Source: Macrostomum lignano
Taxonomy: Eukaryota
Assembly (NCBI GenBank): GCA_002269645.1
Contig: NIVC01001677.1
Span: 186,001 to 250,000 of the forward strand
Direction of reading: 5' to 3'
DNA length: 64,000 bases
Made by a program: the position numbers and the translations under genes. The notes under the pieces are model-generated. The model did not search any database and was not told where the DNA came from. It was given only the letters and a program-made list of their open reading frames with translations. Below are positions 1 through 64,000 of this stretch, piece by piece; position 1 is the first letter of the stretch; each line of letters starts with the position of its first letter.

Positions 1-1
1 G

Positions 2-136
2 ATCGAAGACGGCAAAGTACCTGGTTTTGCAGCCCTTGGAGAGCTAAAAGCACGCGAACCTGCACTCCAGTCACGATCGATCCATAAAATAAAAACGAAG
101 TTTTTCAATGAAATGAAAAAACGCGGCATTTTGTGA
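2..136 (+). CDS. Possible 3' end of an ORF truncated by the window edge (IEDGKVPGFAALGELKAREPALQSRSIHKIKTKFFNEMKKRGIL*)
   Basis: Open frame 2-136 ending TGA. The KVP...P.L..RS...IK.K..N pattern recalls C-terminal helical tails of mobile-element proteins (pattern recognition only). Confidence 0.25.
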   Translation: MEDGKVPGFAALGELKAREPALQSRSIHKIKTKFFNEMKKRGIL

Positions 137-329
137 CTAAACGCTTTATGATTGCTAACACTAAGATTAAAAAGCATCTATTAGTTTAGCTGACAAGAAA
201 TACCTGTTCACTATCGATAGCATAGCGATGGCTTTTGGGGGCGGTCCAAGTTTGGGACGCCAAAATGAGTATGAGGGGCGCCAATTTTTAAGCTGGGGGT
301 GCAAAAAACGTGTAGGGGGGGGAATGCGA

Positions 330-1190
330 GTCGCCGTTTTAAAAATGCTTCAATTTCTTGTATCTGTTTGATACAATTTCCATTTTAATAACTGTCGCCG
401 TTTTAAAAATGCTTCAATTTCTTGTATCTGTTTGATACAATTTCCATTTTAATAACTGTCGCCGTTTTAAAAATGCTTCAATTTCTTGTATCTGTTTGAT
501 ACAATTTCCATTTTAATAACTGTCGCCGTTTTAAAAATGCTTCAATTTCTTGTATCTGTTTGATACAATTTCCATTTTAATAACTGTCGCCGTTTTAAAA
601 ATGCTTCAATTTCTTGTATCTGTTTGATACAATTTCCATTTTAATAACTGTCGCCGTTTTAAAAATGCTTCAATTTCTTGTATCTGTTTGATACAATTTC
701 CATTTTAATAACTGTCGCCGTTTTAAAAATGCTTCAATTTCTTGTATCTGTTTGATACAATTTCCATTTTAATAACTGTCGCCGTTTTAAAAATGCTTCA
801 ATTTCTTGTATCTGTTTGATACAATTTCCATTTTAATAACTGTCGCCGTTTTAAAAATGCTTCAATTTCTTGTATCTGTTTGATACAATTTCCATTTTAA
901 TAACTGTCGCCGTTTTAAAAATGCTTCAATTTCTTGTATCTGTTTGATACAATTTCCATTTTAATAACTGTCGCCGTTTTAAAAATGCTTCAATTTCTTG
1001 TATCTGTTTGATACAATTTCCATTTTAATAACTGTCGCCGTTTTAAAAATGCTTCAATTTCTTGTATCTGTTTGATACAATTTCCATTTTAATAACTGTC
1101 GCCGTTTTAAAAATGCTTCAATTTCTTGTATCTGTTTGATACAATTTCCATTTTAATAACTGTTGCCCTTTTAAAAATGCTTCAACTTCT
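330..1190. repeat. 64-bp tandem satellite, 13 near-perfect copies plus a degenerate tail; partial copy at ~1355-1440
   Basis: Unit gtcgccgttttaaaaatgcttcaatttcttgtatctgtttgatacaatttccattttaataact recurs at 330, 394 ... 1162 with no spacers. Confidence 0.95.
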
Positions 1191-1874
1191 TGTACTCCCT
1201 ATGACTTTTTTAACTAATGCAATCCTAAGTTTGTTAAACGTGTAGTTTAAGAATGTACTTCCGGACTTAAATTAGTTTCAATGACTTTGCAGTTAGTTTA
1301 ATTAGGTTTAAATCTTTTGCGTTAAGGCAAGCGAAATGATGCGGTATTTATTTTCAAAATGCTTCAATTTCTTATATCTGTTTGATACAATTTCCATTTT
1401 AATAACTGTTGCCGTTTTAAAAATGCTTCAACTTCTTGTATCCCTGAGTGTGCGTTGTTTTTCTTTCGTAACTAATGCAGTTTAACCCATAGTTTAGTAA
1501 AGCTAAATAAATTCGTTTGAACCAGGGTTTTTTTAATAAAATGGAATCGTAAACCTTTTTTATCTTCTGTTTCTTGAGAATTTCTGTTTTAATTAGCCCA
1601 AAATAACAGTTTGAAACTCATAAATTTTCTACAAAGAAAGAGGTCTAACTAAACCAACTGTTTTTTTGCGGTCCACCTAACCCGGTCCCCAAAACGTAGT
1701 TAGTGAACCGCCACAGTTTCCACGAACTGGCTATTCCGTCAAGTTAACAAAAAGATAACCCTAGCTAGCCTTTCGCGTTGTCAAAACAGACTCTATTTTT
1801 TAACCGGAATTGCGTGGTCCACGTAACGCATTAACATAACTCAGGTCCCGCTAAACACACAGACAGTCGTAAGA

Positions 1875-2913
<1,039 letters not shown>

Positions 2914-4504
2914 TTGTCCTTTTCACAGATAAAAATGAATGCAAAGATACTGTTAATCTCACCTTTCAGTATACGTAAGGAAAGCTCTGCTTAGGTCAAA
3001 ATCAAGTCTTTACAAAAATAGGCGGTCTGCTTAAGATGAAAACTGCAGCAGTGCTTTTGAAAGGGAAAGGCAGGTGGATATGAGATGAGGAGAGGGGAGT
3101 TTTTGTTCCCAGCGGCCTACTTATCAATTATATATACGAGCGTAGTTACCAGGTACTTCTCTTCCTCTATTAATTCTATCTGTTGCGATGTGATCAGTGT
3201 GACGCAGTTGAGTCTCCTCTCTCTGAGCTCTCTTTCTATCTCTCCCGCTCCGTTGGGCGTCTGTTTTTGTCTCGATTTTTTTGGGAAAGGAAGGAACGAA
3301 AGGTTGATGCTAAAGCTTTAGAGAAGTGGAAAGAGAGAGTGAGTGGCGGGAGGTGGCCGACATGGGGGGGGGACGGTCGCGGTACCTTGATGGCGGCGGT
3401 GGGGGTGTTCTTTCGTGCGATTCCAATGCAACAACAGTTATAGCAGCCTAACCAACCGGGACCAAGCGGCCCGCAGCTTGCAGCGCAAATGCAGGCACAT
3501 ACTGTGTGGCTCTCTGGGGAATTTCATGGCATTCGCATTAAACTGACAGCAAAATCGTGTGCATGTGCACCTTCCACCGGCCTGTCTGCTTGCCTGCCAG
3601 TGCTTGCAGAAATTCTGAAGCGAGGTGATGTGCCCGCAGCACCTGCGACTATCACACGTATTGGGGTCTGAGTGAGACACTTTCTAAGGTCTTGAATGCA
3701 AGCGCACACGGGACAGGATAGGAAAGAGATGGAGAGAGTTAAACAGGTTTCAACTTCCGGTTGGGCTTGCTTGCCGTAGCAATTGGTTCTTTGCAGATAT
3801 CTGGTCGAAGAGGGTTTTGTTTTAACAACTGAACCTTTGGTAGAGCCTTGACAAGCCGGGCATTTCATGCAGAATCTGACACCGTTCACACTGCTTTTCT
3901 GTTTCTTCTTTTTTCTCTCGGCTTTTTTCCTGCTCTAACGTACGCAGCTTCTCAAAGTAGAAGTAACACTGCTGCCTCGTCATCACCTTCTGCAGTTTCT
4001 GCAGTTTCCCCTGTTTACTTAATTGCTCGCACTGGAGATTCAGGGGGGGGGGGGCGCATGGATACGCAGCACACTTACAGAAATCTGTGCTCGGGAAGGG
4101 CTTATAACAGCTCTAGTGCTGCGACTGTCTTTAATTATTGCTTGAAAGCAGAAAAACTAAGAATAATGAGGCTCAATTCCATATGGCTCTTGTCTTCTTC
4201 TTTTTCTGTTTTTTTATTTGCAACTGGTTTCTTCTGCACTTCACCTTTATAGTCTGTTTTTCGGTACTGCTCTGCTCCCTGCACTATTCCTTGTAAATAA
4301 TGGTTTTTTGGAATTGTCATGACCCACTGCTGGCTCTCCCTCTCTCGTGAAACTCCCAATTCGAACTTCCCCCAAAGGACAATATGATTTAACCTGAAAA
4401 CTGCGAGATCAAACAAGTCGCTTGCTTTGGGAAAGAAAAATAATTAGTAATAAAGTTGGAAAAGTTCAAGTGTAATGTCGCTCAAGCAATGTTTTCCTTT
4501 GCAG

Positions 4505-7500
4505 CTGACACGGCCAATTATTCTCAGCCGAAGGGTCCGCACGAGCCCTACGACGCTCGACCACCGGTTTATTCGAGCTTTCACGCCGAGCACTGCGCAG
4601 AATCGTTAACGGCTGTGCTTCGCTCCAATCCCGATCGGGTGGCGGAGTTTTGCGACCGGTTCCGGGGTAGACGGCTGCCACAGGCTCTTCGACAGTTCGT
4701 GTGGCGAGAGGGCCTGTTTAAGGCCGAGAGGAAGCGCAGCGGGCAATGGTGGGCCCTTGCTCGAGCTAGATGTCTATGGCCTGGGTGGCGTGCCTTAGAT
4801 GGGTGTGGCTTTATGAGCCTGATGTCTATGGCCTGGGTGGAGTGGCTTTAATTGGGCTGTGGCTTTATGAGCCTGATGTCTATGGCCTGGGTGGCTTGGC
4901 TTTATGAGCCTGATGTCTATGGCCTGGGTGGAGTGGCTTTAATTGGGCTGTGGCTTTATGAGCCTGATGTCTATGGCCTGGGTGGAGTGGCTTTAATTGG
5001 GCTGTGGCTTTATGAGCCTGATGTCTATGGCCTGGGTGGCTTGGCTTTATGAGCCTGATGTCTATGGCCTGGGTGGCTTGGCTTTATGAGCCTGATGTCT
5101 ATGGCCTGGGTGGCGTGCCTTAGATGGATGTGGCTTTATGAGCCTGATGTCTATGGCCTGGGTGGCGTGCCTTAGATGGATGTGGCTTTACGAGCCTGAT
5201 GTCTATGGCGTGGGTGGCGTGCCTTAGATGGATGTGGCTTTATGAGCCTGATGCCTATGGCCTGGGGTGGCGTGGCTTAGATCCAGAGGTGAGTCTAATA
5301 CTTATGAAACATCTCGTAGACAATTCTGTGGATTAGGGTGGATTCCGTAAGTTTAAACGTGGATTATGTGGATTCCGTAAGTTAAAACCCTTATCATATG
5401 TGCTGTATAACGATGTTTGATAGTTCCGGGACGGATATACACGTAGGCGCTTGTTCTACTCCGTGACTGTAATTTTAATTAGCTTCCAGACGTGGATGCA
5501 TCGTGACTGACTGTTCACCCTGCTGTCCGGGTTTTTAATTAATTAAAACTGTGCTGTCCGTCTCTAGTGCCCGTAAGAATTGGCAATTCAAAATGGCAAC
5601 TATTCAATTCTACACTCAGTTCAGTTTTCATTTATTGATCTTTGCATTTATAGGAGAAGAAAAAGTCGCAAATGAAGTACTTTTAGGCCGGTTTCTGGGG
5701 GGACGGGGGATATTGAAGTGAGCGAATTCTCATTCTCATTCCTCCGAGGGAATTTAGAAATTGCGTTGGGGAAACGGGTGACCACCATGGACCGCTAAAC
5801 CCCCGGACCCTGCTAAACTTTGCATTTATTAACGTTTTTGTTGTCGTTTGCATGGATGCTCTTATGTGCTGGCGCCCCTGGTGCTGGCGCCCCTGGTGCT
5901 GGCGCCCCTGGTGCTGGCGCCCCTGGTGCTAAAGCCCCTGGTGCTAAAGCCCCTGGTGCTAAAGCCCCTGGTGCTAAAGCCCTATGATACAAAATCCTGT
6001 CTAGGCCTGTTCAAAAGCAGCCAATGATCTCTATGCTGCAAACAGTGGAAGTGAAACTCCGCTTCCAGTCCAGGCGGGGGGGGGTCCATGACTTCACGGG
6101 GAGCCACCGAGCCGCGGGACCAATTTGTCAACTGCTTGTGCCAAGACCAATTCCTTTGAAAAGTGCATTTCATGATGGAGGAGGCTGTCCTTACCCCACC
6201 TAGATTGATTGCGCCAAAGCCAACTAAACGTTCAATTTAAAGCCGAACATTTGTCCCAATTCTTTTCAGGAATGTGGAGCGATTCTTTCGCGAACGATTC
6301 GGCAAAACGGTTGCTAGGGGCGTCGGCGAGCTGAAAATTAAACGGGCAACTCAATCGCCGATCAACAACCTTCTGGAGAATGCAGTTATTGAGGTTCGGA
6401 GTCTGGGGAGGCTGGAATGACTGATGAAGAAGTGATGGAGGCTCTATTACTATATAGTATTGCTTCTCTTTGATTAATAAAAATCGATTCGGTGCAGCTT
6501 ATTTGAACTTGAAATTTCATTTTGGACCCAACTTTCCTAATTTACTGTTTTCTCGCATTTCGCCTTTCTCCTCTGCAGATGTGTCCGATATACTCCAGTT
6601 ATGTTTCCAATCCACCCGATATGAACTGATCTCTCTTAACCTCTATGATCTACTATCTCCTCTCCCCCTTACTCTTATACCAATCTATATTGCTCATCTC
6701 TCACCCTCTTTCCTCCTAACCTTAACATTTTTATTCTCCATCTCACCTCTCCCCTCTACTCTCTCGCCTCTCCTCTCTCACCTCTCCTCTCTCCCCTCTC
6801 CTCTCTCCCCTCTCCCCTCTCCCCTCTCACCTCTCCTCTTTCCCCTCTCCTCTCTCGCCTCTCCTCTCTCACCTCTCTTCTATCATCTCTCCTCTCTCCC
6901 CTCTCCTCTCTCCCCTCTCCCCTCTCACCTCTCCTCTCTCACTTCTCTCTCACTTTTCCTCCCTCACCTCTCCTCTATCACCTCTCAACTCTCACCTCTC
7001 CGCTCTCCTCCCTCACCTCTCCTCTCTCACCTCTTCTCTCTCACCTCTCCTCTCTCACCTCTCCTCTCTCACCTCTCAACTCTCCCCTCTCTTCTCGTCT
7101 CCTCTCCTATCAGCTTCTCCGTCTACCCTTATCCTCGTTTATTTCTCTCTCCTTTCACTTTTCACCCCTCTCTTCAATCCAATCTATCTCTTCTCCCCTT
7201 TGCCCTTTTGTCTTCCCTTTTTCCCACTCCTTATCTAATCTACCCTCTCTTCTCTACACCTCCCCCTATTTGACCTATACTATAACATCAATAAGGTGAA
7301 AATCTGCGCCGACCTTCGCAATCTGTCCCTTCCGCTTCCCTCTCCAGTTTTTATTTTCGCGTTATCACTTCCCGATTCGGCACCGCAGCCAGTTTCTGCA
7401 TTCTTGATAATCCCAAACCTCTGGATTGTTTATTATTTTCTAATCCTTATCTATCTGTCTTCTCTCTCGCTTTTGCAAAATGTAAAACTCCAATAGGCAA

Positions 7501-10500
7501 GCCTCGGTCCTTACCTCTCTGTCCACTTCTTGATGCTCCTCTGTCTGATCCCAGAAAGACGCGGGGTCAGTCAGGTCGTGGACGCATGCCTGACAGGGAA
7601 TATTTTCCCATGGGATTTCGGCTTGGTAGGAGAAAATTTCGTTGCGCAATTTTGTCTGCCATCGGGGATGAAGCTGTCTGATAAGGTGCTTTGAAATCCC
7701 CCTTTTAGAAGGGCCTGGAGGTTGATGCGGATTTCCATTTTCTTCAAAAAAGTTTTCTCAGAATATGCACAGCCTCGATCAGAATAAGGGGCGGCGATCT
7801 AAAGTAGAGAGTTGCTGGTCAAGTACCTCTGGTCCTTTGGGGAATTTATCTGAAGTTATTTTGGGTTCTTAGTTGATTTCGGGTGTGGGTTAGTTGAGTT
7901 CGGGTGTGGGTTAGTTGAGTTCGGGTGTGGGTTAGTTGAGTTCGGGTGTGGGTTAGTTGATTTCGGGTGTGGGTTAGTTGATTTCGGGTGTGGGTTAGTT
8001 GATTTCGGGTGTGGGTTAGTTGATTTCGGGTGTGGGTTAGTTTATTTCGGGTGTGGGTTAGTTGATTTCGGGTGTGGGTTAGTTGGATGATTTTGGGTGT
8101 GGGTTAGTTGATTTCGGGTGTGGGTTAGTTGGATGATTTCGGGTGTGGGTTAGTTGATTTCGGGTGTGGGTTAGTTGGATGATTTCGGGTGTGGGTTAGT
8201 TGATTTCGGGTGTGGGTTAGTTGGATGATTTCGGGTGTGGGTTAGTTGATTTCGGGTGTGGGTTAGTTGGATGATTTCGGGTGTGGGTTAGTTGATTTCG
8301 GGTGTGGGTTAGTTGATTTCGAGTGTGGGTTAGTTTATCTCGCGTGTGGGTTAGTTGATTTCGGGTGTGGGTTAGTTGATTTCGGTTTTGGCTTAGTTTA
8401 TTTTTTGTGTTTATAGATCGTCCTCACCATATACAATCCCATTTACAGACATACGAAAAGACCAGCGCCACAAAGGAGCTCAACAATTCTCTGTTCCTCA
8501 CTGAGGCTGTTCGAGTTCTCAACGTGCTGTACGTGTACGACCGCAGCTATGAGCCATTTCTCATCCTGTGGCTGGTGCCACTTCAGGTGGCCTTCAGAGA
8601 CGAGGCGAGCGCCACAGACTTGGGTGAGCTAGAATTCTCTGCCATAGTTTCTGATGCTCAAATTGGTACTATAAAGCGAAATGAGGTGAGCAATGAGGCG
8701 TCATGAGATTAGAAAAATGAGGCCCCATGAGATGAGCAATGAGGTGCCATAAGGTGAACAATGAGGCGCCATGAGGTGAGCAATGAGGTGCCATGAGGTG
8801 AGCAATGAGGCGCCATGAGGTGAGCAATGAGGCGTCATGAGATTAGAAAAATGAGGCGCCATGAGATTAGAAATGAGGCGCCATGAGGTGGGCAATGAGG
8901 TGCCATGAGATTAGCAATGAGGTGCCATGAGATTAGAAATGAGGCGCCATGAGATTAGAAATGAGGCGCCATGAGGTGGGCAATGAGGTGCCATGAGATT
9001 AGCAATGAGGCGCCATGAGATTAGCAATGAGGCGCCATGAGATTAGAAATGAGGCGCCATGAGATTAGAAATGAGGCGCCATGAGATTAGAAATGAGGTG
9101 CCATGAGATTAGAAATGAGGCGCCATGAGATTAGAAATGAGGCGCCATGAGGTGGGCAATGAGGTGCCATGAGGTGAGCAATGAAGCGCCATGAGGTGAG
9201 CAATGAGGCGCCATGAGGTGAGCAATGAGGCGCCATGAGGTGAGCAATGAGGCGCCATGAGGTGAGTAATGAGGCGCCATGAGGTGAGCAATGAGGCGCC
9301 ATGAGGTGAGCAATGAGGCGCCATGAGGTGAGCAATGTCCGCAAAAACTGTCAGGACAAAAGTCTCAATAAGTCTCATGCAAAAAGACAATCCTATTATT
9401 GCACGCATTTACACATCTAAGTGTGAGACCCGGCAACCCTCCACTGTCACTCCGGGCCTTATAATAACTAATAAAAGGCCAAGTGAGGTCAGCCGAAGCT
9501 AAGCAGCTTAGTTTTTTTGTTATAAATTTCGTCGCGGTGGGTAACAGCGGTGGAAGAGATTCCAACTATAACGACTGTATTCTCTGCCTGCCTGCCCTGT
9601 CAATCACTGCAGGGCTGCCCCACATGTGTGTGTTATATTAAACTATGCAGTGCTTACTTGCACTTAGAAAACCATGACTCACTTACAGGGGGGGGGGTAC
9701 TCATACACTTCTCAAAAAACGATTCTATTGTCTGGCAGTCAAGTGCGGATTAGCGAGTGTTTTATTGTCTAGAACTGGGGGGCGCTGGATCGGAAAGCAA
9801 GAAGCAGTTGCTGGTGAAGCGGTGAGGGGCAGGAAATGCACGTGACTGAAAGACTAATATCTTGTCTATACTTCCTATAAAGAATGGATTGAAAATATTC
9901 AATTTGAGAGAAAGAAGAAAGAGAGTAGTAGAGATAAGATAGTAAAGATGAGAGAGAGTAAAGTTGAGAGTAGATTAGAGAGTAGAGTAGAGGGGTAGAG
10001 AGTAAAGTTGCGAGTAGAGATAAAAGAGTAGAGATGAGAGAAAGCAGATTTTAGAATAGAGAGTAGAGATAAGAGAGTAGAGATGGGAGAGAGTAGATTT
10101 TTTAGTAGAGAGTAGAGATGAGAGAGTAGAGATGGGAGAGAGTAGATTTTTTAGTAGAGAGTAGAGATGAGAGAGTAGAGATGGGAGAGAGTAGATTTTT
10201 GAGTAGAGAGTAGAGATGAGAGAGTAGAGATGGGAGAGAGTAGATCTAAGAGTAGAGAGTAGAGATGCGAGATTAGAGATGGGAGAGAGTAGATTTTTTA
10301 GTAAAGAGTAGAGATGAGAGAGTAGAGATAGGAGAGAGTAGATTTTTGAGTAGAGTAGAGATGAGAGAGTAGAGATAGGAGAGAGTAGATTTTTTAGTAA
10401 AGAGTAGAGAGCAGAGAGTAGAGATAGGAGAGAGTAGATTTTTGAGTAGAGAGTATAGATGAGAGAGTAGAGATAGGAGAGAGTAGATTTTTGAGTAGAG

Positions 10501-13500
10501 AGTAGAGATGAGAGAGTAGAGATGGGAGAGAGTAGATCTAAGAGTAGAGAGTAGAGATGAGAGAGTAGAGATGGGAGAGAGTAGATTTTAAAGTAGAGAG
10601 AATATGGGGGAGAGAGTTAGGGAGAGGGAGAGAAGTAATTTAGAGATATTTTATTCCAAAGGGAAACCACACCGGACATTTATATCTACCCTGCATGCGG
10701 TAAAGAAGTACAGAGAGCGCTTATCTAAATCTGTAATCAATGGGAGTCGACAGACAACCAGCGCGCATCAAAGGTGCTTCAAAACTTGATTGTCAAACTC
10801 TGCTGGGCGAACGGCGTTAATTAACACAGAACTGATGCTCGCGGTCTCTGCACGCGGCTTGATACCGAATCAAGAGGCTGAGTAACGGGATGCTGGGGGA
10901 AACTGCACAGCCAGCTTGATTGATGGCGATGAGTCACACGATCTTCGTGGCTTTGAAGTCGGTCTCATAATAAAAAACCGAGCTTAAAACCGAAGCCTAG
11001 CTTGTTAGAGGATTGCGGATAGGGATACAGGTAGGGGGGGAGCTTAGGTAAGGTTGCGTGGATGAGATCCGGGTCGTTGGAGCATTAATCCATGATTCGG
11101 TTCGGGGCGGGGCGGGGTTGTGACGCAACCGCTGCATACGAGACTCTTTGTCCTCAAACTGTATACTGACTGTTCACTTGATCTCTTTTGTAACCTGTTC
11201 AGGTTTTTGTAAAGCCGCCTTTTGAAATATGATTTTTTTCTATTCATTTTCATTTATTGCCGATTTCAAAGCATCTATGTTTATATTGAGATAGGAGCGT
11301 AAAAGAAAGGGATTCTGTATTTCTTAGCATGCTAAAAAGGTAATCCTATATTGATTTCACAGAATATTGTGCACTGGATTCATTGATTCTGTACATTATT
11401 GGATTCTGTACACATGACTTTGTACACATGATTCTTTAAACATTCTGTACGCATGGTTCTGTACACATGACTTTGTACACATGATTCTTTAAACATTCTG
11501 TATTCATGGTTCTGTGCACATGACTGTACATATGACTGTACACATGATTCTTTAAACATTGTGTACACATGGTTCTGTACACATGACTTTGTAAACATGA
11601 TTCTTTAAACATTCTGTACACATGGTTCTGTGCACATGACTGTACATATGACTGTACACATGGTTTTGTACACATTATCATGTACACATGACACATGCAC
11701 ACATGTACATATGACTGTACACATGGTTTTTACACATTATTATGTACACCTGACTGTACATATGACTGTACACATGGTTTTGTACACATTATCATGTACA
11801 CATGACACATGCACACACGTACATATGACTGTACACATGGTTTTTACACATTATTATGTACACCTGACTGTACATATGACTGTACACATGGTTCTGTACA
11901 CATGTTTGTTGACTGTACACGTGACTGTACACATGATTATTTGATATTATCTTATATCATATCAAATATCATAGCATCTTAGCGGACCTCGAGAAAGCCA
12001 TACTAATCTTGCTTATCTGTGCAGCATCCGAGGTTGAAGCAAGTAATACAACAGATTATCCTGGATACAAAGAAGTAAATGAGAGTCATCTGAGGATCCC
12101 CTGGGGACTGGAGTAAAAGGTGACGAGTGATAGGGGCTGTAGCCAATCGCTAATTGCTAGATCAAGATAAGGAATGCCAAAGGATGTTGAACTTTCGTCA
12201 TTCATTTGTGGAAACCTGAGCTTACCATTTAATTCTCAATGCACCATAAGAATAATACGAACTATTGATTATCTACAGTTCTGTCCCATTCCTAATAAAG
12301 TCGGACCAAGCCGCAGATTTTTCGTGACCTGAACAACCGACCAACTCCCCTCGTGTGCCCTGAAGGGATTTTTTTGTAAGAAAAAAATGGGGGAAGAATT
12401 AATTAATGAGCGAAGATAAAAAAGTGTTTTGCACCGCTTATTTTTTTGTGTCTTGGTAGGTTACAAAGTTAAGACACAAGAAGACATTTATTTGAGAAGT
12501 TTTGTCAATTTTTGATCCACAGACACTAGACTCCTATCGCAGACACAACAGACTCCTATCGCAGACACAACAGACTCCTATCGCAGACACAACAGACTCC
12601 TATCGCAGACACAACAGACTCCTATCGCAGACACAACAGACTCCTATCGAAGACACAACAGAATCCTATCGCAGACACAACAGACTCCTATCGCAGACAC
12701 AACAGACTCCTATCGCAGACACAACAGACTCCTATCGCAGACACAACAGACTCCTATCACAGACACAACAGACTCCTATCGCAGACACAACAGACTCCTA
12801 TCGCAGACACAACAGAAATCTATCAAAGACACAACAGACTCCTATCGCAGACACATCAGAAATCTATCGAAGACACAACAGACTCCTATCGCAGACACAA
12901 CAGAATCCTATAGCAGACACAACAGACTCCTACCGCAGACACAACAGAATCCTATCGCAGACACAACAGACTCCTATCGCAGACACAACAGACTCCTATC
13001 GCAGACACAACTAAACCCAAGAATACATCATGAAACCAATTCCAGGTGAGCAGGTGTACGAGCTGGCGATGCTGCTCAGCCTGCTGCACCAGGGCACATA
13101 TCCGGGATGGTCAACCGTGTTCGCAATTGCCGAGCGAAGCCTCGAGCTGGTTAAGGAGGCCGACCCAGAGTTTCACGCCCACCTGATCGACATCGCCACA
13201 AAGAACATCGACGCCAATTTGAAAGATTTCATGGTCCAAGTGATTCACGAAGAATTCGAACGGGCCCAGAGTCTGCTCCGGACACATTCGGACAGTCCGA
13301 GGCAGCAGAGGCTGTCAAAAAATGTGCTCGTTAATCCGGCTATCTTCTTGCGCAAGTGGATCGGAGAGGTGAGGCCACTGGGTTGCTGTGGGGTTAATGA
13401 AGGCAGGTTAAATGTGAAGGTCGTAGGAGGTGTCAAGACAGAAGTCAATCTAGGGGTCAGTGAAGTGGTTAATTGAGGGGTCAATTGGTGTTTGATAAAG

Positions 13501-14736
13501 TATTGTAATTAGCGTAGGAGACATATCGTAGAAAGACATAAAGATAAAAGACGAGGGTTAGTGCCAATAGTGCCCTTAGCGAGCATCTTTGGAGGGGTTG
13601 GAGAGGTCACTGGAGGGGATAGAGAGGTCCACTGGAGGGTAGGAGAGGTCACTGGAAGGGTTGGAGACGTCACTAGAGGGGATAGAGAGGTCCACTGGAG
13701 GGTAGGAGAGGTCACTTGAATTGGGGGAAGGGCACTGGAGAGGTCAATGGAGCTGGGGTCACTGGAGAGATCAACGGATAGGTCACTGGAGAGGTCAATG
13801 GAGGGGTCACTGGAGAGGTCAATGGAGGGGTCAATGGAGAGGTCAACGGAAGGGTCACTGGAGAGTTTAATGGAGGGGTCACTAGAGAGTTCAACAGAGG
13901 GGTCACTAGAGAGTCAAGTGAGTTTTTCAGTTCAAGGTCAGGAGCAGGCTTTGCATACCATTTATTAATCCGTGGTCTTTTTATTGCACGGGCAATCAGC
14001 CCTCAAATAAGATCGTCGCTTTTTTGTCTACTTCCCCAGTTCGTCCCAAACTAACGAGTATATACGAGTGTATTTAAGCTTCTAGCTCAGATCTGGGAAA
14101 TCTCTCTATGCAAAAGCTGCGCCCCCCCCCTGATATTGATCTCATTGCGGAGTTAGCCTAGAGGCAGGGCGATTCCCCAGGGTGACTGTAGCCCAAAATT
14201 TCAAAACAGCCGACTGACTTCCCTCCGAGCTGGACGTATTTCCACGAAACGAATTTGTTTATTGCCAGAGGCCAAATTAAACTGCTCTGAGGAGTTCTGT
14301 TTCAACTGATTCTTTACGCGTGCGATGCTCTGATGGCTCTTAAAGGGACATGATCTACACCTTCCCTGGTCTATACCCTCATTGTCTACTCGCTGTCCTC
14401 TCTACTTTATCTCCTCCCCCACTTCTTTCTACTCTCTCTCGTCTCTTCCCTCTCTCTTCTCTCTTCTCTCTCTTCTGTACTGTCCTCTTTTTCTTTTCTC
14501 TCTTTCTCCCCTCTTCTCTCCTCTCCCCCCTCTCTTCTCTCCCCTGTCTTCTCTCCCCTCTCTCCTCTCTCTTCTCTACCCTCTCTTCTCTCCCTCTCTT
14601 CTCTCCCCTGTCTTCTCTCCCCTCTCTCCTCTCTCTTCTCTACCCTCTCTTCTCTCCCTCTCTTCTCTCCCCTGTCTTCTCTCCCCTCTCTCCTCTCTCT
14701 TCTCTACCCTCTCTTCTCTCCCTCTATTCTCTCCCC

Positions 14737-14772
<36 letters not shown>

Positions 14773-14773
14773 T

Positions 14774-14804
<31 letters not shown>

Positions 14805-14815
14805 ATTCTCTCCCC

Positions 14816-14851
<36 letters not shown>

Positions 14852-14861
14852 TCTCTTCTCT

Positions 14862-14923
<62 letters not shown>

Positions 14924-14956
14924 ATTCTCTCCCCTGTCTTCTCTCCCCTCTCTCCT

Positions 14957-15004
<48 letters not shown>

Positions 15005-15022
15005 CTCCTCTCTTCTCTCCCC

Positions 15023-15062
<40 letters not shown>

Positions 15063-15154
15063 ATTCTCTCCCCTGTCTTCTCTCCCCTCTCTCCTCTCTC
15101 TTCTCTACCCTCTCTTCTCTCCCTCTATTCTCTCCCCTCTCTCTCCTCTCTTCC

Positions 15155-15247
<93 letters not shown>

Positions 15248-15259
15248 ATTCTCTCCCCT

Positions 15260-15314
<55 letters not shown>

Positions 15315-15323
15315 CCCTCCCCT

Positions 15324-15404
<81 letters not shown>

Positions 15405-18400
15405 ATTCTCTCCCCTCTCTCCCCTCTCCTTTCTCCCCTATCTCCTCCCGTCCTCTCCAGGTGCCCCCTGTGTCAATCTCATTTTGTAATCTCATTCTGT
15501 AAATGAGTGTAAAACCGCACATTTTTTGCGCATTTTTCCTCGCGATACTTCATTCACATTGGACGCATTCTCAGTTTCAGAGTGGCGCACAGCACATAGT
15601 GAGTTTTACGATACTCTTAGAATTTTCAACAAGTTAGCTTATCCGCAAAACAGCTTTATTTACCATTTTATTGACCAAAAAGAGACGAGAAAGTTCTCCT
15701 TTATAATTCTCTCTTCCTGTGTCCTCAAGGCATGGTTCGATAAGCTGGCCAACTCGAATTGAATCTTCGTCTGTGTTTACCTGGCCAGCATCCGACCCAT
15801 TAGTCACCTGCGCTCATTAAGAGAATTCTAATTTTCTTGTTCTTCCGCTTTTCAGTTGCTTAGCGGTGCAGTATAACTGAAACTGAGAGCTGAGATAAGC
15901 AGCTTGCAAAACAGCGATGCTGAAACACTGGTATCGGGTTTCTTTTAGGAGTCACGGCAGAGAGAGACACAGCCAGGCCATTTCTGTTACGGGGTCAATG
16001 GAATTCGGCTCTTAAATAGCTTTTTAGCCTTGTAGTTCCCTACCTGCAAAGATGGGGAAAAGGATGGTGAAGATGAGGTAATGATGAAGAATAGGGAGAA
16101 AAATGGGGGGAGGATGAGGAGGAGGATGAGGAGTATTGGGGAGGAGAATGGGGAAGATGTGGGAAGGATGAAAAATAGAGAGGAGGATGGGAGGAGGATG
16201 GGAAGGAGGATGGAGAGGAAGATAGGGAGAAGGATGAGGAGAAGGATGGGGATGAAGATGGGAATGAGGATGGGAAGGAGGATGGAGAGGAAGATAGGGA
16301 GAAGGGTGAGGAGAAGGATGGGGATGAAGATGGGAAGGAGGATGGGGAGGAGGATGGGGAGGAGGATGGGGAGGAGGATGGGGAGGAGGATGGGGAGGAG
16401 GATGGGGATGAAGGTGGGAATGAGGATGGGAAGGAGGATGGGGAGGAGGATGGGGAGGAAGATGGGGAGGAGGATGGGGAGGAGGATAGGGAGGAGGATA
16501 GGGAGGAGGATAGGGAGGAGGATGGGGAGAGGATGGGGATGAAGATGGGAATGAGGATGGGGAGGAAGATGGGAATGAGGATGGGAAGGAGGATGGGGAG
16601 GAGGATGGGAAGGAAGATGGGGAGGAGGATGGGGACAATGGGGAGGAGAGTCAAGTATAAATTAAGCAAGGAAGCAGATAAGAAATCAAACAGGGAAGCA
16701 GAGCGGGAATGAGCCAGAAAATCAGACATCTTGAACACCGTCGCTCCCCAGGGCTTCGTCGGTGTCCTGGGCTTGCACGCGGCCATGTTCTACTGGGACC
16801 AGTGCTTCCTGACCGACTTCGCCTCGGCGACCATCGAGGACGCGGCGCTGGCCGCCCTGTTCCTACTGCGCGACCGGTTCATGTCCGCCCAGGACTACCC
16901 GCAGATGAAGTCGGTCTTTCTCAACGGGCCGCGCGAGATTTATACGGCCGATTTCATCCGGGCCTGGTGCCACCTGCAGGATCGCGGCGATCCCAGCCTG
17001 GTGCCGGAAATGAACCGGCGCAAGCTGGAGGAGCCGCCGCCGCCGGACCCGGAAGTCGGCTCCCCGACGCCCGTGCCGGCAACGCCGCTGCAGCCGATTC
17101 CGCTGCCGGGACTCTGGATCGACTTGGTGTCGCTGAAGCTGCAGCTGATGAAGGACGGGGCTAGACAGGTACTTACTGGGCTGGTTGCTGTGAGGAATCT
17201 CATTTTCGATACATATCGGTAGTCTACCAGCATACAATGGTTGCTAAAACAAAACTACGATACATATCGGTATAGATAGATAGATAGATAGATAGATAAG
17301 TCTACCAGCATACAATTGTTGCTAAAACAAAACTACGATACATATCGGTAGTCTACCAGCATACAATTGTTGTTAAAAAAACTTCGATACATATAGGTAG
17401 TCTACCAGCATGTAATTGTTGCTAAAACAAAACTTCGATACATATCGGTAGTCTAACAACATGCAATTGTTGCTAAAAAAAGCTTCGATACATATCGGTA
17501 GTCTAACAACAACATGCAATTGTTGCTAAAACAAAGCTTCGATACATATCGGTAGTCTAACAACATGCAATTGTTGCTAAAACAAAGCTTCGATACATAT
17601 CGGTAGTCTACCAGAATACAATTGTTGCTAAAACAAATTTTCGATATCGGTATGCTCCACTTGCAAAAGCGGTCCCACTGATAAAATCAATGTGCATGTA
17701 GGTAAAAACCGTCCTTTGAAGTTTACCGCTCTTTTCTCAACTTCATTTTTTGTATGAGAAATAATTTAATAGTCGATTACACCTGCCCCAACTGGGCCAG
17801 ATGTGCAATCGACAGCTCAGCCGCAGCTATTGCGCGGCGCATCTGAAGGATGCGTACGGCTGTTTGGACGCCACACACCCTCAATTATCCCAGCTAATGC
17901 TGGCACCCATTTTACAGCTGGGTGAACTGAAGCAATGCAGAGTTAAGTGTCTCTTGCTTAAGGACACAAATTGTTCCAGTGGGATCGGGAATCGAACCCC
18001 CGACCTTCAAGTCGTGAGTCCGACGCTCTAGCCACTAGGCTACAACCTCCTTGTATGAAAAAGACAATGAAAGAAATGAATAAATTGGTGTCCTTGAGTT
18101 AGTTTAGTTTAACAATAAATATTATTATTAGAGCAGTTTTATTAAAACTTATTCGATTTAGTTTCAAAGTTTATTAGCGGCGTTTGTAGTTTTTCCCACA
18201 TTCAATTATATCCAATCCATTAGAGTTGATAACAGAACAGCAAATGAAATAATTGGTCTGCACTTGACACAAAAATTTTTACCAAGGTTTACGATAAAAA
18301 GTGTGTACTTTTTTCTGAAGATCGAAAAATTAAGGTTTTTCTAATTTTTTAAAGAAAAGTGTTCTTTCCTAAAGCAAATTCTTGGTTCCTGATTAGCCTC

Positions 18401-21400
18401 CATCAACACCTCAAATCTATGAAAACTAAAAAATTAAAAAACTAAAAAACCACTCAACTCAGCCCCTGACCAGCCTGACCCACTCAGCCCCTGACCAGCT
18501 TGACCCACTCAGCCCCTGACCAGCTTGACCCACTCAGCCCCTGACCAGCTTGACCCACTCAGTCCCTGACCAGCTTGACCCACTCAACCCCTGACCAGCT
18601 TGACCCACTCAGTCCCTGACCAGCTTGACCCACTCAGCCCCTGACCAGCTTGACCCACTCAGCCCCTGACCAGCTTGACCCAGTCCGGGCTGCTCTCGAT
18701 TTCCGGGTCGACCGGAGCGTCGGCGAACTGCAGCAGGCGGCAGGCGGCCAGCCGGCTGTTGTACAGAGCGCTGCAGCACCTGCTGCCGCACAGGGAGGCT
18801 CTGATCAGGCAGGCTTTCAGCGAGTGCACCGGCTGCAGCTCCTCGTGGCAGTAGTACGTGTCGTTCCGGGTTCTCTTGAACTCAGCTGGAGTCCAGTAGC
18901 CGGCCGACTTGTTGGCGGCAGGCGGCTTCACGAACTGGCAGACGAAGCCGAGCAAATGGCTGCAGGCTCTGTCGCCGAGGCCCCGATTCGTTGCAAAACG
19001 AATGCAGTTCTGCTGATAGCCGTCGCTTGGCTCACCACAGCACCAGAGCGAGTCATTTCTAGGAAACTCGCCACCGCCGTTGACTCTCTGCCAGCCTGTC
19101 CTGTTCTTTCCAACCTCGTAGCCCAGATCGGTGAGTCCAGTCCACATGTCAACCGTGATGTTGTCAACCAGATTCGAGGCCAGCAGGGCAACGATGGACT
19201 CCGGCGAGCTGATGAGTTCTCCGCCCAGCTCATCGCACCTTCGGTTGGCGGAGCACCAGCTGTAGCTCTCGCTGGACTCGATGAGCAGGCACAGCCGGGT
19301 GGCTGAGTGCAGCTGGAACGGAGCTGGGCAGTTCTGGTCAGACATCACCGGGCCGATCGCTAGCAAGAAAACTGCGGACCAGATCGCAGACAGCACAGTC
19401 AGATGCATGGATATGCTTGGGATAGGATTCAACACTTTTTTAGCGGAGTAGGAAATCTTCTGGGAGCGCCTGAGGTCCTCTCTCTGTGGAGCGCAGGCTC
19501 TCAATTAAAAATTGTTTGAGAAATTCTTTCCGGAGAAGAGGAACATAGCTTTCGTTGCTATTGGTAACAGAGCTTTCAGGGGAATCCAGTTTCTGAATAG
19601 AGCAGCAAACTTTATTCCATAGCGGGCTCTATGCGAGGATGATGCAGGCGCATAGCGACAGAGGTTGGTGGGGGCTAGGAGAAGTTAACACAGGACTCAG
19701 CTATAGTCGCGGTTTTCCTCAACTGCCTTGGCCTTTCCAATTAAGGCGTCCCTCTGCCAGGCTGCTTGCATCACGCAGTACTTTTAGCTCCAAACCAGCT
19801 CTCAATTTCTAACTTCCTTAGCGTATTCATACGTGGTTAACCTTTTTTATCAGGCACTTTAAGTTTAAGCGACATTGCACTAGCTGTGACATAGATAATT
19901 GCACTAGCTGAGACATAGATAATTGCACTAGCTGAGACATAGATAATTGCACTAGCTGAGACATAGATAATTGCACTAGCTGAGACATAGATAATTGCAC
20001 TAGCTGAGACATAGATAATTGCACTAGCTGAGACATAGATAATTGCACTAGCTGAGACATGGATAATTGCACTAGCTGAGACATAGATAATTGCACTAGC
20101 TGAGACATAGATAATTGCACTAGCTGAGACATAGATAATTGCACTAGCTGAGACATGGATAATTGCACTAGCTGAGACATGGATAATTGCACTAGCTGAG
20201 ACATGGATAATTGCACTAGCTGAGACATGGATAATTGCACTAGCTGAGACATAGATACCCGGCGGTAAAAATCACGTCGAAATGACGTCGAAAAGCGACG
20301 TCGAAATTTCATGTCGATTTGAACCACGATTTCGACGTCGAAATTTTCGCCATCAGATGTAGAGTGTGCGACGTCGCGTTTTCCACTATTGATGGCGAAA
20401 AGTCGACGTCGTTCATATTCTTGATGACCGCAAGTAGATGGCGATTTTCGACAAACTGACGATTTTTTATCTACATATATATTAATAATATAACTGTAGT
20501 GCATTATTTTTATACAATAGTCATAAACTGACGAACTACATGTACGAACTACAAACGAACTAAGCTGACGAAACATAAATGTTAATCCATACACTAAAGT
20601 CACTAATCTACCTTAATAGGAAAGAAATATTTAAGCATAAAATGCCAAGCAAGGCTGTATGACGTTTCATTTGCTATCCAAACCAGATCCTATTATCCCG
20701 CAACCATGAAAAACAGTGTATTCAATTCACCAGCAATTATGGAAACGATTATGGAAATAGCATCAAAGCTATTAAGAATAGAAAATAGACGATGATGGAA
20801 AAATGAGGAGCAACAATGGTAACAAATGCAACTACATTAATTCAACAAATTGGAATCGTGAAAGGGAAACACTGAAAATCAACGGCGTCTGCGCGGTTAC
20901 TCCACACGGGAATTCAGCTTTTTAGTGGCCCTTAAAAAGCGTCTTGTGCGGTCACGTAGGACGTCCTCAGCCGCCGAGTTGACAGAGGGGCATTTGCATG
21001 AATTTTTGGTAGAGTAAGCAGCGGCTTTACTAAACAAGTAAAATATACTATACAATGTTCTATATATTCCTGGGCCATATAGAGCATTTATAAAAGTTTT
21101 TATAGCATAGTTACATAGTATATGCTGTTTTCATTACATAAAAAAAATAGATAATTATATTATGGGTAGTAATTTATGCTCTAGATGCTGGTGATAAGGT
21201 ACTTAAATGCTATAGCTGTTCTAGTTATTTCATGAGCAGCTATGGGTTGGGCTATGCTTTTATTTAGAATGTAACAAACATATATTAGAATGAATAATGA
21301 AATAGTTAATGCTTAAATGGGATAATTATATATACTATTTAAGCTAAAATTATACTTACGTCTTAAATTTCCTAAAACAATATATTCTTTTAGCTATAGA

Positions 21401-24400
21401 ATTGTGCTTTTATTACATTTATAAAAGTTAATATATTATTGTTTATTAAATATTACACTATTATTCATTTCCAATAAGCTGTACTAAAACGTAAAAAGTT
21501 GCTAATTTATGGCTACTTTATTATTAATTCGCTTATCCTGTATAAAAGGTTAAACGGTTAAACCTATCCGTCCTATAGGCAACAGTATTATAAAACATCG
21601 AACTTTAAACGCATAAATTGTATATCAGATTAATTAAATAGCGAAAAAAATGAAACGCAATGAAAGAATAAGAATTTCCATGTGTGTTACAGAAAATTTA
21701 CGTTAAAGATTTACGTATGGATCGCAGTAAAATAATTTGGAAGTCTGCAATTGACAAATAATAGATCGACATTCAGCATGGCGATATTTTAAAAAAGGTG
21801 TATCTCGCGATGCGTTGAAACAAAAAAATATTGTGTCCGTTTTACTGAACTTATTGATCCTTTCAATACACTGAAAATCACGTTGAAAAAAATATTTTTT
21901 AAATATCACTAATAATCATTTCTGCAAAAACGAAGATAAAAATTTCATATCGAAATTTCGACGTCGAATGAAGGTTCAAACGACTACTCATTTGTCGCAA
22001 GTTTTTGAAAGGCGAATATCGACGTCATTTCGACGTGATTTTTACCGCCGGGTAGTTGCACTAGCTGAGACATAGATAATTGCACTAGCTGAGACATGGT
22101 TAATTGCACTAGCTGAGACATGGATAATTGCACTAGCTGAGACATAGATAATTGCACTAGCTGAGACATGGATAATTGCACTAGCTGAGACATAGATAAT
22201 TGCACTACTAGCTAAGACATGGTTATTGCACCAGCTGAGAAAGGGATTATTTTACTATCTAAGAAATTTATTATAATAAAAATATTAAGCAAAAGGTTGC
22301 GTCATTTCAAACGTGTCAAATGTCACGGCTTACGGGGGGAATTGCTGAGATGTCAAGGCAAATAAGATTCACATTAATAATTTTTGTTTCTTGTTTATTT
22401 GGTCACAATATTGTTAGTTGGCACAAAAAAACAAATCTTCGATACATATCGGCAGTCTACCAGCATACAATTCTTGATAAAAACTAATATTCGATGCATA
22501 TCGATAGAAAGCCGTGAATTTAGAATTTATAAAAGATTATTGAACTTTTTTAATACATATCGGTAGATAGATAATCGCTAAATCAAAAGAATGCTCAAAT
22601 GACAGTCTACAAAAAAGTCCAAATTTCTAAAAAACAACCACATTCTAATTTTATTACTGTTAGTACAAAAATGCATTTTTTATCACATTTTTCTCAAAAC
22701 ACCCGTCAGAAACTACTGGCGAGCTCGTTCTCCGAGAAGCATCTGACAGTTGAAATTCGAAGGCGCTACGGAGCCGTGGGAATTAATTCTCATTTGCTTC
22801 GCCAGCGGGGCGAGTTGAAACCAATCGAGGACCAAACCGAGTTTCGAACGTTGCAGCTGCCCTATGATGATAAATGCGATTTTCCGGAGGTCGATGTGGC
22901 TCAATACGATTTGGAGTCTGACATGGGCGCCCTGCCCTACCTGCTGGTGCAGCTGCGCTATGAGCCCCCCGACTCAGATCCGGGTTTGTTGGGCACTCTG
23001 GGGATTGAGCACTTTGGGAATTGAGCACTCTGGGGATTGAGCACTCTGGGAATTGAGCACTCTGGGGGTTGAGCACTCTAAAAGGGTTGAGCACTCTGGG
23101 GATTGAGCACTCTACAAGGGTTGAGCACTCTGGGGAATGAGCACTCTATCGATTAAGCACTCTGGGGATTTAGAACTCTAAAGATTGAGCAGTCTGGGAG
23201 TTGAGTACTCTGGGGATTGAGCACTCTGGGGATTGAGCAGTCTGGGAGTTGAGTACTCTGGGGATTGAGCAGTCTGGGAGTTGAGTACTCTGGGGATTGA
23301 GCACTCTGGGAATTGAGCACTCTAGGGATTGAGAACTCTACACGGGTTGAGCACTCTGGGGATTGAGCACTCTGGGGATTGAGCACTCTGGGGATTGAGC
23401 ACTCTGGGGATTGAGCACTCTGGGATTGAGCACTCTAAGGATTGAGTACTCTGGGGATTGAGCACTCTGGGGTTTGAGCACTCTAAGTATTGAGCGCTCT
23501 AAGGATTGAGAACTCTGAGGATTGAGCACTCTAGCAATTGAGCATTATGTATCAACTCACTTATGCCCATCGTCCCGCAGTAATTCTCGGCTGGGCCAGA
23601 GTGACCCCCTACGAGCGCCTTAGCAACGGTCAGTTCGACGCTGTCAAGCGATTCCGCATCACGTGCCCGATCTATCCCGGACACCTGCCGGACGATCCGC
23701 TCGGCTGGCAGCCCGGGGAGCTGCCGGACTTTGACGGTGGGATATAATGGAAGAAGGGGGAAAGGAAAGATAAGGGGAACATGATGGAGAATAAAGGGAT
23801 GGGAATAAAGGATCGGATTGAGGAAATGTGATCAGGAAAGGAAATGGGATCAGGATGGGGAATGGGATCAGGATGGGAAATAGGATCAGGATGGGGAATG
23901 GGATCAGGATGGGGAATGGGATCAGGATGGGAAATGTGATCAGGATGGGAAATGCGATCAGGATGGGGAATGAGATCAGGATGGGGAATGGGATCTCAGG
24001 ATGGGAAATGGGATCAGGATGGGGAATGGGATCAGGATGGGAAATGTGATCAGGATGGGAAATGCGATCAGGATGAGGAATGGGATCAGGATGGGGAATG
24101 GGATCAGGAAGGGAAATGCGATCAGGATGGGAAATAAGATCAGGATGGGAAATAAGATCAGGATGGGAAATAAGATCAGGATGGGAAATAAGATCAGGAT
24201 GGGAAATGGGATCAGGATGGGAAAAGGGATCAGAATGGGAAATGGGATCAGGATGGGAAAAGGGATCAGAATGGGAAATGGGATCAGGATGGGAAAAGGG
24301 ATCAGAATGGGAAATGGGATCAGGATAAGAAATGAGAAGCATGAGGAAGGTAGGAATAGGTGTTAATATGATCAGGTAGACAGGAGAGAAAGATAACCCT

Positions 24401-27400
24401 AGGTAGAGACAAAAGGTGAGAGGTAGACAAGAATGGAAAGATTCAGTCAGGCATTTTCTCATCGTGTTGTAGAAGACGACCCAGAAGAGCGGCAGCAGGC
24501 AGCGGATTACAGGGACGGCTTAGTGAATGGTGAGCGACCACTGCTGCATTGCTGTTTGTCGAAACGTGAATGATGGGATCTCTAATTAGGGATTCATACT
24601 TTGGTGATGGGATCTCTAATTAGGGATTCATACTTTGATGATGGTATCTCTAATTAGGGATTCATACCTGAATGATGGGATCTCTAATTAGGGATTCATA
24701 CTTTGATGATGGGATCTCTAATTAGGGATTCATACCTTGAATGATGGGATCTCTAATTAGGGATTCATACCTTGAATGATTGGATCTCTAATTAGGGATT
24801 CATACCTTGAATGATGGGATCTCTAATTAGGGATTCATACCTGAATGATGGGATCTCTAATTAGGGATTCATACCTGAATGATGGGATCTCTAATTAGGG
24901 ATTCATACCTTGAATGATGGGATCTCTAATTAGGGATTCATACCTTGAATGATGGGATCTCTAATTAGGGATTCACCTAAATGACAATAAATGATAAATG
25001 ATAAATGAATGATGACAAACCGGCCATAAAAAATCATTCCCAGCCTACCTGGGCGACTTCTCCGAGATCAGCTTGCACGGCTACCCCATCAGCGAGGCCC
25101 CCAGCCCGCTGGTGATTCTGCCGCCGCCTCAAGAAGAGCCCGCCAAGGAGAAGACTCCCAGCCCGCTGCCACCGCCTCTGGAGACCCCGCCGCCTGCGGA
25201 GGAGCCCGAGTGAGCCATAACTGACCCCCATTGACTCCCCCATTGACCCCCTCATTGACTATCCGATTGACTCCCTCATTGACTCCCCCATTGACTCCCT
25301 CATTGACTTGACTCCCCCATTGACTCCCTCATTGACTTGACTCCCCCATTGACTCTCCGTTGACTCCCCCATTGACTCTCCGTTGACTCCCCATTGACTC
25401 CCTCATTGACTTCCCCATTGACTCCCCCATTGACTTCCCCATTGACTCCCCCCCCTATTGACTCCCCCATTGACTCCCTCATTGACTTGACTCCCCCATT
25501 GACTCCCCCATTGACTCCCCTATTGACTCCCCCATTGACTCCCCCATTGAATCCCCCATTGACTCCCTCATTGACTTCCCCATTGACTCCCCCATTGACT
25601 TCCCCATTGACTCCCCCATTGACTCCCTCATTGACTCCCTCATTGCCTCCCCATTGACTCCCCCGTTGACTCTGTCATTGACTCCCCCACCCCAGACTGA
25701 CTCCTAGATAGCTCCCTCATCAATCCCCCCTCAATCCCTCAATAATTCCTCCTTAATCCCCATAGATTACTCCTTAATCCCTCATCAATCCCTCATCAAT
25801 CCCTCATTAAAATCTCTCCTCTCCGCCCTCCCAGGCCGGTCCGACAGCCGAAGAACATACCCAGGCGGCACTGGACGATTCACGACCCTGCCATCGAGAA
25901 GACCTACCCGCAAGCCACTGCCACGAATCAGCCTTTCGACGTGTACATCGACCAGATTCGGTACATGTTCGATGGCATCACTATTGTGAAGGTGAGGAAC
26001 TGCGTTAATTGATCTAATTAATTTGATTGACCTCAATTGACCTCCTAGCATCGACAATATCAACAACGATTGACCTCAGTTGACCTCAGTATCTAAATAG
26101 ATTGACTGACCTCAGTTGACCTCAATATCTAAATAGATTGATTGACCTCATTTGACCTCAGTATCTAAATAGATTGATTGACTTCATTTGACCTCAGTAT
26201 CTAAATAGATTGATTGACCTCAGTTGACCCCAAGTATCAATACATCTAAATAGACTTTTTACCTCAGTATCTAATTAGATTGACTGACCTCAGTTGACCT
26301 CAGTATCTAAATAGATTGACTGACCTCAGTTGACCTCAGTATCTAATTGGATTGACTGACCTCAGTTGACCTCAGTATCTAATTGGATTGACTGACCTCA
26401 GTTGACCTCAGTATCTAATTGGATTGACTGACCTCAGTTGACCTCAGTATCTAAATAGATTGACTGACCTCAGTTGACCCCAAGTATCAATACATCTAAA
26501 TAGAATTTTACCTCACTTGACCCTGGTTTATAAATGTTTTGGCTGACCTTATTTGACCTCCTCGACCTCGACTTCGCAGCTCACCGGCAGATTTTTAAAC
26601 ACGGGCCACGACACGGAGATCCCGGACATCCTGCTGGTCCCAAATCCCAAGCTATCGCCTAGAAATTTAAATTTCTTTGCTGGCCAGCGGGTTCAGATTA
26701 CCGCATCCGACGCGATGAACCTCGGCAAGGACAGCGCGCTGGTGATCAGGGTGTACACTTTGATCAAGCCAGATCTGGAAATGGTGGTGGTTGGAACCTG
26801 CGTGCTGCCGATATTCGACAATAAGGTGCGTGCAATTGGGCTGTCTGGTAGCTTCTGGTGGATTTGAGTGCTGTCTGGTAGATTCTGGTGGATTTGAGTG
26901 CAGTCTGGTAGGTTCTGGTAGATTTTAGTGCAGTCTGGTAGCTTCTGGTAGATTTAAGTGCAGTCTGGTAGGTTCTGGTAGATTTGAGTGCAGTCTGGTA
27001 GGTTCTGGTAGATTTTAGTGCAGTCTGGTAGGTTCTGGTAGATTTTAGTGCAGTCTGGTAGCTTCTGGTAGATTTAAGTGCAGTCTGGTAGCTTCTGGTA
27101 GATTTGAGTGCAGTCTGGTAGGTTCTGGTAGATTTGAGTGCAGTCTGGTAGCTTCTGGTAGATTTAAGTGCAGTCTGGTAGGCTCTGGTAGATTTGAGTG
27201 CAGTCTGGTAGGTTCTGGTAGATTTGAGTGCAGTCTGGTAGGTTTTGATAAATTTGAGTTCAGTATCGTAGATTCTGTCTGGTAGATTTGAGTGCAGTCT
27301 GGTAGGTTTTATGAGTGTCTTGTAAGTTTTATCAGCGTCTGGTAGGTTTAATCAGTGACTGGTAGGTTTATCAGTGTCTGGCTCGGGATTGAACCAGTGG

Positions 27401-30400
27401 GGGCAAACGAACGGTTTTATTGATCAACCCACAGGGTCGCCTACTCACCGGCGGTCATCAGCTCCGGCTTCGAGAGCACGCCTCCATGGTGGCAGCGGGC
27501 CAGCAGCGGGCCTCTCTCGCCACCAGCTTGGACTCCATCAAGCAGGCCAAGTCTCTGCCCTGCGTGACCGGCTTGTTCCGCCTGCTCCCGCAAAGTGCTC
27601 GGCCAATCGACGCTCCGGACTACACCAGCGGCTACTATCGCTCTGAGGAGTGCCGGCCAACGGACGCTGAGCTGCGAGTATTTCGCGAGCACGACAGATA
27701 CGAGAGCTACCCGGAGACGTTCGCCCCGTTGGTTAACTATGTGCAGAGCCAGGACACTGTGAAAGTGGCCGCCAATGACTATAACCAGGTGTGTTGCAAC
27801 TCTGTTGATTATCCCTGTCACTCTGTTGATTACTCTTGTCACTCTGTTGATTATCCTTGTCACTCTGTTAAATAATCTTGTCACTCTGTTGATTATCCTT
27901 GTCACTTTGTTGATTATCCTTGGCACTCTGTTGATTACTCTTGTCACTCTGTTGATTATCCTTGTCACTCTGTTGATTACTCTTGTCACTCTGTTGATTA
28001 TCCTTGTCACTCTGTTGATTACTCTTGTCACTCTGTTGATTACTCTTGTCATCTGTTGATTACTCTTGTCACTCTGTTGATTAATCTTGTCACTTTACTG
28101 TTCATTGATCTTGTCACTCCACTGTTCATTGATCTTGTCACTCTACTGTTCATTGATCTTGTCACTCTTCTGTTGATTAATCTTGTCACTCTTTTTGATC
28201 AATAATCTTGTCACTCTTCTGTTGATTAATCTTGTCACTCTTTTTGATCAATAATCTTGTCACTCTTTCGATGATTAATCTCGTCACTCTTGTCATGATT
28301 AATCTTGTCACTCTTGTCATGATTAATCTTGTCACTCTACTGTTGATCAATCTTGTCTCTCTAATAAATATTCTTGATGTTACTCCAACAAAAGGTGATG
28401 GCCTACGTTCCGACTCGAATGGACCCGGCAAGGTGCCTGCCGCCCAACACGGCCCCGAGAGCAATGCCGCAGGAGCTGCACTTTCACTATCGGGACTTGT
28501 CCGGCGCCTTCGTCCGGCTTGAGGCCGCCTACGGATTGCCGAAGCCAAATTCGGCGGCTTCGGCTGATCTCATTTTTGGCGTTCTCATGACCATCGTCGG
28601 GGCCAAGAAGCTGGAATCCTTGCCTAGCAAAGCTCTGGGCATCGGCTTTGATACCATGGCCGTGTTTGTGCAGTCTGGTAGGGGCTGGGGTGACCTACTA
28701 ACCTACAATGTCTAGTAGGGCTGGAGTGACCTACTAACCCTACACTGTCTAGTAGGGCTGGGGTGACCTACTAACCCTACACTGTCTAGTAGGGCTGGGG
28801 TGACTGTCTGGTGGACACTGTCTAGTAGGGTAGGGGTGACTGTCTGGTAGACACTGTCTAGTAGGGTTGGGGTGACTGTCTGGTGGACACTGTCTAGTAG
28901 GGTTGGGGTGACTGTCTGGTAGACACTGTCTAGTAGGGCTGGGGTGGCTGTCTGGTAGACACTGTCTAGTAGGGCTGGGGTGACTGTCTGGTGGACACTG
29001 TCTAGTAGGGTTGGGGTGACTGTCTGGTAGACACTGTCTAGTAGGGTTGGGGTGACTGTCTGGTGGACACTGGCTAGTAGGGTTGGGGTGACTGTCTGGT
29101 GGACACTGTCTAGTAGGGCTTGGGGTGGCTGTCTGGTAGACACTGTCTAGTAGGGCTGAGGCGACTGTCTGGTAGACACTGTCTAGTAGGGCTGGGGCGA
29201 CTGTCTGGCAGTGTCTCGTAAGGGACTGCTCAGGGCCAGAAGACTCAGGTAGCCAACCCCACCTCCGCCCCACCCCAGGCGCCGGCAGGTTCACCCGCCG
29301 GGCGGAGCAGCTGAACCCGCGGTCGGACCCAGCCAACACCCTGCTTGTGCAGTTCTTCCGCCTGCCCGGAGTTGCCCATCGCGACGGCAAGCTCTTCGAG
29401 GGCGAGCAGGAAGTGACGGAGCTGAAGAAAGATCATTTTGTTGCCTGGGCCGTGTGCCCGCTGTTGAACGAGTGAGCAACTTGATATAACTGACTATTTT
29501 TGAGTATAAACAAGTGATTATTCAGTAATTTGTTCACCCACTGACTCAGGGAGTACACCTACAATGGCCGTCACCGGGTGCCCGTGTTCAGCCAGTCCGA
29601 CTTGCCGCTGACCACCAACAGAGTGCGCACCATCCGCTCTCGGGGCCTGGCTGGCGCGCTCAAGGTTGACGGCGCGCTGGCCACCCATGTGGTACGCTTG
29701 GGGCGATTCTGGGGGGCGATTCTGGGGGGCGATTCTTGGGGGGCGATTCTGGGGGGGGCGATTCTTTGAGGCGATTTTGGGGGGGCGATTCTTGGAGGCC
29801 ATTCTTAGGGGTGATTCTTGGGAGGGATTCTTGGGGGGGATTCTCAGGGGGATTCTTAGGGGGATTATTGGGGGGGGATTCTTAGGAAGATTCCTTGGGG
29901 GGATTCTTGGGCGGGGATTCTTGGGGGGTTCTTGGGAGGGGGGTCGAAGCTTGGGAAGGGGCGATTCTTGGGAAGGGGCGATTCTTGGGAAGGGGCGATT
30001 CTTGGGGGGGGGCGATTCTTGGGGGGGCGATTCTTGGGGGGGCGATTCTTGGGGGGCGATTCTTGGAAGGGGCGATTCTTGGGGGGGGCGCTTCTTGGAA
30101 GGGGCGATTCTTGGGAAGGGTCGATTCTTGGGGGGGCGATTCTTGGGGGGGGCGATTCTTGGGAAGGGGCGATTCTTGGGGGCGATTCTTGGGAAGGGGC
30201 AATTCTTGGGGGCGATTCTTGGGAAGGGGCGATTCTTGGGGGGGGGCGCTTCTTGGAAGGGGCGATTCTTGGGGGGGGGCGATTCTTGGGAAGGGGTGAT
30301 TCTTGGGAAGGGTCGATTCTTGGGGGGAGCGATTCTTGTGAAGGGGCGATTCTTAGGGGGGGGCGATTCTTGGGGGGGGGCGATTCTTGGGAGGGGCTAT

Positions 30401-32288
30401 TCTTGGGAAGGGGCGATTCTTGGGAAGGGGCGATTCTTGGGAAGGGGCGATTCTTGGGAAGGGGCGATTCTTGGGAAGGGTCGATTCTTGGGGGGGGGGA
30501 GATTCTTGGGAAGGGGCGATTCTTGGGAAGGGGCGATTCTTGGGGGCGATTCTTGGGAAGGGGCGATTCTTGGGGGCGATTCTTGGGAAGGGGCTATTCT
30601 TGGGAAGGGCTATTCTTGGGAAGGGGCGATTCTTGGGAAGGGGCGATTCTTGGGGGCGATTCTTGGGAAGGGGCGATTCTTGGGGGCGATTCTTGGGAAG
30701 GGGCGATTCTTGGGGGCGATTCTTGGGAAGGGGCGATTCTTGGGAAGGGGCGATTTTCATGGGTAGCAATTTTGGGAGCAATTCTTGGAGGCGATTGTTG
30801 AGGGGGGTGATTTCTCGGGGCGATTTTTCGGTGGGCGATTACCGGAGGTAATTTTTCGTTGGGGTGATTTTCGACGGGCTGAGCGTAGCGGATTTTTGGC
30901 GGAATGATTCCGAAAGAATTCCGGCACTCAGAAAGGATGTTGGCTCTCGGAAGTTCCCAACTAAAATTTATCATTTTTCTGAGCAAATATTTAACTGCTT
31001 TGTGACAACAGGCAACCAGCAGCGCTCTGCTATCGGTGGTCGACGGTCACCTGAGCTACAAGGAGGCTCCAGACAACGCAAAGGTATGCGCAGAGCTTCT
31101 GGCCTCTCCTTATTGAATTAGCAGTGTAATTAAAACGATTCGAACCCCCGCCCACAAACAGATTCACACCTCTGTTTACGAGCACCTGCCCAAGACCACA
31201 GCGGCTGACTATCAGCCTGCGATCGACTCTGCTCAACTTGAGCAGTCCAGTTTCGGTCAGAATTGTCAGGAAGCCATCGACAATGCGATTGTGAGATTCC
31301 TGCTGAATATCCTACTGAGCACTCTACCTCTCCCTGCCTCCCACTCTGCACCCTACCTCTCCCTGCCTCCCACTCTGCACCCTACCTCTCCCTGCCTCCC
31401 ACTCTGCACCCTACCTCTCACTGCCTCCCACTCTGCACCCTACCTCTCCCTGCCTCCCACTCTGCACCCTACCTCTCCCTGTCTCCCTCTCTGCACCCTA
31501 CCTCTCCCTGCCTCCCACTCTGCACCCTACCTCTCCTTGCCTCCTTCTCTGCATCCTACCTCTCCCTGCTTCCCTCTCTGCATCCCACCTCTCCCTGCCT
31601 ACCTCTCCCTGCCTCCCACTCTGCACTCTACCTGTCTCCCTCTCTGCACCCTACCTCTCCCTGCATCCCACTCTGCACCCTACCTCTCCCTGGCTCCCAC
31701 TCTGCACCCTACCTCTCCCTGGCTCCCACTCTGCATCCTACCTCTCCCTGCCTCCCACTCTGCACCCTACCTCTCCCTGTCTCCCTCTCTGCACCCTACC
31801 TCTCCCTGTCTCCCTCTCTGCACCCTACCTCTCCCTGTCTCCCTCTCTGCACCCTACCTCTCACTGCCTCCCACTCTGCACCCTACCTCTCCCTGCCTCC
31901 CACTCTGCACCCTACCTCTCCCTGCCTCCTTCTCTGCACCCTACCTCTCCCTGCCTCCCACTCTGCACCCTACCTCTCCCTGTCTCCCACTCTGCACCCT
32001 ACCTCTCCCTGCCTCCCACTCTGCACCCTACCTCTCCCTGGTTCCCACTCTGTATCCTACCTCTCCCTGTCTCCCTCTCTGCACCCTACCTCTCCCTGCC
32101 TCCCACTCTGCACCCTACCTCTCCCTGCCTCCCTCTCACTGCCTCCCACTCTGCACCCTACTCCACCGTCTCCCTGATTAAATAAGGATAAATTCCCGAA
32201 CGCTGAGTCCATAATTAACAAATCGTAAACATATTTTCAGAGCGGCACAAAGCGCAATCAGTACCAGCCTCTGTTTGTGCCTGCTTAA
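4505..32288 (+). CDS. Multi-exon gene, >=1166 aa: divergent TBC (Rab-GAP-like) region, Pro-rich linkers and C2-like beta modules; 5' end not identified
   Basis: Exons (AG/GT bounded, all phases compatible): 4505-4748, 6270-6393, 8449-8623, 13046-13368, 16752-17168, 22710-22983, 23581-23736, 25044-25209, 25835-25991, 26580-26825, 27435-27788, 28395-28677, 29279-29471, 29550-29691, 31012-31083, 31162-31290, 32241-32288 (stop TAA). TBC-like motifs: GRRLPQALRQFVW, RVLNVLYVY, DPEFHAHL, FLRKW, MFYWDQCFL. Later motifs: PFDVYIDQIRY, LVIRVYT...VVVGTCVLPIF, GGHQLRL, VAWAVCPL. The exon structure is well supported; domain names are inference. Confidence 0.8.
4768..5281. repeat. Intronic composite minisatellite (core ggctttatgagcctgatgtctatggcctgggtgg)
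   Basis: Tandem copies start ~20 nt after the donor at 4749. Confidence 0.9.
5866..5983. repeat. 15-bp minisatellite, 4x gtgctggcgcccctg then 4x gtgctaaagcccctg
   Basis: Directly visible. Confidence 0.9.
6720..7265. repeat. CT-rich low-complexity tract
   Basis: ctctcccct-type repeats. Confidence 0.85.
7865..8400. repeat. 21/25-bp minisatellite tagttgatttcgggtgtgggt
   Basis: Tandem copies ending ~50 nt before the acceptor at 8448. Confidence 0.92.
8680..9336. repeat. ~22-bp minisatellite aatgaggcgccatgaggtgagc
   Basis: Tandem copies downstream of the donor at 8624. Confidence 0.92.
9905..10630. repeat. AG-rich minisatellite (gagagtagagatg core)
   Basis: Directly visible. Confidence 0.85.
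11385..11940. repeat. Composite minisatellite built on gtacacatg
   Basis: Repeated tgtacacatg(ac/gt) units with higher-order duplication. Confidence 0.85.
12519..13011. repeat. 22-bp minisatellite cagacacaacagactcctatcg
   Basis: Tandem copies ending ~35 nt before the acceptor at 13045. Confidence 0.92.
13590..13917. repeat. G-rich minisatellite (ggagaggtcactggagg)
   Basis: Directly visible. Confidence 0.8.
14400..15460. repeat. CT-rich low-complexity/minisatellite tract
   Basis: ctcttctctcccct units. Confidence 0.9.
16085..16650. repeat. GA-rich 12-bp repeat (ggatggggagga)
   Basis: Directly visible; explains the MGRR and P/H-rich ORFs. Confidence 0.88.
17207..17652. repeat. ~50-bp minisatellite cgatacatatcggtagtctaccagcatacaattgttgctaaaacaaaactt; relic copies at ~22438-22572
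   Basis: About 8 tandem copies right after the donor at 17169; the same unit reappears near the 3' end of the same intron. Confidence 0.88.
17765..18050 (-). mobile_element. tRNA-derived SINE with CORE-like central domain (copy A, CpG-intact)
   Basis: Minus strand: tRNA-like head with A box TAGCCTAGTGG and B box GGTTCGATTCC, then TGTGTCCTTAAGCAAGAGACACTTAAC...CTTCAGTTCACCCAGCTGTAAAATGGG, resembling the MIR/CORE-SINE core. A homologous copy lies at ~53915-54150. Confidence 0.8.
18457..18681. repeat. 25-bp tandem array (9 copies) whose last copy is the lectin C-terminus and stop codon
   Basis: Unit actcagcccctgaccagcttgaccc at 18457, 18482 ... 18657; on the minus strand it reads WVKLVRG*. Confidence 0.92.
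18659..19408 (-). CDS. Secreted C-type lectin domain + PAN/apple-like domain protein (249 aa), intronless, nested antisense in an intron of gene 1
   Basis: Signal peptide MHLTVLSAIWSAVFLLAIGPVMS; CTLD motifs CP..F, CLL, W..A..RC..LGGEL, MWTGL, W..GEPSD..QNC, LGDRAC..LLGFVCQ; then a Cys-patterned module CHEE...SLKACLIRASLCGSRCCSALYN....CRL. Confidence 0.85.
   Translation of the reverse strand: MHLTVLSAIWSAVFLLAIGPVMSDQNCPAPFQLHSATRLCLLIESSESYSWCSANRRCDELGGELISSPESIVALLASNLVDNITVDMWTGLTDLGYEVGKNRTGWQRVNGGGEFPRNDSLWCCGEPSDGYQQNCIRFATNRGLGDRACSHLLGFVCQFVKPPAANKSAGYWTPAEFKRTRNDTYYCHEELQPVHSLKACLIRASLCGSRCCSALYNSRLAACRLLQFADAPVDPEIESSPDWVKLVRG
19875..22240. repeat. 24-bp minisatellite ttgcactagctgagacatagataa, split into 19875-20257 and 22053-22240 by a TIR element
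   Basis: The same unit in the same orientation lies on both sides of the insertion. Confidence 0.92.
20258..22052. mobile_element. Non-autonomous DNA transposon (1795 bp), 34-bp perfect TIRs with CCC...GGG ends and TA flanks
   Basis: Left end cccggcggtaaaaatcacgtcgaaatgacgtcga; exact reverse complement ending at 22052; TA at 20256-7 and 22053-4; multiple subterminal cgacgtcg palindromes; no transposase ORF seen. Confidence 0.88.
22996..23535. repeat. 16-bp minisatellite ttgagcactctgggga
   Basis: Fills almost the entire intron 22984-23580. Confidence 0.92.
23830..24326. repeat. 18-bp minisatellite gatcaggatgggaaatgg
   Basis: Directly visible. Confidence 0.9.
24568..24977. repeat. 34-35-bp minisatellite aatgatgggatctctaattagggattcatacct(t)g
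   Basis: Directly visible. Confidence 0.9.
25221..25690. repeat. 12-bp minisatellite ttgactccccca
   Basis: Begins ~10 nt after the donor at 25210. Confidence 0.9.
26030..26520. repeat. ~36-bp minisatellite ttgacctcagtatctaaatagattgactgacctcag
   Basis: Directly visible. Confidence 0.88.
26843..27376. repeat. 30-bp minisatellite gtgcagtctggtaggttctggtagatttga
   Basis: Fills the intron 26826-27434. Confidence 0.9.
27800..28350. repeat. 21-bp minisatellite cttgtcactctgttgattatc
   Basis: Fills the intron 27789-28394. Confidence 0.9.
28690..29210. repeat. 36-bp minisatellite tgtctagtagggttggggtgactgtctggtggacac
   Basis: Fills the intron 28678-29278. Confidence 0.9.
29697..30760. repeat. G-rich 16-17-bp minisatellite ggggcgattcttgggaa
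   Basis: Starts ~5 nt after the donor at 29692. Confidence 0.92.
31320..32170. repeat. 29-bp C-rich minisatellite ctctgcaccctacctctccctgcctccca
   Basis: Fills the last intron, 31291-32240. Confidence 0.92.
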
Positions 32289-32869
32289 ACCGGGATCAAA
32301 GAAGATTGCAGGACATTTGCACTTTGAGTTTCACACTGATTTTAACATTTGTTATACTGATTCACTTCTCTTTACTTCTTTCTCGCGTCACAGGTCGTTT
32401 TTTAACACTTATAATGCACCTTTTTTATATCGCATAATTATTAATGTTTATTTCCAGTTATTTATTTCGATTTTAAATACTTGATATTTAAATACTTTTT
32501 TTAAATTACTATCCAGAATCTTCTGTGTATTTTCTGTCAAAATATTCAAAATAGAAAATAAAATAGAAAGCGTGTTGAATTTTCCGTAACATTTAAAGGT
32601 CTGAAACTTGTTAGGTGGTAAAAATATGGAATTTTTTCTTTTAAACATTATTTAATGAGCATTAGCTAGCACGAGAAATAAAAAAGTTTTCTCGTAATAT
32701 GAAATAATTTATATCGTTTGCAATAAGTACATTTGAGGTATGAAACAGAAAAAATGAACTAAATAATATTAATAATAAAAATCTTCATAACAATAAGAAA
32801 CTGAATAAAGCTAAAATTATGTACAATTGGAATAATTTTATGGTCCACGCGGTTGACAAAACCGTAGCG

Positions 32870-33290
32870 ACTGTGACCTTGAAAATCCGGGGTGATCATC
32901 AATCGTGACCTTGAGAATCTTGGGGATCCCCAATCGTGACCTTGAGAATCTGGGGGAGCTCGCCAATCGTGACCTTTAAGAACTATGTGTATCCCTAATC
33001 CTGACCTTGAGAATCTTGGGGATCCCCAATCGTGACCTTGAGAATCTGGGTGGAAAGATCACCAATTGTGACCTTAGAGAATCCCCAGGTCGTGACCTTA
33101 AGAATCTTGGGGATCCCCACTCGTGATTTTGAGAATCATTTGGATTCCCAATCGTGACCTTGAGAATCTGGGTGGAAAGATCGCCAATCGTGACCTTGAT
33201 AATCATGGATATCCCTAATCCTAACCTTAAGAATCTTGGGGATTCCCAATTGTGACCTTGAGAATCTGGAGGACCCCCAACCGCGGCCTT
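32870..33290. repeat. ~33-bp degenerate minisatellite aatcgtgaccttgagaatctgggggatcccc
   Basis: Lies between the convergent 3' ends of gene 1 and the mucin. Confidence 0.8.
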
Positions 33291-33390
33291 GAGAAAACTG
33301 GAGCGATCACGAACCGTATGAACAATCCTGGCCGTAAAAACCATTTGGGGCTTGTAACTAAAAACTCTCATGCTTTAAAATATTCTCAAA

Positions 33391-36300
33391 TCAAAGCGCA
33401 GCAGCAGCACCGCTTCGATTCCACCGCCACCCGTCGCCGCGAATTCTCGCATTCCTCGCCCGCATCCGAGCTCTGTGCCGCTGGATGCCTCCTTCAACTA
33501 CTCGATTCAAAGCGGCCAGCTGTGGATTCTTGACACTTCTTGGCGGCCCCCGTCTGGCCGTTGGCTGCCGGGGTCTGGCTGACCAGCGCAGCTGATTGGC
33601 GCCGGTTCCAGCTGCCGTCACCGACATTGGAACAGCAACAGCACCCGCGATCGCGACTGTGTCGTCTTCTACCGCGTCAGCGTCGTTAGCAACCGTTTCT
33701 ATAGCAACAGAGTTGACGACTGCTTCGGGCGATACAGTGGCGGTTGACTTCGAGTTGCACAGCAGAATTATGGGCCTGGCGATTGTGCACCAGCAAATGC
33801 AAGACAGCACGGTGGCTGACAGCAGTGCAAGGGAAGCTGCGGTAAGTGCTTGGACAAGCGATGGAGGGGAGCTTGGGACGCTGGCAGGGGAATTTTGCGG
33901 TTCTGATGTTGCCGGCTGGGCTGTTGCTTGTTGCTCCGTTGTTTGTATATTTGGTGTTGCTTTTGACTGTGTTTGCGATGTTTGTGAGGTTATTGGTTGT
34001 GACGTTGGCTGTACTGATGTGAGTTGCAATGCTGTTGAGTGTGCTGTTGTTGGTTGTGCTGTTGTTGGTTGTGCTGTTGTTGGTTGTGCTGTTGTTGGTT
34101 GTGCTGTTGTTGGTTGTGCTGTTGTTGGTTGCGATGTTGTTGGTTGCGATGTTGTTGGTTGTGCTGTTGTTGGTTGCGCTGTTGTTGGTTGCGATGTTGT
34201 TGGTTGTGCTGTTGTTGGTTGCGCTGTTGTTGGTTGCGATGTTGTTGGTTGTGCTGTTGTTGGTTGCGCTGTTGTTGGTTGCGCTGTTGTTGGTTGTGCT
34301 GTTGTTGGTTGTGCTGTTGTTGGTTGAGCTGTTGTTGGTTGTGCTGTTGTTGGTTGTGCTGTTGTTGGTTGCGCTGTTGTTGGTTGTGCTGTTGTTGGTT
34401 GTGCTGTTGTTGGTTGCGATGTTGTTGGTTGCGCTGTTGTTGGTTGCGCTGTTGTTGGTTGCGATGTTGTTGGTTGTGCTGTTGTTGGTTGTGCTGTTGT
34501 TGGTTGAGCTGTTGTTGGTTGTGCTGTTGTTGGTTGTGCTGTTGTTGGTTGCGCTGTTGTTGGTTGTGCTGTTGTTGGTTGTGCTGTTGTTGGTTGCGAT
34601 GTTGTTGGTTGCGCTGTTGTTGGTTGTGCTGTTGTTGGTTGCGCTGTTGTTGGTTGCGATGTTGTTGGTTGTGCTGTTGTTGGTTGCGCTGTTGTTGGTT
34701 GTGCTGTTGTTGGTTGTGCTGTTGTTGGTTGTGCTGTTGTTGGTTGTGCTGTTGTTGGTTGTGCTGTTGTTGGTTGTGCTGTTGTTGGTTGCGCTGTTGT
34801 TGGTTGTGCTGTTGTTGGTTGCGATGTTGTTGGTTGTGCTGTTGTTGGTTGCGATGTTGTTGGTTGTGATGTTGTTCGTTGTGATGTTGCAGGTTGTGAC
34901 GTTGTTGGTTGTGATGTCGCTGGTTGTGATGTTGTTGGTTGTGTTGCTGTTGGTTGTGATGTTGCTGGTTGTGATGTTGTTGGTTGTGTTGTTGTTGGTT
35001 GTGATGTTGTTGGTTGTGCTGTTGTTGGTTGTGCTGTTGTTGGTTGTGCTGTTGTTGGTTGTGCTGTTGTTGGTTGTGCTGTTGTTGGTTGTGCTGTTGT
35101 TGGTTGCGCTGTTGTTGGTTGTGCTGTTGTTGGTTGCGATGTTGTTGGTTGTGATGTTGTTCGTTGTGATGTTGCAGGTTGTGACGTTGTTGGTTGTGAT
35201 GTCGCTGGTTGTGATGTTGTTGGTTGTGTTGCTGTTGGTTGTGATGTTGCTGGTTGTGATGTTGTTGGTTGTGTTGTTGTTGGTTGTGATGTTGTTGGTT
35301 GTACTGTTGTTGGTTGTGATGTTGCTGGTTGTGTTGTTGCTGGTTGTGATGTTGGTTGTGATGCTGTTAGTTGCGCTGTTGTTGGTTGTGCTGTTGTTGG
35401 TTGTGATGTTGTTGGTTGTACTGCTGTTAGTTGTGATGTTGGTTGTGATGCTGTTAGTTGCGCTGTTGTTGGTTGTGCTGTTGTTGGTTGTGATGTTGTT
35501 GGTTGTACTGTTGTTGGTTGTGATGTTGCTGGTTGTGATGTTGGTTGTGATGCTGTTAGTTGCGCTGTTGTTGGTTGTGCTGTTGTTGGTTGTGATGTTG
35601 TTGGTTGTACTGTTGTTGGTTGTGTTGTTGCTGGTCGTGATGTTGGTTGGGATGTTGCTGGTTGTGATGTTGGTTGTGATGTTGTTAGTTGCGCTGTTGT
35701 TGGTTGCGGTGTTGTTGATTGTGCTGTTGTTGGTTGTGTTGTTGCTGGTTGTGATGTTGTTGGTTGTGCTGTTGTTGGTTTTGCTGTTGTTGGTTGTGAT
35801 GTTGTTGGTTGTGACGTTGTTTGTTGCGCTGTTGTTGGTTGTGATGTTGTTGGTTGTACTGTTGTTGGTTGTCTTGTTATTAATGTTTGCTTTGTTGTTG
35901 GTTGCATGGTTGGTAGTGTCGTCGATTGTTTTGTTGGTTGCATTGTTAACTGTTTGTCAGTTGTTCGCTGCGCTGTTGTTGCTATGAGTGTTATCGTTGC
36001 TCTTAATTGCTGCGTTATTGTATGTGGATCCGTTGTTCGTGACGTCGTTGATGAATCCGCTGATGCTCCTGATGTTGTTTTTAGATTTATCGTTGTTCCT
36101 GGCATTGTCAGTCGATTTGTTGTTACCCCTGTTGTTGTCAGTGGATGTGTTGCTGCCCTCGTTGTCGGTGGATCTGTTGTTGACCTCGTTGTTGTCAGTG
36201 GATCTGTTGTTGTCCTCGTTGTTGTCAGTGGATCTGTTGTTGTCCTTGTTGTTGCCAGTGGATCTGTTGTTGACCTCGTTGTTGTCAGTGGATTTGTTGT

Positions 36301-37658
36301 TGTCCTCGTTTCTGTCAGTGGATCTGTTGTTGTCCTTGTTGTTGCCAGTGGATCTGTTGTTGTCCTTGTTGTTGCCAGTGGATCTGTTGATGTCCTTGTT
36401 GTTGCCAGTGGATCTGTTGTTGACCTTGTTGTTGACAGTGGATCTGTTGTTGTCCTCGTTGTTGTCAGTGGATCTGTTGTTGTCCTCGTTGTTGACAGTG
36501 GATCTGTTGTTGTCCTCGTTGTTGTCAGTGGATCTGTTGTTGTCCTTGTTGTTGCCAGTGGATCTGTTGTTGTCCTTGTTGTTGCCAGTGGATCTGTTGT
36601 TGTCCTTGTTGTTGCCAGTGGATCTGTTGTTGACCTTGTTGTTGACAGTGGATCTGTTGTTGTCCTCGTTGTTGTCAGTGGATTTGTTGTTGTCCTCGTT
36701 GTTGTCAGTGGATCTGTTGTTGTCCTTGTTGTTGTCAGTGGATATGTTGTTTCCCCCATTGTTGTTAGCCGATCTGTTGTTTCCCCCATTGTTGTTAGCC
36801 AATCTGTTGTTTCCCCCATTGTTGTTAGCCGATCTGTTGTTTCCCCCATTGTTGTTAGCCGATCTGTTGTTTCCCCCATTGTTGTTAGCCGATCTGTCGT
36901 TGCTCCTGATGTTGTTAGTGGAGCTGCAGTGACCAGCAAATGTGTAGTCGGCGGTACTCTTAATTGCGTTTCTGCTGCTAATTGAGACGTTGTACTAAGC
37001 GCAGTATTAGATGCTGTACTGGCTACTGCAATCGGCTCATCAGTAGTATCCTTTGCGCTGGTTACGACATCCGAAATAGTTGTGGAAAATAATCCTGGAG
37101 CGTTGACAGTCGCTGGATGCAAACCACTTTCAGTAGTTGTCGGGACAGCATTATCGCGTAGAGCAGTTGTCTGTTGGGCCGTGGTGATCTGCTCTAAAAT
37201 TATGTGGAAATAATTAATACAGATATTACAGTGATATTACAGCCTTTGGCGTTATCGTTCTTCAAACAGGCTGCAGCACGCACTCGTGCACACGCTCACA
37301 CGGGGTGCACAGTGGCCCTTAGTTTAATCTGTGCTCGTGGGTGCAATCGATGGGGTCCGTGGCGCGATAAATCATTTTTTGGGGTTTCGGCCATAGACAA
37401 TTTGGACTCAAAGAAAAGCGAGATCTACATTTCTTAACACAAAAAAGGAAATGACAGATGCCTAAAGGATAGATCAGATATTTTATGCAAAGTATAACAT
37501 ACTAACGGCATCATCACTAATTACAACTATTACTCACCTGTTGACCCGGCCTCGAGAGTAGCTGGCGCAGCTGTTGCACAGTTGAAATAGGCGGCAAAGA
37601 AAACAATGAAGCCTATAATTAGTGCATTATTAGCCACTGTTGTACCTACTAATTGCAT
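33391..37658 (-). CDS. Type I membrane mucin-like protein (~1307 aa); exons 37658-37538 and 37193-33391
   Basis: Exon 1 MQLVGTTVANNALIIGFIVFFAAYFNCATAAPATLEAGST (signal peptide), GTGAGT donor in phase 1; TTTTAG acceptor in frame with the 1243-aa ORF. It has 9-aa TTDPLTTTR repeats, 5-aa QPTTA/QPTTS repeats, a hydrophobic TM segment LVQALTAASLALLSATVLSCICWCTIA and an Arg-rich tail. Confidence 0.8.
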
Positions 37659-38119
37659 AATCCTATTGACAAAGACCTTACTGTCTGCATGCACACTATA
37701 CTAGATTTTGCGGCCCAGTCTCTGGACTATAACCGTGACAGACCTATTATAAATGTTAGGAATCAAGAACTTCACCTTTGTGAACATTTTCCGTTGCTAA
37801 GCAACCCTTCAAAGCCATTCTATTCTATACAGCTAGATAAGATGCGGTCGCCATGACAACAAACAAAAATACGAAAGGAAACTGATTTAATTGCTCGACA
37901 TCAGTGGCAAGCGCGGGTCTCAAATGCAAATATTCAGCTGGGCTATTGAATAGTGCGAGTTTGCCATGCATAATGCATGCGATAACCTCGCCTGCTTCCT
38001 GCTGTGAGCTGTCACCCACTATTGGTCTGGAGTTCTTTCTTAGAAATGCACCGGAAATTATCGTGTGTTTCTTAATATAGCATACAGAATTACAGATCAA
38101 TGAGCATTTGAGAAGTGGA

Positions 38120-38600
38120 TTTTGAGAAACCGGTAATGTAGATTTTAGAAATCGGTAATGTGGATTTGAGAAACCGGTAATGTGGATTTGAGAAACCGGT
38201 AATGTGGATTTGAGAAACCGGTAATGGGGATTTGAGAAACCGGTAATGTGGATTTGAGAAACCGGTAATGAGGACTTTAGAAATCGGTAGAGGATTTGAG
38301 AAACCGGTAATGTGGATTTGAGAAACCGGTAATGGGGATTTGAGAAACCGGTAATGTGGATTTGAGAAACCGGTAATGGGGATTTGAGAAACCGGTAATG
38401 TGGATTTGAGAAACCGGTAATGGGGATTTGAGAAACCGGTAATGTGGATTTGAGAAACCGGTAATGGGGATTTGAGAAACCGGTAATGTGGATTTGAGAA
38501 ACCGGTAATGGGGATTTGAGAAACCGGTAATGTGGATTTGAGAAACCGGTAATGGGGATTTGAGAAACCGGTAATGAAGATTTGAGAAATCGCTAAAATG
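38120..38600. repeat. 22-bp minisatellite gaaaccggtaatgtggatttga
   Basis: Directly visible. Confidence 0.92.
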
Positions 38601-39481
38601 GATTTGAGAAACGAGGATTTAAGAAATCGGTAATAAGGATAAAGAATAGAGGAAAACAGCCGACAAAACACCTTAACAATTAAATGTAGCACTCTGTCAG
38701 AGTCCACAACATGTCGACACCGAGACAGACGCACTGAATTGACATTGATCAGGTGCCACTGATCATACAATTTCAATGCATCAAATGTGCAGAAACAAGC
38801 ATGTATATTTATATATTTAGAAATGTGTAAATTTATGATGATTAATTAATAACTTACATAAACTGCGCCAAACCAAAGCGAATTTACAAATTGTTTTTTT
38901 TTGTTTGAATTCACAACAAATTTGAATTCTAAATTTTTTAATTAACACATTGGTGCATGCATATGCGCGGATAAATGAAAGCTAAATAAACACACAAAAA
39001 GCACAGGTTAGCATACTAACAGATAAAGGCTACTTATAGTAAGGTGATACAATATAATTACAAACAGTGCTGATTAGTTAATAAATTATAATTTAGCAAG
39101 TAGGGCTAGTGAATTATTACGAGTTATTGAACAAACGAACAAACAAACGAACAAGGTGACGAGTAGGCAATCAGAGGAGGGAATTCAGAATCAAGCAAGT
39201 TAGGTAAATAGATGTGAAATAAAAATTGGAATAGGGGCAGGTGAAAAAAACAATGAATTATCTAATTACTACTAGAGTTACAGTCGGTACTAAGTAGTAT
39301 GTTTTAATTGCTTTTTTAATGAAGCTGATTTTTCAAGTTACTAACTAGTAATTGTTACCAATATTATTATTATTATTACTACTACTTTACAAAAAAGCGT
39401 TGGATTATAAAATTGGAGACAGAACGCAACAAGTTCAATTTTCAATTCAGGAGTCACTGCACAGCCAAGGACAAGCATTTT

Positions 39482-41259
39482 TTACTTTTTACCAGGCGGC
39501 TGCTGCGGCTGGGAGGCGGCGCTCATAGCCGACCAGAGGCTGGTGGGATTAAATCCCATATTTTGTCGCATAGCCTGCTGCAGCATAGTCAAATAGTTAG
39601 CCGGCATAGTGTAGGGATAAGAGCTGGCGCTGGCACCTCCGGCAGCCGGGTACAGCTGGGATATGGCCTGCAGCTGGGCGTGCAGGAACTGCTGGCGTTG
39701 AATCTGTTCAACAGCGGCTGCGGTGGCGGCAGCCTGAGAAGCGGCGGCGGCAGCGGCGGCCTGCTGCTGTTGCTGCTGCTGAGTGGTGGCAGCAAGGCGG
39801 CTGGCACTGGAGCCGGAGAGGCTGTGCAACGAACTGGATGACCTGTGCGCAGAGCTTAGCGAAGACATGCCATGCAGAGAATGATGCTGCTGCTGGTGAT
39901 GATGCTGCTGCTGATGCTGCTGAGCCTGAGGCTGAGGCGGCGGCGGAAGCAGATGCGGAAAAGCTTGAGCAGCCAGCTGCGGATTAGCCGAATAGCGTTT
40001 GAATTCTTTTTCAATTTCTTCCTCCTGTTTGAGCGCTTTAACAAAAGCGGCCTTGAGCCTGGCCGTGTGATCCTTGCGAATGGCGTTCTTCTGATTGACG
40101 GACACGCACTGTTCGCAGATGACATTCTTAGAGCCGGGCTTGTCCCGCTTCCACACAGGTGTATAGTCTGTGCCGCACTGCACACAGGTGAACGGGTGGA
40201 ATACGTACTTGACTTCTGTTGGCTTGCCGCCCTTCAGTACGGCATCGTATTCGCTGATATTGCGGACAACTTCCTCTAGGCCTACTAAAGCAATGAACTC
40301 GTTAGTAACCGTGCTCGGTATGAAGTTCAACTCAGACGGCGGCGGCTGGGGATTGGGAATCTCCAGCAGGGATTTCTCCAACTGTTTGCGCAACGCCAGC
40401 TTCTTCTGAGCCTTCTGGGCGTCTAGCTGAGCCTGGCTAATCTGTGGCGGCGGCGGCGGCGTAGCTTTCGTAGTGGAAGCCTGGCCGCTGCTGACGCTGG
40501 CCGACGTTTTCATTGGCAGCGCGGCGGCCGACTGCGACCGGCCAATTGCCGAAGATGGCGACTGATGATGCGACAGCTTCTGGCTGCCGACAGCCACTGC
40601 GCCAGCTGAACGGCCTTGAGCTGCAGCTGAGGCGCCCGACCGACTGGCACCAGATTGAGTGGCTCCAGCGACGGCGCCATTCTCCTTCTGTTGCTGATGA
40701 TGGAGACTGGAGCCGGGCGCCGAGGCGGATCTCTGCTGAGAATGGCGCATAGCCTTCAATAGGGCCAGTTTGCACTCTTCGCTACGCAGACTTTCGCGTA
40801 GTTTACGCAGCACCACGGCCTGCTCCTTCACCAGGGCCATGGCGGCGTCTGAATCAATGTCAGATTCGGCTAGCTCAGCCTGCTTAGCAACTAGCTTCTG
40901 GATTTCCTGCTCTTCATCGTCTGGCAGCACAATGATCTCATCGCTGCCAGCAGTTGCAGCGCTAGCAGCAGCGGGGGCAGAAGCAGCAAGGCTGCCAGTT
41001 CCACCAGAACTTGTCAGGGCGGGCGCTTTCTTTCGGCTAAGATCCATGGGCGCCAAGCCGCCTTGAGAAGAAGACTCAGTAGAGTTAGACGAAGCAGCAG
41101 CAGCAGCAGCAGCAGCCGCTTTCGAACGTTTCAACAGCACATCGGAGGTCTCGGGCAGTAGCCGTTTCCGTTGTTGCTGAGCAGCGGGCTGCATTGCCTT
41201 AATAGTTTTAGCTGTTGCTACTAATGCTGATTCTGTTGAACACTTCTTGATTGGCGACA
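39482..41259 (-). CDS. GATAD2: Transcriptional repressor p66 (GATA zinc finger domain-containing 2; NuRD subunit), main coding exon
   Basis: CR1 coiled coil LRKLRESLRSEECKLALLKAMRHSQ; CR2 KLALRKQLEKSLLEIPNPQPPPSELNFIPS..NEFIALVGLEEVV; GATA-type finger CVQCGTDYTPVW...ICEQC; RLKAAFVKALKQEEEIEK. A phase-1 TTTCAG acceptor precedes 41259, so an upstream exon is expected. Confidence 0.93.
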
Positions 41260-41450
41260 CTGAAATGTTGAATTAGTCAGATAACACGGGCGCTAATTAC
41301 AGGGAAATAATTAAATTCTGGCCATAGACAATTAGACTCTGTGCATATAGTACATAGAACTGCTAGCAATACAAAATAAATGAATTTTAATAAGCAAACT
41401 TTTGACAGTCTAAGAACCTGAATAGGGCCTTTCATTGCTTACTTAAACTA

Positions 41451-41851
41451 TTGGTTTTGTCAGCCTAACTGAGAACAAAGCCATCCAAAGTGAGAATCCT
41501 GCCCACGCTGACTGCGAAGGGCCCGGCTGCGTGCAGCCTTAGTCTATGGGCCATAGACAATAAAGGACAAGCAAAGTGATAAAAAGCCATCCAATGTGAG
41601 AATCGATTGGTCTTTTAAAACTTTGCTTGTCCTTTATAGTCTATGGCTCATAGACTAGGCTGGACGCAGCTAGGCCCTTCGTATTCAGCGTAGGCAGGAT
41701 TCTCACATTGGATGGCTTTTTATCACTTTGCTTGTCCTTTATAGTCTATGGCCCATAGACTAAGGCTGCGCGCAGCCAGGCCCTTCGCAGTCAGCGTAGG
41801 CAGGATTCTCACTTTGGATGGCTTTATTCTCAGTTAGGCTGACAAAACAAA
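41451..41851. mobile_element. Fold-back/MITE-like element with ~150-bp inverted arms and TA flanks
   Basis: 41451-~41605 is the near-exact reverse complement of ~41697-41851; the spacer holds a partial copy of the arm unit. Confidence 0.75.
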
Positions 41852-42049
41852 TACTAGCGTCATGAACAAGATTGTGATGTTCGTCGCTGCGTGCGCTTTG
41901 CATTTTTATCCATCCAAATATCTGCGTATTTATCCTACTATATACTCATAGCCTATTAGTTTTTATATCTTATCTGTTGTATAAATTTATCCACCTTTTA
42001 CCTACTCTATAATCTATATACTATTAGATCTATATATTAATCTGTCAAT

Positions 42050-42728
<679 letters not shown>

Positions 42729-42835
42729 GTGGCGACACTGTCGCCAAAACTCAAGAATGAAATTGATTTATATTAATTTTGCTGTTAAGACCTGTCAAGG
42801 CTGTTGTTTTCAGCTTACTTTAAGAACTTAACAAT

Positions 42836-43162
42836 TTACAATGATTTCGATTTACCAATCTCGCTAACCAAATCATTGTACTCTTTTAGACGCAGATGCC
42901 CATTGCCGATTTTATCCGGACTAGTCCAGGAGAACAGCCAAGGCGCATAGTCCACGTGATTCGGATCGTTAACCGGGGCCCCGGTTAAAAAGTGACAATC
43001 GCACACCCGCGAATTCGGATTGGGCTGCCACGGCTCGCCGCGGCGCAGCGCCACTATCCATTTCTGTCGCCTGGCCGGCGGTCCAACCGGTATGCGAAAC
43101 ATTTTCGGCATACCGGCACCGCCGCCCCTGCGTTTACAGTTGACTACGCAACAGCTGGGCAT
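42836..43162 (-). CDS. THAP zinc-finger domain ORF (108 aa if unspliced; candidate first exon of p66 via a donor at 42855)
   Basis: MPSCCVVNC...MFRIP...RRQKWIVALRR..WQP..NSRVCDCHF..G...DPNHVDYAPWLF carries the C2CH ligands and the conserved P, W, F, P of THAP domains. Confidence 0.85.
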   Translation of the reverse strand: MPSCCVVNCKRRGGGAGMPKMFRIPVGPPARRQKWIVALRRGEPWQPNPNSRVCDCHFLTGAPVNDPNHVDYAPWLFSWTSPDKIGNGHLRLKEYNDLVSEIGKSKSL

Positions 43163-43860
43163 GCCGCGGGAATATTGTATTGAGACCACAGAGCACCCTG
43201 GCTGCGACAGGTAGCCCAGGTTGAAATAATGGAGGCACGGGGCCAGATCATGATGGAGAGGAGAGAAGTAAAGAGGGGGGGGGCAGACAGTCACACTAAG
43301 GGAAGAAGAGGGAAGAGACAAGCCATCTACCATCCCATAGGCGTCCGTCCGGTTTTTTTCAAAGCTAAAATTTCTCGTCCCTCTGCATCCAAGGTGAGTC
43401 TGACACTGCTTCTGCCAGCGAGCCTGTCTACTCGGTGAGCACACGCGATGAAGCCTCCCTCCCCTTCTCACCTTCCCCAGGTCTGCTCTCCCCTCCTTCC
43501 CCGGCTCAAACCCACATATCCTGCCCAATTTCTCTGTATCCTCTGGCTCAATCTCTTGCCTGCCTATCACCTGTGTCCCGGCTCCAATTGATTTTTTGCA
43601 AACCGTAGACCACCTACCTCACTTTCTAGCCAGATCTTCTCAGGACTAGCAATAGGGGAAGAGTACAGACAGGAAAAAATACTAAAATCCTCTTTCCTAT
43701 TTTTCACTGTCAATGCCAAAACAGGAGGAATAGGAAAGGACAGGGATAGCTTTTAAAGTTATACAAAGCCCCAGCAAGAGACATCTGGATTCTGAACAAA
43801 ACAAAGAAACGACTGGGATTCTTCAGTGGAAGCTTTTAGAAAACTCCCTACCATGCTTGG

Positions 43861-44016
43861 GCGCAACCTATGGATTCACCCGGCCGTTTCTATTGGCAAC
43901 ACACACATGTAAGTTGCTATTGGACGGAATAGTAGTCACGTGACTGCTCTCAGCCAATAGCGACTTACATGTGCGTGTTGCCATTAGAAACGGCCGGGTG
44001 ATTCCCAAGGTTGCGC
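43861..44016. mobile_element. 156-bp palindromic (hairpin) element centred on agtcacgtgact
   Basis: 63-bp arms gcgcaacc...gctattgg / ccaatagc...ggttgcgc with few mismatches. Confidence 0.7.
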
Positions 44017-45477
44017 ATGTATGCAGTCCCTACTTACAGAAAACAAACTGAAACTGGCAAGACGGACTATTCTTGGGGTAGTAATTGCTAACATTATTCA
44101 CTGGATGCGGGCTTAACAGTAAATGATGATATTAACACAACCACAATGAGGTGAAGGAAAGACATGAAGGAAAGACAGACTAGACAAGAGTATGACAAAA
44201 TCCAACCCTTCCACCCTATCCTTTTATAAAGTAATTGAAGAGAAAGTAGAAATAGTTTAAACGATTGTTAGTAGAAACCAGAAAAATTGTTAGTAGAAAA
44301 GAACTCATTTAAGCTACTGAGCTTAAGCTACTAATCGTCTTCCAATTTGACGCAAACAATCTTCAACTATTTTAAGACAATCGTTTAAAATTTCGAGGCT
44401 TAAAGTTAATTCTGAACGGCACTGTGTACTTTTAAAGTCTGATTTTGTCAGCGTAGCAACCACCTCAACCTCCGCCTCTCTCTCCTTGCCTTATTTGGCG
44501 AGATATGGAAAAGGGGTTTTAAAATTGACTAAACTTTGGCGCTGCTATAAGTTTGCTTCACATAAATGATTGACTTCAAACTTGACAAAATTCTTCATTG
44601 ACTCATTCACTGTCATGTCTCTAAATGTAAAGTATCAGCTCTGTAACTCTGTTTTTTGCCTAGATGTTTTTGCCGCTCATTCATTTCCCCCAGAGGAAGG
44701 GGTCGGGCGATAGGACTCAGTGAACATAGATGTGCTGTGTTGTGGAATAACTTTAGTTATATAGCCTTCTTTGCAAGAGACTATTTTAAGCAATGACAGT
44801 TTAGTGGGAAATTCCAAACACTTGGCCCATTCTATAAAGCCACCATAAAATAAGATTGTTCTTAGCTCCTATCTCCACAGTGTAAAAGTTCCAATGTAAA
44901 ATTAAACTTATGCTACAACAGCATTATAGTAAAACCCCTCTGTCCTACTATCTGATTGAGAGATAGAGTATTCTGTGCCACAAACTGGCTTTCCAAGCAA
45001 CTTGAGCTCCCACTATAGGATCTGCACTGCTGAAACAACCATCTTAACAAGCATTATCCTGATACTCTATTTTTAATTTTCACAACATTGTAATCATCAA
45101 TCATATGAACTTGTAAATGATGTCAGCACACAAAGACTTGGGGACATGGCTTTTAAGGTTGCAAATATACTTGAAGACATGGCAAATTATAACAGTCAAT
45201 ACTTAATACTAAGTGGCATTGCATTCCTTATATCTTTAACTTGGACATAATTGTATAAAAATGTGCATCTTAAAGAGTATCTTGAAAGACACTGTAAACT
45301 TTTAAATTTAGTGTATTTTTGCCATTGAGACAACCACTGTAATCTCCATCTACCTCTTTTTCCCTTATCTGGCCAGATATATACACAAGGGTTTTAAAAT
45401 TGACTAACTTATGGCTACCATAACATGCATGCACAACACCCCACTAAGCTAGCCAATCTAGCTGGCTGGCAAAGAGC

Positions 45478-47560
45478 CTAGCCAAGGTAAGTTGCATAAA
45501 TGCCCATTCAAAAATTATAGTCATGATACTAATTAGATGATAAGGCAGGCATTTAGCCTTAATAATACAGTTAGTTACTCTTGTCATTTACTCAAATTAG
45601 CATAATTTTTGCTTAGGTATCTTTCATAGGTAATTTGCATTTTTGGTCAAAATGTAAGATGCATAGCTAGTATATAACTCAGAGGGAGTGCTCATGTATC
45701 TGTAAGTTTATTCCATATAAAACAATTAGCCTTAAACTTGATATAATTCTTTATTAACTTATTATCTATCTAAGTATAAAATCTTACTCTAATTTAATTA
45801 AAATTAGGCGCACAATTGGTTACAAGAAAAAGAGCACAAATGGGCAATCACTCTAATCAGGAGGTGGCAAATTGTACAAATATATTATAAAATGTAAATT
45901 TATAAAGCACACAAGATGCCCATATTGTGGATTGTGTTATATATATGCCAGAAAGTATCTGACTATCTAGTAAAGTGCACGCCAATAAAGTATGCCAATT
46001 AAGATAGTCTTCTAATTCTAGTAAATTGTATGCCAATTAAAAATGTGTGATTAACAAGCAAAAAATCTAACAATCAAGCTTAGGCATAGCAAATAATTTA
46101 CAATAAAAAATTAAATTGAAAACATATATCATTTGAAAAAATGAAAAGAATTGGTAAAACAGAATAGTTACATTTATTATTGATTAAGGTATATTTCTGA
46201 AAGAAAGAAAGAAAAAAACTTTCTATAGTTTTCTTTCTTCTTTCTTTCTATAGTTTTCAAACAATATACTAAAACTATAGAAAGTTTTAGTATATTGTTT
46301 GAAAATCTAATTTATTGTCATGACTTTGCAAATTAACTCTATAGCAAAGATTGTTTAGCATAATTCATATAATTCAATGCTTTTGTACACTGCATCAAAA
46401 GCTTGAACAAGTATAGTTAAGAATTATAAGCTAATGATTGTGCTTGAAGGTTGTATTTCCTCCTTCAATGCCAAATAAATGCTAGATAAAGCACTTGAAC
46501 GCCAGATGTATGCTAGCTAAAGTGTTTGTATGCCAGAATTTTCTGGTATATACTATACTTTCTGCAATATGGTAAAGATGCTAATGCAGGGGCATAAGTG
46601 CCCATTGCTATTATACATCTACATACTTACACTGACATTATACGCATAAGATGCATAGCGCATGCTGCGTATATACCATGCACCTTATGCGCAAATAGAA
46701 ATTTCTTTCTCTGTAGCCATGCAGGCAATTTTTCACAAGCATACCAGATACTATTTGTAAAAAACCCTATTTGCTCCAATGGGAATCTTAGTCAACCTAG
46801 TAGAAAAGACTATAATCTACTTTAGTAAGACACTAGTAATAGCTATAATTGTGGTAACAAACTAGATTCATAACTATTAATTTAATAATAAATACATCAA
46901 ATACTTTATTGCCAAAAATAGTTCCATTTTCTAAATAAATATAATTTGTTTAAACTTTCATTTTGACTTTGTAAAAAAATAAACACACACTAGGTACATT
47001 TTTATTAAATATTGAAATAACTAATGAAAAATTAATTAGATTATATTATAATATCAAGTCACTAACTTAGAGATTCTAGTATATACAATTTTCAGTCATT
47101 ATAGATAATATTTGGAACATATATAGTTAGAAAATAAAATGGATTGATTAAAACACTTGAATAATTTCAATATCTTATAATATATAATATAGTTTTTACA
47201 TCAATCTAAATCTTTCAATATATAAAAGTATAGGCTTATCTTAATTTTTTTCTCTTTTTTAAAAAGTTTATTTGCTTTTTTAGAATATAATTCTATAAGC
47301 ATATACATGCGCAACTGCTGGCTGACCTGGCCAATCTGGCCATTGTAAATTGTGGTGGACCAGGGGAAAGTTGCAAAAATGCCCAGCCTAAATAATACAG
47401 ACATAGTACTAATTAGATAATGAGGCATTTAGCCTTTATAAGACAGTTATAGTTACTCCTGTCATTTACCTAAAATTGTATTAGGGTTTCTTTTACAGGT
47501 AAGTTGCATTTTTGGTCGCATGGCTAGTATAAATCAGGGGGTTGCGCATGTATGTATAAG
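45478..47560. mobile_element. Two diverged copies (~45478-45700 and ~47360-47560) of a small decayed element
   Basis: Shared aagttgca.aaatgccc...tactaattagat...gcatttagcctt...agttactc.tgtcattta...ttgcatttttggtc...gctagtata; internal inverted caaaaatgc/gcatttttg. Confidence 0.6.
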
Positions 47561-50500
47561 CATATTAATCATTATATGCAATTATTCTTATTTGTTACTA
47601 GTAGGCCCTATCTATTACTAAAGTAGCTAATATTACCACAATAGCTATTATTGGAATGGCTATTACTAAAACAAAATGGACTAGACCTATTAATTTATAG
47701 TAGAAAAGGCTTAGTTGGAATTTTTTAAATAAACTAAGCCTATCATAGGTTATCCAACTAATATTTTGGTCCATATCTATAATACAGATATGATGATTTT
47801 TGAAAAAAAAACAATATAGTTCTATTTTTAATTAACAAACATACATGCCTAACACTCATCTGTCTTGTCCAAACTAGACAGGTGAAATGGCTGCTGGCCA
47901 AGGTAAGTCACAAAATCAAAAACACAAAAATTTGAAGAAAGGAGAGGAAGAGAAAAGGAAAAGAAAGGAAGGAAAAGAGAGTGAGGATTGAGGAGAAAGA
48001 AGAGAGAGAAAGAGAAAAAGAAGAAAAAAGAAAAAAGCAAGAAAAGTCATATACAAAATGAAAATTAAGTCACAATTGGGGCGAACTAAATTGCAATTAA
48101 GAGGAACTGAGTTGCAAATCTGGACAAAACTAAGTTGCACCAGACAGGTGAAATTGGTATTGGACCAAGACCACTACATACCAAGACTGCTATACTTAGG
48201 GGAATCTAATGAAGAAATTTGGCTTAATGTTTTATTAGATAGAGCTAGAATTAAAAGGAGACAAATAGATAAGAGAGCCAATAAGACAAGGCTACAAAAA
48301 AGAAACTTATGAAAGGAATTGCAATGCTAGAAAATTGGTAATTCTATCTCAATACTATACCAAAAGCCAATAATAGCTGTGGCAGTCTTAGTATGTGGCA
48401 GTTTTAGTCATAGGCCTATGCCATAAAATTGTAAGGTTGGGCATGTATGTTAACAAAGAAAATTTGTTAGAAACTTTTGCTTAATATAACTTTGTATTGA
48501 TTTAATAGTGCAATTTATTTTTAATTAGTTTCTATTTGGTTTAATGATAAATAAGTAAGTCTATTACATCTGTCCTATTATATTACCTAGGCCTAGGCCT
48601 AATACTAGTAATAGAGGTTAGACAATATCATATAAGCCTATATTTATAAGATTTTTTAGTCTTAAGATCTATACTTTTAAAATAATAGAGATTCAATTAA
48701 TATTCAAGTTAAGTTTAATTGAGATCTAGCCATCTAATAAGCCTTCTTATATTATTCTATCTTATTTAGCTTAGTAGGCCCTACTAATAATAGATATTAT
48801 TATTTATTTATTAAATATATGCATAATGATAATAGGCCTAATAGAGGAAAAAACAATTAATACATAATATTAAGCTTGTTAGTAACTTGACATATATCAA
48901 ATATAAATAATATGATGAAATAATATTAATATTAATATCATCTCATCATAGTCAACATTAGTCACATCACATAGTCCTAGATTTTGAGATCTCAAAACCA
49001 AGATCAAGATTGAGAAAAGTGCCAAGATCTTGTCTTAACAATTGAGATCAAGATTGAGATCTGGTTTAACCCCTACTGACTAGTTCCCAGTGAGCTCCGC
49101 GAAGCGCGTGTCCTTGGGTTTGTGGGGTGAGCGGAGCGAACGCGCGAGGCACAAAGTGCCGAGCATGAGGAACAAACAGCCAGCCAATGCGCGAAGCGCA
49201 TTGGGTGGTCTGGCTTGTGACGAATATAATAATATGAGACGTGTGCATCGAAAAAATGACAAGAAAAATCTCACAAAAACTGCTGTAACTTCAAAACTAC
49301 AAGTGCGAATTTCACAAGTGAGGTGTCATTTTAAAGAGAAGAATCTGATCTATTTAACGAGTATAGTTTTGTATGGATTCACTGCGGAGAAAAGGAACAG
49401 GCTTCAGTTGAAATGTTTGTCTTAAGATTATGTCTTTACAAAAGTGCATTTCCTCATGCACATTAAAACTCGAGCTAAAAATGTTCGAGGGTTATAGGTG
49501 CGCCTTACTAAGATGCATAACATTATTGGGTTGTTTTTTTCAATTGTATCAAAAAGTTGGCACTTTGGTTGCAAAAAATGCAAAAATTGAAAATGTACTT
49601 TTACATTTTTTTGCATTTTTTTCTATACTGCTAATAGTTAAGCATACATACTATGCACCAATTGATGCGCAATTCAAAGATACACAAGTGTGGAAGTTTT
49701 CAATTCTTAGACATTTGAAATCAGAAAGTTATCGACGAAAGACTAAAAATCATGATCTCAAACTGATTTGAGGAAAAGTGCTCATTATAATTTTTGGAAT
49801 ATGGAAGAAACAATTCAACGCCGTCATCTAATTCCAAACTAACTGTACTTTAAGGTACTGCGATGATTTTTTTATTGAAAGAGCGAAACCTGTTTAAATA
49901 TTTGAAAAAATGGAAAAAAAGTACCTTTTTTTCATAGAAATACACTCTTTTGACTGCTTAATCCGATTTCCAACAACAAAATAGTTGCTTTCCTGCTGGT
50001 GCAAACCGTTATTAGGGTGAATTTTCAAAATTGCATACTGTGCCAAAAGTAAACTGAAGCTTAATATTTATAAACATTAGAAACGGGACCACTAATGGGT
50101 ATTTTACTTTGGTTACTTACTATGGACTAAACTGGCACTGGCAGAGACAGATTTGAGAGAAACTAATTGCTCCATTGTATTTGTATTTGGCTCCAGCGTT
50201 ACAAATTACAATAGCTATTTCGGGGTCTAACCGGCTAAGTTATCAAAAAAGCTAGATACCAATCACCAGTTTCATCATCAGCTATACCTACCACGATTTT
50301 ATAGTCACATGCAACAGTAATACCCTCCTTTAAAAGTTTTCAATATCTAAAATGATGTGTTAAATTTTATAAAATTTCATAAACAGTGAAATTTTAGCTG
50401 TTTACGTGCTGGTGGTTTGAACGTAGCTACTTTGTGCGAAAATACACTGTCATTAATACCGTACCTATTATTGTATTTATTGTATTGAAAGTTGATGTGT

Positions 50501-53500
50501 AAATTGTACTTTTCTATTTTTTTGTCATTCGTTATCGCACTCGGGCCGGCCTGCCTGCCTTGTGGGGTGTGGTGGCCTTGGCCACTTTCTCCCCCTTCTG
50601 CTAGGATCCAAAGCAAGCTTTCAAGTGTACATTTAATATTATCGATCGATTATTTAAAACAAGCCTCTAGTGGCTGGTGTTGAGAGTGAGTGGCCTTGAG
50701 TGTACGCGAAAGCAAGAGGAAGCCCATGGGCGGACTATATGAACCTTCCTTTAGTGGAAAGTTGGGCCTTGTGCATTGGATAGTGTACGCTACACAAGAC
50801 AGAAGGTAAAGAGAAAGAGAATGACAGGCTAGCCAATAGCGATAGCATGTGCTTCTTTCTCTCCAGTCCACTATGGTAGGGGGGGGAGGGGGGTGTCAGA
50901 CGGCCCAACTCTAACCCCCATACCCAAAACAGCGTACATGTAGAATAAGAAGGGATTGGGTCCAGATAAGTCTTCCCAAATGTACATGTATGTACAAAGA
51001 CAAACACAGACAAGAAAAATGGCTCTAAAAACCATTGTTATTGTTACACTGTGTGTCTATTTTTATTAACTTGACTTTGACTTGTCTTTACTCTAGCATG
51101 GTCAAGGATAATTACTGTTACTTCATACCTAATTTACAATTAATTGCATAAGATTAAGAAGGAATAATACAATCGAGGTCGAACCCATGATCACTTGACC
51201 CACCCACCCATGATCACTTCTGATTCTGACCTACATGTATCTACTATATCCTGCCAGTTTCTCCAGTTTTATGGGTCTTGGTGTCGGTGATTCGAGCAAT
51301 TCCATTACATTTTATCGGTGCAGTGCGTCTATTAATGCTTAGCTACTTGTATATGTGTTGCAGAACTTATGCTCGTAGTTTCCCTTCTAGGGATGTTGAC
51401 CCCGGGAGTGCTCCCCGGGGAGCTTGTCGGGGAATACTCTCCGGGGAATTTAACCGGGGTCCCCGATAAGATAATTCCCTGGGGAATCGACATCCCTAAT
51501 TCCCTTCCTATAAATCATTTGACGTTAGAGACATTTTACAACTCTCGCCCTACTTTATCTATTAGGCTAACTTTATGTATGACACGACGCAAAATATTAG
51601 GAGCATCAGCGTTAATAATGCCTTGAAAGTCTTTAAATAATCGATACAACACTAGGTATTATAAAATTCCAACCCCAAAGCTCACTGGGGCGAAAAGACT
51701 TTGTCTTCATTAACTAGTCTGGGTTTACCCACCAGATTGATAGTCAGACTGTGCTAGAGACAAATCTTTCAAGCCATACCATTCTGCGCAAATTTTAATT
51801 AGATTTCTAAGAAAATAAGTAAAATTTTAAAATGTGCAACAGTAAAAGATCGCTATTTTTGTTACTACTACTACTGGGCCTACTCATCTCAAGCTTAACT
51901 CAAATAAGTAATATGCTAGACTCGTTAGGACTCTACGACTACATGGTACAATTTTAAGCCACGTCTTATTGGGTCAGCCCCCCTAGCCACATCTAAAAAA
52001 GATAGGCCTAAGCAGACAAATTTTCAAAACACGACTCTATTGAAGGCGGATATTGAAGATTTTCTATAAGAAACAACTTTGCTGCATCTAGTCGTAGTTA
52101 CAGAAGCGATCAAAATCCATCTAAAATGTAATCTAGACTCTAGACTAAATTCAAGATCTAAACAAGACGAAAAGTACAAAATCAAGTCCTAGACTAGGTC
52201 AAGGTGTCAAACAGACAAAACTAACTTCACATGACAGTGTTGAATATAGACCTACTGGTACTTTTTTGTGCCTCGCTTTTGTCAATAGGTGATATCTACT
52301 TTTAGCTGAGGTAGGTGTAAGATGATATACCAAAACTAATTAATATAATTTCATAACTAATACACGTTTTAAAATTATGCTGAAATACTTTTGTTCAAAT
52401 AAAAGCATGAATGCTGGGTAAAACAAAGTAGAAACTTTTCTTTAAAGGTAATTTGTGATGCATATTGTTTTTTGTTTTGTTTCTTTTTTTAAAACATTAA
52501 TTATTAAAGCAGTTGCATTTTATTAAAAACGAAAAAATAAACATTTTCACATTTGTATTAGCATCATGGAACTTTTAATCGTTTAAAATCAAGGCACTTT
52601 TACGATTTTATCGAAAATCAATTCTTAATCTTAGCTTAGCTAATTACTATCTGACTAAATTACAAGGAAAAAACCTACATATTTTTAAAAAAATTCTTGT
52701 ATGGTTAATTCTATATGTATGTTTAAAAGCTTATTTCATTTACATGCACCACAGTAGCTAGTGACTAGTGTTGTCAGTTGTCTACAACATAAACGACTAC
52801 CCGTCCCTGGGCTGTTGCTGCTGTATGGTGTTCTGTACCCAGAATGGTTTTATAAAAAAACCACTTGACACAGCTTCAATGTGTTTTACTTGCTCGTAAC
52901 TAGACCTAATTTGATATGATAGGCCTGTAGGCTAGGCTATGAGTATGTATGTCATCAATTAATATAACTTTAAACTTTTTAATCATTTATTAGGTGCACT
53001 TTGTATTTATTATACAATTTAGTCTAAGTATGGTTTTATGTTATGTTTTTTAATTAATAATTAGTATATTACTTTTTTATTCATATTATAAGCTATAATT
53101 ATCTTATAATTTAATACTTATACTTATAGACCTATTTGTATTAATTTAATTTTTAAAATGACTATAGCTAAATAGAGAACAAGAGTGAGAATGCAAGAGC
53201 TAATGCTCAAACCAAGGTATAAAAACCCTTAGCAAGTAGAAGAGGAGGGCTATTGTAAACAAAAGAATAGAAAGAATATAATGCACATTCCCCACAAATA
53301 CCATTTATTTACAAAAGTGCAAAAGTATACCCTCTAGTAGAGCCTCGTAGGGTAACTAAAGCTTGTTTGCAAATTGGTCATTGGTGCGCCTTAATGCAAA
53401 CTGAGGCATCTATAGCTTTTTTCTAAGAATAAGAACATTGAAAAATATAATTAAAAATACCAATTATGTATGCATCTTAGACAAAACTTAAGGTTTAGAT

Positions 53501-53914
53501 TGAAATGAATACAATATATTATTGAATAACTAAAGAGTGATTATAGGAAGTATTTTACTTTTACTTTATTAAAACAACTTTTTTCCATTTTTCTTTTTCT
53601 AGAATATATAAGTAATTTAGTTTAGGGGTTTTTATAATTTATTTTTTTGATTTAGATGATAAATCATTAGGGGCAAAAAGACAAAAAGTTTATGTCTATA
53701 TTTTAGAAAAAAATATCTTAATTGTATTTTTATAGGACTCTAATTATAGGTTTTCTAGAAAGAAAAAGCTAACCCCTTCTTTTTTCTTTATAAGTAAAAA
53801 ATAAACTTTTTTATTTTTAAAGTATATAGTATAATATATCAAAGAAATTATCTAATCAGTTTATTGATACAAAAACAAAGCAATAATTTAATAAAGATTA
53901 AAGAAGAAGATTGA

Positions 53915-54150
53915 AGGTTGAATTCCCAATTCTATTAGAACAATTTATGTCCTTGAGCAAGACATTTCACAATACTTTATTCTACATTGCTTTAGTTCAC
54001 CTAACTATAAAATGTGTACCAACATTAGCTAGGATAATTGAGGATATATGGGCACCCTATAGTCCCTAGACTAAACAGCCATATGCAGCCTTCCTATGCA
54101 CTACTCAATAACTATAGCTAAACTATTAATTGCATATCTGGCCTAATTAC
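53915..54150 (+). mobile_element. CORE-type SINE copy B, heavily C>T/G>A mutated
   Basis: Ungapped alignment to copy A: 53980-54051 vs 17942-17871 and 54071-54148 vs 17867-17790. Confidence 0.8.
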
Positions 54151-54594
54151 ATATCCACTTGTAAAAGCAGAGTTGATTAAGCACAAGCATAGCTTATTGT
54201 AAATCTTAAATAATAATCAATAAGGATTAATTTAATAGCAAGAAATCATCTATGCATGATTGAACTTGATGCTTCCTTTTTCTTATCTGCTACATGCTTG
54301 TCTCATATGCTAAGGATAAAATGCTTAATAAGTCTATCTAAACTGACAGCCATAGGCCATGCACCTGTCAAGTAATTGAAGAAATTATTATTATATATGA
54401 ATTTTCAAGCAAGCCACCTCACCTCGCTGTATTGGCCCAATTTGATGAAATACTGTGCTTAAATCTTGAACGTGGAACTTGTAGTGTGAGAAACCCGTCA
54501 CCTGCACACTTGGCACTCCCCCCATACTCACCCTCCCTTACTGGCATTATCGAATCTCTTTAAATCGGCGCCCACTCTGCTAAAACCAGCTGCA

Positions 54595-57500
54595 ATGGCT
54601 GACGAGGCCGGGCCAAGCGAGAAGGCCAAGTTTACTAAAGACACCGAGGAAGTGGACATTGATCCAATTAGCGGAAAACGTCGAGTAGAAGGCGGCGGTG
54701 GCCGTCAAGGACGCCGACTGACACTATTCGATCGTTCCTCTGGTTCGGTGTTGAATCCCTGCTTTGCATCGAGCGTGCTGGAGGCTCACTATCAGAGAAT
54801 CAGCTACCAGCAGTCGGTGGGCAGGCTGAGATGTGCCTGCGCCTACCTGGCCCTGTGCTCTCTGGTCTGGCTTATCTATTTTGCTATTCGCCAAACTCCA
54901 ATGTGGTGGGGTTTGGTGCTAACTGAGGTCGCTACTATTCTCGTCTTTGTCCTACTACTTGGAGCTACTTACGTTCGAGCGCTATTTCCGCGATTTTCTC
55001 TTGTATTGTCGCTGATTGCCGTGGTGGTTAAAGGCGGCCTACTACTGGCCAATATGGCCGCTTTGAAAGGCGATGAGGACTATGGATATTTGCCGATTTT
55101 CGATTTTGCCGGAGTTTTACAGGTGAGGCTGGACATAGACTCACAGTCTAGTCACAGTTCAAATGATCTTGAAAACAATTAGATTTCCATTTAGGAGGAC
55201 CTTGAAAACCATTAGGCTTCCGTTTAGAATGACCTTGAAAACAATTTGATTTCCATTTAGAATAACCTCGAAAACCATTAGGCTTCCGTTTAGAATGACC
55301 TTGAAAACAAATGGGCTTCCATTTAGAATGACCTTGAACACAAATGGATTTTTAATTTAAAATCACCTTTAAATCACATTTTCCATTTAAATGCCCTTGA
55401 AAACAAATATATGTCTATTTAGGATGACCTTGAAAACCATTAGGCTTCCATTTAGAATGACCTTGAAAAATAAAACAAATGGGTTTCCGATTTAAATGAC
55501 CTTGAAAACAATTAGCTTTCCATTTAGAATGACCTCGAAACCATTAGGCTTCCGTTTAGAATGACCTTGAACACAAATGGATTTTTAATTTAAAATGACC
55601 TTTAAATCACATTTTCCACTTAAATGACCTTGAAAACAAATGGAATTTTCTCTTGGAATGGCTTTGGAAAGACGAATGGGATTTCCTCTCGCAAGAGCTA
55701 TCTATATTCGAAAAAATTCAATCTGTTAACTTGCGGTTTCAACTCCAACAGGTGGTTATGGTATCGTACACCCTGATACCAATACCCTTGTACCTTTGCC
55801 TTCTTTACGGCATACTGCTGAGCGGCTTGTACATACTCTGCCTAGTGTTCTTCATTGGAGTTGAGACGCCACTGATTCTAACTTCTCACGCTGTGATGCT
55901 AATTGGAGTGCAAATTGTTGGATTTCAGTTGCACATTATGTCGCAGGTGAGTTTTAATTCTGTAAATTTAAACTGACTGATGAGAGTTCTGCGACTGTAG
56001 TTTGCATTTGCTATGTACTATACAGGGAGGTTGGTCTAGGGTAAGTGCTACTGTGTCTATAGATATTGAGGGCCAGTGTATCTATGGATATTGGATGTCA
56101 GGCTGTCAGTGTGTCTATATATATTGGAGGCCAGTGTGTCTATATATATTGGAGGCCAGTGTGTCTATATATATTGAAGGCCAGTGTGTCTATGTATATT
56201 GAAGGCCAGTGTGTCTATATATATTGGAGGCCAGTGTGTCTATATATATTGAAGGCCAGTGTGTCTATATATATTGAGGGCCAGTGTATCTATATAGAAG
56301 TCCTTTTGCTCACAATATAAGTTTTTCTGCGTGTGGGAGTTTTGATTTGAAGAAGATAGTTGCTTTTTCCACTTTATATTGTTTAATTTAATATTATAGA
56401 ATACATTATTGAGTTTATTTCATCATCATTGATTTCTACTTAACTAAGTGTTGATGCCAATCCTGTTATCCAGATTGCATTGTACCCTGATAAATTAATA
56501 ATAAGAGCTGAGGTCACTAGTTGTGTATACAAGAATACACATCTTGTACAGAGAGCATCGCACAAACTGAATAATGCATAGTTAATCATCTGTGTACTCA
56601 CAGACAGTGTGTGGACTTGGGCTTGCAAGCTTATAAGTATAGACAATTGTGTGTTGGGGACACGGTCAGCAGATCTGCCTTTCAATCTGCCTTTCTGTCT
56701 AAAAAGAGAGAAATTCTGTCTTTTCTGTCTGTCTCTCTTAGTCCTTGACTCGTGTTGTCCTTCAGCTGGGCCACGCTTGATTCCTGTATGAAATCTATTA
56801 ATTACTTCACCCAACGTTTGGCTTGGGCACGAGTCGATTTTAAGGACACAGTAGGAATTGCACTAAATAAGTTGCTGATTGAGTGCTAATGTCTTAGGCA
56901 GTGGCAGCAATTAATATGTATCGCTTAGTAGCAATGGCAAGAATTGGAGGAGTAAACTACACGGGTGCGAGGGAGAAGAAGTGTTAAGAGGGAGAGGAAG
57001 AGGGGTGAGAGGGAGAGAAAGAGAGGGATGAGAGGGAGAGGAAGAGAGGGATGAGAGGGAGAGGAAGAGAGGGATGAGAGGGAGAGGAAGAGAGGGATGA
57101 GAGGGAGAGGAAGAGAGGGATGAGAGGGAGAGGAAGAGAGGGATGAGAGGGAGAGGAAGAGAGGGATGAGAGGGAGAGGAAGAGGGGTGAGAGGGAGAGA
57201 AAGAGAGGGATGAGAGGGAGAGGAAGAGAGGGATGAGAGGGAGAGGAAGAGAGGGATGAGAGGGAGAGGAAGAGAGGGATGAGAGGGAGAGGAAGAGAGA
57301 GGGATGAGAGGGAGAGGAAGAGAGGGATGAGAGGGAGAGGAAGAGAGAGGGATGAGAGGGAGAGGAAGAGAGGGATGAGAGGGAGAGGAAGAGAGAGGGA
57401 TGAGACAGAGAGGAAGAGAGGGATGAGAGGGAGAGGAATAGAGAGGGATGAGAAGGAGAGGAAGAGAGGGATGAGAGGGAGAGGAAGAGAGAGGGATGAG

Positions 57501-60500
57501 AGGGAGAGGAAGAGAGGGATGAGAGGGAGAGGAAGAGAGGGATGAGAGGGAGAGGAAGAGAGGGATGAGAGGGAGAGGAAGAGAGAGGGATGAGACAGAA
57601 GAGAGAGGGATGAGAGGGAGAGGGATGAGAGGGAGAGGAAGAGAGGGATGAGAGGGAGAGGAAGAGAGGGATGAGAGGGAGAGGAAGAGAGAGGGATGAG
57701 ACAGAGAGGAAGAGAGGGATGAGAGGGAGAGGAAGAGAGAGGGATGAGAGGGAGAGGAAGAGAGAGGGATGAGAGGGAGAGGAAGAGAGGGATGAGAGGG
57801 AGAGGAAGAGAGGGATGAGCGGGAGAGGAAGAGAGGGATGAGAGGGAGAGGAAGAGAGGGATGAGAGGGAGAGGAAGAGAGAGGGATGAGAGGGAGAGGA
57901 AGAGAGGGATGAGAGGGATGAGACAGAAGAGAGAGGGATGAGAGGGAGAGGGATGAGAGGGAGAGGAAGAGAGAGGGATGAGAGGGAGAGGAAGAGAGGG
58001 ATGAGAGGGAGAGGAAGAGAGAGGGATGAGACAGAGAGGAAGAGAGGGATGAGAGGGAGAGGAAGAGAGAGGGATGAGAGGGAGAGGAAGAGAGAGGGAT
58101 GAGAGGGAGAGGAAGAGAGGGATGAGAGGGAGAGGAAGAGAGGGATGAGAGGGAGAGGAAGAGAGGGATGAGCGGGAGAGGAAGAGAGGGATGAGAAGGA
58201 GAGGAAGAGAGGGAGAGGAAGATAGAGAGAGGGGGGTGAGTAAGGAAAAGGTGAGGAGTAGGGAGAAAAAATATGTGAGTCTTAATTTTTAGCTAACCGC
58301 TACCAAGACCTTAATAGTTGCATCACAGTTTATAATTATTTAATTAAAATAGAAATCCTCTAAGCATGTGTTGCAATATTAGCCTGCAGCATCTGTGCCT
58401 ATATTTATAAACCTCTCGCGCACCCCAGAGAGCGTGAAAAATGCTATACTGCTAAGCTAGTACAAAGTCTGCCAGATTAATATTAGCCTTCAGGCAGAAC
58501 CTGCGGAGACTGAATATATTGGTCCTGGCATTCGCTCCCTACCAACTTTCTCTCTCAGTAGTTCGGCTTTTCTGCCTTCCCGGGGCGAAATCGGATTTTC
58601 CAACCTCCGGCACAGACTGTTGTGCACTTTTGGTGCTCCTCTAGGGAGGACCCCTGAGGGCTGAAAGAATTTACGACCAACCAGCCGTATTTTCGCTCCT
58701 TGTTCCGCTACTCTCCCCTCCCATTCATTCTCTGTCACGTTTCAGGGACTTTTTAAAAAACGGAATCTGGAATGGAAGGCGCAAATATTTATCTGTTTGT
58801 GTTTCTTAAACTTTATTAAGTCAAAAGTCAAAGTTTATTCAGCTTAAACTTTGACGGTTTGAATTTTCGAGCTTGTGAGGATTCGAGGTTGTGGAGGTTC
58901 AAGCTTGGGAAGATTCGAGCTTGTGGAGTTTCGAGCTTTTGAAATTTTGAGCTTGTAGAGCTTCGAGTTTGTGATGATTCGAGTTTGTGAAGATTCGAAC
59001 TTGTGGAGCTTCGAGTTTGTGGAGCTTCAAGCTTGGGAAGATTCGAACTTGTGGAGCTTCAAGCTTGGGAAGATTCGAACTTGTGGAGCTTCAAGCTTGG
59101 GAAGATTCGAACTTGTGGAGCTTCAAGCTTGGGAAGATTCGAGCTTGTGGAGCTTCAAGCTTGGGAAGATTCGAACTTGTGGAGCTTCAAGCTTGGGAAG
59201 ATTCGAACTTGTGGAGCTTCAAGCTTGGGAAGATTCGAACTTGTGGAGCTTCAAGCTTGGGAAGATTCGAACTTGTGGAGGTTCAAGCTTGGGAAGATTC
59301 GAACTTGTGGAGCTTCAAGCTTGGGAAGATTCGAACTTGTGAAGATTCGAGTTTGTAGAGCTTCGAGTTTGTGAAGATTCGAACTTGTGAAGCTTCGAGC
59401 TTGTGAAGATTCGAGCTTGTGGAGCTTCGAGTTTGTGAAGATTCGAGCTTGTGAAGATTCGAGCTTGTGAAGATTCGAGCTTGTGAAGATTCGAGTTTGT
59501 GAAGATTCAAGCTTGTGAAAGTGACTCGACTGACTCTGTGCTTTCTGGTTTCCAATATTTCAGTCCTATCGATAAACTTATAGTCAGTTAATAATTTATA
59601 AAAAGAATTTGAAAATGTGCCACAGCGATTTAGCGGGGTGAAGTCTCCATTTTTTCAGGCTTGGAAAAGATTCTATTGACTAAACCTAATCCATAAAAAT
59701 GCCCAAGTTTCAAATCCAGATCTCTATCCTGACAGGCGTCTATGGTCACACACTTCCTGTCCTTGGATGACTGATTCAGTATATTAAGCAAAACGCGGGC
59801 TCTTAAGTCCGGGAATTTCTTAAGCCTAATTTGCAGCTGCAACTGCCTATATTTTCTTTCTCCAGCTCTTTCTAGTATCGTGTTTCTATGCTTGAATATG
59901 TTTTCTGAGCCAACAGGATTTATAATTTATTTTGTGGAATAAATGATGCTTAAATATGCTAGACTTACAGGCTCCAGAACTGTTTGACTCCTTTGAATAC
60001 TCAGTTATAAAAACTGATGGAGGATGTTTCGGCCTCTCTAGACGGCGTCTCTTGATCATTGGGGCGCTCGGTGGCCAGTGCTTGCCGCATACGCCCATGT
60101 GGTCTGTGACCGTCTGTAGTAATGGGTTGTTTAGCATGTTGTTTTTTATCCCCCCGGTTGTGTGCCCGTTATCCTATAATCCTCTCCTCCCTTCCCTCTC
60201 CTCTTCTCCCTTGCCTCTCCTCACCTTCTCCTCTCCTCTCTCCTTTCCTCCTCTTTCCTTTCCTCCCCTCTCCTCTCTTTCCCTCTCCTCTCCTCCCTTC
60301 CCTCTCCTCTCTTTCCCTCTCCTCTCTTTCCCTCTCCTCTCTTTCCCTCTCCTCTCTTTCCCTCTCCTCTCCTCTCTTTCCCTCTCCTCTCTTTCCCTCT
60401 CCTCTCTTTCCCTCTCCTCTCTTTCCCTCTCCTCTCCTCCCTTCCCTCTCCTCTCTTTCCCTCTCCTCTCCTTCCCTATCTTCTCTTTCCCTCTCCTCTC

Positions 60501-62599
60501 TTTCCCTCTCCTCTCCTCCCTTCTCTCTTCTCTCTTTCCCTCTCCACCATTCCCTCTCCTCTACTCCCTTCCCTCTCCTCTCTTTCCCTCTCCTCTCTTT
60601 TCCTCTCCTCTCTTTCCCTCTCCTCTCCCTCTCCTCTCTTTCCCTCTCCTCTCTTTCCCTCTCCTCTCCTCCCTTCCCTCTTCTCTCAGTTGCTATCCTG
60701 TCTTTCTTCCTCAATCCCTGTACCCATTCACACCCTCAATCCAATCTACTTCACACAGCAGTACTCACTGTTGGCTGATTAGGCAGGGCCAGCCTCCATA
60801 ATTCTCTTTCCTGACAGTCCTTCGGAAACGAATACACACTAGTCTTAGGCCTGCCGCCGGCTTTCTTATTCTGATAGTTTGTATAACAGTTAAACACGCT
60901 GCACTTGCGGGGCATGCTTGCCTTTTTTCCTATTTCGGATAGAGCCTAGAGTTTTCCAAGTCTTGTTGTATTGTTTAAAGTCTATAATTAAATCGGTGTT
61001 TGTCAGTCAGAAGTTCCTTATGTAGAGCCTGAGCTCCAGTACGGAGGCGTGAAAATGCCATAGACTATTAGATCGATTAAAAAACAAACGAGCCTCTGAA
61101 ATTAAATATATTCTGTCTTTATAACCACTCCCCTTTACCCATAGTCGGTTTGTGTTGTCTATGGTCCAAGCTTGAATCGATTAGAGCAATAAAACACTTA
61201 ACTTGTTCCTCTCTAGCCCTCCTATCTTTTTCGCTAATAAAACTGATTGGACAGTGACGCTTTCCCCCTGCCTCTCTCTCTCCTTTCTGTACCCCCCCCC
61301 CGAAGTACAGTGCATTCGCTATAGCTTTTTAATTGATTTTACCAGAACAATTAATCAATTACGAGCTAAGTCAAGTTTATGCCGGAATCAGGCATCTTAA
61401 AGTAATATTAATGTTTTTTTTAATTCTACGAGTCTACTGTACTTTAAAACCCCAAGGGGATTACACAAACCTCTAAGAAATTATCTAGATTCAGGGGCTA
61501 AGCGTTCGGTTAATTTCGATTCCATTAAGGTCCGTCGCCGCTCCACCTATCTCCGCCTGTGCGAAGGCGCCCGCCTAAAAAGAGATCAAGCCCACGAGAA
61601 AGAGTCCAAGGACGCAATGATTAAATCTCTGATGCCCGAGTCAGTTGCCAAGGCCATCACTGAGACTGGAGAAGGCGGCACCGAGAACGGACCGAGCGGC
61701 GGTCCGGGCAAATCCGACGCCAAATTCCGCAAATTCTACGTCAAACAACTGCAGGACGTGTCTGTACTGTTTGCCGATATTGTGGGCTTCACTAATATGA
61801 GCTCGGGCAAGACTGCACCCCACCTGGTGTACCTGCTTAACGATCTGTTTGGCCGATTCGATGACCTGTGCGACAAGTCTGGCTGCGAGAAAATTGCAAC
61901 CCTCGGAGACTGTTATTACTGCGTGGCCGGCTGTCCGGAGCCCAAGCCCGATCATGCCGAGTGCTGCGTTGAAATGGGCCGCGCCATGGTTGAAGCTATT
62001 CGAGAATTCGACAGGGATCACGAGGAGGCCGTCAACATGCGAGTGGGAGTGCACACTGGTGAGGGATGCTTAAGCGGGCTATCGCAGCACCGAACTTTGT
62101 TATAATGAGTCTTAATTTCCGGGTTTGCACTTTGCATCGTTTCTATCCAAGCGTTATATATTCAGTTAATGTTATTAAGTGCCATTCTAAGCATTCCTAC
62201 GCAAGTTAAGCTTCGTTGGCTGCGGTTAGTACCCAGTTTATAATCCGTAGTCAACCCAAGGCGAGTGTACATGCGCCACGCTAATGCAGTGCAGTTGACC
62301 GCCACACCGATCTATGACCTTGATGACCTTGAATAAAGTCAAGTGTGTAGAATGTGTTATTTATTAGAATGTACTTTTATTAATCATTCTAATTGATTAA
62401 ACATTTCAATGTCACGCAGGAACGGTCACCTGCGGCATTGTCGGAAAAATGCGATTTAAATTCGACGTCTGGTCCAATGATGTCACCCTGGCTAACGAGA
62501 TGGAGAGCTCTGGCCAGCCAGGCCGTGTGCACATCTCTGACGACACCTACAACTTTGTCAAGGACATCTACAAGCTGGACGAAGGGCCCGTTGTGCCCG
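54595..62599 (+). CDS. ADCY9: Adenylate cyclase type 9-like, first four coding exons (gene continues beyond the window)
   Basis: Exons 54595-55122, 55752-55946, 61530-62058, 62420-62599 in compatible phases. N-terminal LFDRSSG..LNP.F.S..LE and first TM cluster; VR.RST..R; MIKSLMP; C1a catalytic motifs [76 protein letters not shown]. The subtype call comes from recalled ADCY9 motifs. Confidence 0.9.
55150..55645. repeat. ~33-36-bp degenerate minisatellite aatgaccttgaaaacaattagatttccatttag
   Basis: Fills ADCY9 intron 1. Confidence 0.85.
56055..56295. repeat. 25-bp minisatellite ggccagtgtgtctatatatattgga
   Basis: Directly visible. Confidence 0.88.
56980..58240. repeat. GA-rich 23/25-bp minisatellite gagggatgagagggagaggaaga
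   Basis: Directly visible. Confidence 0.92.
58860..59520. repeat. 32-bp minisatellite ttcgaacttgtggagcttcaagcttgggaaga with 16-bp subunits
   Basis: Directly visible. Confidence 0.9.
60180..60690. repeat. CT-rich 15-bp repeat ctctttccctctcct
   Basis: Directly visible. Confidence 0.88.
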
Positions 62600-62604
62600 G
62601 TGAG

Positions 62605-62960
<356 letters not shown>

Positions 62961-64000
62961 AATTGGCTATAGCTATAGTCTAATTGGGCTAAGTTTCCCT
63001 AACTGATAAAGATGTGCAGTTATGCGGCATCTGGTAGTGACTGACTAATTCTACAGCGCCTTTATCTATCCAGCAGGCTATTAGGATGCAAAGCCGTGCC
63101 TTGTAGCAGCTTTCCTATGTTGGCTTTTATAATATAGAATCTATATTATATTAACTATATTTAGCAATCCATTACAGCGCCACTGGATTGCAATTAATAT
63201 CTAGATGGATATAGTCGATAATTATATGCACAGTATCTATCAGACTTGAGTCTCAGCAGATTCAACTATAGTGCTAATGTATTCTGTAGAATCTAGAATG
63301 CGTCTATATAACTTGGTGCGGTGGAATAGAAAAAGGCCAGCTAGAGAGAGAGAGTGAGAGAGAGAGAGAGAGAGAGCGCACAGAGAGAACGGAGCGGCAG
63401 CAACAGCCGCAATTCAATTACGTACTGAGAGCTGCAGTGAGGCGTTAGGATTGAACATATATTCTATATGTGCTTGTAGATTGGCCCCGTTTTATAGTGC
63501 TTATTATTCACAGCTTCTTCTTCATCTTCATTTCTCTTCATCTTTAGGAGTATAGGCTCTGTTTTTTATTAGAGGAAAGGCGTGACAGGAGGCCGGAATG
63601 GAAGAGCTGGGGGGTGTCTGTGTGTGTTCGAGGGGCTTTTAGCTGTTGAAGTTCATCCAGCCTGAAACTGATGGTTCGTGTGACGTTAGAAAAGCTATTC
63701 TATTCATATATTTAGTGTATCTTCTAACCCTACTCAGTGGGTGTTTAAGTGCGCTGCTGCCCTGCGGTGAAGTCTTATCTAGCTATTGTGCCTGTCGCCT
63801 GCTTGCAATTTCTCATAAATCATTTTCAACCTGCTCAGCGGTATAGGGAGCTGCTAATTTTTATTTTAACTGGCAGAATATTTCAGTTAGTTTCTTATAG
63901 CTTCAATGCTATGGAAATTGTAGAAAAATTTATCATTAAATGGATTTTTATATTCATGCACTTTGCCCGCATGGTTTATTATGTAGTCATGCTACATACA

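Follow-up and report, generated by a model that had tools for sequence, protein, structure and literature searches.

The genes recognized within the window, the whole 64,000-nt stretch of Macrostomum lignano DNA analysed here, include a p66/GATAD2-like open reading frame, a THAP-domain ORF, an adenylate-cyclase-9-like gene and a C-type lectin ORF. The closest relatives of the p66-like protein, about 43% identical, are found in nemerteans, annelids, brachiopods and molluscs; for an adenylate cyclase exon the best identity is 74%, without taxonomic resolution. Judging from the p66 relatives, the DNA is probably that of a spiralian; exact look-ups of two proteins encoded in the window matched no record. 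Just downstream of the start region of the p66 gene lies a 400-nt inverted repeat or palindrome (41449-41853), which contains two 106-nt units. A 1243-aa open frame on the minus strand (33391-37122), rich in Thr, Pro and Gln, features 15-nt and 30-nt tandem repeats and a non-repetitive N-terminal part, and looks like a mucin. Minisatellites are exceptionally dense, with 75 TRF rows of periods between 12 and 64 nt over positions 1-64000, and many of these arrays yield long spurious ORFs; two long tetranucleotide arrays are also present, one of (TCTA)n (1878-2914), the other of (ATCT)n (42028-42728).

Between the THAP-domain gene and the adenylate-cyclase-9-like gene lies an 11-kb intergenic region, with two CpG-free blocks, L and R, and a SINE copy, SINE B, located within block R. 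The ORFs of this region resemble nothing recognisable. Coordinates of the relevant features, including those of a second SINE copy, SINE A, and of repeats found in and near block L, are reported in Table 1.

Table 1. Position and main properties of the genes, SINE copies, CpG-free blocks and other repeats considered in the text
Feature	Position	Strand	Properties
SINE copy A	17762..18050	-	full length, 289 nt; ends set by target-site duplication
tRNA-like head of SINE A	17980..18049	-	A-box and B-box (GGTTCGATTCC); Rfam RF00005
SINE A 5' target-site duplication (TTTTTCATACAA)	18051..18062	-	direct sequence reading
SINE A 3' target-site duplication (TTTCTCATACAA)	17750..17761	-	11/12 positions identical to the 5' copy
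p66/GATAD2-like ORF	39482-41260	-	apparently intronless; P66_CC coiled coil (MBD2 interaction) and GATA zinc finger
THAP-domain ORF	42836-43570	-	
Repeat X1	44359..44642	+	fringe of block L; keeps 7 CpGs
Block L	44750..49060		GC 29.7%, rho(CpG) 0.12
Repeat X2	45232..45790 (45232-45423 and 45700-45790)	+	inside block L; no CpG
MITE M1	45424-45699		splits repeat X2
MITE copy M2	47300..47560	+	inside block L; CpGs intact in both terminal inverted repeats
Segment between blocks	49060..52950		3.9 kb; GC 37%, rho(CpG) 0.70
Block R	52950..54420		holds SINE B; GC 26.6%, rho(CpG) 0.08, rho(TpA) 1.03, rho(CpA/TpG) 0.97, rho(CpC) 1.29
SINE copy B	53906..54148	+	5'-truncated, 35% GC, CpG-free
Adenylate-cyclase-9-like gene exons	from 54595	+	

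SINE A is inserted between 12-nt target-site duplications. Over its first 70 nt, this copy matches positions 1-71 of the 71 in the Rfam tRNA model, with a score (24.6 bits, E=0.007) lower than the gathering score of 29, and the B box is canonical; neither ARAGORN nor Rfam at gathering thresholds returned a match within the window. The central stretch of this copy (CCTTAAGCAAGA...CTTCAGTTCACCCAGCTGTAAAATGGG) resembles the MIR/CORE core, the likeness being to the MIR sequence …CTCAGTTTCCTCATCTGTAAAATGGG…. In the SINE B region no match to the Rfam tRNA model was found. SINE B starts within the tRNA-derived head and is thus 5'-truncated; the family it belongs to is a tRNA-derived, putatively CORE-type SINE. 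For its insertion, a single, uncertain target-site duplication candidate could be pointed out, in low-complexity AT-rich DNA.

The original prediction, that SINE B is a copy hypermutated in one direction by a process similar to fungal repeat-induced point mutation (RIP), was based on a 150-nt comparison. Both copies were found where it had placed them, and their alignment was seen to reach further 5', into the tRNA-derived head. A neutral-scoring local alignment of A (18008-17790, minus strand) with B (53906-54148, plus strand) covers 219 nt, 168 of which identical, and counts, in the A to B direction, 14 C>T, 28 G>A, one A>G, no T>C and 8 transversions; a transition-tolerant alignment, with the same coordinates, features 43 forward transitions, 2 reverse ones and 7 transversions. 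The one-way excess reported over 150 nt is consistent with these figures, 42-43 forward against 1-2 reverse transitions. Changes affect 46 of the 116 G/C positions versus 4 of the 103 A/T positions: about 37% of the G/C positions of SINE B were lost via C>T or G>A, and about 4% of the A/T positions were altered. Since A/T positions are almost unchanged, SINE B is young by ordinary divergence, and heavily decayed at cytosines. The GC content of the aligned part drops from 53% in A to 35% in B, and all 11 CpGs of A are lost.

Several features identify A as the ancestral-like copy. A tRNA-like head is recognized in A, without a match in the B region; the B box is present in A, where B has GGTTGAATTCC; eleven CpGs could not plausibly have been made by point changes; and at positions where the two copies differ, A agrees with the MIR core. 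The head and the CpGs, along with the 12-nt target-site duplication of A, uphold the A-to-B polarity originally assigned, although SINE A is a single-copy proxy for the ancestor and not a family consensus. Of the two "reverse" transitions, the one where A has CCTTAAGC, B has CCTTGAGC and MIR has CCTTGGGC more likely reflects a G>A change in the lineage of A itself.

The changes are not evenly distributed among cytosine contexts. CpG sites are the most affected, with 13 out of 22 changed (59%; 45% for sense-strand C and 73% for sense-strand G), followed by CpA (17/38, 45%; 33% and 58%, respectively), CpT (8/27, 30%; 15% and 43%) and CpC (5/29, 17%; 7% and 27%). The order CpG > CpA > CpT > CpC is identical on both strands; the difference among CpA, CpT and CpC, taken alone, has a p value of 0.055. 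The earlier statement that the changes lie mostly outside CpG is thus true by raw count, as 30 of the 43 forward transitions, corresponding to 32% of the non-CpG G/C sites, are of this kind, but does not hold per available site. The preceding base also matters: a 5' A is favoured (15/23, 65%) and a 5' G disfavoured (10/40, 25%), with T (38%) and C (31%) in between. In a logistic model, p values are 0.01 for the 5' base, 0.003 for the 3' base and 0.005 for the strand, all three of which contribute.

As to the strand effect, G>A is in excess when read along the sense strand of the SINE: 29 of 60 G sites are changed versus 14 of 56 C sites (Fisher p=0.012; with context corrected for, LRT p=0.005), and in each context the frequency of G>A is twice that of C>T. 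Sense-strand C>T changes are nonetheless substantial: 9 of the 14 are non-CpG, corresponding to about 20% of the available sites, versus 2% for reverse transitions. The two types of change are interleaved along SINE B (runs test p=0.45), so that no strand-coordinated clusters are present. The GC skew of SINE B is -0.19, versus +0.08 in its left flank.

In order to obtain a substitution baseline from the window itself, the variants of 24 of its minisatellite arrays were polarised against each array consensus, and each variant was counted once. The resulting ratio of GC>AT to AT>GC transitions per site is 2.2 and transitions to transversions are 148:124 (1.2), figures which may understate the raw AT bias, the baseline being imperfect because of gene conversion in minisatellites. 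Events per 1000 site-opportunities are 11.9 for CpA, 18.2 for CpC, 20.0 for CpG and 14.2 for CpT, with no CpA preference. Compared to this baseline, both the one-way character of SINE B transitions (43 out of 45, p=3.7e-5) and their ratio to transversions (45:7, p=1e-5) are in excess, and the ordinary substitution spectrum of the window does not account for them; the few changes at A/T sites (2-4) entail a wide confidence interval, at the lower end of which the rate ratio is about 5. The equilibrium GC content implied by the SINE B spectrum is about 7-8%, versus a local value of 23-30%; SINE B is therefore not simply relaxing to local composition.

The flanks of SINE B are also CpG-free, with a GC content of 23-31%, and CpG depletion extends over the two blocks, where rho(CpG) is 0.08-0.12, versus 0.7-1.5 in nearby DNA. 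The right edge of block L is abrupt, the number of CpGs per 200 nt changing from 0 to 13 at 49060; the segment that follows, up to block R, was either inserted later or protected. Elsewhere in the window, AT-rich non-coding DNA (20300-22000, 32150-32870 and 1200-1870) has rho(CpG) values of 1.2-1.5, indicating that low GC alone does not accompany CpG loss in this genome. Within the blocks TpA is about 1.03, versus 0.8-0.9 elsewhere, and CpC/GpG and GpC are raised; contrary to what is expected from pure CpG decay, CpA/TpG is not. When the context rates of SINE B were applied in silico to the normal 3.9-kb segment, GC, CpG, CpA, CpT, CpC, TpA and GpA shifted as observed in the blocks, while GpC and ApC did not shift in the observed directions.

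Two repeat families have several copies each in block L. X1 and X2, a pair independent of the SINE, are paralogues, and going from the former to the latter 35 C>T or G>A changes are found, along with 13 reverse transitions and 28 transversions; in the first 187-nt segment alone, the proportion is 22 versus 7 (binomial p=0.008). These changes are mostly non-CpG and strand-symmetric (20 C>T and 15 G>A). The X1/X2 pair supports a net loss of G/C inside block L, not specific to the SINE. The regional character of the signature, part of the original prediction, is thus borne out by the sharp edges of a CpG-free block, by a second block 4 kb away and by this pair. Transitions between the MITEs M1 and M2 are instead symmetric (22 versus 19; 41 transitions and 38 transversions overall). 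As M2 keeps its CpGs, and the M1/M2 differences are symmetric and about half of them transversions, not every resident of the block has been hypermutated. Both pairs of old neighbours are rich in transversions, which are almost absent from SINE B.

M1 and M2 belong to a MITE-like family characterized by a common terminal sequence, GGTTGCGCATGTATG, recognized at 43850-44027, 45424-45699, 47300-47560 and 48435-48449. The first of these elements, M0, is a near-perfect palindrome with 63-nt arms, 90% complementary, found immediately upstream of the THAP gene; the last one is a lone MITE end, at 48435. The use of M0, palindromic and of normal GC content, as a reference for M1 and M2 was ruled out, as only the 15-nt termini are in common.

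No third SINE copy was found within the window. A BLAST search of the whole window for further hypermutated repeat pairs, in a collapsed purine/pyrimidine alphabet, detected, beyond low-complexity arrays, only the A/B and M1/M2 pairs. In metagenome contigs, neither a transition-degenerate 37-mer nor a conserved 25-mer from the SINE had a match, and viral contigs also gave 0 matches; the 86-aa open frame running through the SINE, used as a protein query, produced no candidate, and no SINE copy was found in the region of the closest retrievable p66 homologue. The family was not found in the collections searched, and with no more copies retrieved the case for hypermutation is that of one locus and one SINE pair.

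Taken as a whole, the SINE B evidence points to local cytosine deamination, and does not show RIP of the fungal type. The explanation that we favour, with a probability of roughly 0.4, is that cytosines were deaminated in the double-stranded DNA of a short, sharply bounded, repeat-bearing intergenic domain, locally and densely methylated in the germline, either at present or formerly. In such a domain CpGs would be completely erased, and cytosines in CpA, then CpT, then CpC would be deaminated at decreasing rates; the interleaved hits on both strands would correspond to many independent events. Complete CpG erasure is an established outcome of 5-methylcytosine deamination, and CpG>CpA>CpT>CpC is the order of preference of DNMT3-type methylation. 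Methylation, including that of non-CpG cytosines, would be the cause, and the process would presumably operate in the germline and over the whole domain. Because the blocks retain a GC content of 26-30%, well over the equilibrium value derived from SINE B, it would have to be recent or episodic. The 2:1 excess of G>A and the skew of SINE B, not shared by its left flank, argue against a symmetric double-strand process, and dense non-CpG methylation is not known to be a general feature of invertebrate germlines. The p66/GATAD2 homologue found in the window may be a faint hint that the organism reads DNA methylation.

Deamination of a methylated domain has many traits in common with the methylation decay of transposons: SINE B lost every CpG, the blocks have a rho(CpG) of about 0.1 next to undepleted DNA, and the changes are found on both strands, interleaved. 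In animals, however, such decay is described for CpG only, while 70% of the SINE B changes are outside CpG and follow a CpA>CpT>CpC gradient; the non-CpG part therefore needs either non-CpG methylation or another deamination route. In plants, methylation-driven decay affects all cytosine contexts. The original prediction had stated that nothing comparable is described in animals, too strong a claim given that transposon-targeted CpG methylation is documented in invertebrates (PMC8857917) and that active AID/APOBEC-like mutators have been described in a brachiopod and in sea urchin (PMC5956068).

One alternative to domain deamination is ordinary decay combined with a poor reference: SINE B could be an older copy, or one from an AT-richer subfamily, ordinarily relaxing to an AT-rich region, its decay being exaggerated by comparison to a young, CpG-rich A. 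The use of two copies only, without a consensus, leaves room for this, as do the low GC content of the flanks, the wide interval on A/T-site changes and the possible distortion of the minisatellite baseline by gene conversion. Under the window's own spectrum, however, neither the directionality nor the scarcity of transversions is expected, as the p values given above indicate. Old residents of the block did accumulate transversions, the implied equilibrium is well below local composition, and other AT-rich non-coding DNA of the window is not depleted in CpG. We consider this explanation rather doubtful, but it keeps a real share of probability because the whole case is built on one pair of copies.

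Another alternative, the main mechanistic rival of domain deamination although we judge it unlikely, is that the mutations were introduced at retrotransposition by an AID/APOBEC-like single-strand deaminase, acting on first-strand cDNA to give G>A and, to a lesser extent, on SINE RNA or the second strand to give C>T. SINE B would then have been mutated by the time it was inserted, and its later CpG loss, like the AT-rich and CpG-free nature of the flanks, would be unrelated and ordinary for the target region. The preference of LINE-type endonucleases for AT-rich targets would explain the location of SINE B, and GpC, the least edited 5' context here, is disfavoured by many AID/APOBEC enzymes. 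The near absence of changes at A/T positions fits a burst of editing, and the prevalence of G>A in every context, which survives context correction, is in favour of it too, as is a GC skew absent from the left flank. The original prediction had set deaminase editing aside on account of the strand bias of APOBEC enzymes, a dismissal which was too quick, as a 2:1 strand bias specific to SINE B is indeed found. SINE B also resembles, in its dense deamination-type load with almost no other divergence, the products of cDNA editing by vertebrate APOBEC3/APOBEC1, and enzymes of this class are known in invertebrates (PMC5956068, PMC5889660), including the active brachiopod and sea urchin mutators.

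Against editing, the sense-strand C>T changes, most of which non-CpG, occur far above the level of reverse transitions and form no strand-coordinated runs together with G>A. The favoured 5' base is A, and not T or C as for APOBEC3-type enzymes, and the 3' gradient is led by G. The loss of CpGs is shared by the flanks, and X2 loses G/C even though it is not a retroelement copy. Moreover, a survey of LTR elements in 19 invertebrate genomes found no such editing (PMC4866542). A mixture of the two processes, domain deamination and editing at retrotransposition, is possible.

A true RIP-like process, triggered by homology, in which a RID-like enzyme deaminates recognised repeats as in filamentous fungi, appears very improbable. 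As in fungal RIP, changes are almost only one-way C:G>T:A transitions on both strands, and the DNA they yield is rich in AT, enriched in TpA and sharply bordered; CpA, the second most affected context, is favoured, TpA rises, and block L hosts copies of two repeat families. The label of "RIP-like" nevertheless fits poorly: the top context is CpG and not CpA, no sign was seen that repetition acts as a trigger, M2, a repeat within block L, keeps the CpGs of its terminal repeats, and the host is an animal. Classical RIP-index thresholds are passed by the 52-54 kb intervals (TpA/ApT 1.16, (CpA+TpG)/(ApC+GpT) 1.01), but also by the unmutated DNA at 50-52 kb (about 1.1 and 1.0-1.08) and, marginally, by that at 21-22 kb; the substrate index of block L is 1.27-1.48. 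The check by RIP indices, originally proposed, thus does not tell hypermutated AT-rich DNA of the window from AT-rich DNA left unaffected. No RID/Masc1-type cytosine methyltransferase gene was found within the window, and literature searches found no report of RIP outside fungi, including any RIP-like process in animals. Copy A is untouched, with its 53% GC and 11 CpGs, whereas the RIPCAL paper describes RIP as mutating both copies (PMC2621366).

An artefact of assembly or consensus in an AT-rich, hard-to-sequence stretch is hardly credible, as the changes are directional and context-dependent, the indels of SINE B are clean, and the sharp edges of the blocks coincide with real sequence features.

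That transposons are inactivated by mutation via cytosine deamination is accepted in animals as far as CpG is concerned, in plants for every context and in fungi for repeated DNA. What sets the present case apart is the sizeable share of non-CpG changes, found on both strands in a kilobase-sized block of an animal genome. A more general version may also be proposed, in which a germline process of a spiralian animal converts C to T in a domain-restricted manner, in all contexts (CpG>CpA>CpT>CpC, with a favoured 5' A) and on both strands of kilobase-sized, repeat-bearing intergenic blocks, rapidly inactivating new mobile elements; we hold this generalisation to be decidedly unlikely. If true, such a kilobase-scale process would represent a new mode of genome defence, or a new local mutational regime, in animals, and a functional analogue of RIP or of the all-context methylation decay of plants. 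Estimates of repeat age would be affected in genomes of this kind, since a young copy can appear 25% diverged. The single locus described here is best regarded as a lead for a genome-wide test, and not as a demonstrated system.

Some further features of the blocks and of related DNA were observed. At 49060-49200, a CpG-rich stretch sets in right where the CpG-free block ends, carrying the palindromic CCAAT motif CCAATGCGCGAAGCGCATTGG and, after it, TATAATAATAT; its appearance is that of a promoter or of one end of an inserted element. Within block L, an A-rich polypurine tract of 35% GC (47934-48046) shares its purine/pyrimidine pattern with G-rich GA minisatellites, of 55% GC, found elsewhere in the window, and could be a GA minisatellite decayed by G>A changes. 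The region of the closest retrievable p66 homologue (ENA ERZ22147071, L001 1-21713, within a 3.7-Mb contig) has a low CpG o/e (0.07-0.6) nearly throughout, unlike the mosaic seen in the window.
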